From positions 136,084-200,083 of the forward strand of contig JAUILU010000002.1 of NCBI GenBank assembly GCA_030432905.1: DNA of 64,000 nt, read 5' to 3'. This DNA comes from Phycisphaerae bacterium (GTDB lineage Bacteria > Planctomycetota > Phycisphaerae > Phycisphaerales > UBA1924). The position numbers were made by a program, and so were the translations under genes. This document shows, one piece after another, positions 1 through 64,000 of this stretch (position 1 is its first letter; each line of letters starts with the position of its first letter). Below the pieces are notes generated by a model. That model searched no databases. It saw only the letters and a program-made list of their open reading frames with translations, and had not been told where the DNA came from.

Positions 1-401
1 ACCTTGCCGCCGAGGCTGCCTGTCTGTGTTCCAGAGTTCAGGTCGCCGATCAGGATCGGGTCACCCGGGCGGAGCCCGATGCTCCACGCGATCGCGACCA
101 TGGCCGCGACCGCCCAGCCGCCCCACACGCCTGCGAACTTCAGCCGACGCGTTGGCGAGGTCTTCGGGTGCATGTACAAGGGCAGCTCGACCGTGTCGGC
201 AATGTCGCCGACCTCTTCGACCATCTCCATCGTGTCGCGGCGCAGGTCCTGAAGCTCGGCGATCTCCGCGAACACGCTCTGGTCGTCGCCGGCCAGCTCG
301 CGGATCTCTGCCCAGTCCTGGCTTGTCGCCTCGCCGTCAACGACACGACCGATCAGCACATCACGCCGATCGCTCGGCTTTGGTTGCAGCTGGTCGTTCA
401 T
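1..401 (-). CDS. putative anti-sigma factor, N-terminal part only (C-terminus runs off the left edge)
   Basis: Minus-strand frame is open from ATG (401-399) to the window edge. It is absent from the ORF track because there is no stop in the window. Hand translation: MNDQLQPKPSDRRDVLIGRVVDGEATSQDWAEIRELAGDD..., with one hydrophobic helix WGGWAVAAMVAIAWSIGL. ATGA start/stop overlap with the upstream ECF sigma gene. Confidence 0.55.
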   Translation of the reverse strand, partial: MNDQLQPKPSDRRDVLIGRVVDGEATSQDWAEIRELAGDDQSVFAEIAELQDLRRDTMEMVEEVGDIADTVELPLYMHPKTSPTRRLKFAGVWGGWAVAAMVAIAWSIGLRPGDPILIGDLNSGTQTGSLGGK

Positions 402-997
402 GATTCACTCCTTACTGCATCATCAACAACACCGGTCGCCGCCACGCCCACGGGCGCTGGCTGGTTCGCAAGCTCGCGCAGCATCCGCCGACCCCGCGCG
501 ATCCGCGTCTCGACCGTTGTCTCGGGCAGACCCGTGATGTCACTGATCTGCCTGTGGCTCATCCCCCGGGCGCACCGAAGCAGCACGCACTCGCGGTAGT
601 TGTCAGGCAGCTGGTCAATCAGCAGCCCGAGCTTCCGCGCACGCTGCTGGCGTTCTTTCATCTCTTTCGTCGTGATGTCAGTCTCGCTCTCGTCGGCAGC
701 CGCGGGCCTGACCAGCCTGAGCAGCCCGCGCCGACGCGTCTGCTTCCGGCCCGTCGCCCTCGCCGCGTTGATCGCGACCATCCGCAGCCAGGGCCGAAGC
801 GCCGTCGGGTCGTCGAGTTGGTCGATCTTCTGAACCACCGAAAGGGCCACCTCCTGGAGCAGGTCCTCAACATCGACCTGCCTGGGCTTGTGCGCGAGCA
901 GGACAGCAGCGATCCACCGCCGGTGGGTCCGCCAGATCATCTCCGCGGCCTCTGGGTCTCCGCCCGCGGCCCGGCGTACTAGATCCGACTCATCCAA
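398..997 (-). CDS. RNA polymerase sigma factor, ECF (sigma-70 family group 4)
   Basis: 199 aa. Region 2-like DLLQEVALSVVQKI...RPWLRMVAINAA and region 4 HTH LPDNYRECVLLRCARGMSHRQISDITGLPETTVETRIARGRRMLRE. Confidence 0.9.
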   Translation of the reverse strand: MDESDLVRRAAGGDPEAAEMIWRTHRRWIAAVLLAHKPRQVDVEDLLQEVALSVVQKIDQLDDPTALRPWLRMVAINAARATGRKQTRRRGLLRLVRPAAADESETDITTKEMKERQQRARKLGLLIDQLPDNYRECVLLRCARGMSHRQISDITGLPETTVETRIARGRRMLRELANQPAPVGVAATGVVDDAVRSES

Positions 998-1203
998 CTG
1001 CCTGCCCTCCGCTGCCTACGTCTTCACACACAACCTGATGCGCCCAAACGTCGGCCCCGTCAATATTCGGGCATAACCTGTGGCTACGCCTGCCGGTTGT
1101 ACCGGCAAGCCCCCCGAACAATTGCAGCCAACCGCTGCCCTGCCCCCGAGACACGCCCATCCCGCGACCACTCGACCAACTCGGGCTCTTCGAAGACGCC
1201 ACC

Positions 1204-2196
1204 ATGCCGCTGGGGGACCACCTCGAGGAGCTCCGCAGGCACCTGATCGTCGCCATTCTCGGACTCGTCCCCTTCCTCATCATCTCTTTCGTGTTCGGCA
1301 GGTCCGTCCTCGAATTCCTCACCATCCCCGTCCGCAAGGCCCTCATCGAGGCCGGCCTCCAGCCCAAACTCCAGGCCACCAGCCCCGTCGAGGTCTTCGC
1401 CAGCTACATGAAGGTCGCCCTGCTCATGACCATCCTCATGGGCAGCTGGTGGATCATCATCCAGCTCTGGCGATTCGTCAGCCCGGGCCTCTACCGACAA
1501 GAACGCCGATTCGTCTACGTCCTCGTCCCCATGAGCTTCACGCTCACCATCGTCGGCACGGCGTTCATGTACTACGTCATGCTCCCGGTCGTGCTCGCTT
1601 TCTTCATCAACTTCGGCTCAACACTCGGAGTCGGGGACGTCACCGCGACCACCAAGATCGCCGACGTTTCCGCTGAAGTCGTGGCCGCAATGCCCAGCAT
1701 CCCCGTCCTCGACGGCGACCCGCCCAACCCCGAGGTCGGTCAGGAGTGGTTCAACTCGCACCTGATGCAGCGGCGCATCTGCCGGGCCGTCGAAAGCGAT
1801 GGCACGCCCATCATCGCCGGCACGTTCTACGAGGCCGCCTCGGGCATTAGCCAGGACTACCGGCTCACCGAGTACATCAAGCTCGTGCTCACCTTCGCGC
1901 TCGGCTTTGCCATCGGCTTCCAGATGCCCGTCGTCGTGCTCCTGCTCGGCTGGGCGGGCATCATCGACCGCACCTCGCTGGCGGGGTACCGACGGTACAT
2001 CATCATGGGCTGCTGCCTCGTCGGCGCCTTCCTGACACCCGCCGACCCGGTCTCGATGTTCCTGCTCGCCGGCCCGCTGTACTTGCTCTTCGAGCTCGGG
2101 CTGATCCTGCTCGTCGTCATGCCCGCCTCGGCGGTCGCAAGCGGGTTCGGGCGCGACAAGCCGGAAGACGGAGCCGACAACCGGGACGAGTCATGA
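1204..2196 (+). CDS. tatC: twin-arginine translocase subunit TatC (with an extra loop insertion)
   Basis: 330 aa. N-terminus MPLGDHLEELRRHLI, SPVEVFASYMKVAL, FVSPGLYRQERRF and C-terminal LTPADPVSM are typical TatC motifs. About 80 extra residues sit between TM helices. Confidence 0.9.
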   Translation: MPLGDHLEELRRHLIVAILGLVPFLIISFVFGRSVLEFLTIPVRKALIEAGLQPKLQATSPVEVFASYMKVALLMTILMGSWWIIIQLWRFVSPGLYRQERRFVYVLVPMSFTLTIVGTAFMYYVMLPVVLAFFINFGSTLGVGDVTATTKIADVSAEVVAAMPSIPVLDGDPPNPEVGQEWFNSHLMQRRICRAVESDGTPIIAGTFYEAASGISQDYRLTEYIKLVLTFALGFAIGFQMPVVVLLLGWAGIIDRTSLAGYRRYIIMGCCLVGAFLTPADPVSMFLLAGPLYLLFELGLILLVVMPASAVASGFGRDKPEDGADNRDES

Positions 2197-2699
2197 CCCT
2201 GCCCCCATCCGTTGAGCCGACCGACACCGATGTCGCGATGATGCACGAGGCCCTGAGGCTCGCCAGAGAGGCCGCCAGCGCCGACGAGGTGCCGGTCGGA
2301 GCGGTCGTCTGGGAGACGGCTACCGGGCGTGTGCTGGGTCTGGGGCGGAATCGGCGCGAGGAGGACAACTCCCCCAGCGCCCACGCCGAGTTCCTCGCGA
2401 TCCAAGAGGCCTGCCGAGTCGTCGGCGACTGGCGGCTCAACCACTGCTCGCTCGCCGTCACGCTCGAACCCTGCCCCATGTGCGCCGGGCTCATCGTCAA
2501 CGCCCGCGTCGGGCGCGTGGTCTACGGCACAGACGACCCCAAAGCCGGCGCGTGCCGAAGCCTCTACGAACTGACAACCGATCCACGGCTCAACCACCGC
2601 GTCGAACTCGTCCCGGGCGTGCTGGCCCGCGAGGCCGGCGACATGCTCAAGAAGTTCTTCCAGCACCGGCGCCGACGCAACGCTGGCGGGCAGGACTGA
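2193..2699 (+). CDS. tadA: tRNA adenosine(34) deaminase TadA
   Basis: 168 aa. CMP/dCMP deaminase zinc motifs HAEFLAIQEA and TLEPCPMCAG. ATGA overlap with tatC. Confidence 0.9.
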   Translation: MTLPPSVEPTDTDVAMMHEALRLAREAASADEVPVGAVVWETATGRVLGLGRNRREEDNSPSAHAEFLAIQEACRVVGDWRLNHCSLAVTLEPCPMCAGLIVNARVGRVVYGTDDPKAGACRSLYELTTDPRLNHRVELVPGVLAREAGDMLKKFFQHRRRRNAGGQD

Positions 2700-2825
2700 C
2701 CCGCTCCGTTAGGCACCCCCAAATTTCAGTGGTGCCCTGCGATTGAACGGTTTTCCCCGAGAAAGCCACACCTCGGGACAACGGGGTCTGAGTTGGCACA
2801 TGGGTTGGCGTCTAGCCGTCAGGTC

Positions 2826-2870
2826 TTTCTTATCTAAGAGATAGATAGAGATCAATCATCATAGGAATAA
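2826..2870. other. AT-rich tract (candidate DNA-unwinding element) in a high-GC background
   Basis: tttcttatctaagagatagatagagatcaatcatcataggaataa has 12 G/C in 45 nt by hand count, against a window that is clearly above 60% GC. It lies in a 510-bp gap between two convergent gene ends. Confidence 0.4.
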
Positions 2871-2882
2871 GCGCTGTCGCTT

Positions 2883-2891
2883 TGTGGACAG
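2883..2891 (-). promoter_or_regulatory. DnaA-box-like site CTGTCCACA (7/9 match to TTATCCACA; close to the TTGTCCACA variant of high-GC bacteria)
   Basis: Plus strand reads tgtggacag at 2883-2891. Confidence 0.35.
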
Positions 2892-2903
2892 CCGCCGGGT
2901 GCT

Positions 2904-2951
2904 GCTTGTAAGCCGAGTGGTTATCTCGGATTACAAGCGTCGAAATCCGAG
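2904..2951 (+). other. two mutually exclusive strong hairpins sharing the segment CTCGGATT
   Basis: Hairpin 1 (2904-2938): GCTTGTAAGCCGAG / CTCGGATTACAAGC, 13 of 14 bp, 7-nt loop. Hairpin 2 (2925-2951): CTCGGATT / AATCCGAG, 8 bp, 11-nt loop. Confidence 0.5.
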
Positions 2952-2969
2952 GCGCAGCGTGTCGGTTGG

Positions 2970-3105
2970 CTGTCGGCCGCGCTCGGCTGCGCGAGGGGGG
3001 CTGTCGGCTTGCGCAACCAAAGCCCAGCGCGCGCTGTCGGCAACCCGCAAACAGCCGAGCGCCAGCGATAGCTTCTGCACCACTTATCCACAACACCCTG
3101 TCGGC
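2970..3105 (+). repeat. four perfect direct copies of CTGTCGGC (2970, 3001, 3034, 3098) plus two degenerate copies upstream (2874, 2959)
   Basis: Counted by eye. Spacings of the perfect copies are 31, 33 and 64 bp, roughly 3, 3 and 6 helical turns. All copies are in the same orientation. Confidence 0.6.
3084..3092 (+). promoter_or_regulatory. perfect consensus DnaA box TTATCCACA
   Basis: cacTTATCCACAacacc read directly. The site is about 0.64 kb from the 3' end of dnaA. Confidence 0.5.
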
Positions 3106-3209
3106 TGACCGCTTCACGGATTCCGGGCTGTTCTGGTAGGGAAATACTCAGCATCTGCACGGCTCGTGCCCTCGGTCCCCCGCCCCACTTACGTCAATCC
3201 GCCCTTGCA

Positions 3210-3719
3210 CTAGAAGCCCTTCTTGATGACCTTGCGGACCCTAGCCAGAACCGAGCCCGCGGTTTCCGTCGCGAGCGCATCTTCAAGCAGGTCCTCGGCT
3301 TGGGCGCGGTACTTCGGGTGAGCCGCGGCCAGGTCGCGGTAGGCGCTGTACGCCCAGGCTCTCACAAACTTCTTCTCTTCTGAAAGACACGACGACACAA
3401 ACCGCTCGACCCGCTGCGCGCGTTTGGTCGGTACGGGGATGTGCTGCATGCACTGCAGCACGTGCAGCCGCGCCTCCCAGTGCGTGAGGCTGTCGGTGTA
3501 TCCGAACAGTTCAAATGCCAGCTCGTCACCGATCGGCGCGCCGCCCTCGTCGAAGTGGTGTTTGAGCAGCCACGTCGAACCGACAGCGAGTTCGGGGTCT
3601 TTTGTGAGCGAGACGATGTTCTTGAGGAAGCCGCGTTTGGTGTGGTGCGCGTCGTAGACCGCGCGGATGTCGTCGGCGGATTTGCCGTCCCAGTCTGCGA
3701 TATCGGATTTGAGGCTCAT
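3210..3719 (-). CDS. DNA alkylation repair protein-like (HEAT-like repeat) protein
   Basis: 169 aa, helical-repeat composition (WLLKHHFDEGG, WEARLHVLQCMQHIP, VRAWAYSAYRDLAAAHP). Family assignment is from memory only. Confidence 0.5.
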   Translation of the reverse strand: MSLKSDIADWDGKSADDIRAVYDAHHTKRGFLKNIVSLTKDPELAVGSTWLLKHHFDEGGAPIGDELAFELFGYTDSLTHWEARLHVLQCMQHIPVPTKRAQRVERFVSSCLSEEKKFVRAWAYSAYRDLAAAHPKYRAQAEDLLEDALATETAGSVLARVRKVIKKGF

Positions 3720-3729
3720 GGCGCGGAGC

Positions 3730-5139
3730 TTACTCGCCGGCGCGGAGCTTGGCTTCGAGTGTTTCGAGCGCCTGGCCGATCTCGGGTTCGAGGTCTTGCC
3801 GGTCGCCGATGGTCCTGATGCCGTGGAGGACGGTTGTGTGGTCCCGCCCGCCGAAGTAGCCGCCGATCTCTTCGAGCGAGTGCCTGGTGTGCTCGCGGGC
3901 GAGGTACATGCAGATCTGCCGGGGCATCGCGATGGTCCGCGTGCGCTTGCGCGACTGCAGGTCCGCGAGCCGAACCCCGAAGTACTCCGTCACGTGCTCG
4001 ACGATCCGGTCGATCGTCACTGGCTTGAAGGTCTGGTTCGGGTCCTCGCCGAGCGCCAGCCGCGCAAGCTCGAGCGTGATCGGCTTGTTCTCGACCGCTG
4101 CGTACAGCTGGATCGACGTCAGCGCGCCCTCGAGCTCGCGCACGTTCGTCTCGATCCGCGTCGCGACGAGTTCGGCAACGTTCTCCGGGATCTCGAGCCC
4201 GCGCATCCGGCCCTTCTCTTTGACGATCTCAAGACGCGTCTCGAAACCGGGCTTTGCGATCTGCGTCACCAGCCCCCACTTGAACCGGCTGACCAGCCGT
4301 TCTTCGAGGTCGGGGATCTGCTCGGGCGGGAGATCGGAACTCAGGATGATCTGCTTGTCCATCTGGTAGAGCGTGTTGAACGTGTGGAAGAACTCTTCCT
4401 GTGTCCGGTCACGCTTGGCCAGGAACTGGATGTCGTCGATCACCAGCACATCGAGATCGCGGAACTGGTGGCGGAACGTGCTCATCCGGCCCGCGGCGAC
4501 GTCCTCCATGAACCGGGTCATGAAGTGCTCGCACGACGTGAAAAAGATCCGCGCCTGCGGGTTGTTGCTGCGGATGCGCAGGCAGATGGCTTGCAGAAGG
4601 TGCGTCTTGCCGAGGCCCACGTCGCCGTGAACGAAGTACGGGTTGTACGCCTTGCCCGGGTTGTCAGCGACGGCGCAGGCCGCGGCGTGCGCCATCCGGT
4701 TGTCCGGGCCGACAACGTAGTGCTTGAACGTGTAGTCGGGGCTGAGCGGCAGGGTCCCGTCGCCGTTGACGAGCTTGGCCTGCCTCGCCGGGTGCTCGAC
4801 GGGCTTTCGGATCTGAACCTCGGCGGGCTCTGGCTCGCCGCCCTCGTCCTCGTCGTGGCCCGCGGCTACGAATCGCGACGTGACAAGCCTGCTCGTCACG
4901 GTGCGCAGCGCATCGTCGAACGCGTCGGCGCAGGTGCGCTCAAGGTAGTCGCGGTAGGTGGTGGTCGGCGCGACGATCGTGACCACGCCGCCCTCGAGGC
5001 CGCTGGGCTCCAGGGTGTTGAACCAGTGTCGGCAAATTGTCGGGTGCGTTTTGCGCAAGAGCACAAGAGCGTCGTCCCAGATCGCCATATCTGGTGTGGC
5101 CATCGGATCCTCGTTGTTTCGGCGCTTCACCGGGTACAA
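3730..5139 (-). CDS. dnaA: chromosomal replication initiator protein DnaA
   Basis: 469 aa. Walker A GDVGLGKTHLLQAI, Walker B VLVIDDIQFL, sensor NVRELEGAL and C-terminal DNA-binding GGRDHTTVLHG. The true start may be the internal M at 5103 (MATPDMAIWDD). Confidence 0.95.
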   Translation of the reverse strand: MYPVKRRNNEDPMATPDMAIWDDALVLLRKTHPTICRHWFNTLEPSGLEGGVVTIVAPTTTYRDYLERTCADAFDDALRTVTSRLVTSRFVAAGHDEDEGGEPEPAEVQIRKPVEHPARQAKLVNGDGTLPLSPDYTFKHYVVGPDNRMAHAAACAVADNPGKAYNPYFVHGDVGLGKTHLLQAICLRIRSNNPQARIFFTSCEHFMTRFMEDVAAGRMSTFRHQFRDLDVLVIDDIQFLAKRDRTQEEFFHTFNTLYQMDKQIILSSDLPPEQIPDLEERLVSRFKWGLVTQIAKPGFETRLEIVKEKGRMRGLEIPENVAELVATRIETNVRELEGALTSIQLYAAVENKPITLELARLALGEDPNQTFKPVTIDRIVEHVTEYFGVRLADLQSRKRTRTIAMPRQICMYLAREHTRHSLEEIGGYFGGRDHTTVLHGIRTIGDRQDLEPEIGQALETLEAKLRAGE

Positions 5140-5327
5140 GTCACGCCCGGCTCGGCTCGCGTCGGAAGTGTGCCGACGCGCAATCGTTTGCGTAAGCTCA
5201 GAAAGTATTGGCTACAAGAGCCACCTGAGCGGTCCATTCTTTACCGTTCACTATCTCGTCGCCGGCCTACTCACCAAAGGCAGACAACAGAGCAAAAGTA
5301 CCTAAGCGCGCCGGGTGTGTCAACAAG

Positions 5328-5336
5328 TCATCCACG
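5328..5336 (+). promoter_or_regulatory. degenerate DnaA-box-like site TCATCCACG (7/9) in the dnaA upstream region
   Basis: Read directly, about 190 bp upstream of the dnaA start. Possible autoregulatory site. Confidence 0.25.
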
Positions 5337-5367
5337 AAATCAGCGCGCCACCCGCCGGCAAAACGCC

Positions 5368-6279
5368 CTAGCCGTTCTGCTCGGCTTCTTCCGCTTGTCT
5401 TTCGTACCGCTCTCTGCACGCGCGGTGGTCCATCAGGACGTGCGTACGCCCGAGATCCTCTTTCTTAAGGACTTCTCCCAATCTTTTGCGCACGTACGAC
5501 ATGTGCGTCCGGCGCGAGATGTGCGTCAGGATCATCGCCTCGCATTCGAGCACGCCCATCCACTCGACGATGTCATCAAGGTGCAGGTGCATCCCGATCT
5601 TCGCGCGCGACTTGTGCTCCGGCTCAAAGAACGTGCACTCGCTGAGCACGATCTGTGCCCTGCGGATGTCGTCACGCACAAGATGTGGGCCGGGCAGCGT
5701 GTCGCCGGTGTTTGCGATCAGCGGCACCTCGAGCGTCATCGTGATCTCTTCGCCCCGGTCTTTCAGCTCGCGCAGCTTCTCTTGAGGCAACCCGACAAGC
5801 TCGGGCTTGAGCTTGGAACGCTTCTCAACAAGCACCCAGCCGAACGACGGCGCGGTGTGCTCGGTCGCGAACCCGCGCAGGAAGATGTTGTTCTTGACCT
5901 CGAGCTCTTCGCCGTCGTCGAGTTCGATGAGCTTGTAGGGGGTTTTCTGCCGTTCGAGGTCGTTGAAGCCGCGCATCATGTTGTGCACGTCGCCCGCGAT
6001 GCGTTTGTCGCAGACGATGGTGCCCTCGCCCATGCCCTGGAACTGTCGCTGGCTCGCGTAGTAGGCGAGCCCGCCGATGTGGTCCATGTGGCCGTGTGTG
6101 AGCGCGACGTACTTGCTCGCAAGGGCGCAGCGCAATGGTGCGCCCATGTCGAAGCACACATCGAGCTCGGGGATCATGATCGTCGTGGCTTCACCAGCGA
6201 CGGAGGTCCCCTGGACACGGAACGGCGGGCAGTACAAGAAACCGACTTGGCCCTCGCGGGGCGGCGGCTTTGGGATCAT
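5368..6279 (-). CDS. MBL-fold metallo-hydrolase (RNase Z-like)
   Basis: 303 aa with the metallo-beta-lactamase signature THGHMDHIGG. Confidence 0.8.
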   Translation of the reverse strand: MIPKPPPREGQVGFLYCPPFRVQGTSVAGEATTIMIPELDVCFDMGAPLRCALASKYVALTHGHMDHIGGLAYYASQRQFQGMGEGTIVCDKRIAGDVHNMMRGFNDLERQKTPYKLIELDDGEELEVKNNIFLRGFATEHTAPSFGWVLVEKRSKLKPELVGLPQEKLRELKDRGEEITMTLEVPLIANTGDTLPGPHLVRDDIRRAQIVLSECTFFEPEHKSRAKIGMHLHLDDIVEWMGVLECEAMILTHISRRTHMSYVRKRLGEVLKKEDLGRTHVLMDHRACRERYERQAEEAEQNG

Positions 6280-6384
6280 CTCAATGCTCCAGAGCCAGGC
6301 TCTCGCCCGGCGGGTGCTACAGCGGTCGACCGGAGTGTAGCCCAGCCAAAGCCCGCCCCCACGGAGCGCCTAGGCTGGCTTGCG

Positions 6385-7221
6385 ATGACCGACGACCAAA
6401 CAGACCCGGTTGCCCAAGAGCCCCACTCTGACGACGAGGTTCGGTTCTCCGACTTCGGCAAGGCCGGGCCGGCGGCTGTCGTGGCGGCCCTGCTGCCCGC
6501 GGTCGGCGGGTTCACGCTCATCGGTTTCACACCAACCATCGCGCCCTGGCTCCGTGACCTCGGCTTCGTCGGGCTGCTGATCTACGTCGCCGTCTTCGCC
6601 ATCACGAGCGGCCTTGCGATCCTGCCCACCTTCGCACAAGCCGCCCTCGGGGGGTACGCCTTCGGGCTCACGATGGGCCTGCCCGGTGCGCTCGTCGGGT
6701 TCCTGGGTGGGTCGCTCATCGGCTACTACACCGCGCAGAAGGTCACGGGCGACGACGCCATCAGGGGCGTCCAGAAACACCCGAAATGGAACGTTGTCGT
6801 CCGTTCGTTCTTCCCGGATCGTCAGGACGACGGCGCCAACCGCGGGTTCTGGCGCACGCTCGGGCTGATCACGCTCATCCGCTTCCCGCCGAACTCGCCG
6901 TTTGCACTCACCAACATCGTTCTGTCGTCCGTCAAGGTGGACATCCTGCCCTACGCCATCGGCACGCTAATCGGGATGCTGCCGCGCACGGCTCTCGTCT
7001 GCTACCTCGGCGCGATCATCGAGGGCGAGCTCTCTGACGATGTCTCGCTCAAGAGCACGAGGCCCGGCTGGTACATGCCCGTCGGCATCGGCGTCACGCT
7101 CGTCGTGCTCTTCATCCTCGCCAAGCTGGGCGACATGGCGATCAAAAAAGCCGTCGCGCGGGGCGAACTGCCCGCGCCCGAAGCGGACACAGACGAACCC
7201 GGCGACCCAGAATCCGACTAA
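6385..7221 (+). CDS. TVP38/TMEM64 (DedA/SNARE-associated) family membrane protein
   Basis: Only the last 278 codons of the 1184-aa track ORF look coding. ATG at 6385 (MTDDQTDPVAQ...), several TM helices, and GYAFGL...GSLIGYY... typical of this family. Confidence 0.7.
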   Translation: MTDDQTDPVAQEPHSDDEVRFSDFGKAGPAAVVAALLPAVGGFTLIGFTPTIAPWLRDLGFVGLLIYVAVFAITSGLAILPTFAQAALGGYAFGLTMGLPGALVGFLGGSLIGYYTAQKVTGDDAIRGVQKHPKWNVVVRSFFPDRQDDGANRGFWRTLGLITLIRFPPNSPFALTNIVLSSVKVDILPYAIGTLIGMLPRTALVCYLGAIIEGELSDDVSLKSTRPGWYMPVGIGVTLVVLFILAKLGDMAIKKAVARGELPAPEADTDEPGDPESD

Positions 7222-7335
7222 GTCTCAGCCAGCGGTCCGTTTGCAGCCAAGATCTGCATCGTTGGTAGAGCAACAATGTGACAAAAGACGGCTTTCTCAG
7301 CGCTGAGCGCAGAGCCGCAAAACAAGGGGCTTCAG

Positions 7336-9387
7336 ATGAACATCAAATCGATACTCGCCGCCACCTGCGGCCTGTCCGTGGGCATCACCGCCGGCGCTTC
7401 GGGCGCACCCATCGGTCCAGACAACATCAACGGCCCGGAAGACGTCGAGGTCATCTCACGCGACGTCCTCTTCGGCAACCCCGAACGCGCCAGCTTCCAG
7501 GCCAGCCCCGACGGCAAGTTCGTCAGCTGGCTCGCGCCAAAGGACGGCGTCCTCAACGTCTTCGTCGCGCCGATCGATAACATCGAAGCCGCCCTGTCTG
7601 TCACCAGCGACGACTACAGGGGCATCCGCCAGTACTTCTGGTCGGAGAACGGCACGCACATCATCTACATGCAAGACAAAGGCGGCGACGAGAACTTCCA
7701 CGCCTACTCCGTCAACCTCAAAACCAACGAGCGCATCGAGCTGACCCCGTTCGAGGGCGCCCGCGCACAGGTTCAGCAGACCAGCAAGAAGTTCCCAGAC
7801 CACATCCTCGTCGCGATCAACAACCGCAACCCGCAGCTCTTCGACATCCACAAAGTGGACATCACCACGGGCGACATGGAACTCGTCATCGAGAACAACG
7901 AGTACCTCGGCTTCACCACCGACGACAACTTCGACGTCCGGTTCGCAGCCAAGTACGACGCCGAGGGCTCGGTCGTCTACTTCAAGGTTGACGGCACAGC
8001 CATCGCCGAGGAGCCTTACCTGACCGTTCCGAACGAGGACTCGCTGACGACGCAGATCGTGGGCTTCAACGCCGAGGGCGACAAGCTTTACATCATCGAC
8101 AGCCGGACGGGCAACACCGCGGCGTTCTTCTCGCGCAACATGAACACGGGCCAGACCGACCTGCTCTTCGAGCACCCGCTGGCCGACGTCTCGGGCGTGA
8201 TCGCACACCCCGAGACCCAGGAGATCGAAGCCGTCGCGGCGAACTACCTCCGCACCGAGTGGCAGATCCTCGACACCGCGGTCGCCAACGACATCGATTT
8301 CCTCTCCACCGTGCGCGACGGCGAGGTGAACATCACAAGCCGCGTCGCCGACGACACGATCTGGACCGTCGCCTACACCCGCGACGACGGCCCCGTCGAG
8401 TACTACATCTACGACCGCGAGAACCAGAAGGCCCGGTACGTCTTCAGCAACCGCCCGAACCTCGAGGGGTTGCCGCTGGCCAAGATGCACCCGACCGTCA
8501 TCAAGAGCCGTGACAACCTCAGCCTTGTCAGCTACCTCACGCTCCCTTCGTGGACCGATACCGACGGCGACGCACGCCCGGACGAGGCGCTGCCGATGGT
8601 GCTGCTCGTTCACGGCGGGCCATGGGCGCGCGACCAGTGGGGCTACAACAGCTACCACCAGTGGCTCAGCAACCGGGGCTACGCAGTCCTGTCCGTCAAC
8701 TACCGCGGCTCGACGGGTTTCGGCAAAGACTTCATCAACGCGAGCAACTACGAGTGGGCGGGCAAGATGCACGACGACCTGCTCGATGCCGTGGACTGGG
8801 CGGTCGAAGAGGGCATCGCGGACGAGGACCGCGTCGCCATCATGGGCGGCAGCTACGGCGGGTACGCCACGCTCGTCGGGCTCACGTTCACACCCGAAGA
8901 GTTCGCCTGCGGCGTGGACATCGTCGGCCCGTCGAACCTCGTCACGCTACTCAACACCATCCCGCCCTATTGGAAGCCGGCGATGGAACTCTTCAACAAG
9001 CGCGTGGGCGACCTCTCGACCGAGGAAGGCCGGGCACTGCTCGAGTCGCGCAGCCCGCTCAACTTCATCGACAACATCCAGCGCCCGCTGCTGATCGCCC
9101 AGGGCGCCAACGACCCCCGCGTGAAGCAGTCCGAGGCGGACCAGATCGTCGAGGCGATGGTCGCCAAGGACATCCCGGTCAGCTACATCCTGTTCCCCGA
9201 CGAGGGCCACGGCTTCGCCCGCCCCGAGAACAGCACCGCCTTCAACGCGGCAGCCGAGGCGTTCCTCGCCCAGCACATCGGCGGGCGGTACCAGCCGATC
9301 GACGATGACTTTAAGGGTTCAACAATTCAGGTCCCGACCGGTGCCGAGGGCATCCCGGGCGTGAAGGATGCTCTCGGAGCAGAGTAG
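7336..9387 (+). CDS. S9 family serine peptidase (prolyl oligopeptidase / dipeptidyl aminopeptidase type)
   Basis: 683 aa. Signal peptide, N-terminal propeller-like part, catalytic GGSYGGY, DPRV and EGHGF motifs. Confidence 0.9.
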   Translation: MNIKSILAATCGLSVGITAGASGAPIGPDNINGPEDVEVISRDVLFGNPERASFQASPDGKFVSWLAPKDGVLNVFVAPIDNIEAALSVTSDDYRGIRQYFWSENGTHIIYMQDKGGDENFHAYSVNLKTNERIELTPFEGARAQVQQTSKKFPDHILVAINNRNPQLFDIHKVDITTGDMELVIENNEYLGFTTDDNFDVRFAAKYDAEGSVVYFKVDGTAIAEEPYLTVPNEDSLTTQIVGFNAEGDKLYIIDSRTGNTAAFFSRNMNTGQTDLLFEHPLADVSGVIAHPETQEIEAVAANYLRTEWQILDTAVANDIDFLSTVRDGEVNITSRVADDTIWTVAYTRDDGPVEYYIYDRENQKARYVFSNRPNLEGLPLAKMHPTVIKSRDNLSLVSYLTLPSWTDTDGDARPDEALPMVLLVHGGPWARDQWGYNSYHQWLSNRGYAVLSVNYRGSTGFGKDFINASNYEWAGKMHDDLLDAVDWAVEEGIADEDRVAIMGGSYGGYATLVGLTFTPEEFACGVDIVGPSNLVTLLNTIPPYWKPAMELFNKRVGDLSTEEGRALLESRSPLNFIDNIQRPLLIAQGANDPRVKQSEADQIVEAMVAKDIPVSYILFPDEGHGFARPENSTAFNAAAEAFLAQHIGGRYQPIDDDFKGSTIQVPTGAEGIPGVKDALGAE

Positions 9388-9443
9388 AGATTCAGAGATT
9401 TCATCCGGTCATGGGATGGAAGTAAGAGAGACAAACCAAGACC

Positions 9444-9480
9444 GGCCCGGCCTGCGGAAACGTGGGCCGGGCCTTTTTTT
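9444..9480 (+). terminator. Rho-independent terminator after the S9 peptidase gene
   Basis: GGCCCGGCC / GGCCGGGCC perfect 9-bp stem followed by TTTTTTT. Confidence 0.75.
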
Positions 9481-9498
9481 CAGCCCCTACACTCCTGC

Positions 9499-9798
9499 AT
9501 GCCAGAACCGCTCTCAGCCGACGAAGTCCGCACCATCGCGCAGATGGCCAAGCTCAGCCCGAGCGATGACCAGATCGAGTCGCTCCGCACCGAGCTGGCC
9601 TCGATGATGGCGCTCTCGTCGAAGCTCAAGGACGCGGACCTGGCGGACGTCGAGCCGATGACCAGCCCGGTCGAGTCATCCAACAGGCTCGCCGAGGACG
9701 AGCCGGGCCGGACGTTCAGCGCCGAGCAGGTCGCAAAGCTCGCGCCCGACTCCAAAGACGGCTCGATCCGCGTGCCCAAGGTTCTCGATCAGGACTGA
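9499..9798 (+). CDS. gatC: Asp-tRNA(Asn)/Glu-tRNA(Gln) amidotransferase subunit GatC
   Basis: 99 aa. EVRTIAQMAKLSPSDDQIESL...DVEPMTSP...R.DEP pattern typical of GatC. No gatA or gatB is adjacent. Confidence 0.85.
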   Translation: MPEPLSADEVRTIAQMAKLSPSDDQIESLRTELASMMALSSKLKDADLADVEPMTSPVESSNRLAEDEPGRTFSAEQVAKLAPDSKDGSIRVPKVLDQD

Positions 9799-9803
9799 CC
9801 CGC

Positions 9804-11429
9804 TTACACCAGCGTGACGAGCCAGACGATCATCAGGAAGATGGTCGAGTTGTGCAGCGCGTGCGCGGTCATGCACCCAACCAGCGAATCGCGCCACTCG
9901 CGCATGAACGCGAACGCCCACCCGAGCGTGATGATCGGCACAAGCATCAGCATGTCGTATTGGTGCAGGAACCCGAAGAGCACCGCGCTGAACAGGCCGC
10001 TGAAGATGAAGATGAACCGGCTGCGGAAGTGGCGGAAAAGCGCACCTCGCATGATGCACTCCTCGACCAGCGGCGCCCAGACCATCATCAGCGAACCCAG
10101 AACCGCGACCGTCACGAAGTCCGAACTCTCGATCAGCTCGATGATGGGGTTACTCATCGGGGCTTCGACAGCGGTCTCGCCGAACTCGTTCGATTCAAAC
10201 AACAGCGAGCGCATCGCGATCAAGACAAGCGAGACCGCGGCCGCAGCGAAGTACAGAGGTACGCACGCCAGGTACGTCAGCAGCCCGAACCAGATCTCCT
10301 TGAACACACCCTCGGGCGCGACCAGGCCCATGTCCCGGCGCCAGCGCCCGAGCGAGACGCCCCGCACCATCGGCCAGAAGATCGAGAGCACCACGAGCCA
10401 CTGCATGCCGTAGAGCACAGACTCGGGCAGCGTGCCGACGAGCGCATCCGTCGTGATCTGCAGAAGCATGAACATGCCCACGAACACCGCGAAGGTCTCG
10501 AGGTACACGCTCCCGCCGACCGCGGGCGGCTTGAACCGCATCTTCAGCTTGCCCATCGCCAGAAGAATGATGCCAGTGATCAAGAGCCCGAACCCGCCGA
10601 GCAGCGCGACGACGATGATCAAACCAAAGAGCACGAGGAACGCGAGCAGCCCGCCGCCCCCGCCGACAAGATCGCGCCGTTCTGGGTCGTCGTTGTTCTT
10701 GCCGTAGGTCAGCGCGAGCTTGCCGTGCCAGCCGTGGTGGTCGATGAGGCGCTGCCGTTCTTCGTCGGTGAGTTCGATGCCGTCGTAGATGTTGGCGATC
10801 AGGTGCGCATCCTCGTAGACCGCCCGCCGATATTCCGGTTCGAGCTGTTCGCTGTTCTCGGATAGATAGATGATCGTGTACGAGAGCCGGTCTTGCGCTT
10901 CTTCTTCGCTGACGACCTCGGCCGCCACGATCGCGCCGCGGAGCATCTCGTGCGGCGAGACGCTCATGTCGTCGATCGCGTCCATGTAGCCCGCGTCTTC
11001 AAGAGCCGTCGCGCCCTGGTTCTCGTCGATGTCCATCATCAGGTGGTGGAACTTCACCGTGAACCGCGAGAGCAGCCCGAACGTGTCGGCCCGGCCCGAG
11101 GGCACGATCTCCTGCGCACTCGCCTCGGCTTCCGCGGTCGCCTTGATGACCGAGCTCTGCTGGGTGAACACCACGAACGCCAACGCCGGGATCAGGAGCA
11201 ATAGCGTGATCCACCCGGCCTTGCGAGAGCCGGGGTCGGGCACGCGGTCCTCGGTGCCGGGCTTTAGGCGTCGGCCCCGGGCGGGGAGGTAGCCCTCGAT
11301 GTCGTCTGGGAGCTGGTCGTCCCGGACGATCGGCCGCTGATCGGGTTGGTAGGGGTCGTTGTATTCGTCCATGGCGGGTGTTTGGCTCCGGTTTGTCAGT
11401 CTAACCATCGGGCCTTGGGCCGGTGGCAA
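9804..11429 (-). CDS. CPBP family intramembrane glutamic endopeptidase (CAAX protease/Abi type) with a long N-terminal extension
   Basis: 541 aa. The C-terminal third carries VEECIMRGALF (EExxxR), FGFLH (FxxxH) and HALHN (HxxxN). Confidence 0.8.
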   Translation of the reverse strand: MPPAQGPMVRLTNRSQTPAMDEYNDPYQPDQRPIVRDDQLPDDIEGYLPARGRRLKPGTEDRVPDPGSRKAGWITLLLLIPALAFVVFTQQSSVIKATAEAEASAQEIVPSGRADTFGLLSRFTVKFHHLMMDIDENQGATALEDAGYMDAIDDMSVSPHEMLRGAIVAAEVVSEEEAQDRLSYTIIYLSENSEQLEPEYRRAVYEDAHLIANIYDGIELTDEERQRLIDHHGWHGKLALTYGKNNDDPERRDLVGGGGGLLAFLVLFGLIIVVALLGGFGLLITGIILLAMGKLKMRFKPPAVGGSVYLETFAVFVGMFMLLQITTDALVGTLPESVLYGMQWLVVLSIFWPMVRGVSLGRWRRDMGLVAPEGVFKEIWFGLLTYLACVPLYFAAAAVSLVLIAMRSLLFESNEFGETAVEAPMSNPIIELIESSDFVTVAVLGSLMMVWAPLVEECIMRGALFRHFRSRFIFIFSGLFSAVLFGFLHQYDMLMLVPIITLGWAFAFMREWRDSLVGCMTAHALHNSTIFLMIVWLVTLV

Positions 11430-11641
11430 TTGACACTCGCCGCGGGCGCTCTATGCTTTGGACCCGCAGAACCGGATGGTGGTCCGGATTCTGAGGGCTT
11501 GGAAGTCAAAAACATGGGAATCGGCTCTGAAAAGGCCCGTTTCCCCCGCCCCGCCCGGTAGGCGGCGAGATGAACGACCCTCGGCCGATGCGCGTTGATT
11601 CGCAGCGTGTCTCTGTCAAGGGCATCAAGAGGAGCGGCCCC

Positions 11642-12103
11642 ATGCGGACCGAACACGCAGCATCAGCCCGTCGGCGCGAGACGTATGTCGCCAAGGCCGG
11701 GCAGGTCGAGCGAAACTGGAAAATCGTTGACGCCGAGGGCGTTTCACTCGGTCGCCTCGCGTCCGACATCGCCGTCGTGCTCATGGGCAAGCACCGCCCC
11801 GAGTACACGCCGCACGTTGACACGGGCGACAACGTCATTGTCATCAACGCCTCAAAGGTCGGGCTCACCGGCAACAAGGCCGACGGCAAGCTCAAGTACC
11901 ACTACACGGGTTTCCCGGGCGGCCTCAAGGCCGAGACCTTCGGCCGCGTCCGCGACCGCAAGCCCGAGGCGCTCATCGAGGACGCCGTCCGAAGGATGCT
12001 CCCAAAGAGCCGCCTCGGCAGAGTCATGCTCAAGAAGCTCAAGGTCTTCCCCGGAGCCGAGCACCCGTACGAATCACAGCAACCAGAGACGATGAAGGTC
12101 TGA
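11642..12103 (+). CDS. rplM: 50S ribosomal protein L13
   Basis: WKIVDAEGVSLGRLAS.IA..LMGKHRPEYTPHVDTGD.VIVINA is diagnostic. The internal ATG at 11642 is preceded by AAGAGGAG. The track ORF starts at 11570. Confidence 0.9.
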   Translation: MRTEHAASARRRETYVAKAGQVERNWKIVDAEGVSLGRLASDIAVVLMGKHRPEYTPHVDTGDNVIVINASKVGLTGNKADGKLKYHYTGFPGGLKAETFGRVRDRKPEALIEDAVRRMLPKSRLGRVMLKKLKVFPGAEHPYESQQPETMKV

Positions 12104-12138
12104 TCATTTAGGTCCACACCAGACGCAAGCGAGAACAC

Positions 12139-12708
12139 ATGACCGACGAGAACACACAATCGACCGATCAGGCAGCCACCGGCGGCCTGAACCTTTCAGA
12201 AGCCATGCCCGGCGCCGAGCTGGGTGAGGTCCTCCTCGGCGGGCAAGCCGAGGACACATCAGAGCGCCGCATGCGCGAAGCCGTCCCAGCCGACAAGCAC
12301 GGCTGGTGGTGGGCCGTCGGACGACGCAAGAACGCCGTCGCCCGCGTCCGCATGAGGCTCGTCGCCGAGGGCTCCGGTTCGTTCAAGATCCAGAAGACCC
12401 GCAAGCTCTTCAAGGACATCGACACCTACTTCAGCGAGATCCAGGACCGCTCCGACGCGCTCGCACCGCTCAAGGTGACCGGCGTCGAGAACACCATGGA
12501 GATCGTCGTCCGCACCCACGGCGGCGGCCACACCGGGCAGGCACAGGCCATCCGCCTCGGCGTCGCACGCGCCCTCCGCGACTACGACCCGACACTCGAA
12601 GACAAGCTCCGCGAGCACGGCTTCCTCACTGTGGACGACCGACGCGTCGAACGCAAGAAGTACGGCCAGCCCGGTGCACGCAAGCGCTTCCAGTTCTCGA
12701 AGCGCTAA
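12139..12708 (+). CDS. rpsI: 30S ribosomal protein S9 (with an acidic N-terminal extension of about 55 aa)
   Basis: GRRKNAVARV...GGGHTGQAQAIRLGVARAL...RRVERKKYGQPGARKRFQFSKR. Confidence 0.9.
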   Translation: MTDENTQSTDQAATGGLNLSEAMPGAELGEVLLGGQAEDTSERRMREAVPADKHGWWWAVGRRKNAVARVRMRLVAEGSGSFKIQKTRKLFKDIDTYFSEIQDRSDALAPLKVTGVENTMEIVVRTHGGGHTGQAQAIRLGVARALRDYDPTLEDKLREHGFLTVDDRRVERKKYGQPGARKRFQFSKR

Positions 12709-12811
12709 ACAAGCACCGCCGCGGACGGACCTCGCGGCCTTCGACCCCGGACACCGCCCTGCGCCTCTGGCTCGGGCAACCAAGTCCGGTATGTATCGTC
12801 TCTCACCAGAC

Positions 12812-12842
12812 GCCCGGTTATCGCCGGGCTTCTGGCTTTTTT
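12812..12842 (+). terminator. probable Rho-independent terminator after rpsI
   Basis: GCCCGG ttatcg CCGGGC stem followed by cttctggctttttt. Confidence 0.5.
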
Positions 12843-12948
12843 AGGACCGCCCCTTCGGGTGTAATCCTCGCCGAGGGCTCGGGTTGAGGTACACTCCCGT
12901 AAGTAGCGGGAGCAACGCCGAAGATGCGCACACCACTGGAGATTATGG

Positions 12949-13377
12949 ATGGACAACGATCGTCGCGCAGCGCGGGATCGGGTGACGCCGGCGGCTCGCA
13001 GGCTCGAACTCCTGCAACAAAGAAGAACCTGGGGCGACAGGGACACATCACTTGCGCCCAGCCTGATCGAGATCAGAAAGCACCTGCAGAAACAGCTCGA
13101 CGCGATCGACCCGATGCAGCAGGCGTGGGACAGCGTGATCCCAGAGGAACTGGCAAGCCGAACACAGATCAGGCTCGACAAGGGCGTGCTCCGAGTCAGC
13201 GTGCAGGACAGCTCGATCCGCTTCGCACTCGACCGTTTGCTGCGCGCGGGCGCCCAGAACGAACTCGTCCGGCGGGCGCCCGTTCCAATCAGAAGCGTCA
13301 AGCTGGAAGCAAAGACTTCGCGGCGGCCGCGGGCTGGCGCCCGGGCTTCGACGACCCGCAGCACGAACGGCAGATAG
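12949..13377 (+). CDS. DUF721 / DciA-like protein
   Basis: 142 aa. W..V.P.ELA..T....L..GVLRV.V.DSS.RF.L......L and a basic tail fit DUF721 as I remember it. The overlapping frame 12924.. looks non-coding here (R/P/G/A-rich). Confidence 0.55.
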   Translation: MDNDRRAARDRVTPAARRLELLQQRRTWGDRDTSLAPSLIEIRKHLQKQLDAIDPMQQAWDSVIPEELASRTQIRLDKGVLRVSVQDSSIRFALDRLLRAGAQNELVRRAPVPIRSVKLEAKTSRRPRAGARASTTRSTNGR

Positions 13378-13379
13378 TC

Positions 13380-13805
13380 CAGACCCTCGAATCAACGCAC
13401 GCCATCTGCCCGAGGTGCGCGTTCGACCTCATCGGCCAAGAACGCCCCGACTGCCCCGAGTGCGCCACGCCGATCGACCCCGCCAAGCTCATCTTCCCCG
13501 ACGCGCCGCCAAAGCCCGGCTATCACGCACTGCTCACCTCGGCGATCGCGATGCAATGGATCGGCATCCTGCTCGCCTGCCTCGCGATGGAGTCGGCGCT
13601 CATCGCGGCCACGCTCGTCGCGGCTGTCATCTTCTCGGCGCAGCTGGCAACATCGTCGCGCCTGCTCGCGGTCGTCGGCGAACCCAAGCTCTGGCGCCAG
13701 ACCGATGCGATCCACCGCCGACCCCACTGGTACGCCGCGTTCGGCTCAGCCGCGTTCGGCATCGCCAGCATCGTCGGCGCGTTCCTGCTCTGGACGCTGA
13801 GCTAG
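13380..13805 (+). CDS. zinc-ribbon membrane protein; small relative of the 34-39 kb family by motif; start codon unresolved
   Basis: CPRCAFDLIGQERPDCPEC followed by hydrophobic helices. This is the 3' part of track ORF 12924..13805. I found no ATG/GTG/TTG in frame between 13200 and the zinc ribbon. Confidence 0.45.
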   Translation, partial: QTLESTHAICPRCAFDLIGQERPDCPECATPIDPAKLIFPDAPPKPGYHALLTSAIAMQWIGILLACLAMESALIAATLVAAVIFSAQLATSSRLLAVVGEPKLWRQTDAIHRRPHWYAAFGSAAFGIASIVGAFLLWTLS

Positions 13806-13884
13806 CGGCTCAGCCGCGCACCACGGTTCTCACGCATCGCAAAATCCGCTAGGCTGTCTTGGTATTCAACCAAGGAACCCCGCC

Positions 13885-15771
13885 ATGCGATCAATCTCTC
13901 TCTCGGCCACGCTTGTTGTCTCGCTCTGCACACTCACCGCGTGCGCCCAGCAGCGGGCCGACTCGTCGCTGCACATCGACGCGACCGACCTGCCGAGGCT
14001 CCTGCTCAACGCGACACAGACCATCCCGCTCGATTCGTCGCAACGCGGCTCAGACCTCGCGCTCTGGTACCCCAAGTGGGTCCCCGGGTCGCACGCGCCG
14101 GGCGGACCCGTCCACAACATCGCCGGCTTCTCGATCACCGATCAGGACGGCAACGAGGTCAAGTGGTCGCGCACGCCGGGCGAGGTCTACCGGTTCATCG
14201 CGCACGTCCCGAACTCGGCGACCGAACTCAACATCGACTTCCGCTACATCACCAACCAGTCCACCGCCAACAGCCACGGCCTCGACAGCTACGGCGCCGA
14301 CGCCATCGGGCTCATCAGCCCCAACACCGTCATCGTCTACCCCGAGGGCGTCAGCGACGGCGAGTGGACCGTCGAGACCAGCTTCTCGCTCCCCGAGGAT
14401 TGGAAGATCGCCTGCGCGCTCGACCCCGACGATGACGAAGCAACCGAGCACACCTACCAACCAGTCCCGATCCGCCGATTGATCGACACGCCTGTCATGG
14501 TCGGCAGGTACTACACCGAGTACAGCCTGAACGAAGAGGGCGTCGATGCGCCGCCGCACCGGCTGCATGTGTTTAGCGAGCTCGAATCGATGACAGACAT
14601 CGACGAGGGCGTGCTGCAGAACTACACGAATATGGTCACGCAGGCGGCGCACATGTTCGGCAGCCACCCCTACCCGTCGATGGACATCCTGCTCGCGACC
14701 ACCAACGCACTCTCGCGCAACGGGCTCGAGCACCTGCGCACCACGATGAACATCATCCCGCTCAACACGCTCGACTCCGTGGACAATCTCAACGGCTGGG
14801 ACCGGATGCTCATCCCGCACGAGTACGTCCACGCATGGTGCGGCAAGTACCGCAGGCCCGACGCCATGGCGACGACCGACTTCCACACCGCCAAGGGCAC
14901 CGAGCTGCTCTGGGTCTACGAGGGCCTTACACAGTACCTCGGCGAAGTCCTCGAAGCGCGCAGCGGCATGACCGATCTCGAAACCTACCGCTGGGACTTG
15001 CTCCGCAGATACCGCAGCGCCCGGCTCACGCAGGGCCGCGACTGGCGACCGCTCGCAGACACATGCTCGGCGAGCCACACCCTCCGCGGCGGCAGCAACA
15101 ACTGGGGCTCGATGCGCCGCGGTCAGGACTACTACTACGAGGGCTCGCTCATCTGGATGGAAGCCGACGCGATCATCCGCACCGAGTCCGAGGGCGAAAA
15201 GACGCTCGAAGACTTCTGCCACGCCTTCTTCTTCGCAGCAGAGCCGACCGACGAGCCGAACCCTTACACACGGCAGGACGTGATCGACCATCTGAACAAC
15301 GTCGTCGAGTACGACTGGGCGACGTTCATATCTGAGCGCGTCGATGAAACAACAGGCAAGCCCCTCGCCGGGGCGCAGGCGCTCGGGTACTCGGTCCAGT
15401 ACACCAACGAGCCGCCGCGTGGGCCTGGCGGGGGCCGGATCGACCCGCTCGATGCGCGCGACTCACTTGGCATGAGCCTGGGCGGCGACGGCACCATCCG
15501 CACCGTCATCCTCGGATCCCCTGCCGACAAAGCGGGGCTCGCGCCGCGCATGAGGATCATGGGCATCCAAGGCCACACTTGGAGCCGGCAACGGTTTGCG
15601 GACCTCATGTCGGGCTCGGCGGCCGCCGGCTCGATCGAGCTCATGACCGTCAGCGGCGACCGCATCCTGACCAGCACCATCACCTACGACGGCGGGCCCC
15701 GGTACATGACGCTCGTCCGCGACGAGTCCCGGCCCGATATCCTCGCCGAGATCATGAAGCCGATGAACTAA
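13885..15771 (+). CDS. M61 family metallopeptidase (glycyl aminopeptidase-like) with C-terminal PDZ domain
   Basis: 628 aa. Lipoprotein-like signal (LCTLTAC), HExxH as HEYVHAWCGKY, and a C-terminal PDZ-like segment (VILGSPADKAGLAPRMRIMGI). Confidence 0.8.
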   Translation: MRSISLSATLVVSLCTLTACAQQRADSSLHIDATDLPRLLLNATQTIPLDSSQRGSDLALWYPKWVPGSHAPGGPVHNIAGFSITDQDGNEVKWSRTPGEVYRFIAHVPNSATELNIDFRYITNQSTANSHGLDSYGADAIGLISPNTVIVYPEGVSDGEWTVETSFSLPEDWKIACALDPDDDEATEHTYQPVPIRRLIDTPVMVGRYYTEYSLNEEGVDAPPHRLHVFSELESMTDIDEGVLQNYTNMVTQAAHMFGSHPYPSMDILLATTNALSRNGLEHLRTTMNIIPLNTLDSVDNLNGWDRMLIPHEYVHAWCGKYRRPDAMATTDFHTAKGTELLWVYEGLTQYLGEVLEARSGMTDLETYRWDLLRRYRSARLTQGRDWRPLADTCSASHTLRGGSNNWGSMRRGQDYYYEGSLIWMEADAIIRTESEGEKTLEDFCHAFFFAAEPTDEPNPYTRQDVIDHLNNVVEYDWATFISERVDETTGKPLAGAQALGYSVQYTNEPPRGPGGGRIDPLDARDSLGMSLGGDGTIRTVILGSPADKAGLAPRMRIMGIQGHTWSRQRFADLMSGSAAAGSIELMTVSGDRILTSTITYDGGPRYMTLVRDESRPDILAEIMKPMN

Positions 15772-15861
15772 CCAAGCGTCCAGCGGGTTCACGCAGAGTT
15801 CTGGACCTCTCCCCTCGATTAGAGCCGGGAAAAATACCTACGGATTAGCCCGCCTGATTTC

Positions 15862-17319
15862 ATGCGCCCGTTCGCGGTGTCGATGAATGGTGTGAATATG
15901 CGTGCAACCACACCACAACCGGGCGATCTCTGCCTCAGCACCGAAGCCCCCCGTCGCCGAATCCGGGGCCGATTCGTTGCGGTGTCCGCCGTGGTTGTCT
16001 TATTCGGACTCGCACATGAGTTCATCCTCTTTATCAACAGCGAATCAACCAGCACAGCCATCACCGGCTCAGTGGCGCTGGTGGCGGGTATCGCGCTCAT
16101 GCTTTTGCTTGTGCGCTGGCTGTACAAAGACGCGGCACAAGAACTCGACTCCAGCTCGTCAAAGCTCGCCGAGTCGAACGAACAAGCAAGCGAGGCTGTC
16201 CGTGACAGCGACCGCTACATCGAATCACTGAGCCACGAGATCCGCACGCCGCTCGCGTCGATCATCGTCTGCTCCGACATGCTCGCCGAGTCAACGACCA
16301 ATAGCCTCGACCGCAAGCACATCAACACCATCAAACAGAACTGCCGCCACCTGCTCGGCCTGATCGACAACCTGCTCGACGTCACCAGCGCCACGGCCGG
16401 CGTCTCGGCGCCAACACTCAGCTGCGCCAGTGTCGCCGACGTCATCAACGAAGCCATCGATATCTCAAGGCCGCAGGCCGACGCCAAGGGCATCGAGCTC
16501 GGCTGCGAGTATCTGTGCGAACCCGGCGGTCACGTCGTCACCGACCCGCACCGACTCAGGCAGATCCTCGTCAACCTGCTCGGCAACGCCGTCCGCCACA
16601 CCGACAGCGGCTCCGTCCGCGTCGTGCTCGCCGAGGAAACCCAGCACCCCATCGACACCATCGCCATCAGTGTCACCGACACAGGCACCGGCATCGCCGA
16701 GTGCGACATCGGCCGAATCTTCGAGCCCCACTTCCAAGGCACCTCGTCGAAACGGGTCGGCTCGGCGGGCCTTGGCCTCTCGATCAGCACCGAGCTCGCC
16801 ATGCTCCTCGGCGGCTCGATCGACGTCGAGAGCAAAGTCGGCGTCGGCAGCACGTTTACGCTGCGCATCCCCAATCACCGCTCGCTTGTCTTCGTTCAGG
16901 ACAACGCGCCCGCTACAAATACCGCGCCGCTCTCAGGCCGAAACATCCTCATCGCAGAGGACGATCCGGACACTCGCGCACTCATGGAACACACACTCCG
17001 TCGCGCCGGCGCCGCGGTCGTTTGTGTCAGCACAGGCCAGCGGCTTGTCGATGCAATGGCGTCAACCGAGTTCATCCCCGACGTCGCGCTCGTTGATCTG
17101 AATCTCGATGCCAACGGCGTTGACGGCATCGCTGCCACCCGCACCATCCGCGCCCGCGGCAACACGACCCCGATCCTCGCCCTCACCGCGAGCACCGCCC
17201 CCGCCGACAAAGCCGCCTGCCAAGCCGCGGGCTTCGACGGCTACCTCACCAAACCGATCCAACCCGCCGACCTGATCCGCGCGTGCGCCCAACACACCCC
17301 GCGCACCAGAGCCGCGTGA
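15862..17319 (+). CDS. hybrid sensor histidine kinase / response regulator
   Basis: 485 aa. TM region, H-box SLSHEIRTPL, N/G boxes (LLGNAVRHT, DTGTGI, GLGLSIS), then a receiver domain (ILIAEDDPDTRAL...DLNLD...KP). Confidence 0.85.
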   Translation: MRPFAVSMNGVNMRATTPQPGDLCLSTEAPRRRIRGRFVAVSAVVVLFGLAHEFILFINSESTSTAITGSVALVAGIALMLLLVRWLYKDAAQELDSSSSKLAESNEQASEAVRDSDRYIESLSHEIRTPLASIIVCSDMLAESTTNSLDRKHINTIKQNCRHLLGLIDNLLDVTSATAGVSAPTLSCASVADVINEAIDISRPQADAKGIELGCEYLCEPGGHVVTDPHRLRQILVNLLGNAVRHTDSGSVRVVLAEETQHPIDTIAISVTDTGTGIAECDIGRIFEPHFQGTSSKRVGSAGLGLSISTELAMLLGGSIDVESKVGVGSTFTLRIPNHRSLVFVQDNAPATNTAPLSGRNILIAEDDPDTRALMEHTLRRAGAAVVCVSTGQRLVDAMASTEFIPDVALVDLNLDANGVDGIAATRTIRARGNTTPILALTASTAPADKAACQAAGFDGYLTKPIQPADLIRACAQHTPRTRAA

Positions 17320-17331
17320 GCCGAGCCGGCC

Positions 17332-19299
17332 TTACCCCTCCTGCCGCATCAGCCGGGTAAACGACGCCACGAACAGTGTCGCGATCACCCACCCCATCGC
17401 GATGTGGAAGGGGAGGTAGACGTTCTTGATGAAACCTCCCCATGTACCCCGCCCGGATGGCATCCAGTGGCCTTCCTGATGGAAGCTCACCAGCGGAATC
17501 AACGTGTCCGCGGAGTAGATCAGCGAGTTGTACTTCGGCAGTGATTCAACCCACTCCTCCCGTGGCTCGGCACTCCACTCCTTCAGCGCAAGCGACTGAA
17601 CCGGCTGCATCCGCCCATCGGGCAAGGGCATCGCGGAGTCATAGAAAATCACGAAACCAATCAGTATCAGAGCCGCCATCCAGCCCACGGCTCTCCACCT
17701 TGCGTAGCCGTGCCCGACTCCCCACTGGTAAAGCCGTTGTGTGATGCGAACACGCCACATCTCGCATTGCCCAGCCAGCTTTGGATTGCGCTTTAGAACA
17801 ACCCACACAACAAATGGCGGCAGGATGACGGATGCACAGACAAGTCTAGACTGAAACGAGCCAGCCCAAAGCGACAACAACGCGACAAGGCACGCGACGA
17901 CCCAGCCGAGAAAGAACTGTGTGCAGACAACTCTGTGGTCAGCTTCAGCATCACGCCGAGCTTGTTCTACAAGACCCGGAATCCGTCGAACGGCGCATGT
18001 TCGAAGCACGGTGTTTGCGTCTTCTTCATGGCCTTGCTTTCTCAGGACATCTGCCAAGTGCCGGTATGGCTGAGGGTTTAGAACATCAGAGTCTGCCGTG
18101 TTGTCTTGGTTGGCGAGCCATTTCAATCGGTTTCGCGCATCCATCGGCGATCCGGCCTCGATCGCGCCGTAGTTGCACCCCGAGAGCAAGATATTCTCGG
18201 GCCATTCGAAGCCCTGTCTGGAATCCCCACTCGGCGCATCGTCGAGGGTGCCAATCTTGCTCTGCCGCAGGTCGAGGGTGCCAATGTGGTTCTCGTGGCC
18301 CTGCATGACCAGTGTGCCCTTGACGGTGCCGCCCCTCAAATCCAGCGCGCTCTTTCCCGCGTTGACGAACCGGCCGCCGGTGCATTCGAGGTAGCCTCCG
18401 ATCTCGGTGCCCAACAGCCGGACTTTGCCCTCGGCGCGGAGGCCGCCGCTGAGGAAGACGCTGCCCGCGACCCTGACGTGGTCGACGGCGATCGCGTCGC
18501 CTTCCGTGTTGACGAACCGCCCGCCGGCGCAGTCGAGGGTGCCCCCGATCGTGGCACCGAGCAGCCTGACCTCGCCCTCGGCGCGGAAGCCTCCGCGGAG
18601 GAAGACGCTGCCCGCGATCCTGGCGCGGTCGGCCGCGATCGCGTCGCCTTCCGTGTTGACGAACCGCGCGCCGGCGCAGTCGAAGTCGCCTCCGATCGTG
18701 GCGCCGTGCAGCCTGACCTCGCCCTCGGCGCGGAAGCCGGTGCGGAGGAAGATGTCGCCGGTGACCCTGGCGCCGTCGGCCGCGATCGCGTCGCCGTTCG
18801 TATTCCCAAGAAGCGTTTTGTGCAGAGCGATAAATTCACAACTGGACTGCCAAAGCACCATCCCGCAGCGGAGTACGCACGAACTAAGCAACAACGGCCT
18901 AGGCACCGCGCAGAATCCCAGATCAAGACGATCCTCAATCGTTGCCGCTACAACACGCACACCAAACGGATCGATGCACTCCGTGGCGTCTGAATCTGAG
19001 ACCAGCCAGCGGACAACGACTGCCGAAAGCAGCACCTCCGGCACGGGTCTGTCGCTGGCCGGCGGCAACGGTTTGTTTGCCTTGATCGCTGCGTTTTCCG
19101 CCGCGACCGCCTTATCAAGATTGTCTTTGTAGTTGGGTGTGCCAGCCGTGAAATCGGCCTTAACACCGATCGCTGCACACCGGAGCATCTTCCGCTCGTG
19201 TTTGGTCAGTTTGCCGGGACCAAACTCCGCCTCGGCGAGTTCTATCAGCTTGTCAACTCGTTTCTGTTGCCCGGGCGTCAGATCATCCGTGTCGCTCAT
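17332..19299 (-). CDS. membrane protein with tandem 49-aa beta-helix-like repeats and a C-terminal multi-TM domain
   Basis: 655 aa. Three consecutive units of GDAIAAD.AR..G..FLR.GFRAEGEVRL.GATIGG..DCAG.RFVNTE, then 4-5 hydrophobic helices. No family recognised. Confidence 0.7.
   Translation of the reverse strand: MSDTDDLTPGQQKRVDKLIELAEAEFGPGKLTKHERKMLRCAAIGVKADFTAGTPNYKDNLDKAVAAENAAIKANKPLPPASDRPVPEVLLSAVVVRWLVSDSDATECIDPFGVRVVAATIEDRLDLGFCAVPRPLLLSSCVLRCGMVLWQSSCEFIALHKTLLGNTNGDAIAADGARVTGDIFLRTGFRAEGEVRLHGATIGGDFDCAGARFVNTEGDAIAADRARIAGSVFLRGGFRAEGEVRLLGATIGGTLDCAGGRFVNTEGDAIAVDHVRVAGSVFLSGGLRAEGKVRLLGTEIGGYLECTGGRFVNAGKSALDLRGGTVKGTLVMQGHENHIGTLDLRQSKIGTLDDAPSGDSRQGFEWPENILLSGCNYGAIEAGSPMDARNRLKWLANQDNTADSDVLNPQPYRHLADVLRKQGHEEDANTVLRTCAVRRIPGLVEQARRDAEADHRVVCTQFFLGWVVACLVALLSLWAGSFQSRLVCASVILPPFVVWVVLKRNPKLAGQCEMWRVRITQRLYQWGVGHGYARWRAVGWMAALILIGFVIFYDSAMPLPDGRMQPVQSLALKEWSAEPREEWVESLPKYNSLIYSADTLIPLVSFHQEGHWMPSGRGTWGGFIKNVYLPFHIAMGWVIATLFVASFTRLMRQEG
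18361..18801 (-). repeat. 3 x 147-bp in-frame tandem repeat inside the CDS 17332..19299
   Basis: The marker gttgacgaacc recurs at 18361, 18508 and 18655, an exact 147-bp period. Units are highly similar by eye. Confidence 0.85.
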
Positions 19300-19320
19300 A
19301 CCCGCAGCATAATCAAAAAA

Positions 19321-19875
19321 CTACACCGAGCAACAGCTCGCGCCCGCCTTCGCCTTGTTCCAAGGCATCACCGCAAGCAGCTTCGCCATCCCGCACCAGC
19401 CGCTGAGGCCGGCGAACATCAGGCCGCAGCCAACGAAGCCCGCGATCACCAGAAACCAGGGCGAGACAAACGCGCCAAGCGCCACGCCCAGCGCGACGAG
19501 GAAGCCCGCGGCGATCTGCACCTGGCGCATCAGCGGGATCTTCGGACCCGTCGCGGGCCTGACCGTCGGCTTGCCCGCGGCTTTCCAGTTCGCGATGCCG
19601 CCCGCGAGGTGAAACACGGTCTCGCCGTTCGTGCGGAACCGCTCCGCCGCGTCCGCCGAGCGCTTGCCCGAGCCGCAGTGGAACACAACGCGCTTGCCCT
19701 CGTGCGACACACGCAGCGCGTCGGCGTCGAACTTCGAGAGCGGCGCGAGCACCGCGTCGCCGATGTGTTCCTCGCCGTGCTCGTAGTCTTCGCGCACGTC
19801 GATCAGAACCGTGTCGCCGTCGGCGAGCCATTGCGAGAGTAGATCGGGTGATACGTCGGTGAGTGTGCCGGCCAC
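19321..19875 (-). CDS. rhodanese domain protein with C-terminal DUF2892 membrane anchor (YgaP-like)
   Basis: 184 aa. Active-site loop FHCGSGKRS. C-terminal helices with GCGLMFAGLSGWCGMAKLL. Starts 3 bp after the clpB stop. Confidence 0.8.
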   Translation of the reverse strand: MAGTLTDVSPDLLSQWLADGDTVLIDVREDYEHGEEHIGDAVLAPLSKFDADALRVSHEGKRVVFHCGSGKRSADAAERFRTNGETVFHLAGGIANWKAAGKPTVRPATGPKIPLMRQVQIAAGFLVALGVALGAFVSPWFLVIAGFVGCGLMFAGLSGWCGMAKLLAVMPWNKAKAGASCCSV

Positions 19876-19878
19876 GGC

Positions 19879-22557
<2,679 letters not shown>

Positions 22558-22785
22558 GCGGTCTGGTGTCACGGGTCGTCCTCCGGCAAACACCGGCGGA
22601 CCCACCTCCGCCGGCTGCCAAACACCCATGCAACCGGCGCGCCCGACCCAAAAACGCCCCTACCTGCCCCAAAACGCGGCTACACCATGCCGACAACCGG
22701 ACGAACCGACAGCCCGCTGCCACTTCGACAGCCACCGCCAACCCCGCGAAGAACCCGCCTTACCCGCGTTCCGGGTGCGTGATGG

Positions 22786-23718
22786 CTATTGCGGACATCC
22801 AAGGTTGTAGTTGGTGATCCACGCCGAGAAGTCGGTCGGCGTGCACAGCTCGTCGCCGTTCTGATCACAGCCCGGCGCGCTGCTGTTGTACGCGCCAATC
22901 CATGCCGAGAAGTCCGTCGGAGTCAGGTCGCCGTCGCCGTTGACGTCCGCGATGCACTCCGTCGAAGCCAGCGCCTCGTCGTAGTACCGCACATACAGCT
23001 CGTCGGCGAACACCGCGAACACCGCCGCGGTGTAGTGAATCTCGTCAACAAAGGTGAAGTCCGGGCTCGGCTGATCGATCCGCGGCAGCGACGGGTCGCC
23101 GGGAGGGATGCCAAGGTCCGGGATGCCGTAGGTGATCTGTGCAAACCCGTAGTAGCCCTCGTAGGTGTACCCGGGGATCGTGTCCGCCAGCGCCGCGAGC
23201 CGGCTGTCGAGGTCGAGCATGACCTCGTTCACGCGCGCCGGGTCGAAGAACAGGATCGGCTGGAGGAAGTCGTACCCCGAGTGGTACACCTCGATATCTG
23301 GCCGAACCTGGAGCATGTGCCGAACGATCGCCTCCGTGTCGCCCACGACACGGTTAAGCAGTTCGTTGACGATCGAGTCGTTATTGATGAACAGAATCCC
23401 GTCGAACAGATCGTTGCCCCCGATCGAAAGATGCGCGATCTGCGCATCCGGGTTCGCGTTGAGCACACTCTCGATGTACGGCAAACCTATAGAAGGATCC
23501 GACGACGCCAGCTCGTCCGCCCGTGCACCCTCGACGCCCTCGTTGAGCACCGCGATGTCGCTGTGCCCCTCGTCGATGATCGTCTGACGCAACGGCCCCG
23601 AGAGCCGGTTCGCCCACGAGTCACCGAAAACGATGACCTCCGAGCCCTGCGCCGCCGCGCCGAACCCAAACAGAACGCCCGCGGCAACAGCACCAATCCT
23701 TCTGAGTCTCATGCGCAC
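22786..23718 (-). CDS. SGNH/GDSL hydrolase with C-terminal GC-type dockerin module
   Basis: 310 aa. Signal peptide, block [11 protein letters not shown], later GGNDL. C-terminus [54 protein letters not shown]. Confidence 0.8.
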
Positions 23719-24092
23719 CCTCCAGGCGGCCAGTCTACCAAACCCGGCGGCGGCATTGTGAAACTAAATTTCCACGGTTTGGGAATATCCTCCCGCACCC
23801 GAGGTGTTCACGACGGCATGGCACAACCCAGCTTGCCAGAACCATCACCCCGTTGCGACCGCAGGGATCCCCTGCAGGCGTCGCTCAACGGCACCGGGCT
23901 CGCTCTCTTCTGACCGACCCCAAGGCACCACAGGGATACTGCGCGCCCGCAGAAAGCCCTAGACACCCACAACATCACAACTAAACCGGCACGCGATGTG
24001 CCGACCGTTCTAGTTCGTGCGCTCGTTCTGCGCACGGATCAGACCACTCGTAGTTCAACACACACATCGGCCATGTCCGTTGGAGTTATCTC

Positions 24093-24542
24093 ATGCAAAC
24101 ACAGAACCCAGTCGTCGCCGCGCCAGGCGACGAAGTCCGCCTCAACATCGGAGGCTCACAGCTTGTCCGCAGAATTCGGAGCGAAGACACCGACGGCGCA
24201 TTCAGTGTCGTCGAGTTCGTCTCCCAGCCCGGCGAGGGCGTCGGCATGCACACGCACGACAACGAAGACGAACTCGTCTACCTGCTCGAGGGCGAGATCG
24301 AGGTCACTGTTGGTCAATCAACCATGACCGCCACAGCCGGCACCTCGGCGCTGCTGCCAAAGGGCATCCCCCACGGCTACTCGAACACGGGCAGCACACC
24401 CTCCAGGCTTCTCGCGGTCCTCATGCCGGGCAAACTCGACACGTTCTTCCTCGCGCTGAACCGAGAACTCGCGGCAGACCGCGAGCACGAAGAACACATC
24501 GCGCGTCTCTGCCAGAGCTTCGGCCTCACATTCCACAACTAA
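24093..24542 (+). CDS. cupin domain protein
   Basis: 149 aa. PGEGVGMHTHDNEDELVYLLEGEIEV...PKGIPHGY fits the two cupin motifs. Confidence 0.8.
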   Translation: MQTQNPVVAAPGDEVRLNIGGSQLVRRIRSEDTDGAFSVVEFVSQPGEGVGMHTHDNEDELVYLLEGEIEVTVGQSTMTATAGTSALLPKGIPHGYSNTGSTPSRLLAVLMPGKLDTFFLALNRELAADREHEEHIARLCQSFGLTFHN

Positions 24543-24579
24543 CCCGTACTTGCACACACACTAAACGAAAGGAAACACC

Positions 24580-25479
24580 ATGAACTTTGTAACACCGCTT
24601 CTGGTCTCGACCTGCATCGCCCTGACACCGAACGCCACCGCACCGTCCTCGCACGATGCGTACGCGGTCACGCGTGTGACGCAGAACGCCGAGCCGACAC
24701 ACAGGATGCACACGATCCGTGTTGGGATCTTCGGGTACAGCCCCGTCTCCTACATCACCAACAACCGCGCCGAGCCAGGCTCGCCCGCGTTCGCCGCGGA
24801 GCACGAGGGCGTCACCTACTTCTTCACCAACGAGCGCCAGAAGCAGGCATTCATCAAGAATCCCGAACGCTTCATCCCGGCATTCGGCGGCAACTGTGCC
24901 TTCGGCTGCTCCGTCGACTCCATCTTCACACCAGACCCCACGAGCTTCCTCGTCATCGACGGCAGAACACACCTCTTTCTCAAGAACGACGAGGTCAACG
25001 CAAAGCAACTCTGGCTCGATGCCGACAAGAAAGAAGTCAGCAAAAAAGCCAACGCCTACTGGTCATCAAAGTCCACAAGCAAGGCCTACACCGGCGGGCG
25101 AAACGTCCCCTCAAGCGGCGTCGGGCTCGAGGGCTACAGCCCGGTCTCATACTTCACCAAAGGCAAGCCCGAACAAGGCGACCCGAGATATGCTGCGACA
25201 CACAACGGCGTGACCTACCACCTCACCTCGCAGCGCCAGCTCGACCTATTCAACAAAAACCCAGACAAGTACGAGCCCCAATGCGGCGGCTGGTGCGCCT
25301 TCGGCATGACCGTCGAGGACAAGTTTCCCGTCGATCCCACCAAGTTCCGTGTCATCGATGACAAGCTGTACCTCTACCTCAACAACGACGACATCAACGC
25401 CCACGAACTCTGGGGCGAAGGCAACGACAGTGAACTCATTCAGAAGGCCAACAAGCACTGGGACAATGTCGGCAGCTAA
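24580..25479 (+). CDS. secreted protein with two tandem YHS-type domains
   Basis: 299 aa. Two copies of GYSPVSY....G.P......H.GVTY..T..RQ...F.KNP..(F/Y).P..GG.CAFG. Family name is from memory. Confidence 0.65.
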   Translation: MNFVTPLLVSTCIALTPNATAPSSHDAYAVTRVTQNAEPTHRMHTIRVGIFGYSPVSYITNNRAEPGSPAFAAEHEGVTYFFTNERQKQAFIKNPERFIPAFGGNCAFGCSVDSIFTPDPTSFLVIDGRTHLFLKNDEVNAKQLWLDADKKEVSKKANAYWSSKSTSKAYTGGRNVPSSGVGLEGYSPVSYFTKGKPEQGDPRYAATHNGVTYHLTSQRQLDLFNKNPDKYEPQCGGWCAFGMTVEDKFPVDPTKFRVIDDKLYLYLNNDDINAHELWGEGNDSELIQKANKHWDNVGS

Positions 25480-25511
25480 CTAGCCGCGATTCCTGATGCA
25501 CAGCCAACGGC

Positions 25512-25544
25512 AACGCCCCGCGCCTCCTCCAGGCGCGGGGCGTT
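25512..25544. terminator. strong hairpin between convergent genes (possible bidirectional terminator)
   Basis: AACGCCCCGCGCC tcctcca GGCGCGGGGCGTT, perfect 13-bp stem, weak U-tract. Confidence 0.5.
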
Positions 25545-25577
25545 CTGTTAATCCCTCTCCTCGTCTTTGCCGCAGAA

Positions 25578-26345
25578 TCAGCAGCCTGCGTTGTAGTTCC
25601 CAACCCATGCGGTAAAGTCAGTCGGCGTGCACGCGCCGTCGCCGTTCTGGTCGCACTCGGGCGCGCCGCTGTTGTACGCGCCGATCCACGCGGAGAAGTC
25701 CGTCGGGCTGAGCATACCATCGCCGTTGACGTCGGCAAGACACAGGTTCGGCTCGCCCGCCTGGAAACGCACGGTGACCGGCGTCGATTGCAAGTACAAG
25801 CCGTTGCTGTCCCAGCCCACAAACGTCACGTCGTACAAACCCTCGTTCTCGATGAAGCAAAGCTGCGCGTGCTGGTGCCCGCCGATGCCGACGTTGTAGC
25901 TCCGGTCCTCGCGCGTCGCGCCGTCGCTGTCGGCCTCAACTGTAAACACGCCCGGCCCCGAGGTGTGAACCCAGAGCACCTTCGCTTCCGGGCCCGCGAG
26001 CCTTTGCACATCGACGATCTCGAAGTTGAAATCGCCTCCCGCGAGCCGACCGGTCGAGAAGTAGAAATCACTCGTCAGCACCGCTTCCTGCCCGCCGAAG
26101 TAGCCAGCGAACGCGCCGCTGGGGATCTGATCCGCGATCTGGATGACCGCTATCTCGCCGTCGTACATGAGCCTGTCGTCCTCGATCGAGAACAGCGTCT
26201 CGCTGCCCAGATACCCAGCGCGTATCACGGTTTGCGAGAGCCCGGGCGTGGGCATCGTGTCCACGGTCATGTGGAAGTGATCCTGCGCGGATGCGCCGGT
26301 GGTTAGCGTGAGAGCCGCACATGCGATCAGTTTCTTCGTGTCCAT
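25578..26345 (-). CDS. secreted His-motif protein (family A) ending in a GC-type dockerin
   Basis: Start at MDTKKLIAC (26345), signal ...GASAQ, DHFHMTVDT, LTSDFYFSTGRLAGGDFNFEIVDV, GIGGHQHAQ. C-terminus [54 protein letters not shown]. Confidence 0.75.
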   Translation of the reverse strand: MDTKKLIACAALTLTTGASAQDHFHMTVDTMPTPGLSQTVIRAGYLGSETLFSIEDDRLMYDGEIAVIQIADQIPSGAFAGYFGGQEAVLTSDFYFSTGRLAGGDFNFEIVDVQRLAGPEAKVLWVHTSGPGVFTVEADSDGATREDRSYNVGIGGHQHAQLCFIENEGLYDVTFVGWDSNGLYLQSTPVTVRFQAGEPNLCLADVNGDGMLSPTDFSAWIGAYNSGAPECDQNGDGACTPTDFTAWVGNYNAGC

Positions 26346-26436
26346 CGTCCGTCCTCCGACGTGTGTGGTGTGTGCAATCAGATTCAAAGGCGCCCGGTCC
26401 GCTCTCACAGACCGAACGCAAGAGGGTTAAAGCGAA

Positions 26437-27072
26437 TCAGCGGCGACGGCGCACGCCCGCGACGCCCGCAAGCCCGAGCAGCGCTGCCGAGGCCGGCGCT
26501 GGGACCGCGTTGATGCGGAGCGTGACCGGCGCGGAGTCTGCGTACACGCCGTTGGCGTCCCACGCGACGAGCATCAGGTCGTAGGTGCCGAGCCCGTCAA
26601 AGCCGGTGACCTGCCCGTGCGGGTGGTTGCCGACACCGACGCCGAACGAACGATCGAGCCGGGTCGCGCCGTTGGATGATGCGACAACGTCGAAGCCCTC
26701 TCCGCCGCCGTGCTCCTCGAAGCCCCAGATCGCCTCGGTGGCGCTGCCGCCGTCAACAGCCGAGAAGCCGACGATCTCGTAGTAGAAATCGCCCCCGTCG
26801 AGGTTGCCGCTGGCGGCGTAGAAGTCGCTGGTGATAGTCGCGGTCTGGCCGAACGAGTAGCCGCCGTGGAAGTGGTCGGTGTGGTAGTGGGCGATCTCGC
26901 CCAGATAGGTGACATAGCCCGCGCCGTTGATGCCCCAGTCGGGCTCGCTCGCAAAGAAGCCCGCTTCGATGCTTGTGGTTGTGCCGTCGGTGTTGACGGT
27001 CAGGTGGTTGTGGTCCTGCGCCGACGCCGAGAACGCGAGGCCGGCGACGAGGGTGGTGAGAACAGTCTTCAT
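26437..27072 (-). CDS. secreted His-motif protein (family A) ending in a PEP-CTERM sorting signal
   Basis: 211 aa. Signal ...FSASAQ, DHNHLTVNT, ITSDFYAASGNLDGGDFYYEIVGF, GVGNHPHGQ. C-terminus VPAPASAALLGLAGVAGVRRRR. Confidence 0.8.
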   Translation of the reverse strand: MKTVLTTLVAGLAFSASAQDHNHLTVNTDGTTTSIEAGFFASEPDWGINGAGYVTYLGEIAHYHTDHFHGGYSFGQTATITSDFYAASGNLDGGDFYYEIVGFSAVDGGSATEAIWGFEEHGGGEGFDVVASSNGATRLDRSFGVGVGNHPHGQVTGFDGLGTYDLMLVAWDANGVYADSAPVTLRINAVPAPASAALLGLAGVAGVRRRR

Positions 27073-27129
27073 TTTGATTTCTCTCTTTCGTTTACGAATT
27101 GAAAGCGTGATAGCAGTTGATCTGCGGGC

Positions 27130-27816
27130 CTACTCGCCCCCAACGGGGTTGAACAGAGGTCGGCCCGACTCGAATTTCTCTCGCACGCGCTCCCATGAAA
27201 GGGATTCCGCGTGCCCGTCTGTAAACATGAAGTTCGACGACGATTCGCTGTGACGTGTCACCGCGACCTGCGGCGGGATCTCCTCCGCAGCTTCCCACCC
27301 CACGGAGTGCAGGTGGTCCGTGTCGCCCGTGCCCGCCCACTCAACCGCGTACGCGGTCTCGCTTGGGAATGGCACCTGATGGATCTGCCGAATCGCACGC
27401 CGGCGACCCCCCGGGAGCGTCTCGCCAGAGATCGGGTTGTAGTCGATCCCCGGCGTCAGCTTCTCGAAGTGGTCGTTCGTCACGTAGCTAAACGGCCTGA
27501 ACTCGAAGTCGTCGTCCTCCGGGCACTCCTTGATCGCCGGGTCGAGCCCGTAGCCCTCCTCCAGCACATCGAGCCACGAGTCCAGAATCGAACCCGTCGA
27601 ATGACTCGACAGAGGAAAGTGCCCGTCCCAATCGTTCTGGTACAGCGTGACCGACTGGCCCATCGAGCGCATGTTCGCCAAACACCTCAGCGAACGCGAC
27701 GACTCGCGCGCCTTGCCGAGCGCCGGGAGCAAGATCCCGATCAGGAGCGCAATGATCGCGATCACGACCAAGAGCTCGATCAACGTAAACCCGCCGACGC
27801 GCCGTGTGAGCTGCAT
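27130..27816 (-). CDS. DUF1559-type prepilin (type II secretion/type IV pilin-like N-terminal cleavage-methylation domain)
   Basis: 228 aa. GGFTLIELLVVIAIIALLIGILLPALGKARE at the N-terminus and FMFTDGHAESL near the C-terminus. Confidence 0.85.
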   Translation of the reverse strand: MQLTRRVGGFTLIELLVVIAIIALLIGILLPALGKARESSRSLRCLANMRSMGQSVTLYQNDWDGHFPLSSHSTGSILDSWLDVLEEGYGLDPAIKECPEDDDFEFRPFSYVTNDHFEKLTPGIDYNPISGETLPGGRRRAIRQIHQVPFPSETAYAVEWAGTGDTDHLHSVGWEAAEEIPPQVAVTRHSESSSNFMFTDGHAESLSWERVREKFESGRPLFNPVGGE

Positions 27817-27903
27817 GGCTCACTCCTTCGCCTTGGCCGACGCACGCAACACGCGCGCACCGGCTCTCCCAGTGACCAATCCGATTGGAACAACAAACCG
27901 AGT

Positions 27904-28329
27904 TCACACAACCGGTCGGGGCGGCGGCGGCGGCACCGAGAGCGCCGCAAAGACGTTCCGGCGCGCAACAAACACCGGCTCGGCGCAGAACCGAACCCGT
28001 GTGTCTGCCCTTGTCTCAAACCCGAGCACGACCGGCGCTTTCACGCCATCAAACCAGCCCGCGCTCAGCGAGCAGTCGATCGGCTTCCACGCCGGCCCGT
28101 CGGGCTGAGATTCGGATTCGGGCTCGTCGCTCTGGTCGTCGCCCGAAACCGGCGGCTCGCAGCAGCACACGTCCTCATCCGAGCACGAGACACACGCGCA
28201 GTAGTCAGAATGCGTTGGCCCTGCTTCGCCGCCGCTGGCCCAGAACACCGGCAGCGCGGGCATCGCCACCAGCGCGTACCACAGCGCCAAGAGCGCCGTG
28301 AACCAGGTTGTCCGGGCAGTGTGTCTCAT
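27904..28329 (-). CDS. small Cys-cluster membrane protein (cassette A)
   Basis: 141 aa. One N-terminal TM helix, CACVSCSDEDVCCCE, an acidic linker (DDQSDEPESES), and a tail PPPPPRPVV. Homologous in layout to 30767..31225. Confidence 0.55.
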   Translation of the reverse strand: MRHTARTTWFTALLALWYALVAMPALPVFWASGGEAGPTHSDYCACVSCSDEDVCCCEPPVSGDDQSDEPESESQPDGPAWKPIDCSLSAGWFDGVKAPVVLGFETRADTRVRFCAEPVFVARRNVFAALSVPPPPPRPVV

Positions 28330-28384
28330 ACCAATCCCGCCGGCAGGCTTTCACCCGCCGGCGAGTCGTCCTTTCAATGCGAGG

Positions 28385-29089
28385 TCAGCAGCCCGCGTTG
28401 TAGTTCGTGATCCACGCCGAGAAGTCGGTCGGCGTGCACGCGCCGTCGCCGTTCTGGTCGCACTCTGGCGCGCCGCTGTTGTACGCGCCGATCCACGCGG
28501 AGAAATCCGTCGGGCTGAGCACGCCGTCACCGTTGACGTCGGCGAGGCAGTCAACAGGCACGACCCACTCGAGCACGAGCTCCGCGTCGTCCCACCCCGC
28601 CAGCGGCTCGCCCGTCGTCGCGTTGCCGACGTACACGCGGTACGTCGCCGAGTACTCGCCCGGCTCGGTCGCCGAGTACCAGTTGTGTGTCATCGCGCCG
28701 TTCCACTGCCACACATCGCTCGACCCGTCGGTCCCGAGGATCGGCGCGTAGCTGAACGCGTCGTACACGCTCAGCCCCTCGCTCGTGCCGAGGTTCTCGA
28801 CGAAAACGCCCGAGCCCGCGGGCAGGTTGAAGAACCCGTTGGCGAGCCAGCCGAACCTGCCGCTGTAGTACGTGTCATCAAGAACACTCGCGGCACCCGA
28901 GTACATCTCGCCCGGGTACCGAAACAGTTCTACCGGCCCGGTCACCGGCGTCTCGTAGTCGATGTGGATCGCGCTGCCGTCCTGCTCGATCAGCAGGTGG
29001 AGCATCGAACCCCCGAGCGTGGGCGCCTGCGCCACGCACACGCCAGCGCCAGCCGAAACAATCGTTGCCAAGATCAGTTGCCGCATCAT
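28385..29089 (-). CDS. secreted protein (family B) ending in a GC-type dockerin
   Basis: Start MMRQLILATIV (29089). YAPILGTDGSSDVWQWNGAMTHNWY and VYVGNATTGEPLAGW. C-terminus [54 protein letters not shown]. Confidence 0.75.
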   Translation of the reverse strand: MMRQLILATIVSAGAGVCVAQAPTLGGSMLHLLIEQDGSAIHIDYETPVTGPVELFRYPGEMYSGAASVLDDTYYSGRFGWLANGFFNLPAGSGVFVENLGTSEGLSVYDAFSYAPILGTDGSSDVWQWNGAMTHNWYSATEPGEYSATYRVYVGNATTGEPLAGWDDAELVLEWVVPVDCLADVNGDGVLSPTDFSAWIGAYNSGAPECDQNGDGACTPTDFSAWITNYNAGC

Positions 29090-29178
29090 CGTGCGTCCTC
29101 CTGTGCATGTCTCAAACAATCTCAGAATCCGCCCGATCAGCCTTCACCGACCGGGCGAGGAATCACATCAAGTGTCGC

Positions 29179-29817
29179 TTACCGGCGACGGCGCGCCGCG
29201 ACCAAGCCACCAAGCCCGAGCACAGCAGCCGAGGTCGGCGCAGGAACCGCGGTCCAGTCGAGCGTCACGCTGTCAGAGCCGAAACCCGCAAGCGGCGCGC
29301 CGGTGACCGCGTCGCCGAGGTACACGGTGAACGACGCCTCGTAGTCGCCCAGCGCCGGGGCCGCGACCCACGGGTGGTGCATGTTGCCGTTCCACTGCCA
29401 GTTCGCGTCGGAACCATCGGTGCCAAAGAGCGGCGCGTAGGTGTGGTTGGCGCGCATCATCCGCATGCCGCCCTCGTAAATCTCAAGCCCCGCGGTCGAG
29501 CTGGTCATCTCGACCCAGATCGCCGAGTCCTGCGGCAGCGAGATGAACCCGTCTGCGAGGAAGCCGTACTGGCTCGAGATGTACATCCCGTCGAGCACAT
29601 CGGCGGGCGAGGTGTGCGCATCGCCGTAGTTCACCATGGGCAGCGGCGTCGGCTCCGGGTTGACCAGGTGGTCGATCTCGACACCAACGTTCGTGCCGTC
29701 GAACGTGATCAGCACGTGCTTCATCGCGCCCTCGAACTGGGGCCAGACCTGCGCACCGGCGCTCCCGGCGGCGGCAACAACCGAAGCAACACAAACAACT
29801 CTCGTAGCACTGAACAT
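29179..29817 (-). CDS. secreted protein (family B) ending in a PEP-CTERM sorting signal
   Basis: Start MFSATRVVCVAS (29817). YAPLFGTDGSDANWQWNGNMHHPW and VYLGDAVTGAPLAGF. C-terminus VPAPTSAAVLGLGGLVAARRRR. Confidence 0.8.
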   Translation of the reverse strand: MFSATRVVCVASVVAAAGSAGAQVWPQFEGAMKHVLITFDGTNVGVEIDHLVNPEPTPLPMVNYGDAHTSPADVLDGMYISSQYGFLADGFISLPQDSAIWVEMTSSTAGLEIYEGGMRMMRANHTYAPLFGTDGSDANWQWNGNMHHPWVAAPALGDYEASFTVYLGDAVTGAPLAGFGSDSVTLDWTAVPAPTSAAVLGLGGLVAARRRR

Positions 29818-29916
29818 AGCTAGCTCTCTTTCTCTGTCTCTTTCATCCGGGCAGAACACAGCCCGGCCCATGTCAATCGAATAAACAACCAAGGCTTGTA
29901 CGGGCGCAGAACGGGC

Positions 29917-30678
29917 TTACCAGCCCCGAGGATCCCAGAGGTCCTTCTTGCGCTCGGCACTGAACGTGTCTTCGTACTTCATGACCGTCGCGTGGCCGTC
30001 AACAAACACGTACCCCTCGCCCGGCTCGAATCGATCGGTCGCGACCGAGCTGTTTGGGGCGCTGTTGTTCTTCCACGTGTGCGCCATGTGGTGGTCTGGT
30101 GTTCTTCTGCTCTCTTCATCGCCGAGCGACGCGAACAGAATGGTCTCCGCGGGCCTGGATACGGTCCTCTGGTACACGAACGGCTTGGCGTCGTCGAGCG
30201 AGCGCTTCGACGGAGCGATCTCCCGCCACTCCAACTCGAAGTACACACTCTGGCCGAAGCTGTTCACCGGGACGTTTGTCACGGCGATATCCCCGGGCAT
30301 CTGAACCCGCGAGTCCAGCGGCGAGCGGTAGTTCTCGTTGACGACAGCGAGCCACGCCTCTTCTTCGGGCGGGTCCAGCGGATCGAACGCGTCGCCCGAG
30401 AAGTACTCGTACAGCGCGTAGTTCCAGGGGAAGCCGTTCTCGAACCAGTTAAGACGAGCCGAGTGCGAGGTGTTCTGGATCCGACCCTTGTTCGTGTCGG
30501 CATAGAACGTGCTGGCCATCCCGAGATCGCGCAGCCGCGACATCGCGAGCACACCGCGTGCGCGGGTGCGCGCCTTGCCGAGCGCCGGGAGCAGAATCCC
30601 GATCAGCACAGCGATGATCGCGATCACCACCAACAGTTCTATAAGCGTGAACCCACAGGCTCGCTTCGTGCGTGCCAT
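29917..30678 (-). CDS. DUF1559-type prepilin (second copy)
   Basis: 253 aa. CGFTLIELLVVIAIIAVLIGILLPALGKART, and C-terminal YVFVDGHATVM. Confidence 0.85.
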   Translation of the reverse strand: MARTKRACGFTLIELLVVIAIIAVLIGILLPALGKARTRARGVLAMSRLRDLGMASTFYADTNKGRIQNTSHSARLNWFENGFPWNYALYEYFSGDAFDPLDPPEEEAWLAVVNENYRSPLDSRVQMPGDIAVTNVPVNSFGQSVYFELEWREIAPSKRSLDDAKPFVYQRTVSRPAETILFASLGDEESRRTPDHHMAHTWKNNSAPNSSVATDRFEPGEGYVFVDGHATVMKYEDTFSAERKKDLWDPRGW

Positions 30679-30766
30679 CGGCGTGCGCCTCCGTTGAGTC
30701 CGCCGCGCACATCGCGCGCAACAGACAGCCTCGTACCCAGAAGATCAGAACAACAGATCACAAAGA

Positions 30767-31225
30767 TCAGCCGAACGATCGGGGAGGCGGCGCGGGCACA
30801 TCAAGCTTGGTCAGGGATTCGACCTCAACACCGAGCGCGACAAGACGCTCGCCCTTGAGCTCTGCAAGATTCAGCAGCCGACGCTCGCCGGCGTCAAACA
30901 CCGGGGGGACAGCCGCGATCAGCCATTTCAGTTCGGGCGTGCAGCTGATCGTCATCAGCGCAAAGCCGGTGTCGCTGTCGTCCTGCGAAACGTCATCTTC
31001 TTCGGTTGCCGCTTTCGCAGCACAGCAGCACGACCCGCTCGTCGAGCAAGACGAGGCCTCGCCGCAGGAGCAGGCGCCGTCGCCCGCCGTGTCGGCAACC
31101 GAGAAACCGATGTTCGAGAGGAAGCTGGCGACGGGTCTCGGCATCGGGACCGCCGCGAGGCTCGCGCACAGATACAGCCCAATCAGCGTGGCGATCACAC
31201 CCCTAGATTGAACCATCCGACGCAT
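30767..31225 (-). CDS. small Cys-cluster membrane protein (cassette B)
   Basis: Start taken at MRRMVQSRG (31225; track ORF starts at 31276). TM helix, CSCGEASSCSTSGSCCCAAK, acidic linker (EEDDVSQDDSD), tail PAPPPRSFG. Confidence 0.5.
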   Translation of the reverse strand: MRRMVQSRGVIATLIGLYLCASLAAVPMPRPVASFLSNIGFSVADTAGDGACSCGEASSCSTSGSCCCAAKAATEEDDVSQDDSDTGFALMTISCTPELKWLIAAVPPVFDAGERRLLNLAELKGERLVALGVEVESLTKLDVPAPPPRSFG

Positions 31226-31351
31226 AGCGCTCCGTTCCAAGCTGCACCCGGCGGCGCAGAACGCGCCACGGGCCATCTATCTATACGACAGGCTAACGCA
31301 AACAGATCGCCTGATCTGCATCATTTTGTCCGGTTTCACAAGAACAGCCCG

Positions 31352-32335
31352 CTAACCGCCCAAGAGATCCGCCAGCACCGCCATCCGGACCAGCGTCCCC
31401 GCGGAGACCTGTTTCCGCACGACCGAGTTCGGGCCGTCGGCGACCGTGCCGTCCATCTCGAGGCCCCGGTTCATGGGTCCGGGGTGCATGATGACGGCCC
31501 CGGGCTTCATCCCGCCCGCTCTTCGCTCGGTCAGGGCATAGAGCGAGCGATATTCTCGGACCGATCCAACGCCCGGTGGCGAGCCCGGTTTGTCCGAGCC
31601 GCCCGAGCCGTGCCGCTCGAACTGGATCCGCAGCATCTGCACAGCGTCGAGTTCGCCCAGCACCGCATCCAGATCGCTGGATACCTCGCAGCCGAGCACT
31701 TCCAATGACCTCGGCGCCAAGGGCGCGGGTCCGACACAGATCACCCGCGCGCCGAGTTTGGTCATCGCGATGATGTCCGACCTCGCCACGCGTGAGTTGA
31801 CGATGTCGCCCACGATCCCGACGGTGATGCCCGACAGATCGAACGACGATTCGCGTCCGCCGCCGAGCGCTGCCGCCAGCGCGTAGACGTCGAGCAAACC
31901 CTGCGTCGGGTGCTCGTGCGCGCCGTCACCCGCGTTGATGACCGGCACGTGCACATGCTTTGCGATCAGCTCCGCCGCGCCCGCGGCCCCGCTCCTGACG
32001 ACCAGGGCGTGCCCGCCCGTGGCTTCGACCGTCAGCGCTGTGTCCACGAGCGTCTCGCCCTTGGTCACGCTCGAGCCCGGCCCTGTCAGGTTGGTGATCC
32101 CCGCGCCAAGGTTCCTCGCCGCCAGCGAGAAACTCACGCGCGTCCGGGTCGAATCCTCAAAGAACAGGTTGCACACGCTTTTGCCCGAGAGCCTCGCGCG
32201 AAGCTCGGCGTCCTGCTTGGGCATGCCGGTGCAATCGTCGAACGACCGCGCCAGGGTGAGCAACGACACAAGCCTCTCGCGGGTCTGGCCCGCCAGATCG
32301 ATCATGTTTCGGCTGTGATCGATCGCGTGTGTCAT
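31352..32335 (-). CDS. pyrB: aspartate carbamoyltransferase catalytic subunit
   Basis: 327 aa with FFEDSTRTRVSF, HPTQ and HPGPMNRG motifs. Confidence 0.92.
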   Translation of the reverse strand: MTHAIDHSRNMIDLAGQTRERLVSLLTLARSFDDCTGMPKQDAELRARLSGKSVCNLFFEDSTRTRVSFSLAARNLGAGITNLTGPGSSVTKGETLVDTALTVEATGGHALVVRSGAAGAAELIAKHVHVPVINAGDGAHEHPTQGLLDVYALAAALGGGRESSFDLSGITVGIVGDIVNSRVARSDIIAMTKLGARVICVGPAPLAPRSLEVLGCEVSSDLDAVLGELDAVQMLRIQFERHGSGGSDKPGSPPGVGSVREYRSLYALTERRAGGMKPGAVIMHPGPMNRGLEMDGTVADGPNSVVRKQVSAGTLVRMAVLADLLGG

Positions 32336-32988
32336 CAGCCCCCGTTCTCGGCCGGCGCTTCCTCAGCCGAACCCTCGGGCTCGGCCTGGGCGTCCGGCTC
32401 TGCGTAGAACGCACGCTCGACGTCCTCGATCGTGTGCAGCGCGGGTGTGGCGATCGTGCCGACCTCGCGCCAGCGCGTCCGCTCGATGCTCCGCGCACCC
32501 GTCGAGCCCTTCATCCACACCTCGACACCCACGTTCACCGGGTTCGGCACGTTCTGCTCGAGACCCGTGATCGGGCGGAGCACGTCGACTCGAACCGTCG
32601 CGCCGCGGATGCTGACCGCGCCGATGTGGTAAACCGGCAGGCCATCGTTCGACTCGCTCAGGGGCACCGCCCGGCCGCCGGCGTTGGCGGCGATCCAGCG
32701 GTAGCTCTCCGGCGCGATCCCGCCCGGGATGTTAACAGCAACCAGAGGCCCGTCGCCGGGAAGCTCCATGTTCGTCTGGTCGGCGATGTCTTTCTCGATG
32801 ATGTACTTGAGCGCCTTAGCCATCGGCTCACGGATCGAGGCCGTGTCGCGGGCGTTGATCCACGTCACGCCCTCTTCCTGCGGGTAGTTGCTGTAGGTCA
32901 GGCAGCCGCCCGCCGTCAGAATCCCCAGCATCCCCGCCGCGAAAGCAGCCTTTGTCGTGTGCCCAAAACGCCTGTTCGATCGATTCAT
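32335..32988 (-). CDS. lipoprotein of unknown function
   Basis: Start MNRSNRRFG (32988). Lipobox-like LTAGGC. The stop overlaps the pyrB start by 1 nt. Confidence 0.55.
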   Translation of the reverse strand: MNRSNRRFGHTTKAAFAAGMLGILTAGGCLTYSNYPQEEGVTWINARDTASIREPMAKALKYIIEKDIADQTNMELPGDGPLVAVNIPGGIAPESYRWIAANAGGRAVPLSESNDGLPVYHIGAVSIRGATVRVDVLRPITGLEQNVPNPVNVGVEVWMKGSTGARSIERTRWREVGTIATPALHTIEDVERAFYAEPDAQAEPEGSAEEAPAENGG

Positions 32989-33090
32989 GCCCGGTAGCTC
33001 CCACCGTGTTTGTACCCCGCTGCCAATCTCCCGCGGAGTGGTCACACTCTACGCCGATCCCGACCCGCCTACCACACCCTACCATTTGCC

Positions 33091-33699
33091 GTGACTGACC
33101 GACCCAAACGTTTCGTCGTGGGCATCTCGGGCGCCAGCGGAGCCGCCTACTCCCTCAGGCTCCTCCACCTCCTGCTCCAATCGGGTGCCGAAGTCCACCT
33201 CGTTGTCTCCGAGTATGGCAAGCGGCTCCTCGCCGAGGAAGCGGGCGTCACCAAAATTGACCCGCAGTCGCTCCTGCCCGAACTCATCGATTCCGACGGC
33301 TCGTACGCCTACAAGCTCATCTGTCACCCGAACAAAGACGTCGGGGCCGTCATCGCATCGGGCAGCTTCATCCACGACGGCATGGTCATCGTCCCCTGCA
33401 GCTCAACCAGCCTGGGCGCGGTTGCCTCGGGTTCGGGCAGCAACCTGCTCACCAGGGCCGCGATGGTCACGCTCAAGGAGCGCCGGAACCTGATCGTCTG
33501 CCACCGCGAATCGCCCCTGAACCTGATCGACATCGAGAACATGCGCACGCTCACGCTCGCCGGCGCGACCATCTGCCCGACCAACCCCGGCTTCTACCTC
33601 AAGCCGCTGACCGTGGGCGACATCGTCGACTTCACCGTCGGCAAGGTTCTCGACCTGCTCGGCGTCGAGCACACGCTCGCGACGAGGTGGGAAGGGTGA
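33091..33699 (+). CDS. ubiX: flavin prenyltransferase UbiX
   Basis: RFVVGISGASGAAYSLRLL..L......VHLVVS..G... and CS..SL.A.A.G....L..RAA.V.LKERR.L typical of UbiX/Pad1. GTG at 33091 is preferred over the track start at 33010. Confidence 0.88.
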   Translation: MTDRPKRFVVGISGASGAAYSLRLLHLLLQSGAEVHLVVSEYGKRLLAEEAGVTKIDPQSLLPELIDSDGSYAYKLICHPNKDVGAVIASGSFIHDGMVIVPCSSTSLGAVASGSGSNLLTRAAMVTLKERRNLIVCHRESPLNLIDIENMRTLTLAGATICPTNPGFYLKPLTVGDIVDFTVGKVLDLLGVEHTLATRWEG

Positions 33700-34442
33700 A
33701 CCCGGAGCACGAGCGGGGAGTACCGCCCCAGCTCCTGCTCGGCGCGGAGCGCACGTTCGCCGGCGCGTCGGACAAGTACCTCGCCGCGATCCGTCGCGGG
33801 CTATTCATGCTTTTCTTCGGCATCATTGTCGCTGTGCTGTCAATGCCCGTCGTTGTGTTGCTGGTGCACGCCGCTCCGCTCGTGTCGATCCTGACCGCGC
33901 TGCTCTGCCTGCCTGTGATTTTCGTCTTGCTCTTCGGCGGCTGGTTTTTCATCAGCACCAAAGACAAATCATCGTTCTCCGAGCCCCGGCTCAGCCAGAT
34001 CGGCCTGCGCCTGTGCCTGCTCGCATACCTCGCGCTCTTGCCGATTGCCGTGTACTACACCAGCACCGACCCCGACGGCAGCACCACCGAGAACCTGAAA
34101 CTCGCGACGAAAGTCGTCTCGTTCTTCATCACCGGCGCAGGCTTTACCATCCTGCTTCACCTCGGCTCACGGTCGAACCGTTACAAAACGCTCCGGCTCA
34201 ACATGATCATGGCCAAGCTCTTCCGGTTCGGCGTCATGTTCGGCATCGCGACCTACGGCTCGATCCTGCTCGGGATCACCGTCATCACCGTGCCCGTCGC
34301 GCTCATCGCGGTCACGCTGTTCACAATCACGTTCGTCCTCAGCATGATCCTCCAGATCAAGATTGCAAGAGAGATAGGCGAAATCCGTAAGATCACCAGG
34401 CGAGTCATGAAAGAAGCACGAACCCAAGGCCCTGCGATCTGA
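33687..34442 (+). CDS. multi-TM protein G0, ribbon-less member of the zinc-ribbon membrane family
   Basis: 251 aa. The start overlaps the ubiX stop (GTG 33687, or GTG 33696 giving a GTGA overlap). GGWFFISTKDKS resembles GWIRVTTQDPKL of G1. Confidence 0.6.
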   Translation: MGRVNPEHERGVPPQLLLGAERTFAGASDKYLAAIRRGLFMLFFGIIVAVLSMPVVVLLVHAAPLVSILTALLCLPVIFVLLFGGWFFISTKDKSSFSEPRLSQIGLRLCLLAYLALLPIAVYYTSTDPDGSTTENLKLATKVVSFFITGAGFTILLHLGSRSNRYKTLRLNMIMAKLFRFGVMFGIATYGSILLGITVITVPVALIAVTLFTITFVLSMILQIKIAREIGEIRKITRRVMKEARTQGPAI

Positions 34443-34455
34443 TACCCTTGCGAGC

Positions 34456-35517
34456 ATGAATCAACCGGGCAACCAAGCCGACCAACTCGCAAGCCAGAGA
34501 GCCGACTCGGGCCAGCACCCAGAATTTATCTGCCTCGCCTGCGGCTACGACCTGACGGGCCTCGCTCCCGGGTGCAACTGTCCAGAGTGCGACGCCAAAA
34601 GCATGCCGCCGACCGGACCAGAGGGCTCGCTCGGTACGCACATCATCTGCCCGACCTGCGGCTACAACCTCGGCGGGCTCAAACTCGAATCCGTTTGCCC
34701 CGAATGCAACGCGCCATGCAAAGACGCTGTCGTCAAGCATTCCCTCTACCAATCCGGCGGAAGGTACGTCTCAACTCTGGCCAGCGGCGCTTCACTCGTC
34801 CTGCTCTCGGCGTACCTGTTCGTCGGCGGCATACTCGCCATGGTTATCGCAGTTTTCGGCGCGGGCTGGCTCGGCTCGATCAGCGGCGGCATCGGGCCAG
34901 CCGCGGGCTGGCTGCTCGGCATGCTTGTTTATCTTGTCATGATCCTCGGCGCTTCGATCGTCTGGCTGATCGGCTGGATCCGCGTCACCACCCAAGATCC
35001 CAAGCTCAAGCACACCGCGCCGTCCAACGGCAGCCGGGGCCTGACACGGGGCATGGCGATCACCGTCTTCACGCTGCTGATTATCCAGATCGTCCCGATC
35101 ATCGGCTCGCTCGCCGCGCTCGCGAACATGGTCTGCATGGCGATCTTCTTCTTCGCGTCGTGCAGCTACCTGCGCGCGCTCGGCCGGCGCATCCCCGACT
35201 ACAAACTCGTCCGCACGGTCGGGATGGTCCGGGTGGTTGTCATCATCCTGCTCCCGATCTTGCTGGTCTCGATCGTAACCATCGCGGTTTCCGCAGCATC
35301 AGCGCTGAGCACCGCACCCGGCGGCATCAGCGCCGGCATGGGTGCGCTCGCCATGCTCTTGATGTTCATCTCTGGCCTCGGCCTGATCTGGGCCTACCTC
35401 CGCCTCGTGGGCCAGTTCGCCAAGTCGATGAAAGCCGTCCGCGACCGCGCCCGGAGCATGCCGAGCAGCTTCACGCCAAACGCGCCCACGCGCAGCCCAG
35501 CCGAAAGCCCGTACTAA
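34456..35517 (+). CDS. zinc-ribbon membrane protein G1 (two ribbons)
   Basis: 353 aa. CLACGYDLTGLAPGCNCPEC and CPTCGYNLGGLKLESVCPEC, then SLYQSGGRYVSTL and at least 6 hydrophobic helices. Confidence 0.7.
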   Translation: MNQPGNQADQLASQRADSGQHPEFICLACGYDLTGLAPGCNCPECDAKSMPPTGPEGSLGTHIICPTCGYNLGGLKLESVCPECNAPCKDAVVKHSLYQSGGRYVSTLASGASLVLLSAYLFVGGILAMVIAVFGAGWLGSISGGIGPAAGWLLGMLVYLVMILGASIVWLIGWIRVTTQDPKLKHTAPSNGSRGLTRGMAITVFTLLIIQIVPIIGSLAALANMVCMAIFFFASCSYLRALGRRIPDYKLVRTVGMVRVVVIILLPILLVSIVTIAVSAASALSTAPGGISAGMGALAMLLMFISGLGLIWAYLRLVGQFAKSMKAVRDRARSMPSSFTPNAPTRSPAESPY

Positions 35518-36435
35518 GTGTGCGCCGCACACAACAACCAGTCTCTGGCGTGCGCCAACTGCGGCTACAACATGGCCGGCCTGCCCGACACACAGCCATG
35601 CCCGGAGTGCGGCAAAATCGATTTCGAGATCATCTCGTTCCTCGGAGTCCCGACGCACTTTCTGCGGACGACCCACTCAGGCGCCCGCATCGTCACGGTC
35701 GCCTACTTCTTACTCGGGCTCTCGTTGCTGTTGTGGGTGATCGGCTATCTTGTGCTGATACCGCTGTCAGATTGGCTGATCGAGAACAACAGCCCCCTGG
35801 TTACAAACCAAGGGGCTCTGAGCAATCTGCATTGGTTTGTCTATACAGATCTCTATGATGCATGCCGGCTGCTGCTCATTGTCGGAATGATCGGATTCGC
35901 CATCGGCTGGTGGAAACTGGCAAAGCGGCCCAACAAGTATGGCATCCACGGCGAGCTTGCCAAGCACACATTCACGCTCCGGCTTTCTAGCCTCAGCTTG
36001 GCTTCATTCTTTGGCATGCTCTTCGTCGAGCACATGATGAACTACTTGGTGCTGTACGTCATCGTCACGGCTTGTCTCGGGCTGTTCATCATTGATTCCA
36101 CGTCGTTCATGCGAAAGATCGCCGAGCTGTCGAACTCCCCGAAGCTACAGAGGCGGGTCGCAAAGTGCCGGCGTGCGAACTTCATGTACTTCGCAGTTGT
36201 GGCTTTGTTGTGTATTTTGGTGGTGCTGCAGCCTGTGCTGGAGCCCAAACAGCCCGCGAGTCGCGCGACGGCATATGCCCCGGAAATGTCGGCCTATGAC
36301 GTCATGCTGGTTTGGGCATTCAATACCATTCTTGTTCTTGGTCTCTTGGTCAACTTCCTGAACACAATCGCCGTCGCCACACTCTCTTCAACACTCAAAT
36401 CCGCACGCAGGCTTTCGCCGGAAGCAATCACCTGA
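35518..36435 (+). CDS. zinc-ribbon membrane protein G2 (one ribbon)
   Basis: 305 aa. GTG start directly abuts the G1 TAA stop. CANCGYNMAGLPDTQPCPEC plus TM helices. Confidence 0.65.
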   Translation: MCAAHNNQSLACANCGYNMAGLPDTQPCPECGKIDFEIISFLGVPTHFLRTTHSGARIVTVAYFLLGLSLLLWVIGYLVLIPLSDWLIENNSPLVTNQGALSNLHWFVYTDLYDACRLLLIVGMIGFAIGWWKLAKRPNKYGIHGELAKHTFTLRLSSLSLASFFGMLFVEHMMNYLVLYVIVTACLGLFIIDSTSFMRKIAELSNSPKLQRRVAKCRRANFMYFAVVALLCILVVLQPVLEPKQPASRATAYAPEMSAYDVMLVWAFNTILVLGLLVNFLNTIAVATLSSTLKSARRLSPEAIT

Positions 36436-36453
36436 TCTGATACCATCACGACA

Positions 36454-37542
36454 ATGAGTTCTGCTCAAGACAAGCCGAGCCGCCCCTGCCCAAAGTGCGG
36501 CTACGACCTCACGGGTGTGCCGAGCGAGAAGCCCTGCCCCGAGTGCGGCTCATCAAACAACTGCGTCCGCTGCGGCTACAACCTCGTCGGGCTCAAGCAC
36601 GGCACAAAGTGCCCCGAGTGCGGCAAAGTCAGCCCGAACCCAGATGCGCACAACGCCGACAAACTCGACGCATTCTGCTTCTGCACCGGCTGCGGCTACC
36701 ACCTCTACACGATCGACAAAGACGCCAGTTGCCCCGAGTGCGGCCAACCCGCCAGCGAATCCGCCATCGAACAATCCCTCTACCGCTCAGGCGCGACCTA
36801 CTTCCACTCGCTCTACCGGGGCTACCTATCTGTGCTTGTCGGACTGATCGTTCTGATCGTCGGCCCAGCATTGGTTTTCGGTGGACCGACACTGACTCAA
36901 TTTATCGCAAGATTGGCGGGTGCGGGCACGAATCCATTTGCCGGGATGTCGCTGTACGGGATTCTGTTCCTGGCGTGCACGGTCGGCGGCGGGCTCGTGC
37001 TCTTGGTCGGTTCGATGACTGTCACCATGCGCGACCCACACCTCGGCGCTTACGCCGATTCAGAGAAAGTGCGCATGATCACGCGCTTCATGGCCATCAT
37101 CAACTTCCTGCTTTACTGCCCTGGCATGATCTGCCTCCCCTTCGTCGGCATCGCCACGGGCGGTATCGGTATGTTGACCATCGCCATTCTTTACATAGGC
37201 TGCGCCGCCACGCTCATCATCACTTCGGTCGCCTACACCGAACACATCGCCCGCCGGCTCGGCACGAAACGGCTCATCAAAGCAACCAACACCTACAGCG
37301 TCGTGCTCATAATCCTCATGGCCCTCTCGCTTTTCTTCGGCCTGCCCCTGCTTCTGACCATCTTCGGCACAGCGAACGAGACACTCATCGCCGTCGCGGG
37401 CATCGGGTTCACAGTTGTCTTCTTCGTCGGCTTTTTGGTCTACCTCCTGCTCGTCTTAAGTATGACAAGACAGCTCCGGCTCGCGATCCGCCGGGGCGAA
37501 GCCATCCCAAGAACACTCATCCCCGGCGACCGAAAGCCATGA
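36454..37542 (+). CDS. zinc-ribbon membrane protein G3 (three ribbons)
   Basis: 362 aa. CPKCGYDLTGVPSEKPCPEC, CVRCGYNLVGLKHGTKCPEC and CTGCGYHLYTIDKDASCPEC, then SLYRSGATYFHSL, TM helices, and SMTVTMRDPHL. Confidence 0.7.
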   Translation: MSSAQDKPSRPCPKCGYDLTGVPSEKPCPECGSSNNCVRCGYNLVGLKHGTKCPECGKVSPNPDAHNADKLDAFCFCTGCGYHLYTIDKDASCPECGQPASESAIEQSLYRSGATYFHSLYRGYLSVLVGLIVLIVGPALVFGGPTLTQFIARLAGAGTNPFAGMSLYGILFLACTVGGGLVLLVGSMTVTMRDPHLGAYADSEKVRMITRFMAIINFLLYCPGMICLPFVGIATGGIGMLTIAILYIGCAATLIITSVAYTEHIARRLGTKRLIKATNTYSVVLIILMALSLFFGLPLLLTIFGTANETLIAVAGIGFTVVFFVGFLVYLLLVLSMTRQLRLAIRRGEAIPRTLIPGDRKP

Positions 37543-38354
37543 CCACGACACCGCTCCCAGCCAACACCCACTGCATCAGCTGCGGCTACGACCTCGCGGG
37601 CCTCGCAGAATCCGGCGTCTGCCCGGAGTGCGCCGCGCCCTGTTCTAAAACAGTTGAGCACATCAAGGCCCGCGAGAAAGAGCACGACCCGATCAAATCG
37701 GTCCGCGATGGCCTGCAGAACATGCTCACGAGCTATTGCATCGTCGCATGCGTCGCGGCGGTTGCGGTTGTACTTGGCATCCTGCGAAGCCGTGTTGAGC
37801 CGTTCGATTCAATTTTGTATCTGCTCGTGCCCGTTGCGCTTATCGCGATCGCGGTCATCTTCACGACAGGGATCGGTTCGCTGATCTCCGCGTATCCGAG
37901 CCACAAGGACCCTTCCAAGCCCTGCATCTCGCAAGAGCTTATGGCAACAACAACCCTTGTCGGCGTCGTGGCCCTGCTGCCATTCCTTGTGTTCAGCAAC
38001 TACGTCTCGGCGACGGTCCTCCACAGCGCGCTGCCCGCGGTGTTCTTCCTGTTTATCCTCGCCACCGCGAGGTCGCTGCACAACGCCGCCTTGCACCTGG
38101 GAGTTGCCCGGACGGGTGCGGTTACGTCGGCAATTCTTACGCTGTCTTCGCTTGTGTTCGTCGTGATCGTCTGCAGCTCATTGGCAAGAGAGTACATCAT
38201 CGACACCTACACCCCAAGGCTCCTCGGCCTCACCGGCGGTCAGTGGCAGGACATCTTCTATCTCTCGCTCCTCGCACTCGCCGCCACGCACTTCCTGCTC
38301 ATCTTCTACTTCTGGCTCAAACTCAAGCCCCGGCTCGGAGCAGCCAAACCATGA
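37539..38354 (+). CDS. zinc-ribbon membrane protein G4 (one ribbon)
   Basis: 271 aa. This is the last part of track ORF 36495..38354. ATGA overlap with G3. MTTTPLPANTHCISCGYDLAGLAESGVCPEC plus TM helices. Confidence 0.65.
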   Translation: MTTTPLPANTHCISCGYDLAGLAESGVCPECAAPCSKTVEHIKAREKEHDPIKSVRDGLQNMLTSYCIVACVAAVAVVLGILRSRVEPFDSILYLLVPVALIAIAVIFTTGIGSLISAYPSHKDPSKPCISQELMATTTLVGVVALLPFLVFSNYVSATVLHSALPAVFFLFILATARSLHNAALHLGVARTGAVTSAILTLSSLVFVVIVCSSLAREYIIDTYTPRLLGLTGGQWQDIFYLSLLALAATHFLLIFYFWLKLKPRLGAAKP

Positions 38355-39214
38355 CCACCCCGCTCCCCGCCAACACCCACTGCATCGGCTGCAACTACGA
38401 CCTCGCGGGCCTCACAGAAACAGCCGTCTGCCCGGAGTGCGCCCTGCCGTGCATCAACTCGCGCCTCGGCGACACGATGTACAACCAGAGCAGGCCCTAC
38501 CTCAAGCGGCTTGCGACCGGAACGCGGCTTGTCATGTGGGCGTGCGCGCTGGCTTTCATCCAAGCGGCTTACATCGTTGTGCTCATTGCAACAGGCAGCG
38601 ATTGGTACATTGTGTCTGTTTCGAACCTAATCTCGGCCCTGGCCCTTGCCTTGTCGATCTTTGGTTGGTTCAAAATGACCAGCCAAGACAATCCAGATCG
38701 GCCAATGAACCGGAGAACACTGGGCATGACAGCTATGCGGGTCCTGTGTGTCGCCAAAATCCTGAGCCTGTTCATGGGGATCTTTATGTTCGAGTACATG
38801 AATCTTGTGCTCGGCTGGACAGCCGCTGCGGTCGTTGGCATGCTGCCAATAGTCTTGTATCTTTCGCTGGCGGTAGAACTCACGAACCGGGCGGTGTCGC
38901 GGATACCGCACCTGTACAACCGGCGCACCATGCTCACAGCGCGCGTCGCCTGCCATGTGTTCGGGGCTCTGTTCTTTTTGTGTTGGACGGTTTACATCGC
39001 AGACATGGAACACGCCCTCTTTGGCGGGGCTTTGTATTCAAATGTATCGACCTCAGAGTTGATAGTCACAGCCACATATGCCTCCCGGCTGGCCGCGTCA
39101 CTGGCACTATTCCTGGCGCTGCTGCATCTGTCTCGGAACCTGAAGACCGTGCGAACGCGTCTGCGTGAGAACGCGCAGCTAGCCGCGCCGCCCGCGCCCC
39201 CGGCCGCCCCGTGA
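38351..39214 (+). CDS. zinc-ribbon membrane protein G5 (one ribbon)
   Basis: 287 aa. Internal ATG of track ORF 38243..39214. ATGA overlap with G4. MTTPLPANTHCIGCNYDLAGLTETAVCPEC plus TM helices, and FGWFKMTSQDNPD. Confidence 0.65.
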   Translation: MTTPLPANTHCIGCNYDLAGLTETAVCPECALPCINSRLGDTMYNQSRPYLKRLATGTRLVMWACALAFIQAAYIVVLIATGSDWYIVSVSNLISALALALSIFGWFKMTSQDNPDRPMNRRTLGMTAMRVLCVAKILSLFMGIFMFEYMNLVLGWTAAAVVGMLPIVLYLSLAVELTNRAVSRIPHLYNRRTMLTARVACHVFGALFFLCWTVYIADMEHALFGGALYSNVSTSELIVTATYASRLAASLALFLALLHLSRNLKTVRTRLRENAQLAAPPAPPAAP

Positions 39215-42200
39215 ATCCTCCGGGTCGATCGACTTGCCACCCACAAGCGTCGCGATCCCCTCGCCGAGCAAACCCGCGGCTTCCTTCACAAACTCGGGCT
39301 CAAGCTCAACTCGAAACGCGGGTTCGGGCGCCACGGTGATCTGTTGGCCCTCGGCCTCGAAGTCAAGAAGCACCGGCACGACCTCGCCCTTGGGCTTCTG
39401 CCCGCCCGGCGCGATCGCCTTGCCCGCGAGGAACCGCTGCAGGTTCTCGACCGTCTGCTTGCCCGTGCCGTTGAGCTTGGCGGTGCGCACCGCAAGGTGC
39501 AGCCTGCCCTTCTCAAGAGGCAGCCCCTCGATGGGCACCATCTTGTCGACGATGATCTGCGGGTTGCCCCGGCTGTGGTCCATGCGCCCGAGCACGAACT
39601 TGGGCCCGTCGTCCTCGAACAGATGGCCGTACTTGGCGAAGCAGTCGGCGAACATCACCGAGTCCGCCGTCCCGGTCAGGTCCTCGAGCGTGACGATCGC
39701 CATCTTCTGGCCCGCGCTCCGGCCGTTGCGCACCACGATCGTCCGCACACTCTGCGCAAGAGCCGCGACGATCACGCGCTTGTCCTGCGGCACATCCGCA
39801 AGGTCCGCCATCCGAAGCTTGGCGAACACGCCCGACCAGTCCTTCCACTGCTCGAGCGGGTGGCTCGACACGTAAAACCCGAGCGTTTCCTTCTCCTGCC
39901 GAAGCGTCTCCGCCTCGCTCCACGCCTCGGCCTTCACGAGCGGCACAACCGTCTGCGTCGCGCCCGAATCTTCCGGATCGGGTGCGCCAAACAGCGCGCC
40001 CTGGCCCGCCGCCCTGTCCGCGGCGAGTTTCTGCCCGGCACTGACGGCCTGCTCGATCGTCGCCACCATGCTCGCCCGCTCGTCGCGCGAATGCACCTCG
40101 TCGAACGCGCCGCTCTTGATCAGTGCCTCGATCGTTGCCTTGTTCACCGTCCCCGGCGGCACGCGCTCGCAGAACTCGAACAGCGACTCGTACCCGCCGT
40201 CCTTGTCGCGTTCGTCGATGATTGCGCCGATCGCCTTGGCGCCCGCGCCCTTGATCGCCTTCATCCCGAACCGCACGTGGCCGCCCGAGGGCGTGCGCTC
40301 GTCGCTCGGCTCGTACACCACCGCGAAGTCCGCCTCGGACAGGTTCACGTTGGGCGGCCGCACCTCGACACCGGTCTTGATCACCGCGCCCGTCATCGGG
40401 TCGATGAACTTCGTCCGCTTGCAGTCCTCGAGGTACGGGATCCAGTCGCTGACCTTCTGCGCCTGGCTCTCGAAGCTCAGGAACGCAGCCATGTAGTGCG
40501 CGGGGAAAAACGTCTTGAGGTACGCCGTCTGGTACGCCACGATCGCGTAGCCCGTCGAGTGCGACTTGTTGAAGCCGTAACCCGCGAACTTCAGGATCAG
40601 CTCGAAGAGTTCGTTCGCTTTCGCCGCTTCCAGACCCTTCTCGCCCGCGCCCTTGACGAACAGGGGCCGGTTCGCGCCGATGATCTTCTCTTTCTTCTTG
40701 CTGATCGCCTTAATCAGCGAGTACGCCGAGCGCAGCGGGATCCCGCCCAGCTCGTGCACGATCTGCATGACCTGTTCCTGGTACACCATCACGCCGTACG
40801 TCTCTGCCGTGAAGTGATCCACGATCGCGTGTACCTTCGGCACAGCCTGCTTGCCGTGCTTGCGCATGTTGTAGTCGGGGATCAGGTCCATCGGGCCGGG
40901 GCGGAACAGCGCGTTTGCAGCGATGAGGTCCTCAAGCCTGTCGGGCTTCATCTCCATCAGCAGCCTGCGCATGCCGCCCGATTCAAACTGGAACACGCCC
41001 GTCGTGTCGCCCCGCTGGAAGAGCGCGAAGATGCGCTGGTCCTTGTAGCCAAGCCGCTCAAGGTCCATCGGGTTCGGGCCGCCGTCGCCGACCTCGCGAC
41101 CGACCGCGGCATATATCTGCTCCTTGTTCAGCGAGTTCTCGATGAGCTGCTTGGCCCGCTCGATCACGCTGAGTGTGCGCAGGCCGAGGAAGTCCATCTT
41201 AAGAAGGCCCATCGCCTCGCACGTCGGCCCGTCCCACTGGGTGACGATCTCGTTCTCGCCGCCGCCGCTCTGCCGATACAGCGGCACCACTTCGTGCAGG
41301 GGTCTCGTCGCGACGATCACGCCCGCCGCATGCACGCTGCTGTGCCGCGCCTGTCCTTCGAGCACGCGCGCGTTGTCGATCACACGCTTGGCAACATCGT
41401 CCGTGTCGTACAGCTTCTGCAGATCCGGCTCGGCCTTGAGCGCCTTGTCGAGCGTAATACCCAACTCTTCCGGGATCAGCTTCGCCAGCTTGTCCGTGTC
41501 GGTCAGCGGGTACTCAAGCACCCGGCCCACATCGCGCACCGCGGCACGCGCCTTGAGCGTCCCGAACGTGATGATCTGCGCTACGTGCCCGTACTTCTCG
41601 CGCACGTAATTGATCACATCCCCTCGCCCGTCCTGGCAGAGGTCGATATCGATATCGGGGTATTCCGATCGGTCCGGGTCCGTGAATCGTTCGAACAGCA
41701 AGCCGTAGTGCACCGGGCAGGCGTTGGAGAGACCCAGCACAAACCCGGTCATCGTGCCCACGCCCGAACCACGAGCGATCGACGGGATGCCGCGCTGGCG
41801 CCCCCAGTTGACGAAGTCCCACACGATCAGGAAGTACGCGCTGATCAGCTTGTCCGACAGGATCTTCAGCTCGCGGTTGAGCCTCGCCCACTTGCGCCAG
41901 CCATCGAGCTTGTCGCCCTCAAGCTCGGGCTCGTCGCCCACGCCCTCGACGACCTTGTGCCGATGGTCCATGATCCCCGGCCCGTAGCGCCAGACCATCC
42001 CCGCCTCGCACAAGAGCCTGAGTGTTTTGTCACACTCAACCGTGAGCGACGCCTGATCCTGATCGGGGTCGTTGGCCGGCTCAAGCTCAAAGTGCGAGCA
42101 GTACGCCTTGAACCACGCGGTCAGGTCGCCGTCAAACTCCTCGTCGGTGACCTTGGGCAGCTCCTTCTTGGGCGGCGCTTTGACGACCACCACCGGCGCA

Positions 42201-43177
42201 TGGTTCGCGTCCTCGGGCAATTCGACGTTGCACCGGTCGGCGATCCGCTGCGTGTTGAGCAGCGCTTCCTCGCCCGCCTTGCCGTAGTCCGAGTTGTTGT
42301 ACTCGGGCCCGCCGAAGATCTCCCACATCTGCTCCGGGCTCTTGACGTAGAGCTCGGGCGTGTAGCGCATCCGCGTCTCGTCGAACTTGCTCTTGCCCGT
42401 CGAGATGCAGATCAGCGTGTCGTGCGCGTCGTGGTCCTCGGCCTTCAGAAAGTGGCTGTCGTTGTCGCACACGATGGGCAGCTTCAGATCCCGCGCGATC
42501 CGAATCAGGTGTGGGTTGATCGAGATCTGCTCCGGGATGTGGTGCTGAAGCTCGACGAAGAACCTGGGCCCCGTCCCCTCGTCCGCGAACACCCGCGCAT
42601 GCCACTCGGCGCTCTCGACGGCTTTCTCATAGCTCGACCGGTCACCACGCTCGATGCCGCCCGAGTTCTCGTAGCTCAACAGGTGCTCGCCCATCTCCGA
42701 CCCGAGGTGGCCGTTGATCGCGATCAAACCGGAGTTGTGCGTTTCGAGCAGGTCGCGGTCCATCCGGGGCTTGAAGTAGAACCCCGTCAGGTACGCCTCC
42801 GAGCACAGGTACAACAGGTTCTGCCAGCCCGTCACGTTCTCCGCCAGCAGCACCAGGTGGTACCCGCCGTCGGACACGCCCGTGTAGGTCTTGTCGAGCC
42901 GGCTCTTGGGCGCGACGTACGCCTCGACCCCGAGGATCGGCTTGATGCCCTCGGCGCGGGCCTTCTTATAGAAGTTCACCGCCGCGTGCATGTTGCCGTG
43001 GTCCGTCACCGCAAGGGCGTTCATGCCCAGCTCTGCGGTGCGTTTCACCAGCTTATCCAACCGGTTGCCCCCGTCGAGGAGGGAGTATTCGGAGTGCAAG
43101 TGCAGGTGGACAAAGGGCTTATCGGACACAGCCGCCCCGCCGCCCTCGGCACCATCATGTAGTGGTTCTTGGCTCAT
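39179..43177 (-). CDS. dnaE: DNA polymerase III subunit alpha
   Basis: PHP domain FVHLHLHSEYSLLDG, then polymerase core and OB-fold regions. About 1330 aa. ATG at 43177 (MSQEPL); a GTG at 43201 is also possible. Confidence 0.95.
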   Translation of the reverse strand: MSQEPLHDGAEGGGAAVSDKPFVHLHLHSEYSLLDGGNRLDKLVKRTAELGMNALAVTDHGNMHAAVNFYKKARAEGIKPILGVEAYVAPKSRLDKTYTGVSDGGYHLVLLAENVTGWQNLLYLCSEAYLTGFYFKPRMDRDLLETHNSGLIAINGHLGSEMGEHLLSYENSGGIERGDRSSYEKAVESAEWHARVFADEGTGPRFFVELQHHIPEQISINPHLIRIARDLKLPIVCDNDSHFLKAEDHDAHDTLICISTGKSKFDETRMRYTPELYVKSPEQMWEIFGGPEYNNSDYGKAGEEALLNTQRIADRCNVELPEDANHAPVVVVKAPPKKELPKVTDEEFDGDLTAWFKAYCSHFELEPANDPDQDQASLTVECDKTLRLLCEAGMVWRYGPGIMDHRHKVVEGVGDEPELEGDKLDGWRKWARLNRELKILSDKLISAYFLIVWDFVNWGRQRGIPSIARGSGVGTMTGFVLGLSNACPVHYGLLFERFTDPDRSEYPDIDIDLCQDGRGDVINYVREKYGHVAQIITFGTLKARAAVRDVGRVLEYPLTDTDKLAKLIPEELGITLDKALKAEPDLQKLYDTDDVAKRVIDNARVLEGQARHSSVHAAGVIVATRPLHEVVPLYRQSGGGENEIVTQWDGPTCEAMGLLKMDFLGLRTLSVIERAKQLIENSLNKEQIYAAVGREVGDGGPNPMDLERLGYKDQRIFALFQRGDTTGVFQFESGGMRRLLMEMKPDRLEDLIAANALFRPGPMDLIPDYNMRKHGKQAVPKVHAIVDHFTAETYGVMVYQEQVMQIVHELGGIPLRSAYSLIKAISKKKEKIIGANRPLFVKGAGEKGLEAAKANELFELILKFAGYGFNKSHSTGYAIVAYQTAYLKTFFPAHYMAAFLSFESQAQKVSDWIPYLEDCKRTKFIDPMTGAVIKTGVEVRPPNVNLSEADFAVVYEPSDERTPSGGHVRFGMKAIKGAGAKAIGAIIDERDKDGGYESLFEFCERVPPGTVNKATIEALIKSGAFDEVHSRDERASMVATIEQAVSAGQKLAADRAAGQGALFGAPDPEDSGATQTVVPLVKAEAWSEAETLRQEKETLGFYVSSHPLEQWKDWSGVFAKLRMADLADVPQDKRVIVAALAQSVRTIVVRNGRSAGQKMAIVTLEDLTGTADSVMFADCFAKYGHLFEDDGPKFVLGRMDHSRGNPQIIVDKMVPIEGLPLEKGRLHLAVRTAKLNGTGKQTVENLQRFLAGKAIAPGGQKPKGEVVPVLLDFEAEGQQITVAPEPAFRVELEPEFVKEAAGLLGEGIATLVGGKSIDPEDSRGGRGRGRRG

Positions 43178-43357
43178 AACACCCAATATCAGTGTACCCA
43201 CGGCCCCGAAAAACCCAGCCGGGATCCCGCGCCAAGTAGCTTACGCCGACGAAACCGCCCCCGCCCCACTCCCGGCAACCGACAGGCGATCCACACCAGA
43301 CACACCGCCCATGCCCAGCCTGCAAACCGCCGACCCCAAGCCCCATAGAGTCTCAAG

Positions 43358-43663
43358 ATGGACGAACGCTTCCAAACCTACGCCAACAGGGCCGCCGCCT
43401 TCCGCGCCCGCGTGCACCAGCACCAGAGCCGACCCCGCGGCCCGATCGAGTCCGCCATCAATCTCTTCCTCACGCTGCTCATCTTCGTCGTGCTGCTGAT
43501 CCTCATCATCCCGCTGATCGCCCTGATCATCCTGCTGGCGATCGGCTTCTTCATCTACTTCAAGGTCAAAGCCTTCTTCCGAGGCCTCGGCAAACCAAAC
43601 GCCCACGTCGGCCCCGTCCGCACCGACGGCCGGGACAACGTCCGAGTCATCGACCGCGACTAG
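43358..43663 (+). CDS. small membrane protein of unknown function
   Basis: 101 aa. Long hydrophobic stretch INLFLTLLIFVVLLILIIPLIALIILLAIGFFIY. Confidence 0.45.
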   Translation: MDERFQTYANRAAAFRARVHQHQSRPRGPIESAINLFLTLLIFVVLLILIIPLIALIILLAIGFFIYFKVKAFFRGLGKPNAHVGPVRTDGRDNVRVIDRD

Positions 43664-43831
43664 TGCCCAGATTGGGGCCAACACCCACAATGCGGGCTAT
43701 GGGTCGGTCGTCCTGTGCTCGGCGCTTAGATCGTGTGAAGCCAGAACGAACGCTCAAATTGCTCTGAATCAGCGCGCAACTTCATGTATGCTGGAATGCG
43801 TCGCCGAACAAAGACACACGGAGCCAACGCC

Positions 43832-44536
43832 ATGACGCACGCACGGATCATTGTCGCCGCCTCGATCGCATGCACAGCCGCCAGCGCCTCGGCCCAGAAC
43901 TTCTACGTCACCGACCAGACAACATTCACCGCCGGCCTGACCGACTTCGCAGTCGAAGACTTCGACAACGGCGCCAACAAGGTGCTCCCGGATGAGACGC
44001 TCGTCTTTGACAATCTGACCGTGTCGTTCTCAGCAACCGCCGGGGGCCACACGCTCGGCGACGACCTGTTCTGCAGCGGCACCTCGGGCGGGGGCAACAT
44101 CGCATCCGCCCTCATCACATTCGATAGGCCAGTGATCGCCATCGGCGCCAACCAGTTCGACAGCTACACATCCATCGGCGCTGGTGTCGATGGCGTCTAT
44201 CACGACAGCTATCAGATCGATGTGGTCAGCCCATTCCCGGGTGCCGAGCTCGGTGACTTCTGTGTCGTCGAATTCACCGAACCGATCACCGAACTCATGT
44301 GCTACCCATTGACCAGCTTCAGCATGGCATACGAGATCGACAACCTCGTCATCGTCTACGCACCCGAGCCCTGCACAGCCGACGTCAACGGCGACGGCAT
44401 GCTCACACCAACAGACTTCACCGCGTGGATCGGTGCATTCAACACAAACGCCCCAGAGTGCGACCAGAACAGCGACGGCGCATGCACACCAACCGACTTC
44501 ACGGCATGGGTCGGAAACTACAACGCGGGCTGCTGA
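43832..44536 (+). CDS. secreted protein (family C) with GC-type dockerin
   Basis: Start MTHARIIVAAS. Signal ...ASASAQ. NFYVTDQTTFTAGLTDFAVEDFDNG is shared with 48104..48796. The dockerin module is 44372-44536. Confidence 0.75.
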   Translation: MTHARIIVAASIACTAASASAQNFYVTDQTTFTAGLTDFAVEDFDNGANKVLPDETLVFDNLTVSFSATAGGHTLGDDLFCSGTSGGGNIASALITFDRPVIAIGANQFDSYTSIGAGVDGVYHDSYQIDVVSPFPGAELGDFCVVEFTEPITELMCYPLTSFSMAYEIDNLVIVYAPEPCTADVNGDGMLTPTDFTAWIGAFNTNAPECDQNSDGACTPTDFTAWVGNYNAGC

Positions 44537-44687
44537 CTGTAAACGAACCTACCGCGTCCCATCCTCCCGGTGGCGGTGCAAAGCAACCGATCTGAAATCA
44601 GTCACGGTTTTGGTCTGATTTTCGTCGATTCGGTGTTCAACCCAAACCGGACCTCGGTTAGCCTGCGCCCTTGCACACACATCTTTC

Positions 44688-46148
44688 GTGAGGGTTCTGA
44701 ACATGCGTATCACCACCGCCGCTTCCGCTTTCCTTATCGCCGGGTCCGCAGCCGCCCAGTCGTCGTCGCACCGAACCGTGACCGATGCGCAGGGCGTATC
44801 GCTCGAGCGCACGCTCAACCCGCTCAGTTCCGCGGGCACGACCGGCCCGCTGATCCAGGAAGATCTGCTCTGGGCATACACCGACGCGGTCTCCATCCCG
44901 AGCTCGGTCGCGCTCGCCGACGGGGGCGGCGAGGCGTGGGTCGCCCACTCGCTCAACGACGAACGAATCAGCAGGTTCTCGGTCGCCGGCGGCAACACGC
45001 CCGCGTCCATGTTCTCGATCCTCGCAGAGAACCCGAACTACGTCGGTGTCGCGGCCTCGGCAGACGCGTCGCGCTGTGTGGCGATCTCAGAACCCGCATC
45101 GGGCCAGATCGTCGCACGAGCGTTCTCCGCAGCCGGGGGCAACTCGACCGACTGGACCTACACATTCGACGCCGCATACACCGACACGCGCGAACGCTCA
45201 GTCGCGGTCAACGCCGACGGCTCACGCACCGCCGTCACCGCATACGACGGCGCCAACACACTCCTCGTCATCCTCGACGGCGAAGGCAACGTCGTCAACA
45301 CAACCACGGTCGCCGGCTTCTCGCTCCTCGTCGACATCGATGACTCGGGTGACCGAGTGGTCGTCACCGCCGGCGCTGTGGCGCGCGTCTACGACACCGC
45401 GACACTCACCGAACTGCACGCACTCACCGTGTCCGGCGCTGGCGGCTACGCACGTATCTCACGCGACGGCTCGGCGATCGCCGCCGGCGGGTTCAACGTC
45501 AGAGCAGCCCGAGAGGTCGAGGGTGTCTGGCAAACCGCCTACTCGGGAACCGGGTCACAAGACTGGTTCGGCGGCGTCTCGCTCAGCGGCGACGGAGAAA
45601 CACTCTTCGCGGTCAGCCACCGCTACGGCGACGGCTACCTCACCAACAGCCACCGCGTCGTCGACCTCACAACCGGCGCGGTCGTCGCGTCGTCCAGCTA
45701 CACAGGCGCCGGCGGGCTGCAGAACTCTGCCATCGGAGCCGAGTCGAACAGCGACGGCACGCTCTTCGTCGCCGCCTCGTGGGGCGATGCAGCCAACACC
45801 ATGCCCGAGGTCCGCGTCTACGACCGAGACCTGAACCTCGTCGATTCGATCGACACCAAGGGTTCGCCCTTCGCGATCGATCTCAGCAAGGACGCCGCCA
45901 CACTCGCGGTCTCGACCAAATCGATCCACGCCAACGACAACGGCAGCGGCGGCACCACCTACATCTATCAACTCGCCTCCGACTGCCCCGCCGACGTCAA
46001 CGGCGACGGCATGCTCAGCCCAACCGACTTCACCGCGTGGGTCGGCGCCTTCAACTCGAACGCGCCCGAGTGCGACCAGAACAACGACGGCATGTGCACA
46101 CCCACCGATTTCTCTGCCTGGGTCGGCAACTACAACGCGGGCTGTTAA
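44688..46148 (+). CDS. secreted repeat (beta-propeller-like) protein with GC-type dockerin
   Basis: 486 aa (alternative start at 44703). Signal peptide and repeated strand-rich segments. The dockerin module is 45984-46148. Confidence 0.75.
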   Translation: MRVLNMRITTAASAFLIAGSAAAQSSSHRTVTDAQGVSLERTLNPLSSAGTTGPLIQEDLLWAYTDAVSIPSSVALADGGGEAWVAHSLNDERISRFSVAGGNTPASMFSILAENPNYVGVAASADASRCVAISEPASGQIVARAFSAAGGNSTDWTYTFDAAYTDTRERSVAVNADGSRTAVTAYDGANTLLVILDGEGNVVNTTTVAGFSLLVDIDDSGDRVVVTAGAVARVYDTATLTELHALTVSGAGGYARISRDGSAIAAGGFNVRAAREVEGVWQTAYSGTGSQDWFGGVSLSGDGETLFAVSHRYGDGYLTNSHRVVDLTTGAVVASSSYTGAGGLQNSAIGAESNSDGTLFVAASWGDAANTMPEVRVYDRDLNLVDSIDTKGSPFAIDLSKDAATLAVSTKSIHANDNGSGGTTYIYQLASDCPADVNGDGMLSPTDFTAWVGAFNSNAPECDQNNDGMCTPTDFSAWVGNYNAGC

Positions 46149-46214
46149 TCTGTACAAATTCTCGCTTGTTTCTTGAGATTTGTCCTGTCATTCTGGACCG
46201 CTCTCTGACACAAT

Positions 46215-46237
46215 AAGCCCCTGCAAAGGGGGCTTTT
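46215..46237 (+). terminator. possible terminator hairpin between two dockerin-protein genes
   Basis: AAGCCCC tgcaaag GGGGCTT followed by TT. Ends 3 nt before the next ATG. Confidence 0.4.
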
Positions 46238-46239
46238 CC

Positions 46240-47949
46240 ATGCGCCGATTGATTCCTTCGGTTCTCTCGCTTGCCGTTATGTCTGCCGCACACGCCGACA
46301 TTTTCCGGGTCGATGACGACGCAGCGCCCAACGGTGACGGCTTGAGCTGGGCCCGGGCGTTCGACTCGCTCACCGACGCGCTCGCCGTGGCGAACTCGGG
46401 CGACCAAATCTGGGTCGCGGGCGGGCGGTACATCCCAGACACGCCCGCAGGATCAGCCGCGACATTCAACATACCCGACGGCGTGCAGGTCTACGGCGGA
46501 TTCGACGGCGACGAATCTACACTCGCCCAGCGAGGCAACCCGCTCTCGCCGATCTCCGAGCTCAACGGCGCCAGAAACTCGTACCACGTCGTCACCATGA
46601 ACAACGTCGGACCCGGCACTGTCCTCGACGGCTTCGTCATAACACTCGGAACCGCCGACGGCGCGGGTACAGCCGCGCGCGGCGCCGGCCTCTACGCAAC
46701 CGACTCAGCGCCGTCGCTCCGATTCATCAGATTCATACAGAACACCGCCAACAGCCGCGGCGGCGGCGCATACTTCGAAGGCTCGCCCGCGAACTTCGTC
46801 AATATCACAAGCTGTGAGTTTAACGGTAACTCAAGCGCACTCGGCTCGGCGCTCTACAGCCAGTCCGCCACCACGGTTCAGGGATGCCAGTTCACAGGCA
46901 ACTCGGACGGCCCCGCCTACTACATCACGGGCGATGGCATCCAGACCATCGACGGCTCTACGTTTCACCAGAACACCGGCGGGCAGGCCGGCGCCTTACG
47001 CACAGCAATGGACCCAGGCGGCTCGTCCATCATCGCCGACTGCGTGTTCACTCAGAACGAAGGCACACTCACAGGCGGCATCTACTACAACAATTTCGGC
47101 AACCACGAGATCCGCACAACCCGATTCCTGAATAACCACGGCGACTCAAGAGCCGGCGCTGTCACCGCACAGATGTTCGACGACACCTCGAGCTCCCTGC
47201 TTATCGAAAACTCGGCCTTCACAGGCAACACCTCCGAGAGCATCTGCGGCGCCATCCTTCTCGATTTCGACGGCGATCTCGACATCGTCAACACAACCGT
47301 CGTCGGCAACTCATCGATGACAGGTATCGGTGGCGGCGTTATGTGCACCAAAGGAACCGCGCGGATCAACAACTCGATCCTCTGGGACAACCAGACCGGA
47401 ACCGTGAACGCCCAGCAGCGGCTAAACCTCTGGTACAACTCGATCGCCAGCGTCAGCGCCAACCGAACCATTATCGGATTTCTGGGCTTCGGCATCTCTC
47501 CGCCAGCGGGCGCGAACAACTCCGCCGCCGACCCGCTCTTCGTTGACGCCGACGGCAACGACAACACGTTCGGCACAAACGACGACAACGTCCGGCTCAT
47601 GCCCGGCTCACCCGCCATCGACACCGGCTCAAACCTCTTCGTTGGACCGTTCATTTTCGCCGACATCTACGGCAGCAACAGATACGCCGACGACACAGGC
47701 ACACCAGACACAGGCGACGCCGGCGGCCTGCCGCCCGTCGTCGACATCGGAGCCGCCGAATTCCAGGGCACCACACCATCCAATTGCCCCGCCGACGTCA
47801 ACGGCGACGGCTCGGTTACGCCAACCGACTTCACCGCGTGGGTCGGTGCCTTCAACTCGAACGCCCCCGAGTGCGACCAGAACAACGACGGCATGTGCAC
47901 ACCGACCGACTTCACAGCATGGGTAGGAAACTACAACACTGGGTGCTAG
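46240..47949 (+). CDS. secreted right-handed beta-helix-like repeat protein with GC-type dockerin
   Basis: Start MRRLIPSVLSLAV. Recurrent G-G-[AG]-h-[YF] turns (GGGAYF, GSALYS, GGIYY, GGGVMC) and N.S/N.T ladders. The dockerin module is 47785-47949. Confidence 0.7.
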   Translation: MRRLIPSVLSLAVMSAAHADIFRVDDDAAPNGDGLSWARAFDSLTDALAVANSGDQIWVAGGRYIPDTPAGSAATFNIPDGVQVYGGFDGDESTLAQRGNPLSPISELNGARNSYHVVTMNNVGPGTVLDGFVITLGTADGAGTAARGAGLYATDSAPSLRFIRFIQNTANSRGGGAYFEGSPANFVNITSCEFNGNSSALGSALYSQSATTVQGCQFTGNSDGPAYYITGDGIQTIDGSTFHQNTGGQAGALRTAMDPGGSSIIADCVFTQNEGTLTGGIYYNNFGNHEIRTTRFLNNHGDSRAGAVTAQMFDDTSSSLLIENSAFTGNTSESICGAILLDFDGDLDIVNTTVVGNSSMTGIGGGVMCTKGTARINNSILWDNQTGTVNAQQRLNLWYNSIASVSANRTIIGFLGFGISPPAGANNSAADPLFVDADGNDNTFGTNDDNVRLMPGSPAIDTGSNLFVGPFIFADIYGSNRYADDTGTPDTGDAGGLPPVVDIGAAEFQGTTPSNCPADVNGDGSVTPTDFTAWVGAFNSNAPECDQNNDGMCTPTDFTAWVGNYNTGC

Positions 47950-48103
47950 TTACCACTTTCGATGGGGAAAATGGGACTGTTGCGTCATTTTTTTAGAATA
48001 TGCCCAGTTCAAGCCCGTCAATCTATTTTATCTTGTATACTTACTCTGAGTACCAGCAATGGTCGGCGTCACGGGTTCTTGTGGGCATAAATGAAGAACA
48101 ACA

Positions 48104-48796
48104 ATGAACACCTTACAAATCGCTTTCGCATGCACATTGGTCACAGCTTCGAGTGCATCGGCACAGAGCCTCTACCTTACAGACCAGGCCTCATACGTCG
48201 CCGGACTCAGCGACTTTGCGGTCGAAGACTTCAACGCTGGACCTAACAACATCTTGCCCGACGGTACACTCGTCTTTGACGCATTTTCTGCATCAGGAGA
48301 CTACAACGGCGGTGCCAGTATTGTAGATAACCATCTTTACATCGGGGGGTATACAACCCACCCCACATTCCAAACCACCGTATCCATCCAATTCGACCGA
48401 CCTGTCGCCGCGATCGGAATGAAGCTTCTCGATATCGGCGCCGAGGTTTCCGGCGGCGTTGACTACTTTACATTTGGATCCACGGAATACTTTGCCGACG
48501 CAAACCCCGGCGATTTCGGCGTCATTGTGTTCTCTGAGCCCATCACTCGTCTCACCTTTACACCCTTCTTTAGCTTTAGTATGTGGTTCGAGATCGATGA
48601 TCTCGTCATCGCCTATGCGCCCTCGCCCTGTATCGCCGACACCAACCACGACGGCATGGTCAGCCCAACCGACTTCACCGCGTGGGTCGGTGCGTTCAAT
48701 TCCAACGCCCCAGAGTGCGACCAGAACAACGACGGCATGTGCACACCCACCGACTTCACCGCATGGGTCGGAAACTACAACGCGGGTTGCAACTAA
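48104..48796 (+). CDS. secreted protein (family C paralog) with GC-type dockerin
   Basis: 230 aa. SLYLTDQASYVAGLSDFAVEDFNAG is paralogous to 43832..44536. The dockerin module is 48629-48796. Confidence 0.75.
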   Translation: MNTLQIAFACTLVTASSASAQSLYLTDQASYVAGLSDFAVEDFNAGPNNILPDGTLVFDAFSASGDYNGGASIVDNHLYIGGYTTHPTFQTTVSIQFDRPVAAIGMKLLDIGAEVSGGVDYFTFGSTEYFADANPGDFGVIVFSEPITRLTFTPFFSFSMWFEIDDLVIAYAPSPCIADTNHDGMVSPTDFTAWVGAFNSNAPECDQNNDGMCTPTDFTAWVGNYNAGCN

Positions 48797-48799
48797 CCT

Positions 48800-49672
48800 C
48801 TACTCGTCCTCACCAACCCGCACATCGTTCATCGCCCCGCGGTACCTGCGGATGAAGTGCGCCGCAAGCTCGCCACGCGAATGAACACCGAAGTGCTTGT
48901 AGATCGCCTGCACATACTCGTGCACCGTCGGCACGCTGATGCCCATGCTCGCCGCGGCTTGTTTCTCCGTCATCCCCGCAAGTAGCATCTCAAGCGCCTC
49001 GTTCTGCCGCTTCGTCAACGTCGCGGGCGTTGGCTGGAGCGTTGATGCGATCGGCCCGCCGATGTGGCGCGCAAGCTCCCGGTGAGCCAGGTCCAGCAGG
49101 TACCACTCCCGCCTCCCGAACGGCGCATCGCCCGTCGCGCGGTGCATCCAGATCGAGCTCGACCTGCGCGTCCCGGGGATTCGGCAGATCGAGATGATGT
49201 AGTCGTCGATGCCCGCGAGCTTATGCCGCTCGTTAAAAGCGTGCGACCGGTACCAGCTCGCGTCGTCCCAGATCTGCCGTCGGCTCCGCGTCACGCTCGG
49301 CGCGCTCGCTTTCAGCAGCGTCGTGAACTCTGGCGTCCGGCGCACGGGCGTCTCTTCCGCGTAGGTCTCCCACGCGTCGCGCTCTGCCCGCCCCGCGAAC
49401 CCGATCCGGATCGGGCCGGTCCTGTTCGACCTCGCCGGCGCGCCGGGCGGCACGCCCTCCCACCCCTTCTCCGCCAGATCACGCAGATCCGCGATCTCGT
49501 TCCCGATCGCCACCTGCGCGGGCAGAAGCTCGATCAACAGTTCCATCGCCCGCGTCCGCCACGAGTACGCGTCGTCGCCCAGCGATCGGCACTCCTCGAC
49601 CAGCGCGTACACCCGCCGAAGGTCCCGCCGACTCGCCCGGCCCTGGTACTTTGGAGAAGCCTGTCCACCCAT
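48800..49672 (-). CDS. LuxR/GerE-family transcriptional regulator
   Basis: 290 aa. C-terminal HTH LTKRQNEALEMLLAGMTEKQAAASMGISVPTVHEYVQAIYKHFGV. Confidence 0.8.
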   Translation of the reverse strand: MGGQASPKYQGRASRRDLRRVYALVEECRSLGDDAYSWRTRAMELLIELLPAQVAIGNEIADLRDLAEKGWEGVPPGAPARSNRTGPIRIGFAGRAERDAWETYAEETPVRRTPEFTTLLKASAPSVTRSRRQIWDDASWYRSHAFNERHKLAGIDDYIISICRIPGTRRSSSIWMHRATGDAPFGRREWYLLDLAHRELARHIGGPIASTLQPTPATLTKRQNEALEMLLAGMTEKQAAASMGISVPTVHEYVQAIYKHFGVHSRGELAAHFIRRYRGAMNDVRVGEDE

Positions 49673-49808
49673 CCATACAGACTACCCCGGAATCCAACGA
49701 ATATTCCCCTCTATTTAGATGGGTTGTGAGGTGTCGATTGTCCCCCATCATGTGCTCCAGACCCAGCGGGGGAACATCGCCACACAGAGCCGTGGCAGGA
49801 GACACCAG

Positions 49809-50756
49809 ATGAACACGATCACAAAGTCAGCAGCAGCACTCATCGCGGCAGCAGCAATCGGAAACGCAAACGCGGACGACCAGATCTTCGTCGGAAGCCC
49901 CGACGGCACCGTCTACGTCGCAGACTCGAACACGGGCGAGTTCACCTACTTCGCCTGCTTCTGCTTCGGACCAATCGTCAGCATCCAGCCCATCGGCAGC
50001 GACCTGCTCATCGGCGATTCCTTCGGCACCATCTGGACCATCGACGGCCAGACCAGCGACACCATCGCAGCCGTCTGGGTCGCGCCCGGCATGCGCGACA
50101 TGGCGATCCAGGGCGAAGAACTCCTCGTCATCGACAGCCAGGGCGCACTCGTACGCGCCGACCTCAACACCGGCAGCGTCATCGAAACCATCGACACGCC
50201 GATCGAAGCAACCTCGGTCGTTGTCTTCGACAACACCATGTACGTCGGGGGCGCCGACGGCTCGATTCACAGCAAGAGCGAGTCGGAAACCCAGTGGAAG
50301 CACTTCGGCCAGATGAACGCCGCGGTCAAAACGCTCGGCGTGCGCCCGAACGCGCTCATCGTCGCAGACGACCAGGGCGAAGCCAGACTCATCGACTGGG
50401 CCGGCGCACCCGACGACGGCTACTACGTCACCACCGACGTCATCGACGCGTCGTACACCGGCGACCTCACGCTCTTCACGCAGGCGCCGGGCGCTGTCCA
50501 TGTCTACGACGCCGAGACCTCGGTCCTCGTCGACACGTGGCAGGTCCCCGTCCCCGCAAGCGCGATCTTCGTCCGCCCGGGCAGCGTCTGCAAAGCCGAC
50601 ACCAACCGCAACGGCGCGCTCGAAGCCGGCGACTTCTCCGCGTGGATCGCCGCCTACAACCGGGGCGACTTCATCGCCGACCAGAACAACGACCTCGCGG
50701 TCACGCCGACCGATTTCTCCGCGTGGATCAGCAACTACAACCAGGGCTGCGACTAA
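49809..50756 (+). CDS. secreted repeat protein with a divergent GC-type dockerin
   Basis: Start MNTITKSAAALIAAAA. C-terminus [55 protein letters not shown], which lacks the two internal Cys. Confidence 0.7.
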   Translation: MNTITKSAAALIAAAAIGNANADDQIFVGSPDGTVYVADSNTGEFTYFACFCFGPIVSIQPIGSDLLIGDSFGTIWTIDGQTSDTIAAVWVAPGMRDMAIQGEELLVIDSQGALVRADLNTGSVIETIDTPIEATSVVVFDNTMYVGGADGSIHSKSESETQWKHFGQMNAAVKTLGVRPNALIVADDQGEARLIDWAGAPDDGYYVTTDVIDASYTGDLTLFTQAPGAVHVYDAETSVLVDTWQVPVPASAIFVRPGSVCKADTNRNGALEAGDFSAWIAAYNRGDFIADQNNDLAVTPTDFSAWISNYNQGCD

Positions 50757-50832
50757 CCAGTTCCTGCGCCAACCTCGCACACCCAGTTCCCTGAGCGGCG
50801 CATGACTCGCGTTCGTTCACACACACATGACA

Positions 50833-50863
50833 AAGGCCCCGGGTTGCAACTTCCCGGGGCCTT
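50833..50863. terminator. strong hairpin between convergent genes
   Basis: AAGGCCCCGGG ttgcaactt CCCGGGGCCTT, perfect 11-bp stem. Confidence 0.55.
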
Positions 50864-50937
50864 CGTCTCTTTGCGACACGTCTGGTTGTGGTGTGTGATG
50901 CTTGCTCTGTGTTATCTCTTGCTTCGGCGCGGTCGGG

Positions 50938-51813
50938 TTAGAAGCTGACCGTCGCGCCGGCGCCGGCGAAGAAGTCCGACGACTCGGTCGTCAGCCCGAC
51001 GCCCACCTTCGCGTCGAGCGTGACGTTTGGCACGATCGTCAGGATGCCGCCCGTCTGCAGGAAGTGCGAGTCCTCGATGTCGTCGTCGTCATTGAAGAAC
51101 GCGAAGTACTCGATGAATGTCTCGATCTCATCGTTCCATTCCTGATCGAAACTGATGCTCGCCGACGTCTGCAGGTACGTGTCGTCGGTGGTCATGTTCT
51201 CGAGCTGCGTGAGCTGAACCGCGCCCGAGAAGCCGAACACGTCGTCGAGCTCGTTGTAGTCGAACGCGATCTCCGCCGACGGGTCAACGCGGTCCGACGT
51301 GAACTCGTCCGCACCGATCGGCAGGCTCGCCTCGAGCACAACCACAACCGCGGGCACCGCGCCCGTGTTGTTGCTGATCACGTCCACCTTCACGCCGACG
51401 AACATGTCCGTCACGCCGGTCGTCCGGTCATCGAAGCCCGTCGCCTCGACGTCAACCGTCTGGTAGCCGCCCCACCCGACTCGGCCCTCGACACGCTCGA
51501 CAATACCAGTCCGAAGCAAGAGCTCCGGGCCGGCGAGCGTGCTGACCTCGGTGCCCGACTCATCATCGAACGAGAACGTGGTACCCGCCTGCAGCGAGAA
51601 CCGACCAACAGGCACAACGCCCACGCTCGAACGGAACCGCGGACGGTCCGGAGCGAAGGGGCGGTCGATAGGGTCGGCCTCGTAACCAAAGATATTGGTT
51701 TCGCCGCCGATTCCAGACAAAATCCCACCACGGGTTTCGCCGTCGCCCTGGCCGGCAGCAAGGCCGGTACACGCCGCTGACGCGACAACTATCGAGATCA
51801 CAAGCTTCAACAT
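50938..51813 (-). CDS. outer-membrane beta-barrel protein (MetA-pathway/transporter-like family)
   Basis: Start MLKLVISIVVAS. DRPFAPDRPRF near the N-terminus, alternating beta-strand pattern, and a C-terminal ...GATVSF with terminal Phe. Confidence 0.6.
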   Translation of the reverse strand: MLKLVISIVVASAACTGLAAGQGDGETRGGILSGIGGETNIFGYEADPIDRPFAPDRPRFRSSVGVVPVGRFSLQAGTTFSFDDESGTEVSTLAGPELLLRTGIVERVEGRVGWGGYQTVDVEATGFDDRTTGVTDMFVGVKVDVISNNTGAVPAVVVVLEASLPIGADEFTSDRVDPSAEIAFDYNELDDVFGFSGAVQLTQLENMTTDDTYLQTSASISFDQEWNDEIETFIEYFAFFNDDDDIEDSHFLQTGGILTIVPNVTLDAKVGVGLTTESSDFFAGAGATVSF

Positions 51814-51900
51814 ACAGCCACTCCAGTCGGCGTCGGCGCACCTCGCACCGTTGCCAACCCGAGCCATCGGAACTCGAAGCCCTTTTGGGATAGAGACTTT

Positions 51901-52506
51901 CTAAGAGTTTGCGTGCAGCGCAGCTCTTGCCTGTCTGATCAGCCGGAGCGTCTCGTTGATCGCAGCTTCAAGGTTCTTGTTCACAATGAACGCGCTGTAA
52001 ACATCCCCGGATTTGGCAACCGAGATCTCACGCTTCGCCTCGGCGAACCGCTTCTGGATCGAATCCTCATCCTCGCGGTTCCGCGCACGAAGCCGATCCA
52101 GCAGCACGTCCTCGCTCGGCGGCTCGATAAACAACCCGAACGCGTCGGGCATCTTCGCCTTCACCTGCTCCGCGCCGTTCACGTCGATCTCAAGAATGAC
52201 GAGCCGACCCTCGGACAGGTGTTCCTCTACCAGATCGCGGGGTGTGCCGTACTTCTTCCCGAAGACGTCCGCGTGCTCGAGCAGCTCGTCGTTGGCGACC
52301 ATCTGCTCGAACTGCTCGTCGGTCACGAACCGGTAGTCCACGCCCTCGGCGTCATCGACCGTCTTCTGCCTCGTCGTCACGCTCACGCTGAACACGCTGC
52401 CGACCACCGCTCGCTCGATCGCGCGCGTGATCGTCGTCTTCCCGACACCGCTCGGCCCGCTGATGATCAGCAGCATCCCCGTCCTATCAACCTCGGTCGT
52501 CACCAT
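51901..52506 (-). CDS. gmk: guanylate kinase
   Basis: LIISGPSGVGKTT P-loop, TTR, GVDY.F. ATG at 52506 is preferred over the track start at 52578. Confidence 0.9.
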   Translation of the reverse strand: MVTTEVDRTGMLLIISGPSGVGKTTITRAIERAVVGSVFSVSVTTRQKTVDDAEGVDYRFVTDEQFEQMVANDELLEHADVFGKKYGTPRDLVEEHLSEGRLVILEIDVNGAEQVKAKMPDAFGLFIEPPSEDVLLDRLRARNREDEDSIQKRFAEAKREISVAKSGDVYSAFIVNKNLEAAINETLRLIRQARAALHANS

Positions 52507-52623
52507 GATGGCACAGCGTAGCCCGGCACAACCCGCCCGTTTTCCGACCCGAGCACGCGCACAAAAAAACCGCCCCACATTTCTGCACAGCGGCTTTCCC
52601 CACTTCGTTCTTTTGATGCCGGC

Positions 52624-52830
52624 CTACGCCGTCACATCGAGATTCTGCCCGGTCTCTTTGGGCGAGAACACCGGGCTGACCGAGCCGCGCGAGTGCTTGC
52701 CGACCTGGCCCGCGTCCTTGATCATCTTGACCGCCGCGGCTCCCTCGGCCTCCATCGCGTCGAGCACCTTCCGCGCCAACATGTAGTCGCCGCGAGCACC
52801 GGTATCAGTCACAAGCCCTGAGAGGTTCAT
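52624..52830 (-). CDS. small hypothetical protein (faint resemblance to the YjfB-like 'putative motility protein' family)
   Basis: 68 aa. MLARKVLDAMEAEGAAAVKMIKDAG resembles the LKKALD..qqqg..l..ll core as I recall it. Weak. Confidence 0.3.
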   Translation of the reverse strand: MNLSGLVTDTGARGDYMLARKVLDAMEAEGAAAVKMIKDAGQVGKHSRGSVSPVFSPKETGQNLDVTA

Positions 52831-53526
52831 CCCCCCACGGATCGGCCGATCTCGCCAGACTATTCAATAAGATCCGCAGGCAGGCACACCCCTGTTGTGG
52901 GTATGGATCGGTGCGATCCGGGCCTTGCCGGGTCGGTCGGCTCAACCGGTGCGATCAGGGATGCCCAAACCCTACGCTGAGGTGGGTGCCGCTCGTCCGG
53001 TGCCCGGCCTTCCACTCGATGGAGGCTTGGCCTTCGTCCAGACGTATTCAAGACGGCTCCCGTAGGGTCGGAAAGGTTTGGACATGTACTCCTGACGTGC
53101 TCCCGGCTGAGCCGAACTCCCGGCTCAGACCCAAATCGGCCCCCGTGGGCCACCCTCGTATCGGCTCGCCGAGCTCCATCCCGGCAACCCTCTCTCAACT
53201 GATGCGAGAATACCGCCCCGCCGGTTCGACCCGACACCAGAAATCCTGATTCACGACAACTTCGCCGATTCCACACGTCCGGTTTGACGCGAAACACCCG
53301 ATCGGGTACAAACAAGAAGCGACCCGGCTCGCGGCCCCGGTGGAAATGGGCCAAAGCCGGACCGAACCGAGACCAAGCACGCCCCGACACACGGATGATC
53401 TGGGACGAGCCTCGGAACGCTTTAGGACTAGAACCCATCCGCGAGCGCGGCCAAGCTCACACGAGCACGCTATGCTGCGCTGCAGAAAGAACCGGCGGCC
53501 GGCGGCCGCGCACAGGAGTCACACAT

Positions 53527-53811
53527 ATGTTCAACAACGCGAAGCGCTCCCGCCAGCTCATCACGCTCGCCGTCGCCTCGGCCGCGGCAGCATCAACCCT
53601 CACCGGCTGCTCCAGCGAGCGCAACCGCCTCGCCGAGTTCCGCGAGAACCCGACACCAGATCTCGTCACCATGAGCAGCCGACCCGACGACGTCCGCAAC
53701 GTCAAGGCACTCATCCGCGACGAATCTAAGCGCATGCTCTACCGCGACTGGATGTACATGTGGTACATGGACCGCCCCACCCGCCTGACCCCAGAGCCCA
53801 GCGCCTGGTAA
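53527..53811 (+). CDS. small lipoprotein of unknown function
   Basis: 94 aa from an internal ATG (MFNNAKRSRQLITLAVASAAAASTLTGC, lipobox LTGC). Confidence 0.55.
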   Translation: MFNNAKRSRQLITLAVASAAAASTLTGCSSERNRLAEFRENPTPDLVTMSSRPDDVRNVKALIRDESKRMLYRDWMYMWYMDRPTRLTPEPSAW

Positions 53812-53842
53812 ACCAAGCGAATCCGCACTGCAACACACGAAG

Positions 53843-53869
53843 CCGAAGGCGCCTGCCTTCGGTTTTTTT
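53843..53869 (+). terminator. Rho-independent terminator
   Basis: CCGAAGGC gcct GCCTTCGG followed by TTTTTTT. Confidence 0.8.
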
Positions 53870-54073
53870 GTGCGCGACACAAAACCAAGATATACAGACA
53901 CAAAAATGAGTTACTCGCCGGGCGTGCACGATGCGAGGTCGGCCTCTTCACACAATCTGTGCACGCTGCCATCTCCCGAGATCGGCGTGTTGTGTGAATT
54001 CATGTTTATGGTACGATCTGCTCGCTGACTTGATGAACCACTCGGGTTCGTACAACGAGTTCAGGAGCAAAGC

Positions 54074-56266
54074 ATGCGACCAACGACCCCCTCGGCCAGG
54101 TTCCGTACCAACCTCTCGATAGCGATGCTGATTGCGCTGGTGACAGGATGCGGCTCGTACGACCGCTCTGGTCGCTACGGCGATATATCCATTACGCCGG
54201 TCATGGTGGCGCCGTGGTGGGAATTCCGCGACCGACTCCAGCCGAAGTTCAAGCTTGATGCGGACGAGTTGCTCGCCAAGGCGCTGCCCAAAACTCTTGC
54301 AACAACCGATCGCACATTCCGCGGCTCATCGGTGCGAACAGAAGTGCTTCTGCCGAACTCGAACTTTGATCTGTCTGATATCGGCGGCGGCGAGGGCGTC
54401 GGATCGGGCGATGGTGCCGACGCCAGCGATCGAAAGGCCGCCGATCTGGCGCTGCTTGAGACGCCTCTCGGCAGCGACCACATGATGCTTTATCAGCTCT
54501 CCAACGCGCTCTATCAAGAGATCGCGATGCTCAACAGCTACATCATGCACACAACAGTGCCCGATGGCTACGCGCCCTACGTCATCCGACTGAACATCGG
54601 CGCGATGATCTACGCCGACGATCTCGAGGCGGACATGTACAGCACGATCAGCTTCTTCACAGGCAAGCCCTCGTTCGGCGGTGACCCGACCAAGTCCGAT
54701 GAGATCCCGTCGGCCGGTGTTCTGGTTGTGCCGATGCTCGTCACCGATGCGATCGAAGCCGCCCAGCGCCAACAGAGCCGCGAGCGACTCATCGACATCG
54801 CGACCCGCGTCTCGGGCGGCATCGGCACGGTCGGCGGCGACATCTCGTTCGCCGAGCGTTACAACAGACTCCAGCAGCTCATCGGATCCGACATGAACTC
54901 GGTGTTCCAGGTCTCAAGGGCGTCTGACAACACCATCAGAGTCAAGATGGGCGCGTCCAACAGTGTCCCGGCCGGCAACAGGATCAACAACCTGAACCAG
55001 GAACTCGTGGGCCGAACCTTGCCCGTGACACTGCTCGTGCTTGTGCCCAAGGACTACGTCAACTACATCCAAAGCGACGATTGCGAGGAACCCGGAGTCG
55101 GAGCCGTGCTTACTGCTGTTCAGCGCACGTCGTTCCGAAACCCGAAGACGGGCCGGCTGCTCCGCAACAAGACCGACCTCGGCAACAAGTTTCTGCGCGT
55201 CAAAGACTCAGAAATGGTCAAGGTGTACGGCCTCGAGTCCGACTTCGTCAAACTCTACAAGAACTTCAACGAAACCGAGAACCGCTTTGAAACTTACCTC
55301 GGCAAGATCGCTCTCGCGGTTGCAGACAACGACTATCAACGATTCGTCGAGGTGCTCGAGTGGGCCAGCACGCCCGGACTCCAGCGCGTTGCACCAGTTG
55401 TATGGACCACGTTTGTTGACATCTTTGCGGATACAGACACCTCGGTCACAACCATCAGCCTCTGCGAGTCCCACACGCCGGCGCTCCCTCTGATTCCGGA
55501 TGAGGGTACAAAGCTTGCTGTCCTTGACGACGGCAAGTCGCTCACCGTTCAGATCGGCGGCGGCAAGAACCTGTCGGCATCAAAGATCGAATCCAGGCTC
55601 ATTGTCTCGGCCGAGTCTCTCGACAAACCGGTCGTCTTCTCGCCGAACTCCGTCAAGGTTGACACGACAGGCAGAACAATCCAGCTCGCCTTCCCCTGGT
55701 TCGATCAGTCGCTGATCGAACCCGACGCGAAGAAAGCCAAGAACGTCGAGTACGCGGTTCATCTGGGTTTGTACGCAGATCACTCCGAGAACACAGAGAG
55801 CAGCCTTGTTTCGTCCACCCCCATTGCTGCCCAGCGTGTCGTGCTCAAGAAAGACGCCAAGGCCGCGAAAGACCCTGTCGCGGTCACGATGACCACTTCG
55901 ACCGCCGAGATCTCCGGCAAACAGGGCAAGATCGACATCACGATCAAACGCGACGCGAAGATCGATCTGCCAAAGGACAACGCCTTCATCACGATCGAGC
56001 ACGCCAGCTTCATGGGCATCTCGACCGACGGCACTCAAACGAAGATCGAAAGTTCGATCGAGGACGGGCTTGTTGTTCTTGAAGCAGGCAAACTCAAGAT
56101 CGATATCGCCAAATTCGGCAAGAAGGTCAAGGAAGGCAAGACTTACAGCTTCAGCGTGATGGTCAACCAGATGGCGATCAACAAAGACGTTGTGCTCAAG
56201 CTCGAGATCAAATCTGTCAAAGACATCAGCTCAAGCGTCACCGTCAACAGAGTCGAGGGCCCGTAA
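54074..56266 (+). CDS. large lipoprotein of unknown function
   Basis: 730 aa. Signal plus lipobox (LIALVTGCGS). No motif recognised. Coding-like composition throughout. Confidence 0.7.
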   Translation: MRPTTPSARFRTNLSIAMLIALVTGCGSYDRSGRYGDISITPVMVAPWWEFRDRLQPKFKLDADELLAKALPKTLATTDRTFRGSSVRTEVLLPNSNFDLSDIGGGEGVGSGDGADASDRKAADLALLETPLGSDHMMLYQLSNALYQEIAMLNSYIMHTTVPDGYAPYVIRLNIGAMIYADDLEADMYSTISFFTGKPSFGGDPTKSDEIPSAGVLVVPMLVTDAIEAAQRQQSRERLIDIATRVSGGIGTVGGDISFAERYNRLQQLIGSDMNSVFQVSRASDNTIRVKMGASNSVPAGNRINNLNQELVGRTLPVTLLVLVPKDYVNYIQSDDCEEPGVGAVLTAVQRTSFRNPKTGRLLRNKTDLGNKFLRVKDSEMVKVYGLESDFVKLYKNFNETENRFETYLGKIALAVADNDYQRFVEVLEWASTPGLQRVAPVVWTTFVDIFADTDTSVTTISLCESHTPALPLIPDEGTKLAVLDDGKSLTVQIGGGKNLSASKIESRLIVSAESLDKPVVFSPNSVKVDTTGRTIQLAFPWFDQSLIEPDAKKAKNVEYAVHLGLYADHSENTESSLVSSTPIAAQRVVLKKDAKAAKDPVAVTMTTSTAEISGKQGKIDITIKRDAKIDLPKDNAFITIEHASFMGISTDGTQTKIESSIEDGLVVLEAGKLKIDIAKFGKKVKEGKTYSFSVMVNQMAINKDVVLKLEIKSVKDISSSVTVNRVEGP

Positions 56267-56271
56267 CGGCT

Positions 56272-57300
56272 TTACACCCGCTCCCCACCAACACCGAGCG
56301 ACTTGACCAGGCCGTCGAAGTGATCGATGCCGTAGAAGTCGATGACGAGCTTGCCCTTTGTGCCGGTGCGGTTGGTCTTGATGCTGACCTTCGTGCCCAG
56401 GTGATCGCCGAGCTTGCGTTCGAGGTCAGCGTGAACCGCCGAGCGTCTGGGCGCCTCGGCCGCGGCTTTCGCCTCGACGGGCTTGCCGACCAGCTTGGCC
56501 TGCGCCTCGAGCTGCCTGACCGACCACTCTTCCTTGGCCGCCTTGATCGCGAGCTTGATTCTCTGATCGCCGGCGATAACTGAAAGAAGAGCCTTGCCGT
56601 GCCCGAGCCCGAGGTGGCCCTCGGCGATCAGCGTGCGGATCTCGTCCTCGAGGTCGCACAGCCGGATTAGGTTCGCCACGCTCGACCGGTCCATGCCCAG
56701 CTTCTCCGCGATGTCGGCGTGGGTCATCGAGAACCGGGTCGCAAGCTCCGACAGGGCCTCGGCCCGCTCGATCGCGTTCAGGTCCTCGCGGTGGATGTTC
56801 TCGATGAGCGCCAGCTGAGCCGAGCTCTTGTCGCCCTCCTCGCGGACCATCGCGGGGATGTGCGTCAGGCCCGCGATCTTGGCGGCCCGCCACCGCCGCT
56901 CGCCGGCGATGATCTCGTACCGACCGCCCGTGCTCCCCCCGCTGCTGGCGGGGCGTACAACAATCGGCTGCATCAACCCGTCGGCACGGATCGATTCCGC
57001 CAGCGCCTTGAGCGCCGACTCGTCGAACGATTTGCGAGGTTGGTTTCTGTTTGGTATTGCCCCGCTGAGCGGGATCATGATCGCCGGGCCTTTGGGCGCA
57101 ACTTCATCTGTAGCAACGGCTTGCGGCTGCGTGTCGGCCTCGGGCTTGGGTTGGGCCGGCTGGGCCTCCGGCGCCGGGGCGGCGGTTGGTGGCGTGTCCT
57201 GCGTGTTCTGATCGACCGTGACCGGCTCGCCGATCATCCCGCTCAGGCCTCGGCCGAGCCGACGGCGTTTGACCCTGCCACTCTGTGCGTCCGTACCCAT
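56272..57300 (-). CDS. parB: chromosome partitioning protein ParB/Spo0J
   Basis: 342 aa. RLGRGLSGMI, GLMQPIVVRP, YEIIAGERRWRAAKIAGL and an HTH segment. No parA is adjacent. Confidence 0.9.
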   Translation of the reverse strand: MGTDAQSGRVKRRRLGRGLSGMIGEPVTVDQNTQDTPPTAAPAPEAQPAQPKPEADTQPQAVATDEVAPKGPAIMIPLSGAIPNRNQPRKSFDESALKALAESIRADGLMQPIVVRPASSGGSTGGRYEIIAGERRWRAAKIAGLTHIPAMVREEGDKSSAQLALIENIHREDLNAIERAEALSELATRFSMTHADIAEKLGMDRSSVANLIRLCDLEDEIRTLIAEGHLGLGHGKALLSVIAGDQRIKLAIKAAKEEWSVRQLEAQAKLVGKPVEAKAAAEAPRRSAVHADLERKLGDHLGTKVSIKTNRTGTKGKLVIDFYGIDHFDGLVKSLGVGGERV

Positions 57301-57399
57301 GCGTCGGCCTCCTTGCCAAAGATTCCTGGCTCACCTAGCTTACGCCAACCGGGACTCGCCGGACAACCAGTACCCACACACGCCGCAGGGATAGCACAC

Positions 57400-57870
57400 A
57401 TGACCAGCAACTCCACCCAGCAAGAGCCCGGCCCAGAGACCATCTCCCGCGGTGTGCTCACCCGAGGTTCCGCCGTCCTCGTCTGCAAGAATCTCAAGAA
57501 GGGCTACCTCTATCTGCCCGGCGGCCACGTCGAGATCGGCGAGACCGCCGCGACCGCGGTCATCCGCGAGTTCGAGGAAGAGACCGGACTGAAGGTGACG
57601 CCGGGCCGGTGCGTCGCCGTAGCCGAGGTGCTCTTCGGGAAGGGGGGTCATGAGATCAACTTCCTGTTCCACGTGGAACACGTCGGCGAGCTGCCCGACA
57701 CGGTCGAGAGCAAGGAAGACGGCATCGGTTTCGAGTGGATCGAAGCCGCGGCGATCGTGGACGCCGATCTTCGGCCAAGAGCGATCAAGGCCTGGCTTGT
57801 CGGCGGGGGACTCACAGGCGATCCGGACCAAGAGCTGGCTGAGTTCATCACGGATAAAGAAGACAACTGA
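57400..57870 (+). CDS. NUDIX hydrolase
   Basis: 156 aa from an internal ATG. Nudix box GGHVEIGETAATAVIREFEEETGL. Confidence 0.85.
   Translation: MTSNSTQQEPGPETISRGVLTRGSAVLVCKNLKKGYLYLPGGHVEIGETAATAVIREFEEETGLKVTPGRCVAVAEVLFGKGGHEINFLFHVEHVGELPDTVESKEDGIGFEWIEAAAIVDADLRPRAIKAWLVGGGLTGDPDQELAEFITDKEDN
57665..57680. promoter_or_regulatory. parS site, perfect 16-bp palindrome TGTTCCACGTGGAACA
   Basis: Read directly. One position from the B. subtilis parS TGTTCCACGTGAAACA. Lies inside the NUDIX CDS, 365 bp from the parB start. Confidence 0.8.
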
Positions 57871-57937
57871 CCCGCCCCGCCGCTGACGGCATCACAGACC
57901 CAGAATCACACGTTTTTCGCCGGATTATGGCATATTT

Positions 57938-58810
57938 TTGCGGACCGGACACAACTCGGGCCTGTTGGATGCCGATGCGTGGGCCGTGGCGGAAGATCAC
58001 GAGAACATCCCGACGCCCAAGAAGCTCGAGCACCTCATCGAGAGGCTCGCGGGCAGGATCGCCGAGCTCGACACCGAGATCGAATCCCTGCGCGGCAGGT
58101 CCAACGCGGATTTAGCCGCGGCTCTTCTCGCGCACGAAGTCTGCAACATCCTGACGCCGGGCAAAGCGATCGCGCAGATGGCGCTCGCCAGACCCGGTGA
58201 TCAGGCGATGGCCAAGAAAGCACTCGAAAGGATCGTGACCGGGATCGATCGGACGACTGAGATCGCCGAGATCGTGATCGAGATGACCGAGGGGCATCCG
58301 GTGTCGGAGAACTTCCAGACAGACGTGCTTGATGCCGCCCGGGAGGCCATCCGGTCGCTGCACCAGGACCCGGGTTCGCTGAACATCACGGTGGAGTTGA
58401 AGATCGAGCCGGGCCTGAACGCCGCGATTTCGACCGTTTCGCTGGTTCAGGTGCTCGTAAACCTCGTTTCCAACGCTGTGAAGGCCATTTCTGGTTCTGA
58501 GAGCGGCGGGGGGCGTATCCGGATCGAGGCGGAGTCTGGGCCGTGTTCCACGTGGAACAGCGGCGCGGTTCGGCTGGCGGTGATCGACGACGGCCCCGGC
58601 ATCGACCCGATTCTGCGGGACACGCTCTTCGAGCCGTTCGTCAGGACAACCGAATCCCGCAAGCTCGGCGGCAGCGGTCTCGGGCTTGCGATCTGCCGAC
58701 AGCTCGTCGAAGCGGTGGGCGGGGAACTCGAGGTTTCGTCCACGCCGGGCCACGGCGCCTGCTTCTCGATGATCCTGCCGGCGAGCAAAGCCGCAAGCCG
58801 GGCGGCTTAG
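57938..58810 (+). CDS. cytoplasmic sensor histidine kinase
   Basis: 290 aa. No TM helix. Coiled-coil N-terminus, H-box LLAHEVCNILTP, N-box LVNLVSNAVKA, G-boxes DDGPGI and GGSGLGLAICRQLV. Confidence 0.8.
   Translation: MRTGHNSGLLDADAWAVAEDHENIPTPKKLEHLIERLAGRIAELDTEIESLRGRSNADLAAALLAHEVCNILTPGKAIAQMALARPGDQAMAKKALERIVTGIDRTTEIAEIVIEMTEGHPVSENFQTDVLDAAREAIRSLHQDPGSLNITVELKIEPGLNAAISTVSLVQVLVNLVSNAVKAISGSESGGGRIRIEAESGPCSTWNSGAVRLAVIDDGPGIDPILRDTLFEPFVRTTESRKLGGSGLGLAICRQLVEAVGGELEVSSTPGHGACFSMILPASKAASRAA
58544..58559. promoter_or_regulatory. second parS site, identical palindrome TGTTCCACGTGGAACA
   Basis: Read directly. Lies inside the histidine kinase CDS, 879 bp from the first site. Confidence 0.8.
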
Positions 58811-58854
58811 CGCCCCGGCCCCCCTATCAGAATTTCAATGAGAGAATCGGTCGC

Positions 58855-59961
58855 CTAGCTGCCCATCGGCAGGATGACGATGTCGCACGGGTCAATCCGC
58901 ATGCCGACCTGGGTGGTCGAGGTGCTCAGGTGCTCGGCCGTCGGGTTGAGCTCGCTGACGGCGAGGACCTGGCCCATCGTCTGTTCGCCGAGGCGGACCT
59001 GGTGCTGAGCGATCTCGCCGAGGTAGACGGATTCGAGCCGTTTGCCGGGCAGCGTGCCGGTGGCGGCAGCCTCGACGAGTTTGATCGACTCGGGACGGAT
59101 CGAGCACATCACACGCTGGCCCTTGGAGTAGGCGGCGGTGTCTCCGGCAATCGAGGCGAGGACCTTGCCGGCGGCGGTCTCAAGGGTGAGCCGGTTAACG
59201 CCGTCGGGTTCGAGAACCTTGGCCTCGACGAAGTTGGTTTCCCCGAGGAAGCTGGCGACGAACTGACTCTGCGGGTTCCGGTAGAGATCCTGCGGTGTGC
59301 CGATCTGCTGGATCTGGCCGCCCTTCATGATGGCGATGCGGTCCGCCATGCTGAGGGCTTCTTTTTGATCGTGTGTGACGTAAACCGTTGTCAATCCAGC
59401 ACTTTTGCAGATCTTTCTAATTTCACTTCTTAGATCTGTTCTGAGTTTAGCGTCGAGGTTCGAGAGCGGCTCGTCGAGCAGGAGGACGTCCGGGCGGATG
59501 ACCAGGGCGCGGGCGAGCGCGACGCGCTGCTGCTGGCCGCCGGAGAGTTGGTTGGGCTTGCGCTTGGCGTACTCGCCCATCTGGACGGCTTCGAGGGCTT
59601 CCCTGACGGCCCGGTCGCGGGCGGCGGCGGGGGTCTTGCGGACGTTGAGGCCGAAGGCGACGTTCTGCTCGACGGTCATGTGGGGCCAGAGGGCGTAGCT
59701 CTGGAAGACCATGCCGGTGTTTCGTTTGTTGGGTGGGGTGTTGGTGACGTCTTTGTTGTCGAAGGCGATGGTGCCGGAGGTGGGCTCGATGAAGCCGGCG
59801 ATCATGCGGAGGAGGGTCGTTTTGCCGCAGCCCGAGGGGCCGAGGAGGAAGAAGAGTTCGCCCGGCTCGATGGCTGTGGTGATGTGGTCTACGGCGGTGG
59901 CCTTTGCCGAGCCCGAGCCGAAGGTCTTGGTGATGCCGGTGAGTTGGATTCGCGTGCTCAT
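58855..59961 (-). CDS. ABC transporter ATP-binding protein (PotA/MalK/CysA-like importer ATPase)
   Basis: Start [15 protein letters not shown] (59961). Walker [11 protein letters not shown]-loop, signature [15 protein letters not shown], Walker B LLLDEPLS, and a C-terminal TOBE-like domain. No permease or binding protein is nearby. Confidence 0.88.
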
Positions 59962-60163
59962 AGGTGCCAAAGGGTAGCGGACTGGGGGGCCGGATGCCCG
60001 GCCGGCGAGTCGGTGGAGTACGGAGTGGGAGGAGGGCTGGCGTCCGTGTGTAACCCGGGTGCGGACGTGTGGCCCGGCGAGGGCTCGTTGAAGAGATGGC
60101 CAATGTTGGGCGGCATCCTTGGTATTGCCTTGCCGGGCAAGTAGGATGAAATCGGAGACCAAA

Positions 60164-61342
60164 ATGAATTCAAAGATTGTTGTTGTGGTGGCCGGATTGT
60201 GTGCATCTAGTTCTGCGTGGGGGCAGGGTGTCGCGGATGCGTACACGCTGGTCGAGCTTCAGCGGCTTGATCCGGCGAACCCGGTTCGGCCCGCGGCGAT
60301 CAACAACAGCGGTGTGGTCGTCGGAGAGAGTATCGATGGATCTGTCCGGGTGCCGGTTGTGTTCATGCCCGACGGGGTGTCAACAGAGCTGAGCACGCCG
60401 GTGATCTCAGACTCTATTCGTGCGGTCGACATCAACGACGAGGGCGCCATCCTGTACCGCGCGTCGGTCAGTGAGGGGAGTCCGCTGCATGTGCGCACGG
60501 CAAAAGGCGTGCACCACGAGTTGCCTGTGCCCGCCGGGTATGACCTGTCTTACGGCATCGCGATCAACTCGAGGGGCGATGTCGCGGGCGGAGTGTTTGA
60601 GCTTCCGGATCTGGTTGATGGCGTGCCCGCGATATGGTCGCTTACTCCGAGTGGCTACGAGGTGAACGTTCTTTCTTCACTGTTTGGCAAAGGGGTTAGC
60701 GCGTTCTCGGATTCGGGATTGGTCGGGTATTGGGGGCAGTACAGCAGTTCGGGTAACGGCGACCTGTATGACACGCGCACGGGCGAGGTCGTGTCGCACT
60801 TCTCTGGTGCGCAGTTTGCCGAAGCGCAGGACATCAACAGCGCGGGCCGCTGTGTGTACGCGTTTGATGAGGGATCGAGCGATGTGCAGACCGCGGTGAG
60901 CGGTTTGGTTGCTTCGATTTATCCACTTGGGTGTGAGGATTCTGCGACGCCATGGTGCGAGACTCAGGGGCAGATGCTCGGGCTGGCAATCAATGAGCAG
61001 GATGTGGTGGTGGGGTACGCCAACCCGGTGCTGCTGGATAACGACGGCTGGCCGGACGGGGACTATGGGCCGTCCACCGCGTTTGTCTGGTCCGAGCAGA
61101 CGAGCTCGGTCAGGCTTACGGATCTGGTTATTGAAAGTGATCTTGTGGGCTGGACGCTTTCCTCGGCGGTCGACATTAACGACGCTGGTTGGATCATCGG
61201 CAACGGCAACAAAGACGGCGAGGCAGCAGCGTTCCTGCTGATTCCACGCGAGCCCTGCGCGGGTGATGTGAACCGCGATGGCGCGGTGACGCCGACGGAC
61301 TTCTCGGCATGGGTTGGCGCCTACCAGAGTGGGTGCGACTGA
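60164..61342 (+). CDS. HAF-type extracellular repeat protein ending in a half GC-type dockerin
   Basis: Start MNSKIVVVVAGL. Repeats AINNSGVVVG, DINDEGAILY, AINSRGDVAG, DINSAGRCVY, AINEQDVVVGY, DINDAGWIIGNG. C-terminus [28 protein letters not shown]. Confidence 0.7.
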   Translation: MNSKIVVVVAGLCASSSAWGQGVADAYTLVELQRLDPANPVRPAAINNSGVVVGESIDGSVRVPVVFMPDGVSTELSTPVISDSIRAVDINDEGAILYRASVSEGSPLHVRTAKGVHHELPVPAGYDLSYGIAINSRGDVAGGVFELPDLVDGVPAIWSLTPSGYEVNVLSSLFGKGVSAFSDSGLVGYWGQYSSSGNGDLYDTRTGEVVSHFSGAQFAEAQDINSAGRCVYAFDEGSSDVQTAVSGLVASIYPLGCEDSATPWCETQGQMLGLAINEQDVVVGYANPVLLDNDGWPDGDYGPSTAFVWSEQTSSVRLTDLVIESDLVGWTLSSAVDINDAGWIIGNGNKDGEAAAFLLIPREPCAGDVNRDGAVTPTDFSAWVGAYQSGCD

Positions 61343-61363
61343 TCGAGGTCGAAATGAACGTTC

Positions 61364-62473
61364 GTGAGTCCCGGGGCGGCCTGTGGGGGTGCAAAGGCTG
61401 TCGATAGGCTGGGTCGGCTTGATCCGCTCGGCGGGATCGCGGACGATGCTCTGGTGACTTCCGACCCGACAAACCCGAACGCCGACGCCGGCGGCCAGCA
61501 GGCGCTGGAAGAGCTGCCTGCGCCGAGGTCGGACGGGGCGGATGATGCCGGCCGCGGCGAGGAGTCGTGGACCGAGTTCAAGCCCAGCAAGGATCTTGAG
61601 AACGACATCGACGGCTACGGCGCGAACGAGTTGAGAGAGGCGCGGAGCGCGACCGACCGAGTCCCGCTGAAGAAGGATCTCTTGGCGCTGGCGCACTCGG
61701 TAGTGCACATCGCCAATCCGAGGCATCGGAAGCGCACGGTTCGTGTGCTCAGGCGACGGCGAGCGTTTCTTGCGTCGTGCGCGATCGTGCTGATGGGCGC
61801 GGTGTGTTTGGTGACAGCGGTGGGGTTCTCGCTCGCCAGGTCCGCGCCGAGCTGGTGGGTCGATGTTGACAAAGAGTCGCCCAGAAACATCACGCTTGCG
61901 GACCAGGTCCAGAATCTTTCTATTACCTACATCCACGCGGATCACGAATCGGTGACCGAGGGCGCTTCGCAGTGGCCCGTGAAGATGACGGACGAGGCGG
62001 CCAACGCGTGGCTGAACATCAACATGCCGGGCTGGTTCACGAAGATCAGCGACGGGATGGACTGGCCCGAGTCGATCTCGCAGGTGCAGATCGTTTTCGA
62101 CAGCGGGACGGTTCGTTTGGGTGTGCGCGTGCGGACGGAGATCGGGACGCGGATCTACAGCTGCGCGATCGTGCCCGAGCTGCGCGAGGACGGGTCGCTC
62201 TGGATGAAGGCGAGGACGGTTTCGATGGGAAGGCTGACGCTGCCCGCCAACTGGGTGCTGCGCGGCGCCGAGGCGCACGCGGCGGGGTTTATCCCGGAGC
62301 AGCTGCGCGGGACAGCCGAGGCGGAGGCGCTATTTGAGAAGCTGACGGGGCAGTTGCCGCTCTTCGATGTCGCCGAGGTGAAGCTTGGCGACGGTCGGCG
62401 CGTTCGGCTTCTTGATCTGCGTGTGCGCGACGGGACGATTATTACGCTGTTTGAGACGCGGGAGGCGCAGTGA
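61364..62473 (+). CDS. single-pass membrane protein of unknown function
   Basis: 369 aa (start uncertain). Basic stretch RKRTVRVLRRRRAF followed by TM LASCAIVLMGAVCLVTAVGF, then a soluble domain. Confidence 0.5.
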   Translation: MSPGAACGGAKAVDRLGRLDPLGGIADDALVTSDPTNPNADAGGQQALEELPAPRSDGADDAGRGEESWTEFKPSKDLENDIDGYGANELREARSATDRVPLKKDLLALAHSVVHIANPRHRKRTVRVLRRRRAFLASCAIVLMGAVCLVTAVGFSLARSAPSWWVDVDKESPRNITLADQVQNLSITYIHADHESVTEGASQWPVKMTDEAANAWLNINMPGWFTKISDGMDWPESISQVQIVFDSGTVRLGVRVRTEIGTRIYSCAIVPELREDGSLWMKARTVSMGRLTLPANWVLRGAEAHAAGFIPEQLRGTAEAEALFEKLTGQLPLFDVAEVKLGDGRRVRLLDLRVRDGTIITLFETREAQ

Positions 62474-62712
62474 GCAGCGAGTCGGCTTGTTCGCGGTGCG
62501 GTTCCAGTGTGAGCACTCGGCCCGCGATTGTGTGCCATTTGGGCAATCTTGTACGTGGAAAAACTCCGCTGGTGGCATCGGTCTTGTGCGAGGGATGCGC
62601 ACTCAAGCAACGCGTGCGAACCATGGGTTGCACTGTGGTGTGTTTAGCAACGATCGGTGTTGTACTCGTGATGATTGCGGTTTTTTTCTTCGATAAGCAG
62701 GCGACCCCATGA
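62470..62712 (+). CDS. small tail-anchored Cys4 (zinc-ribbon-like) protein
   Basis: 80 aa. GTGA overlap with the upstream gene. CSRCG...C...CEGC and a C-terminal TM VVCLATIGVVLVMIAVFFF. Confidence 0.45.
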   Translation: MSSESACSRCGSSVSTRPAIVCHLGNLVRGKTPLVASVLCEGCALKQRVRTMGCTVVCLATIGVVLVMIAVFFFDKQATP

Positions 62713-63182
62713 GTAAGCCGAGTTCAATCCGGCTGCGCCCGGTCGAGCTTGGGGATCTCCGCACGATCTACGAGTACCAGCTCGATCCGGCGGCCAACGC
62801 GATGGCGGTGGCGAACCCGCGGAGCGAGGAGGACTTCTTCTCGCACTGGACGAAATCGATTTCGAACCCGGAGATCGTGGCGAGGGTGATCGTCGCCGAC
62901 GGCGTGGTGGTGGGGCATGTCTCGGTTTTCATGATGAACGGGCGCGACACGGTCGGCTACTGGATCGACCGGGCGTACTGGGGACTTGGGATCGCGTCGG
63001 CGGGGCTCGGGTTGCTGCTCGAGGAAGTGAAGATGAGGCCGTTGTACGCGATGGCGGCCAGGAGCAACGCGGCATCGGCGCGCGTTCTTGAGAAGTGCGG
63101 CTTTGTCTTGACCGGGTACGAGTGGGCCGAGGCGACGGAGCGGTTCCCGGCGTGTGAAGAGGCGGTGTTTCGGTTGGGGTAG
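62709..63182 (+). CDS. GNAT family N-acetyltransferase
   Basis: 157 aa. ATGA overlap with the upstream gene. WGLGIASAGLGLLL and ARSNAASARVLEKCGF are typical acetyl-CoA binding motifs. Confidence 0.8.
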   Translation: MSKPSSIRLRPVELGDLRTIYEYQLDPAANAMAVANPRSEEDFFSHWTKSISNPEIVARVIVADGVVVGHVSVFMMNGRDTVGYWIDRAYWGLGIASAGLGLLLEEVKMRPLYAMAARSNAASARVLEKCGFVLTGYEWAEATERFPACEEAVFRLG

Positions 63183-63186
63183 TAAC

Positions 63187-64000
63187 TTACCCGCCGCCCT
63201 TTGGTTTGCCGGATTTGATGTCTTCGTTGCGCAGGTAGCGTGTCATGTCGCGCATGAGTCGTGTGATGCGGGCGCGTTGGTGGGGGGTGCCGCGGGCGCC
63301 GATTCGTTTTTCCATCATGTTGGTGAAGCGCGAGACGCCGGCGAGCGAAGGGCCTCGGCTTGGGTCGCGGAAGGCCCGTTGATCGCGTTCGGCCTGGGCG
63401 AAGGCTTCTTCGAGGATTTTGTCGTCGGATTTGTCGGTGGGCCTGCCGTCGAATTCCTCGGCGAGGCGTGTCATGTCGATGATGGCTTGTTTGACGTAGT
63501 CCTCTTGCGATGCGGGGTCGTCGACGTTGGGGTAGTCCTTGGCGAAGTGGTCCATGAAGTCGAGCATGAGCTGCGAGGCGTTCTCTTCGAGCTGGTCGCG
63601 GGCGGCGCCGGAGATGCCCGCGGCGAAGGCGGCGAGGAGCGTGCCGTCGGAGCCGCCCATGCCCTCGACGCGCTTGACGAGCGAGCCGACGAGCCGGACG
63701 CGTTCTTCGACAGGGAGCTTGTTGAACTCGTCCTGGAAGAGCGTGTAGTCGAAGATGTCGTCGAGTGGGTCGTCCTCGTAGTCGGGCATTGGTGTCGGGC
63801 GGAGGATGAGGAACGCGCCGATCGCCAGCGCGATGAACGCGAACGAGCCGGTGGTGATCGAGTTGCGCTTGAACTTCTTGGCGCGCTCGGGCGTGTCGGT
63901 GCGGGCGGCGATGAACGCGGCCCAGCTTTCTTTGATCGACCGCTTCGGCTTGGGCTCTTTTTTGGTGCGCTTCTTTTTGGCCTTGGTGCCTTCTTGGTCT
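63187..64000 (-). CDS. hypothetical membrane-anchored protein, N-terminus off the right edge
   Basis: The frame of the 200-aa track ORF stays open upstream to the window end. Hand translation: ...KKKRTKKEPKPKRSIKESW...FKRNSITTGSFAFIALAIGAFLILRPTPMPDYEDD. This gives a basic region, one TM helix, then an acidic soluble domain. Confidence 0.5.
   Translation of the reverse strand, partial: DQEGTKAKKKRTKKEPKPKRSIKESWAAFIAARTDTPERAKKFKRNSITTGSFAFIALAIGAFLILRPTPMPDYEDDPLDDIFDYTLFQDEFNKLPVEERVRLVGSLVKRVEGMGGSDGTLLAAFAAGISGAARDQLEENASQLMLDFMDHFAKDYPNVDDPASQEDYVKQAIIDMTRLAEEFDGRPTDKSDDKILEEAFAQAERDQRAFRDPSRGPSLAGVSRFTNMMEKRIGARGTPHQRARITRLMRDMTRYLRNEDIKSGKPKGGG

Follow-up and report, generated by a model that had tools for sequence, protein, structure and literature searches.

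The window analyzed here, a 64-kb piece with 63% GC from a Phycisphaerales chromosome, contains a gap (2700-3209) between the converging 3' ends of tadA and a gene for a protein of 169 amino acids, and the evidence supports the view that this gap holds a real, selected, non-coding, and origin-like module of candidate protein-binding sites, referred to in the following as element E. The best explanation for E, which is put forward tentatively, is that of an origin-proximal control locus that would be bound by DnaA and co-bound by a putative TGTCGG-binding protein.

All motifs which the initial annotation had listed for the gap were recovered at their coordinates. The perfect DnaA box TTATCCACA (box 1, 3084-3092) is the only one within the window, and TGTGGACAG at 2883-2891 (box 2) is an inverted relative of it, with two mismatches to TTATCCACA and one to TTNTCCACA. 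The AT-rich tract, within which a GATC is located at 2850, is the most AT-rich 45-mer of the 64 kb. The octamer CTGTCGGC occurs at 2970, 3001, 3034, and 3098, with spacings of 31, 33, and 64 bp. Its count across the window is ordinary (7 observed versus 5.3 expected); the chance probability of four copies falling within 136 bp of the same strand is about 4e-11, or about 5e-6 if all positions are allowed for, and the array in the gap represents the sole TGTCGG cluster and the sole phased TGTCGG pairs of the window. Two overlapping hairpins, with CTCGGATT at 2925 and AATCCGAG at 2944, had also been proposed, and they are present, the one at 2904-2938 folding well as single-stranded DNA (z = -5.6), but relatives do not conserve their sequence. 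In AT content, an intergenic stretch at 47944-48186 ranks second in the window, and it has a box-like site TTTTCCCCA at 47963.

Table 1. Positions of element E, its parts (in the orientation of tadA), and its neighbors in the window.
Feature	Position	Strand	Observation
tadA	2193-2699	+	annotation of window neighbors
E, conserved core	2748-3108		profile from 11 genomes, E-value 1.8e-87, single match per related locus; invariant blocks, few indels
Box 3, weak DnaA-box-like site TTTTCCCCG	2751-2759	+	aligned column in relatives
AT-rich tract, candidate easily melted or protein-bent segment	2826-2870		12 G/C in 45 nt
Three trio-like triplets TTA TTC CTA (3'-AAT AAG GAT-5' on + strand)	2862-2870	-	rules for the basal unwinding system (PMC8287927)
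TGTCG site 0, abuts box 2	2875-2879	+	invariant CGACA on - strand; precedes site 1 by 85/86 bp in all lineages
Box 2, inverted DnaA box CTGTCCACA	2883-2891	-	motif search and alignment
Two overlapping hairpins, this genome only	2904-2951		variable spacer; flanking TAA...TTTA conserved
TGTCGG sites 1 and 2	2960-2965, 2971-2976 (span 2960-2976)	+	spacing across lineages; TGTCGG scan of window
Inverted pair, left arm CGCGCTCGGCTG	2978-2989		invariant CGAGCGCG block; pairs with 3052-3062
TGTCGG site 3	3002-3007	+	invariant CCGACAG on - strand; 31 bp past site 2
TGTCGG site 4	3035-3040	+	32/33 bp past site 3 in all lineages
Inverted pair, right arm, within longest invariant block AGCCGAGCGCCAGCGA	3052-3068		16-nt block invariant in 5 window-clade sequences
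Box 1, perfect DnaA box TTATCCACA	3084-3092	+	sole perfect box in window
TGTCGG site 5	3099-3104	+	64 bp past site 4 in all lineages; six bases beyond box 1
169-aa gene (p169)	3210-3719	-	between E and dnaA
dnaA	3730-5139	-	beyond 169-aa gene
parB	56272-57300	-	
Two parS sites	57665-57680, 58544-58559 (span 57665-58559)		inside NUDIX and HK-ATPase genes; outside E

Relatives of the locus were collected by way of DnaA and TadA homologs, and 11 copies of E (window, L001, L002, L009, L075, L155, L156, L159, L160, L161, and L162) were compared. The profile of E has one occurrence per locus in the 11 Phycisphaerales genomes, with nhmmer E-values of 1e-49 to 1e-90, and the alignments consist of invariant blocks with variable spacers of fixed length between them. 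The three box positions, the six TGTCGG-type sites on the same strand, and the AT tract keep their spacing constant to within 1 bp. This includes the phasing of the repeats, whose conservation the initial annotation had proposed to check: distances of 85/86, 42 (or 11 + 31), 32/33, and 64 bp recur across lineages, with minor departures in L001, L002, L160, and L162. The column of box 1 reads TT(A/G/C/T)TCCACA, varying at position 3 alone. Box 2, whose inverted core reads TTGTGGA in the orientation of tadA, appears in relatives as TTCTCCACA, CTATCCACA, or TTCTTCACA, most of which retain a TCCACAA core, and box 3, which reads TTnTCCCC in the window, is replaced by TTATCCACA in L160, by TTGTCCACA in L162, and by TTGTCCCCA or TTATCCCCA in the sister clade. 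E therefore possesses one perfect DnaA box, one with mismatches, and one weak box, all at conserved positions within 340 bp. As DnaA has a canonical domain IV and keeps the base-contacting recognition helix RDHTTVLH, these boxes are credible DnaA targets. In the AT tract, the core AGAGAT(T/C)(C/A)ATCATCA..TAAGC is kept in 11 genomes, and a GC-rich spacer of 12 bp (2871-2882), which contains TGTCG, separates box 2 from the trio-like triplets. The conserved inverted pair consists of GCGCTCGG and CCGAGCGC, the latter of which is retained in the right arm in the sister clade.

E directly follows the stop codon of tadA (or tadA-fpg) in all arrangements. The window clade shares the arrangement tadA(-fpg) > E < dnaA < MBL with L160 and L162, which are more distant. 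In L155, L156, L159, and L161, which form the sister clade, E still comes after tadA and a MoxR gene comes next, and in the two sister-clade genomes whose dnaA locus was retrieved as well (OZ245804.1 and OZ245827.1), dnaA is a neighbor of parB. E is linked to the 3' side of tadA and not to dnaA; the proximity to dnaA that had been pointed out holds for the window but is not a conserved property, and a rule linking E with dnaA was dropped in view of the four sister-clade genomes in which tadA and E are followed by MoxR. E is flanked by tadA or fpg at one end and by p169, dnaA, or MoxR at the opposite end. Among the neighbors in the window, tatC was confirmed along with tadA, dnaA, and parB. The 169-aa gene, which had been described as alkylation-repair-like, matched nothing in Pfam, NCBIfam, or PDB and the name was given up; its product is just 50% identical in L001 and L002 and is absent from L009 and L075, both of which retain E. 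Because the blocks of E are invariant, non-coding, and non-RNA while this coding neighbor is half identical or missing, E is regarded as a DNA element under stronger constraint than the 169-aa gene. In more distant Planctomycetota, weak matches to the E profile were detected just downstream of dnaA (L010 7583-7698, E-value 0.01; L145 1067-1118, E-value 0.035), and from their place beside dnaA it seems that the pairing of E with dnaA may predate Phycisphaerales.

Other conserved or recurrent features were noted at some distance from E. A stretch of ~500 bp (52628-53128) shows 70-75% nucleotide identity in seven relatives and adjoins MBL-dnaA in six sister-type loci; one part of it corresponds to a small gene on the minus strand whose product ends in ...DVTA and by eye resembles the YjfB-motility-like 81-aa product of L163, and in its remaining ~270 bp (52860-53128) no obvious gene and no Rfam match were found. 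Several genes with N-terminal methylation (pilin-like) motifs are present at 27130-30678 (-), in a row of small minus-strand genes otherwise without family match, and in L157 at 9276-10004, and a PilZ gene as well as a further N_methyl gene are situated just past the right end of the window.

E is non-coding and shows no sign of being an RNA. Stop codons occur in all six frames of E in every species, and the variable columns (62/58/58) show no periodicity of three bases, so that a small protein gene in the gap was rejected, its open reading frames being closed in relatives. For the region of E, no meaningful match was obtained in Rfam at gathering or at permissive thresholds (E-value ≤ 10), nor a meaningful tRNA with ARAGORN. 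The RNAalifold consensus fold has an energy of -9.7 kcal/mol for 387 alignment columns; its covariation term is 0.01, and on the other strand it is an unfavorable +5.68. A conserved RNA structure was discarded, as pairing is largely confined to the inverted DnaA boxes and to the GCGCTCGG/CCGAGCGC arms and there is no covariation, and a promoter or terminator was discarded as well, as E has no promoter-like site and terminator-like matches are at chance level. These results give no support to the non-coding RNA that the initial annotation had offered as an alternative.

The cumulative GC skew of the window has its minimum at 57565, 54 kb from E (~2900). Skew of the plus strand is negative from ~7 to 57 kb and positive beyond 58.8 kb in genes of either strand, and a contig from the same organism lengthens the positive side by 10 kb, the skew being positive for at least 16 kb past the minimum. 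No change in the sign of the skew was found at E in 10 genomes with three gene arrangements: the two flanks of E agree in sign in the window, L001, L002, L009, L155, L156, L159, L160, and L161, and in L162 the skew around E is near zero and then positive. As a positive control, box clustering and skew together were applied to the Clostridia loci L051, L052, and L065, and recovered the classical origins that lie there upstream of dnaA.

In a paired test, regarded as the decisive one, the third-codon skew of the same genes was compared between clades. An origin at E would give each gene one skew value wherever the local order is kept. The sense-strand values of tatC and tadA are -0.28 to -0.41 in the window clade and -0.01 to +0.18 in every other E-bearing genome, and those of dnaA range from -0.12 to +0.06 for the window clade, compared with -0.21 to -0.48 for the sister clade, L003, L160, and L162; each value fits forks that arrive from the parB side. 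In every clade, forks thus run in one direction through the genes to either side of E, with a bias of ~0.13-0.22 that is similar on both sides of E in the paired comparison. The distance between E and parB is 54, ~62, ~27, and ~75 kb in four genomes (~3.1-3.3 Mb where the size is known), and gene content of these segments varies among genomes while the sign of the skew is always as expected for forks from parB. The initial annotation had named a skew minimum elsewhere on the chromosome as evidence that would refute an origin at E, and this is what was observed: the minimum lies 54 kb away, and the third-codon skew of each gene fits forks from the parB side. A recent inversion of 54 kb masking an origin at E was also considered and rejected: the window shares the order tadA-E-dnaA-MBL with L160 and L162, the sister clade has an identical succession of genes outward from E, and the third-codon skews fit parB-side forks. 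With respect to forks from the parS region, rplM-rpsI (11570-12708, +) is head-on in the window and co-directional in L162, and in OZ245827.1 rplM, to which a same-strand rpsI is adjacent, is head-on too; dnaE (DNA polymerase III alpha; 39179-43201, -) and clpB (19879-22629, -), situated between E and the skew switch, are both co-directional.

The sign change lies between or beside two conserved parS sites and is ~0.1-0.7 kb away from one of them; the sites are perfect 16-bp palindromes TGTTCCACGTGGAACA (window 57250-58870), and the initial annotation had correctly placed them, together with parB, at about 54 kb from the gap. The same switch at the same parS cluster is seen in the window, L004, L005, L006/L158, and L163, whose ParB is 48% identical; the ABC/HK-ATPase/NUDIX/parB cluster is conserved as far as L163, and the parS sites are ~830-880 bp apart. 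Across five genomes, only parS and two coding blocks of 9-12 nt are invariant at the switch zone. This zone contains no TTNTCCACA box within one mismatch and no non-coding stretch of more than 100 bp, and neither TCCACA nor TGTGGA occurs at 55-64 kb. A hidden origin at the skew switch was rejected, since the spacers between parB and NUDIX (45-100 bp) and between NUDIX and HK (~65 bp) do not carry a conserved box. Low-GC, apparently acquired genes are found between dnaA and parB, beside the switch, in L004 (7500-8110) and L005 (9046-9777), the content of acquired genes between dnaA and parB varying among sister-clade genomes, and a gene of the DciA type of helicase operator (faint or weak Pfam match) is located ~4-15 kb from the parS cluster in L158 (1-50) and L163 (5351-5713).

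According to the explanation favored here, E would be a cis-acting chromosomal DNA site on which a protein complex of fixed geometry assembles. DnaA would occupy the three boxes, box 1 strongly and boxes 2 and 3, which bracket the AT-rich tract, more weakly, and a second sequence-specific protein would occupy the six same-orientation TGTCGG-type sites, which are mostly spaced by whole helical turns. By strand composition, the point of fork divergence is the parS pair next to parB, at a distance of 54 kb, and E would be copied passively soon after initiation; the duplicated E might then titrate, inactivate, or recharge DnaA, a logic shared with datA/DARS of Escherichia coli and the oriC-proximal clusters of Bacillus subtilis, with the TGTCGG-binding factor gating this control. 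With forks diverging elsewhere than at E, its likeliest job would be control of the initiator and not initiation, which makes a control site more likely than a start site. Consistent with such a role, E is origin-proximal, at 27-75 kb from the skew switch, in every arrangement.

Clusters of DnaA boxes that lie near oriC without being origins are known to restrain initiation in a position-dependent manner (PMC3245932; PMC5742627). E resembles the oriC-proximal clusters of Bacillus subtilis (PMC3245932) and Streptomyces in being a predicted intergenic DnaA site outside the origin and near it, for which the logic would depend on position and gene dosage; unlike these clusters, E has far fewer boxes, additional phased repeats, and an origin-like AT tract. 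With datA and DARS2 of Escherichia coli (PMC5742627), E shares the format of a compact non-coding locus of ~200-450 bp with few boxes in fixed geometry, candidate sites for a second DNA-binding protein, and an action that would follow passive replication, in an unrelated lineage. In datA, an IHF site separates essential DnaA boxes that all point the same way, and DARS has a compact core with three DnaA boxes I-III (PMC5742627). In contrast, box 2 of E is inverted relative to boxes 1 and 3, and the boxes of E at 2751, 2883, and 3084 are 120-200 bp apart and do not form a compact core. No match to the IHF consensus WATCARNNNNTTR was found in any of the 11 copies of E, the AT tract included. Because of this, and because box orientation and spacing differ, E was not assigned to datA or DARS.

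Several observations speak against a control site. E is more origin-like than any known DnaA control locus; the AT-richest tract lies 12 bp from a correctly oriented box and contains trio-like triplets; there are three boxes only, which are not co-oriented, unlike the essential boxes of datA; and the skew-switch zone offers no alternative origin. As E is unusually origin-like and the skew switch is less origin-like than any known origin, three rival readings, in which E is a repeat array, oriC, or a second origin, were retained.

In the first of these, which appears unlikely, E would be a docking array for a putative TGTCGG-binding protein with a job other than control of the initiator, for example in local chromosome organization, recombination, or segregation, and the DnaA boxes would be accessory. 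The six same-strand sites with spacing conserved to within 1 bp across lineages form the sole such cluster of the window, and breakpoints of inversion and relocation lie at the edges of E, all of which would suit a docking array; against it, conservation of the three box positions equals that of the repeats, the boxes vary in a manner typical of DnaA boxes, and no candidate gene for the binding protein travels with E. In iteron plasmid origins and the Caulobacter origin, direct repeats in helical phase adjoin an AT-rich tract and DnaA boxes, and E resembles them in the phasing of its repeats on one helix face and in a layout reminiscent of regulator-gated origins. It differs from them in that no initiator or regulator gene is linked to it, its neighbors varying among genomes with none being Rep-like, and in that it lies off the point of fork divergence. 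An iteron-like binding array, also suggested by the initial annotation, is compatible with all findings; E has the phased direct repeats of such an array and no adjacent initiator gene.

If E were the chromosomal oriC, DnaA on boxes 1-3 would open the AT tract, the TGTCGG sites would bind a cell-cycle regulator, much as the Caulobacter origin carries CtrA sites, and the skew switch at parS would have another cause. This seems quite improbable. In its favor, the sole perfect DnaA box and the AT-richest tract of 64 kb coincide at E, origins typically keep their binding sites at constant distances, E is near dnaA in the window clade, L160, and L162 with the weak E-like matches downstream of dnaA in L010 and L145, nothing origin-like is found at the skew switch, and rplM-rpsI is oriented away from E. 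A basal unwinding system, as in oriC with incC of B. subtilis (PMC6669920; PMC8287927), is defined by a box with ≤2 mismatches, a spacer of ≤16 bp, and ≥3 DnaA-trios (PMC8287927). E shows this layout in that box 2 points at the AT-rich tract, across the GC spacer of 12 bp, with three NAN triplets on the complementary strand and further boxes at fixed distances, and the grammar, which is permissive in AT-rich DNA, fits in four genomes (window, L001, L002, and L009) and does not fit in L075, L155, L156, L159, L160, L161, and L162. Unlike a bacterial oriC, E has three boxes only, its dominant repeat is not a DnaA box, and its flanking genes converge. What had been proposed as a candidate oriC holds for its parts, the DnaA boxes, in a small cluster, the AT-rich element beside a box, and the phased repeats being real, but a switch in strand composition is found elsewhere (57565) and not at E. 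Further evidence against oriC comes from the constant sign of the skew at E in 10 genomes and three gene arrangements, from the strand bias of tatC/tadA and dnaA/MBL, which differs by 0.2-0.45 between clades exactly as parB-side forks predict, and from segments between E and parB that differ in content and are always signed for forks from parB.

It is similarly doubtful that E is a second, minor, or conditional origin, with most rounds of replication beginning at the parS region. Besides the origin-like anatomy of E, unpaired strand-corrected third-codon skews would agree with this reading, being weaker on the parB-facing than on the far side of E in L155 (0.12 versus 0.32), L156 (0.20 versus 0.36), L162 (0.07 versus 0.20), and the window (~-0.07 versus -0.25), where the bias grows with distance from E towards parB. 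From this weaker bias in four genomes, E might matter for the direction of forks. However, with a gene-to-gene scatter of ~0.15 the unpaired steps amount to just 1.5-3 standard errors, the paired test, with its similar bias on both sides of E, gives no clear confirmation, and L160 shows almost no third-codon step across E. To our knowledge, natural bacterial chromosomes with two origins are known only from fused Vibrio replicons.

Finally, that E encodes a structured non-coding RNA, or that it serves tadA as 3' untranslated region or as terminator, is scarcely credible, given the RNA, promoter, and terminator searches described above, although E stands constantly directly behind the tadA (or tadA-fpg) stop codon and a small hairpin with a CACAC loop can be drawn near box 3 in several genomes, which is no better than shuffled sequence (z = 0.05).

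Among the papers searched, none was found that deals with how Planctomycetota initiate replication or control their origins. E provides a concrete, conserved, and testable element whose candidate binding sites are mapped precisely, and it exposes a contradiction: the sole origin-like sequence near dnaA and parB lies off the point of fork divergence, and the point of divergence does not look like a DnaA-dependent origin. With a DnaA-box and unwinding module 27-75 kb from the switch in strand bias, these bacteria might initiate replication in another way between flanking parS sites under the remote control of E, or might use two initiation sites of which E is the minor one, a proposition to which we give limited credence. 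Origin finders that use DnaA boxes, proximity to dnaA, and AT content would probably call E the oriC, 27-75 kb away from the skew switch.

Follow-up and report, generated by a model that had tools for sequence, protein, structure and literature searches.

Eight genes on the minus strand of a 64-kb stretch of Phycisphaerae DNA (the window), positions 25578–31225, form two sets with the gene order A-B-C-D (Table 1). Set 1 is type 1 (A1-B1-C1-D1, with T1 passengers) and set 2 is type 2 (A2-B2-C2-D2, with T2 passengers). The sets are two versions of a previously undescribed, conserved four-gene cell-envelope module specific to the Phycisphaerales, for which a function is only proposed here. That the module is real and functional is held with high confidence.

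Table 1. Genes of the two sets and the adjoining gene pair
Gene	Position	Strand	Description
A1	30767..31225	-	152 aa, N-terminal hydrophobic anchor, Cys cluster CSCGEASSCSTSGSCCC, acidic linker, VPAPPPR tail
B1	29917..30678	-	253-aa prepilin-type protein (G|FTLIELL...), globular domain with invariant His/Asp, DGH motif
C1	29179..29817	-	212-aa secreted T1 beta-sandwich passenger, PEP-CTERM-like tail (VPAP + hydrophobic stretch + RRRR)
D1	28385..29089	-	234-aa T1 paralog of C1, without YEGGMR loop, C-terminal GC-type dockerin
A2	27904..28329	-	141-aa A-type protein, CACVSCSDEDVCCC, PPPPPR tail; first gene of type-2 set
B2	27130..27816	-	228-aa prepilin-type protein, type-2 set
C2	26437..27072	-	211-aa secreted T2 passenger, PEP-CTERM tail; predicted mature N-terminus QDHNH
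D2	25578..26345	-	255-aa T2 paralog of C2, GC-type dockerin
cupin + two-domain YHS (seleno)protein-family pair	24093..25479	+	possibly associated neighbours, outside core

Gene sets and distribution

All eight open reading frames reported in a first-pass annotation of the window are present where it placed them; the intergenic gaps, put there at approximately 24–100 bp, are 55–99 bp. Third-position G+C is 0.76–0.88 in every one of the eight, a high value being the mark of real genes in this DNA. A1 opens the type-1 set, and its start at 31225 agrees with orthologs that begin MRRLVQS. The sole two prepilin genes and the sole two convincing PEP-CTERM genes of the window belong to these sets, as do two (D1 and D2) of its seven GC-type dockerin proteins. 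Of the adjoining pair, the cupin gene (24093–24542) matches Cupin_2 (E-value = 3.5e-19) and the YHS gene (24580–25479) matches NF041384 (191 bits). This pair is also found approximately 1.8 kb from the T2 set in locus L010 and is absent in L012. A GDSL/SGNH-type esterase with a dockerin is a conserved downstream neighbour in this clade.

The first-pass annotation had argued for a functional module rather than chance adjacency, and had looked to an absence of the gene order in related genomes as evidence to the contrary. The search of relatives gave the opposite result, as the A-B-C-D order recurs in approximately 80 species-level Phycisphaerales genomes and in several metagenome contigs. Recurrence in this many other genomes places the arrangement far beyond chance. 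A-B-C-D with matching features is found at pyrB in L001, L003 and L005, and B followed by two T1 paralogs is present in 77–79 of the 80 species genomes returned by a genome scan. The B, C, D order is strict in nearly all loci examined. Order, strand and spacing are kept across about 80 species despite divergence to approximately 40% identity. T1 sets are widespread; T2 sets are confined to a subclade, with complete sets at five other loci (L007, L010, L012, L090 and L092), in two of which the T2 set directly follows a T1 set as it does in the window. The genes that adjoin the module have housekeeping roles (pyrB, gmk, GT9, Mrp), which points to vertical inheritance. Literature searches yielded nothing on such a four-gene system, and neither A nor T1 is covered by a Pfam or NCBIfam model, in agreement with the earlier statement that no system of this composition has been described.

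Relationship of the two sets

The two sets had been read as copies of one cassette that arose by an old tandem duplication. This does not hold, as resemblance between the sets is limited to A, B and the sorting signals. A1 and A2 share 25% identity (E-value = 0.002) and B1 and B2 30% (E-value = 2e-14). The similarity of C1 to C2 is limited to the 29-residue PEP-CTERM tail, and that of D1 to D2 to the dockerin and approximately 18 preceding residues (81-residue alignment, D1 163–234). Profile-profile comparison of the T1 and T2 passengers is insignificant (probability 0.4% and 1.3%). DNA repeats shared by the sets are confined to signal-coding pieces, i.e. the dockerin (165 nt at 89%), the pilin N-terminus (97 nt at 82%) and the PEP-CTERM segment (86 nt at 74%). 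Thus the set 1 and set 2 passengers are unrelated or have diverged beyond recognition, whereas C/D paralogy is clear inside each set. A simple cassette duplication is rejected because it would give the opposite pattern of passenger similarity. B2 is about 80% identical to B from other T2 sets and in its globular part 23% identical to B1; with B of distant species it shares 21–35%, and thus it is no closer to the neighbouring B1. In L090 the T2 set has no T1 set beside it. What the eight genes represent is one module type in two instances, neither of them a recent tandem copy of the other.

The A and B proteins

The features ascribed earlier to the A proteins are borne out: A1 and A2 both have a hydrophobic segment at the N-terminus, then CxC...CCC and an acidic linker, and finally a PPPR tail. 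Neither matches a family in Pfam or NCBIfam. Homologs of A1 are found in only 14 clusters, all Phycisphaera(les), and those of A2 in only two. The periplasmic part of the family carries six invariant Cys within a 16-residue cluster and a seventh invariant Cys beyond it, and the C-terminal end is [VIL]P-x-PPP[RK]. Distant variants show FPCxxHxCGCx5CxxxCCC and WSVCGQxMCxC...CPLC. An open reading frame with an A-like PPP[RK] tail lies upstream of 81 of the 86 module B genes.

B had been annotated as a DUF1559-type prepilin. The prepilin N-terminus and the DGH motif are present in both B1 and B2; the DUF1559 assignment fails, with 16.3 bits for B2 where 23.3 are required and no match for B1. The prepilin N-methylation model PF07963 (cutoff 21.2) is passed by B1 (33.4 bits) and B2 (30.0 bits), and TIGR02532 by B1 (27.7 bits) and B2. 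The cleavage/methylation site is canonical, with Glu5. Among 86 B sequences, H, D, S, DH..H.W, DGH and W.P are conserved at 95–100%. An assignment to GspG, GspH, GspI or GspJ was rejected, the scores being far under the cutoffs, e.g. TIGR01710 with 27.7–31 bits against 88.85.

The paralogous passengers C and D

D is a paralog of C within each set, as had been claimed. By BLASTP, C1 and D1 share 37% identity (E-value = 1.5e-39) and C2 and D2 42% (E-value = 1.9e-37). AF2 models of the T1 and T2 passengers are both all-beta sandwiches (pLDDT 95.8 for C1, 81.8 for C2). A Foldseek search of the PDB gave no significant neighbour for either passenger, copper protein or other. No Pfam or NCBIfam model covers T1. 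D2 displays a sub-threshold choice-of-anchor M match (NF038134, 19.7 bits, cutoff 55).

Of the tails described in the first-pass annotation, the GC-type dockerin of D1 and D2 passes NF041540 (41.6 and 39.9 bits, cutoff 29). C1 and C2 do end in VPAP, a hydrophobic stretch and RRRR, but at the TIGR02595 cutoff of 16 only C2 passes (16.1) and C1 fails (13.6). The proposal of one passenger fold with two anchoring routes holds in this clade but not across species, where D often has a PEP-CTERM tail. PEP-CTERM is nearly always the tail of C, the first paralog; the counts for the second are 47 with PEP-CTERM, 30 with a dockerin and 6 with neither. Because the D tails vary in this way, the conserved element is the pair of paralogs and not the two anchoring routes. 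C and D form separate orthologous groups, with cross-genome median identities of 47% (C with C) and 45% (D with D), and the C-D identity of 37% is the same within and between genomes. The YEGGMR loop is missing from every second-position T1 paralog. The pair is retained in T1 and T2 sets alike, and in L044/P0017 C and D are naturally fused through a linker of 3 residues. C and D are paralogous forms of a single secreted beta-sandwich domain that separated long ago.

Proposed function and alternatives

Near-invariant residues of T1, T2, B (His/Asp cluster) and A (Cys cluster) look like metal ligands. Among 167 T1 domains the motifs MxH and MxHxW are conserved at 98–100% (first motif M 99%, H 99%; then T and W.W.G.M.H.W at 97–100%), the residues being M14/H16 and M128/H130/W132 in C1 passenger numbering. 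T2 has HxH and HxH, in which H132 is invariant and H3, H5 and H134 are conserved at 90% or more. In the AF2 models of both types, one motif is at the beginning of the first strand or directly precedes it, and the other is placed likewise relative to the third-from-last strand. Comparable Cu(I) sites built from Met and His are established in PCuAC and CusF, with a Trp nearby in CusF (PMC7558416). T2 gives repeated sub-threshold matches to NF038134 (E-value = 7e-4), TIGR03769 (4e-4) and TIGR03773 (0.036). Choice-of-anchor M, TIGR03769 and TIGR03773 are domains associated with metal-type ABC transporters of actinobacteria. The occurrence of a YHS-domain gene close to the T2 set in two of three assessable genomes also counts for a metal.

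The best explanation of the whole, a module that may handle a metal, perhaps copper, at the envelope, is offered tentatively and may well prove wrong. C and D would be exported by Sec, brought to the cell surface by the sorting signals at their C-termini and work as a pair, probably a heterodimer, which would bind a metal ion through the two short motifs at the strand starts. The putative T1 site (MxH + MxHxW) would be Cu(I)-like, and the putative T2 site (HxH + HxH, with an ATCUN-type Q-D-H mature N-terminus) Cu(II)/Ni/Zn-like. B would be the membrane-side partner, anchored by its pilin helix and possibly part of a short pseudopilus, and A, in the inner membrane, would with B receive, deliver or sense the ligand. 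If so, the second set would supply a second ligand specificity. Against this, none of the eight proteins matches a metal-binding family above threshold, and the conserved neighbours of the module include no transporter, exosortase, prepilin peptidase, T2SS/T4P ATPase or copper gene. Cyclisation of the N-terminal Gln could block the T2 ATCUN site, the periplasmic Cys of A could simply make disulfides, and the putative homology of T1 and T2 lacks support from profile-profile comparison.

The conserved Trp and Gly in a beta-sandwich also fit glycan binding. C and D would then be lectin- or CBM-like proteins displayed through PEP-CTERM or dockerin for adhesion to a polysaccharide or the cell's own exopolymer, with B serving as their pilin-like stalk or anchor and A as a factor in assembly. 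Both passengers are all-beta, and T1 combines three near-invariant Trp with conserved Gly, Thr and Ser, a feature common in carbohydrate-binding platforms. The classical association of PEP-CTERM proteins is with exopolysaccharide loci, and that of dockerins with glycan-degrading assemblies. T2 has a weak profile match to CBM74/Sas6 (E-value = 0.022), the top, non-significant Foldseek matches include the fimbrial subunits/adhesins CooA, CfaE and AggB, and the conserved esterase downstream would suit a glycan. This is nevertheless unlikely: invariant Met and His pairs are atypical of CBMs, no CBM or lectin family is matched at significance, the neighbourhood holds no conserved glycan-metabolism genes except a GT9-like gene in a subset, and the clusters in A and B are left unexplained.

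Nearest to the export idea of the first-pass annotation is a dedicated pseudopilus or secretion module, in which a short pseudopilus akin to that of type II secretion would have B as a subunit or minor subunit, would carry C and D specifically, as cargo or at its tip, and would rely on A for docking at the membrane or for assembly. The canonical processing site of B, the confinement of the prepilin and convincing PEP-CTERM genes of the window to these sets and the strict B, C, D order all favour it. It is considered rather improbable, since the window open reading frames scanned and the conserved neighbours yielded no secretin, assembly ATPase, platform protein or prepilin peptidase, C and D are themselves equipped with Sec signal peptides and sorting signals, B is far under the Gsp cutoffs, and the invariant Met, His and Cys would have no explanation. 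The frequency of GC-type dockerins (seven in 64 kb) and the limitation of inter-set DNA similarity to signal-coding segments could also mean unrelated adjacent envelope genes that are alike only in frequently used sorting signals and have no common function. The recurrence of order, strand and spacing already contradicts this, as do the C-D gene fusion in one genome and the building of the same architecture twice around different passengers, and it is highly improbable.

Comparison with known systems

As in PEP-CTERM/exosortase sorting (TIGR02595, PF07589), the C-terminus of C and of many D proteins consists of a Pro-rich motif, then a hydrophobic helix, then an Arg cluster, and NCBI gives several homologs the name "PEP-CTERM sorting domain-containing protein". 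However, the motif is VPAP and not PEP, C1 is under the model cutoffs, and no exosortase/EPS locus adjoins the module. To our knowledge, a fixed partnership of PEP-CTERM protein, prepilin-type gene and Cys-rich membrane protein is no part of the exosortase system. D1, D2 and five other window proteins resemble GC-type dockerin-anchored proteins (NF041540), but in D the dockerin is only an anchor, replaced in other species by an ordinary dockerin-like tail or PEP-CTERM. The DUF1559/H-X9-DG prepilin-like proteins (PF07596, TIGR04294) of Planctomycetota and the wider PVC group share with B the taxonomic setting and the succession of a prepilin N-terminus and a globular domain with ...DG[H/S] at its end; B2 has H-X10-DG. 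B fails the DUF1559 cutoff, does not match TIGR04294 and, unlike those large paralog families, is fixed in position with always the same three partners and has extra invariant His/Asp. The Verru_Chthon cassette (TIGR02596–TIGR02600) is likewise a conserved multi-gene cassette of the PVC superphylum with prepilin-like proteins and no assigned role. The B N-terminal helix matches its protein D (E-value = 3e-5 to 6e-5), but at 23–24 bits against a cutoff of 70 and in the pilin helix only, and the cassette composition differs.

The choice-of-anchor M/TIGR03769/TIGR03773 proteins also have a secreted passenger of approximately 170–185 aa with alternative C-terminal anchors. T2 matches them far under cutoff and T1 not at all, and the actinobacterial versions adjoin "anchored repeat" metal-type ABC transporters, whereas a prepilin-type and a Cys-rich membrane protein accompany the passengers of the present module. 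CusF and PCuAC, periplasmic Cu(I) chaperones, are functional analogs only: they are small, beta-rich and secreted, with Met/His ligands and, in CusF, a nearby Trp. No sequence or structural similarity to them was detected, the motif spacing differs (H(M)x10Mx21HxM in PCuAC (PMC7558416); MxH ... MxHxW in T1), and T1 is surface-sorted and always a paralog pair. The Isd heme relay of Gram-positive bacteria, in which paralogous NEAT-domain proteins are anchored by two different sortases, has no homology to the module, whose locus lacks a membrane transporter and whose ligand is only proposed, but offers an analogy: in both, one locus encodes paralogous beta-sandwich proteins, ligand-binding in Isd and putatively so here, that are attached to the envelope through different sorting signals.

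The eight genes and their family membership

All eight minus-strand open reading frames of the first-pass annotation are present in the ORF listing (see table), and third-position G+C is 0.76–0.88 in each, which is the bias of genuine genes in the genome of the window. They form two sets, A1-B1-C1-D1 and A2-B2-C2-D2. A is a small Cys-rich membrane protein, B a prepilin-type protein, C a secreted passenger with a PEP-CTERM-like tail and D a paralog of C that carries a GC-type dockerin in the window. The close same-strand spacing first described stands, but the gaps are 55–99 bp and not 24–100 bp.

Features of the window (window positions; the eight set genes as in the ORF listing)
Feature	Position	Strand	Remark
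dnaA	3730-5211	minus	~52 kb from GC skew sign change
Rce1/CPBP-like membrane protein	9804-11450	minus	548 aa
Long ORF	17332-19320	minus	662 aa
GDSL/SGNH-like hydrolase	22786-23718	minus	GC-type dockerin
Cupin and two-domain YHS (seleno)protein-family gene	24093-25479	plus	YHS NF041384, 191 bits
D2	25578-26345	minus	dockerin-coding end 25578-25742
C2	26437-27072	minus	
B2	27130-27816	minus	
A2	27904-28329	minus	tail 27904-27940
D1	28385-29089	minus	dockerin-coding end 28385-28549
C1	29179-29817	minus	
B1	29917-30678	minus	
A1	30767-31225	minus	tail 30767-30800
GC-dockerin ORF	43739-44536	plus	
GC-dockerin ORF	44619-46148	plus	
GC-dockerin ORF	46177-47949	plus	Beta_helix match
GC-dockerin ORF	48095-48796	plus	
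Long ORF	54029-56266	plus	745 aa
GC skew sign change	~56000-58000		cumulative minimum near 57-58 kb

Prepilin membership of B was taken as a score above the curated cutoff together with G|F-x-x-x-E followed by a hydrophobic helix. In the HMM scan B1 and B2 exceed the cutoffs of PF07963 (33.4 and 30.0 bits; cutoff 21.2) and TIGR02532 (27.7 and 23.7 bits; cutoff 16.3), and FTLxE is 97–100% conserved in 86 B orthologs. Thus the prepilin N-terminus of what had been called a DUF1559-type prepilin is borne out, but the DUF1559 assignment is not. B2 reaches 16.3 bits on PF07596 (SBP_bac_10; E = 0.011, profile positions 2–42 only, gathering cutoff 23.3) and B1 shows no match to it at E ≤ 0.1. Neither protein matches TIGR04294, the H-X9-DG prepilin-associated domain, at E ≤ 0.1. 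By eye, B2 displays H-X10-DG and B1 is without that His; in the 86 family sequences the His precedes DG in 82% and DG is found in 96–100%. Judged by these residues the likeness of B to H-X9-DG proteins is real, but membership in TIGR04294 is unsupported by model score. Both B proteins are far under the equivalog cutoffs for GspG, GspH, GspI and GspJ (TIGR01710, 27.7 and 31.0 bits versus 88.85), and their matches to the Gsp models cover the N-terminal helix only. Verru_Chthon cassette protein D (TIGR02596) gives 23.3 and 24.0 bits versus a cutoff of 70, over the N-terminal 26–32 residues only.

The C proteins show by eye a Pro motif, a TM helix and a basic cluster at the C-terminus, and NCBI names their homologs PEP-CTERM. 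The tail first claimed for them is retained as a layout, with C2 at the TIGR02595 cutoff (16.1 bits versus 16; PF07589 14.4 versus 20.7), but C1 is under both cutoffs (13.6 and 13.5 bits, respectively). The GC-type dockerin of D1 and D2 is confirmed as a C-terminal domain by 41.6 and 39.9 bits on NF041540 (cutoff 29). A1 and A2 have no match in the Pfam/NCBIfam HMM scans.

Comparison of the two sets

The two sets had been read as an old tandem duplication of one four-gene cassette. This is not supported, as the passengers are without detectable similarity between sets and C and D are paralogous within each set (see table).

All-against-all BLASTP of the set proteins
Pair	Identity	E-value	Region
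C1-D1	37%	1.5e-39	passenger domain
C2-D2	42%	1.9e-37	passenger domain
C1-C2	66%	7.8e-08	29-residue tail only
D1-D2	69%	9.5e-35	dockerin and ~18 preceding residues
A1-A2	25%	0.002	most of length, 118 aa
B1-B2	30%	2e-14	full length

Compared profile against profile, the passengers of the two sets show no significant similarity, both with shallow alignments (probability 0.4%) and with deeper ones in hhalign (probability 1.3%, 33 columns, E = 0.041). The only DNA repeats between the sets are segments coding for sorting signals, i.e. the dockerin (165 nt, 89%), the pilin helix (97 nt, 82%) and the PEP-CTERM (86 nt, 74%). On these grounds two passenger types are distinguished, T1 (C1 and D1) and T2 (C2 and D2). 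The AF2 models of T1 and T2 display a similar secondary-structure order and motif placement. B2 is 80–81% identical to B of other T2 sets, 21–35% identical to T1-type B proteins generally and only 23% identical to its neighbor B1. A simple or recent tandem duplication was rejected on the BLASTP, profile-profile, B identity, C/D identity and DNA repeat results together.

The dockerin-coding ends of D1 and D2 show 89% DNA identity, although the passengers share no detectable similarity, and are 74% identical to the dockerin DNA of the GDSL gene. This likeness suggests local gene conversion or the constraint of a shared partner.

T1 has no Pfam or NCBIfam match. T2 shows repeated sub-threshold matches to choice-of-anchor M, TIGR03769, TIGR03773 and the PEP-CTERM family NF038129. 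The D2 match to choice-of-anchor M (NF038134) is 19.7 bits (E = 7e-4; cutoff 55) and covers the C-terminal half only; NF038134 and TIGR03769 are each weakly matched by 2 of 22 T2 members and by no T1 members. T2 is possibly a distant relative of choice-of-anchor M.

Recurrence in Phycisphaerales

A genome scan with one genome per species and a 28-sequence T1 alignment as query returned 80 loci, which were annotated with purpose-built HMMs and motif rules. B followed by two T1 paralogs is found at 77–79 of the 80. An A-like open reading frame (hydrophobic N-terminus, Cys-rich motif, [VIL]P-x-PPP[RK] C-terminus) ends within 300 nt upstream of 81 of 86 B genes, distant A proteins being recognized solely by position and motifs. 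The first T1 paralog carries a PEP-CTERM in 80 of 84 cases. The tail of the second is a PEP-CTERM in 47, dockerin-type in 30 and neither in 6, and the YEGGMR loop is never present in this paralog. The idea of one passenger fold with two anchors thus fits the PEP-CTERM C and dockerin D of the window, but the second paralog is often anchored by a PEP-CTERM as well. The window's arrangement of a T1 set directly followed by a T2 set is repeated in L010 (RHLH01000001) and L012 (OZ245827). Complete T2 sets are present on metagenome contigs L090 and L092, the former without an upstream T1 set.

A search of 5.8 billion proteins with A1 gave no more than 14 homolog clusters, each of them from Phycisphaera(les); their contigs show pyrB, A, B, C, D and the GDSL-dockerin gene, with one T1 set each. 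A2 yields two homolog clusters, one of which lies within a complete T2 set on a 3-kb contig (L007). The family A profile, run against 1.84 billion representatives, has only 18 matches; the family is thus small and fast-evolving. For the passengers, T1 and T2 alignments were fused row by row as one query and the matches split with per-family HMMs. The 184 proteins that this search gave belong without exception to Phycisphaerae or Planctomycetota; of the 120 listed, ~99 are T1 and 21 are T2.

The conserved neighbors of the module are housekeeping genes, namely pyrB, guanylate kinase, a GT9-like gene and Mrp, and the module is thus part of the vertically inherited core of the order. On this conserved synteny, a horizontal or mobile-island origin of the T1 set was rejected. 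With the gene order found again in related genomes, the view of a functional module and not a chance adjacency is upheld, and that the module is real is highly probable.

One locus, L049 (JANQQE010000011.1), is labeled as an Alphaproteobacteria MAG yet has the complete Phycisphaerales module; it is probably mis-binned or mislabeled. The C-terminus of A, [VIL]P[TAS]PPP[RK] plus 1–3 residues, is similar to the VPAP with which the PEP-CTERM signal of C and D begins. In A1, A2 and the A genes of L010–L089 no membrane helix follows this tail. The A tail may bind the same partner as the PEP-CTERM signal.

Evolution of the C/D pair

Median identity between genomes is 47% for C-C and 45% for D-D, and C-D identity is 37% both within and between genomes. 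By these values C and D form two distinct orthologous groups of ancient origin, and concerted evolution between them is rejected by the equal C-D figures. If the ancestor already had a C/D pair, C1 would be expected to resemble C2 more than D1. The reverse is observed; thus the pair either originated on two occasions or had both of its passengers replaced. In either case the layout of a PEP-CTERM paralog and then a second paralog was selected twice. The same layout around two passengers, each with a C/D pair, argues that the pairing and the PEP-CTERM of the first member are functionally required.

P0017 (L044, 9854–~11080) is a natural fusion of the two T1 paralogs, with 407 aa, a 3-residue linker and a dockerin-like tail, which suggests that the two act together. 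P0090 (449 aa) also has two T1 domains.

Structure and conserved residues

AF2 models the C1 passenger as all-beta with very high confidence (pLDDT 95.8, pTM 0.89); the model of the C2 passenger is moderately confident (pLDDT 81.8, pTM 0.82). Foldseek against the PDB shows nothing at E ≤ 1e-3 for either model, the best TM-scores of T1 (~0.35–0.40) being to unrelated proteins, and a PDB sequence search shows no significant match for A, T1 or T2. The C1 and C2 passengers display no likeness in sequence or by Foldseek (E ≤ 1e-3) to copper chaperone folds (CusF, PCuAC, CopC and similar).

Among the most conserved positions of 167 T1 domains are M-x-H at the first strand and T..S...W.W.G.M.H.W at 97–100%, of which the M-x-H-x-W part is at the third-from-last strand. 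T2 has H-x-H at the start of the first strand and just before the third-from-last strand. The mature N-terminus of T2 predicted from sequence, after an AxA cleavage site, is Q-D-H. X-X-His is the form of an ATCUN site, and Q-D-H is thus a predicted candidate. In B, a His, an Asp, DH..H.W and DGH are 95–100% conserved (86 sequences), and the Cys cluster is kept in A of every lineage with varying spelling.

Surroundings in the window

The window is ordinary chromosome, with a sigma factor, TatC, DnaA, L13/S9, peptidases, a histidine kinase, a rhodanese, ClpB, pyrB, a flavoprotein, DnaE and gmk. Among the ORFs of this 64 kb of genome scanned with Pfam there is no exosortase (EpsH/Xrt), prepilin peptidase or T2SS/T4P component. 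Rfam gives no match at the gathering threshold over the window nor at E ≤ 1 over 25300–31500, i.e. no riboswitch or known RNA, and promoter and terminator sites are no more numerous than in shuffled sequence.

The YHS (seleno)protein-family gene beside the T2 set has Cys at sites that are Sec in selenoprotein forms. The cupin/YHS pair is ~1.8 kb from the T2 set in L010 (15905–17296) and absent from the two-set locus L012. In close relatives (L001, L003, L005, L014–L017) the GDSL/SGNH-like hydrolase comes immediately after D of the T1 set; in the window the T2 set and the YHS and cupin genes separate it from D1. The window has seven GC-dockerin proteins, four of them coded by consecutive plus-strand ORFs (43739–48796) with near-identical dockerin ends. 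Rce1/CPBP-family proteases, the family of an intramembrane protease-like domain in the 548-aa membrane protein, are proposed processing enzymes for C-terminal sorting signals. The two long ORFs show coding-like composition and no Pfam match. The GC skew switch could be an origin or terminus of replication, or else the boundary of a rearrangement.

Proposed mechanism and alternatives

Periplasmic chaperones with established Met/His Cu(I) sites are PCuAC (H(M)x10Mx21HxM) and CusF, the latter with a nearby Trp (PMC7558416). Based on these precedents, the conserved residues of T1, T2, B and A, and the YHS and cupin neighbors, metal binding is favored as a possible, tentative reading. The surface-sorted C/D pair would bind metal, possibly copper, with B and A as membrane-side partners. 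None of the eight proteins matches a metal-binding family in Pfam/NCBIfam above threshold, and the neighborhood of the module has no conserved transporter or copper gene. Glycan binding or adhesion by C and D is rather unlikely; the beta-sandwich fold, the anchor types, Trp conservation and a weak CBM74 match speak for it, but Met/His/Cys conservation is left unexplained. It is unlikely that the genes form a dedicated pseudopilus with C and D as cargo or tip, as the canonical prepilin site in B would allow, since neither the window ORFs scanned nor the conserved neighbors include such machinery and B is far under the Gsp cutoffs. Chance adjacency is contradicted by recurrence and is extremely improbable.

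Metal binding could also take the form of an envelope-spanning ligand relay, which is quite improbable. A paralogous C/D heterodimer at the surface would capture a metal ion, Cu(I) for T1 and Cu(II)/Ni/Zn for T2, and pass it to the His/Asp globular head of B and then to the thiolate cluster of A in the inner membrane. If true, this would be the first defined function for a member of the very large H-X9-DG/DUF1559-like pseudopilin expansion of Planctomycetota, and T1 would be a previously unseen metal-binding beta-sandwich. Metal binding itself, if true, would be a new metal-handling route in abundant marine bacteria.

Significance and relation to known systems

In Planctomycetota, prepilin-like DUF1559/H-X9-DG proteins number dozens to hundreds per genome, and we know of no function for them. 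B keeps its position and the same three partners throughout the order, and is thus a tractable case for genetics and biochemistry; this fixed-partner handle on an unexplained expansion is the main value of the module. Further value is in the confidently modeled T1 domain, which is without a solved relative. Two uncharacterized protein families are defined here, A and the T1 passenger.

The proposal that the composition is undescribed agrees with full-text literature searches, which gave no description of such a four-gene system. By its predicted signals and domains the module is a cassette of sorting-signal-anchored surface proteins with a pseudopilin partner. The component classes (prepilin-like protein, PEP-CTERM and dockerin) are already known; neither Pfam nor NCBIfam covers family A, the T1 domain or the combination of all four genes.

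What the first reader, a model, noticed from the sequence alone, without database searches (positions are those of the whole stretch)
33687..39214. Six-gene array of paralogous multi-TM proteins with 0-3 N-terminal CxxCGY[DN]LxG..CPEC zinc ribbons, translationally coupled to ubiX
Immediately after ubiX come six same-strand genes with almost no spacing.
- G0: its start overlaps the ubiX stop.
- G1: starts 13 bp after G0.
- G2: GTG start abuts the TAA stop of G1.
- G3: starts 18 bp after G2.
- G4 and G5: ATGA overlaps.
Five of them start with 1, 2 or 3 copies of a very regular ribbon (eight copies in total):
- CLACGYDLTGLAPGCNCPEC
- CPTCGYNLGGLKLESVCPEC
- CANCGYNMAGLPDTQPCPEC
- CPKCGYDLTGVPSEKPCPEC
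- CVRCGYNLVGLKHGTKCPEC
- CTGCGYHLYTIDKDASCPEC
- CISCGYDLAGLAESGVCPEC
- CIGCNYDLAGLTETAVCPEC
In G1 and G3 an SLY[QR]SG motif follows the ribbons; all five then have 4-6 TM helices and a conserved loop (GWIRVTTQDPKL / SMTVTMRDPHL / GWFKMTSQDNPD / GGWFFISTKDKS).
G0 has the membrane core but no ribbon.
I know of no described function for this architecture. A locally expanded, tightly coupled family with a variable number of cytoplasmic Zn modules looks like a dedicated system (a receptor or scaffold set, or an immunity-like paralog series). The physical coupling to a prenyl-FMN synthase gene is unexplained.
Basis: partly seen in the sequence, partly recalled or inferred. Interest (0 to 1): 0.8.

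Follow-up and report, generated by a model that had tools for sequence, protein, structure and literature searches.

The report
Zinc-ribbon-capped membrane protein family, tandem array
Six adjacent genes encode members of a large, undescribed family of six-helix inner-membrane proteins found only in Phycisphaerae-type planctomycetes. Most carry 1-3 small zinc-ribbon modules on the cytoplasmic side; their function is unknown and the link to ubiX is only local gene order.

Summary
Six same-strand, abutting or overlapping genes (33687-39214) follow ubiX, and five carry eight copies of a 20-residue C-x2-C-G-Y-[DN]-L-x-G-L-x4-C-P-E-C ribbon. G1, G2, G3 and G5 are clear paralogs. G0 (no ribbon) and G4 are divergent members.

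The membrane core matches nothing in Pfam, NCBIfam, PADLOC, PHROGs or PDB sequences. AlphaFold gives a confident six-helix bundle with no Foldseek match in the PDB.

A profile of the core finds about 2,100 protein clusters. All 80 genome loci recovered are Phycisphaerales or other Planctomycetota, usually one gene among unrelated housekeeping genes. ubiX appears next to a member only in the window's own clade, so the coupling is local synteny.

In that clade the array is a fast-evolving island: 2, 3, 4 or 6 genes at 31-50% identity between flanks at 78-94%. It is still under purifying selection. Adjacent paralogs keep near-identical ribbon heads while their cores diverge.

Charge distribution and conservation put the ribbons and every conserved motif on the cytoplasmic face, with almost nothing in the periplasm.

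Best reading (inferred): membrane-anchored cytoplasmic docking platforms, possibly hetero-oligomeric. An immunity-like paralog series is not excluded.

The parts
33091..33699 (+). ubiX (flavin prenyltransferase). Upstream co-directional neighbour; its stop overlaps the G0 start. Context, not a functional part.
   Evidence: NCBIfam NF004685 scores 193.2 bits (cutoff 188) and TIGR00421 178.7 bits; Pfam Flavoprotein 6e-38. The 202-aa form matches relatives.
33687..34442 (+). G0: ribbon-less, divergent family member, 251 aa (alternative GTG start at 33696). Seen only in this lineage.
   Evidence: 26.7 bits against the HMM of non-window members; best of 200 shuffles 7.3. The alignment covers the pre-TM1 motif, TM1, TM2 and the GW..ST.D loop. 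GC3 is 0.83. No counterpart in L002, L004 or L005.
34456..35517 (+). G1: two ribbons (nt 34531-34590 and 34648-34707) plus a six-helix core, 353 aa. This type is present in every relative's array.
   Evidence: Ribbons. AlphaFold pLDDT 87.7, pTM 0.81, six helices. Orthologs at 47-50% identity in L002, L004 and L005.
35518..36435 (+). G2: one ribbon (35551-35610) plus core, 305 aa. The GTG start abuts the G1 stop.
   Evidence: Core scores 47.2 bits against the non-window HMM. Weak ortholog L005_a at 22% identity.
36454..37542 (+). G3: three ribbons (36487-36546, 36562-36621, 36682-36741) plus core, 362 aa.
   Evidence: BLASTP against G1 gives 1e-29. Orthologs L002_b and L005_c at 38-41% identity.
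37539..38354 (+). G4: one ribbon (37572-37631) plus a strongly diverged six-helix core, 271 aa. ATGA overlap with G3.
   Evidence: hhalign of its orthogroup against the family gives E=6e-5, probability 64%. AlphaFold pLDDT 88.1, with the same helix and loop pattern as G1. Orthologs L002_c and L005_d at 31-36% identity. Only 3 clusters found in the database.
38351..39214 (+). G5: one ribbon (38381-38440) plus core, 287 aa. ATGA overlap with G4. Its 3' end overlaps the dnaE 3' end by 36 nt.
   Evidence: Core scores 34.4 bits against the non-window HMM. Closest relative L004_a at 33% identity.
37545..37642 (+). Homogenised 5' segment (N-terminus plus ribbon) of G4. It is 87% DNA-identical to 38354-38451 in G5, while the rest of the two genes is not alignable.
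   Evidence: At protein level the ribbon region is 80% identical and the core 21%.
38354..38451 (+). The G5 copy of the homogenised 5' ribbon segment.
39179..43201 (-). dnaE (DNA polymerase III alpha). Convergent downstream flank that bounds the variable island.
   Evidence: Pfam domains on its orthologs. 88-94% aa identity to relatives.

Best explanation
G0-G5 are six members of an undescribed, Phycisphaerae-restricted family of polytopic inner-membrane proteins.

Each is a six-helix bundle with both ends in the cytoplasm. In most members the N-terminus carries 1-3 Cys4 zinc-ribbon modules. The ribbon nearest the membrane, the pre-TM1 segment and two conserved cytoplasmic loops (GW..T..DP...R...R and Y......R.P) probably form one cytoplasmic cap. 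Almost nothing protrudes into the periplasm.

Inferred mechanism: the proteins act as membrane-anchored docking platforms. The bundle fixes them in the membrane, and the acidic ribbon heads bind a cytoplasmic protein partner or each other. Extra ribbons on flexible linkers would add avidity.

The conserved, overlap-coupled G1-G3-G4 trio suggests co-produced subunits of a hetero-oligomer. G0, G2 and G5 are lineage-specific additions.

The array sits in a fast-evolving island between ubiX and dnaE. The ubiX adjacency is synteny, not function.

Shown: gene structure, family membership, distribution, predicted topology and fold, rates of evolution, ribbon homogenisation.
Inferred: zinc binding, cap formation, partner docking, hetero-oligomer formation.
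For: - Architecture and family: eight ribbons. Collinear motifs run across 13-147 sequences.
- Size and composition: the core-only profile finds 2,133 clusters at E<=1e-3 and 844 at E<=1e-10. Of the 148 best hits, 134 carry 1-3 ribbons of the same 20-aa form.
- Structure: G1 model pLDDT 87.7, pTM 0.81, six long helices. The proximal ribbon has pLDDT 89-95; the distal ribbon and linker have 52-80.
- Topology: K+R cluster at TM2/3, TM4/5 and the C-terminus (about 5, 5.6 and 4.5 per protein). The three opposite loops have 0.1, 0.4 and 0.0.
- Conservation: cytoplasmic loops and helix extensions have majority frequency 0.47-0.50, membrane segments 0.31, periplasmic loops 0.19. Every position conserved in at least 90% of sequences lies at the cytoplasmic face.
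- Charge: the N-terminal region is acidic (D+E 8.3 vs K+R 4.7), which favours protein binding over nucleic-acid binding.
- Shared heads: adjacent paralogs keep ribbon regions 77-90% identical while cores are 21-39% identical, in four independent arrays.
- Conserved trio: the G1-G3-G4 order with 4-nt overlaps is kept in L002 and L005.
- Generic module: the same ribbon sits next to TM helices, at the N- or C-terminus, in unrelated membrane proteins of the same clade.
- Precedents: the cytoplasmic zinc ribbons of the membrane proteins ZitP (binds PopZ; PMC5182065) and GltJ (binds MglB and an internal linker; PMC11135422).
Against: - No partner is identified, and no neighbouring gene is conserved across the family.
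- Zinc binding, cap formation and oligomerisation are untested.
- The AlphaFold confidence for G4 comes from an alignment seeded with family members, so it leans towards the family fold.
- Rapid divergence and copy-number change are unusual for a stoichiometric housekeeping complex.
- The ribbons are not members of the ZitP/GltJ ribbon family, so the analogy is only architectural.
Confidence: 0.4

Rival explanations
1. Immunity-like or conflict-related paralog series. Each diverged membrane core neutralises, or is the variable target of, a different membrane-acting toxin, bacteriocin or phage protein. The common ribbon head handles a shared cytoplasmic step.
For: - The array is a variable island with 2, 3, 4 or 6 genes at 31-50% identity between flanks at 78-94%.
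- dN/dS is 0.10-0.52 for the array against 0.013 for dnaE.
- Tandem arrays arise repeatedly: 14 of 80 loci.
- GC3 of G2-G5 is lower than that of the flanks.
Against: - No toxin, secretion-system or mobile-element gene lies beside the array.
- No PADLOC or PHROGs match and no viral copy.
- 66 of 80 loci hold a single member among housekeeping genes.
- The periplasmic surface is minimal in this clade, and conservation is cytoplasmic.
- Gene-wide dN/dS stays below 1.
Confidence: 0.2
2. Membrane-tethered regulators (anti-sigma-like or sequestration factors). The ribbons hold a transcription factor or other soluble regulator at the membrane.
For: The cytoplasmic ribbons are acidic, modular and homogenised between paralogs. 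Zinc-binding anti-sigma domains exist in other bacteria (own knowledge, not tested here).
Against: No sigma-factor or regulator gene recurs next to family members. There is no sensing domain on the periplasmic side. The HxxxCxxC anti-sigma motif is absent and no Pfam anti-sigma family matches.
Confidence: 0.1
3. A six-TM transporter, channel or membrane enzyme, with the ribbon as a regulatory cap.
For: Six TM helices with both ends inside is a common transporter layout. Conserved Arg, Asp and Tyr residues at the cytoplasmic interface could bind a charged head group.
Against: - No position conserved in at least 90% of sequences lies inside the membrane; the TM segments are poorly conserved apart from a few Gly, Pro and hydrophobic positions.
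- No fold match to any transporter, channel or enzyme: best Foldseek E=0.18, TM-score at most 0.3.
- No sequence match to PDB, Pfam or NCBIfam.
Confidence: 0.1
4. Functional partners of UbiX (prenyl-FMN or quinone biosynthesis), as the physical coupling suggested.
For: The ubiX stop overlaps the G0 start. ubiX is the co-directional upstream neighbour in all four clade genomes.
Against: - UbiX is absent from all 82 loci outside the clade.
- G0, the overlapping gene, is lineage-specific.
- ubiX is 84% conserved while the array is 31-50% conserved.
- No UbiD- or UbiA-like gene is in the array.
Confidence: 0.04

Closest known systems
ZitP (Caulobacter) and GltJ (Myxococcus): membrane proteins with an N-terminal cytoplasmic Cys4 zinc ribbon
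   Same: A small Cys4 ribbon at the cytoplasmic N-terminus of a membrane protein, on a flexible linker, used as a protein-docking or switch module. ZitP binds PopZ (PMC5182065). GltJ binds MglB and its own linker (PMC11135422).
   Different: - Those proteins are bitopic, with large extra-cytoplasmic domains.
- Their ribbon is longer: GltJ has C5, C8, C28, C31, a 19-residue spacer, against 12 residues here.
- No sequence relationship was detected.
- Here there are 1-3 ribbons on a six-helix core and no periplasmic domain.
Generic Pfam zinc-ribbon families (DZR PF12773, Zn_Ribbon_1 PF13240, DUF7129 PF23455, rubredoxin-like RUBY_RBDX PF21349)
   Same: The CxxC...CxxC knuckle pattern. These are the only models that give any score.
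   Different: All scores are below the curated cut-offs. The best are G3 with DUF7129 at 29.7 (cutoff 30) and DZR at 26.1 (cutoff 27.3). The G-Y-[DN]-L-x-G-L and C-P-E-C-G signature is much more specific than these models, and none of them covers the membrane core.
Tandem arrays of polytopic immunity proteins next to bacteriocin or T6SS toxin genes (own knowledge)
   Same: Tandem, fast-diverging, multi-TM paralogs with variable copy number.
   Different: No cognate toxin or secretion genes are present. Most family members are single genes among housekeeping genes. Conservation is cytoplasmic. There is no PADLOC hit.

Membership tests
Undescribed Phycisphaerae 'zinc-ribbon + six-helix' membrane family (defined here from alignments A2, A3, A5) | N-terminal ribbon(s) of the form C-x2-C-G-Y-[DNS]-L-x-G-L-x4-C-P-E-C | tested here: met
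   G1 has 2, G2 has 1, G3 has 3, G4 has 1, G5 has 1 and G0 has none. 134 of the 148 best family hits carry 1-3 and 14 carry none, so a ribbon-less member is within the family's range.
Undescribed Phycisphaerae 'zinc-ribbon + six-helix' membrane family | Significant similarity of the ribbon-free core to a profile built from non-window members | tested here: met
   G2 core 47.2 bits, G5 core 34.4 bits, G0 26.7 bits; best shuffle 7.3. The independent evidence for G1 and G3 is BLASTP to members from other genomes: 4e-97 and 7e-85 to L002_a and L002_b, and 1e-21 and 4e-18 to the distant members in L006; their 329- and 252-bit profile scores come from profile A2, which contains G1 and G3 themselves. 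The G4 core fails the HMM test (4.8 bits). Its orthogroup profile matches at hhalign E=6e-5, probability 64%, so G4 is inconclusive by sequence.
Undescribed Phycisphaerae 'zinc-ribbon + six-helix' membrane family | Six TM helices, N-in and C-in, with a loop of about 12 residues bearing G-W-x-x-x-[ST]-x-x-D-P after TM2 | tested here: met
   AlphaFold helices for G1 are 102-142, 147-177, 191-210, 217-245, 249-284 and 293-334. For G4 they are 51-83, 89-118, 130-151, 155-187, 192-223 and 233-268. Positive-inside charge pattern. The loop motif is present in G0, G1, G2, G3 and G5 and degenerate in G4 (YPSHKDPSKP).
Pfam zinc-ribbon families (DZR, Zn_Ribbon_1, DUF7129, RUBY_RBDX) | Score at or above the curated gathering threshold | tested here: not met
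   All matches are below cut-off for all six proteins and for ten wider family members.
ZitP/GltJ-type ZnR | Cys4 ribbon with a spacer of about 19 residues and sequence similarity to that family | tested here: not met
   The spacer here is 12 residues, against GltJ C8...C28. No Pfam ribbon family beyond the sub-threshold ones listed appears at E<=1.
UbiX/UbiD prenyl-FMN system accessory proteins | Recurrent genomic association with ubiX or ubiD across the family | tested here: not met
   UbiX homologs occur only in the window and in clade loci L002-L005. None occurs in L006-L087.
Known anti-phage defence or phage protein families | Match to PADLOC or PHROGs models, or presence on viral contigs | tested here: not met
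   The best PADLOC match has E=0.03 and the best PHROGs match E=0.004, both short TM stretches. No relative is found in IMG/VR.
Any structurally characterised membrane fold (PDB) | Foldseek E<=1e-3, or a profile hit to a PDB chain | tested here: not met
   Best Foldseek E=0.18 with TM-score at most 0.31. Best hmmsearch E=0.15. AlphaFold DB was not available to search.

The most novel reading that the evidence does not exclude
The 20-residue ribbon is a clade-wide cytoplasmic address tag. Dozens of otherwise unrelated Phycisphaerae membrane proteins carry it next to a TM helix, at the N- or C-terminus. All would dock through it onto one still-unknown cytoplasmic hub, for example a membrane-organising, polarity or FtsZ-independent division scaffold. 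This six-helix family would be the main carrier, and arrays would tune the valency. That would be a new, lineage-specific system for organising membrane proteins.
Probability: 0.12. Interest if true: 0.8.

Novelty: new variant of a known kind. Interest (0 to 1): 0.5.

Why it matters
Phycisphaerae are abundant and almost unstudied at the molecular level. By my own knowledge (not tested here) they divide without FtsZ.

This family has about 2,100 clusters at 50% identity and a confidently predicted bundle unlike anything in the PDB. It also carries a sharply defined zinc-ribbon head that is reused on other membrane proteins of the clade. That makes it a concrete entry point into membrane organisation specific to this group.

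It also deserves a family model: none exists in Pfam or NCBIfam, and the members with a source annotation are labelled 'hypothetical protein' apart from one evident misannotation.

The ribbon-conserved, core-diverged pattern in adjacent paralogs is a clean case of module-specific concerted evolution.

If the genes prove to be a mere membrane scaffold of unknown partner, the result is a useful annotation rather than a discovery.

Tried and rejected
- Pfam, NCBIfam, PADLOC and PHROGs scans of all six proteins and of ten wider members gave only sub-threshold ribbon hits.
- A PDB sequence profile search and a Foldseek search of the PDB gave no significant hit.
- hhalign of single G0 and G4 sequences against the family gave E=0.037 (G0, 25 columns, probability 1.4%) and E=0.55 (G4), too weak to accept. 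This was resolved later with the HMM-plus-shuffle test (G0) and an orthogroup profile (G4).
It worked with a tighter subfamily, so the taxonomic range seen is a lower bound tied to that subfamily's patterns.
With an artificial double-ribbon profile it returned only proteins or fragments of 105 aa or less with no domain context, so it said nothing about other architectures.
- Neighbour clustering over 80 loci looked for a conserved partner gene. The largest real cluster covers 13 of 80 loci and looks like an aromatic amino-acid hydroxylase by eye (no family scan was run on it); the rest look like MGMT, SpeA, FtsH, LpxK, SerRS and PepA by eye. No functional theme emerged.
- The viral contig scan found nothing.
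- Literature searches for the motif and the architecture found no description. 'CPECG' has zero occurrences.
- A fused-chain AlphaFold run to mimic a hetero-dimer was considered and rejected, because unpaired alignments could not be interpreted.

Full report
**1. What is in the sequence**

ORF listing and junction inspection give this layout on the + strand:
- ubiX 33091-33699. NCBIfam UbiX subfamily scores 193 bits against a cutoff of 188.
- G0 33687-34442.
- G1 34456-35517.
- G2 35518-36435.
- G3 36454-37542.
- G4 37539-38354.
- G5 38351-39214.
- dnaE converges on the - strand at 39179-43201.

The G0 start overlaps the ubiX stop. The gaps are 13 nt (G0 to G1), 0 nt (G1 to G2, with GTG directly after TAA) and 18 nt (G2 to G3). 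G3/G4 and G4/G5 have ATGA overlaps.

All eight quoted ribbons are present. They also form an 8-copy DNA repeat family. The motif occurs nowhere else in the window.

GC3 is 0.74-0.83 in the stated frames. dN/dS is 0.10-0.52 for G1-G5 against a 96.6%-identical relative whose contig starts inside G1, compared with 0.013 for dnaE. The five tested are therefore real genes under purifying but comparatively weak constraint, and GC3 supports G0.

**2. Are the six paralogs?**

- G1~G3 (BLASTP 1e-29, full length), G1~G2 (8e-6) and G1~G5 (4e-13) are clear.
- G0 gives no significant BLASTP hit to any array paralog (best E=0.39). It scores 26.7 bits against an HMM built only from non-window members, while the best of 200 shuffles scores 7.3. 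The alignment covers the pre-TM1 motif, TM1, TM2 and the GW..ST.D loop. G0 is a ribbon-less, divergent member.
- The G4 core is not recognised by the HMM (4.8 bits). The profile of its orthogroup (G4, L002_c, L005_d) aligns collinearly with the family at hhalign E=6e-5, probability 64%.
- The AlphaFold model of G4 (pLDDT 88.1) has the same ribbon-plus-six-helix layout and loop-length pattern as G1. One caveat applies: its alignment included family members.

**3. The wider family**

- The core matches no family in Pfam, NCBIfam, PADLOC or PHROGs, and no PDB sequence. The ribbons reach only sub-threshold scores for generic zinc-ribbon models.
- A ribbon-free core profile searched against 1.84 billion representatives finds 2,133 clusters at E<=1e-3 and 844 at E<=1e-10.
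- Of the 148 best hits, 134 carry 1-3 ribbons with the same 20-residue spacing and the G-Y-x-L-x-G-L / C-P-E-C signature. The counts are 14 with none, 105 with one, 27 with two and 2 with three.
- Where a source names a member, the name is 'hypothetical protein', apart from one JGI label 'flagellar biogenesis protein FliO' on P0011 that no other evidence supports.
- A scan of one genome per species returned 80 loci. All are from Phycisphaerales, Phycisphaeraceae or Planctomycetota MAGs. No relative occurs on viral contigs.

**4. Genomic context**

In the window's own clade the order is pyrB, a hypothetical gene, ubiX, the array, then dnaE. This order is conserved with 3 genes in L002, 2 in L004 and 4 in L005.

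Orthogroups:
- G1 = L002_a = L004_b = L005_b.
- G3 = L002_b = L005_c.
- G4 = L002_c = L005_d.
- G2 is weakly related to L005_a, and G5 to L004_a.
- G0 has no counterpart.

The flanks are 78-94% identical at the protein level. The array orthologs are only 31-50% identical. The array is therefore a fast-evolving island with variable gene content.

Outside the clade the picture differs:
- 66 of 80 loci hold a single member, and 14 hold tandem sets of 2-4.
- The neighbours appear, by inspection of the sequences, to be unrelated housekeeping genes (aromatic amino-acid hydroxylase-like, MGMT, SpeA, FtsH, LpxK, SerRS, PepA), and none is shared by more than 13 loci.
- No UbiX homolog lies within 8 kb.

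The ubiX coupling is thus local synteny. The overlapping gene G0 is itself a lineage-specific insertion.

**5. Structure and topology**

- With a 147-sequence alignment, AlphaFold models G1 at pLDDT 87.7 and pTM 0.81. The model has six long helices. The proximal ribbon has pLDDT 89-95, and the distal ribbon and linker 52-80.
- Foldseek finds nothing significant in the PDB: best E=0.18, TM-score at most 0.31.
- Across the family, K+R cluster at TM2/loop2/TM3, at TM4/loop4/TM5 and at the C-terminal helix end. The three opposite loops have 0.0-0.4 K+R. This gives N-in, C-in, with the ribbons in the cytoplasm.
- Periplasmic loops average 3.3, 22.5 (highly variable; about 6 in this clade) and 1.5 residues.
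- Conservation is highest in cytoplasmic loops and helix extensions (0.47-0.50), lower in the membrane (0.31) and lowest in the periplasm (0.19).
- All positions conserved in at least 90% of sequences face the cytoplasm: the four Cys, G111, G173, D181, P182, R194, R198, Y238, R245, P247 and Y314.
- None of the positions conserved in at least 90% of sequences lies within the membrane-embedded part of a helix.
- The N-terminal region is acidic.

**6. Ribbon-specific concerted evolution**

The N-terminus plus ribbon of adjacent paralogs is nearly identical while the rest of the genes has diverged:
- G4/G5: 87% over 98 nt. Ribbon region 80% identical, core 21%.
- L002 b/c: 83% at the DNA level.
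- L005 c/d: 91% at the DNA level.
- L084: three genes with ribbon regions 83-90% identical and cores 34-39% identical.

Heads are therefore kept alike within an array while cores differ.

The same ribbon also occurs next to TM helices, at the N- or C-terminus, in unrelated membrane proteins within the roughly 1.2 Mb of Phycisphaerales DNA fetched. It is a reusable cytoplasmic module.

**7. Interpretation**

The shown facts point to a cytoplasm-facing function for a membrane-anchored protein with a modular, probably zinc-binding head. The closest characterised analogies are ZitP and GltJ. Their N-terminal cytoplasmic zinc ribbons dock PopZ, or MglB and an internal linker, respectively (PMC5182065; PMC11135422). 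This is a 'works like' analogy only. Spacer length and sequence differ, and membership tests fail.

I therefore favour, at about 0.4, membrane-anchored docking platforms. The conserved, overlap-coupled G1-G3-G4 trio may act as co-assembled subunits.

Rivals:
- An immunity- or conflict-type paralog series, about 0.2. Island behaviour and elevated dN/dS support it. The lack of toxin, secretion or mobile genes argues against it, as do the single-copy housekeeping context elsewhere, the cytoplasmic conservation and dN/dS below 1.
- Membrane-tethered regulators, about 0.1.
- A transporter, channel or enzyme, about 0.1. No position conserved in at least 90% of sequences lies inside the membrane, and there is no fold match.
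- A UbiX partner, about 0.04. The distribution contradicts it.

**8. Verdict**

- The ubiX linkage is incidental.
- An extracytoplasmic receptor role is unlikely.
- The general type, a cytoplasmic zinc ribbon on a membrane protein, is known. The six-helix core family, its restriction to Phycisphaerae and the head-conserved, core-diverged arrays are new.
- Function remains inferred. Interest is moderate.

Noticed in passing
window 35518-35572 (G2 start); L001 2048: The public gene call for G2 (L001, 287 aa) starts at the internal ATG, M19. That start would cut off the first CxxC of the conserved ribbon. The GTG at 35518 is the only start codon that keeps the whole ribbon, so the deposited start is probably wrong.
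   Followed up: partly
window 36495-38354 (+): A 619-aa ORF in the mechanical list is an artefact. It runs out of frame through G3 and continues in the G4 reading frame. The real G4 starts at 37539.
   Followed up: yes
window 39179-39214: The 3' ends of G5 (+) and dnaE (-) overlap convergently by 36 nt. The same overlap is seen in L002, L004 and L005 (for example 12897-12932 in L002).
   Followed up: partly
window 37539-38354 vs L088 3073-3888: Against the 96.6%-identical relative, G4 has dS of 0.215. Its neighbours and dnaE have 0.01-0.10. This suggests a recombination or gene-conversion tract confined to G4.
   Followed up: no
window 35518-39214: G2-G5 have lower GC (0.56-0.60) and GC3 (0.74-0.78) than the flanking pyrB, ubiX and dnaE (GC3 0.85-0.89).
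   Followed up: no
window 25578-31276 (-): Upstream lies a run of eight small same-strand genes. Two have prepilin-type N-methylation motifs and two have weak dockerin/EF-hand-like C-termini. The block is conserved in L002, L004 and L005.
   Followed up: partly
L011 7462-8145 (-), L042 14958-15662 (-), L042 16522-16821 (-), L025 7724-8104 (-): A different protein type in these genomes has an N-terminal TM helix, a putative periplasmic domain, a second TM helix and then the same ribbon at the extreme C-terminus. The ribbon is therefore not tied to the six-helix core.
   Followed up: partly
L084 8468-11342: In an unrelated Planctomycetota MAG, three adjacent paralogs carry almost identical ribbons (CG[YF]CGYAL[KR]GMSADQKCPEC) on cores only 34-39% identical. 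This is an independent case of head homogenisation.
   Followed up: yes
L006 7896-12183: In a more distant genome, two family members flank a cupin gene directly downstream of ftsH. FtsH-like ORFs (identified by eye; Pfam-annotated only in L006) lie upstream of the family gene in six further loci (median about 3.8 kb upstream). This may be lineage synteny only.
   Followed up: no
L041 (JAJDDJ010000013.1, 653,458 bp) 7965-9706: The NCBI contig that carries the window's exact proteins is 653,452 bp long, almost the length of this OFTM382 contig. If it is the same contig, the genome has a second two-member array about 600 kb or less away. This was not verified.
   Followed up: no
window 32300-39800: The simple scan finds 17 terminator-like hairpins against 4.9 expected from shuffles. 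Most lie inside coding sequence and on the antisense strand, so they are probably compositional.
   Followed up: no
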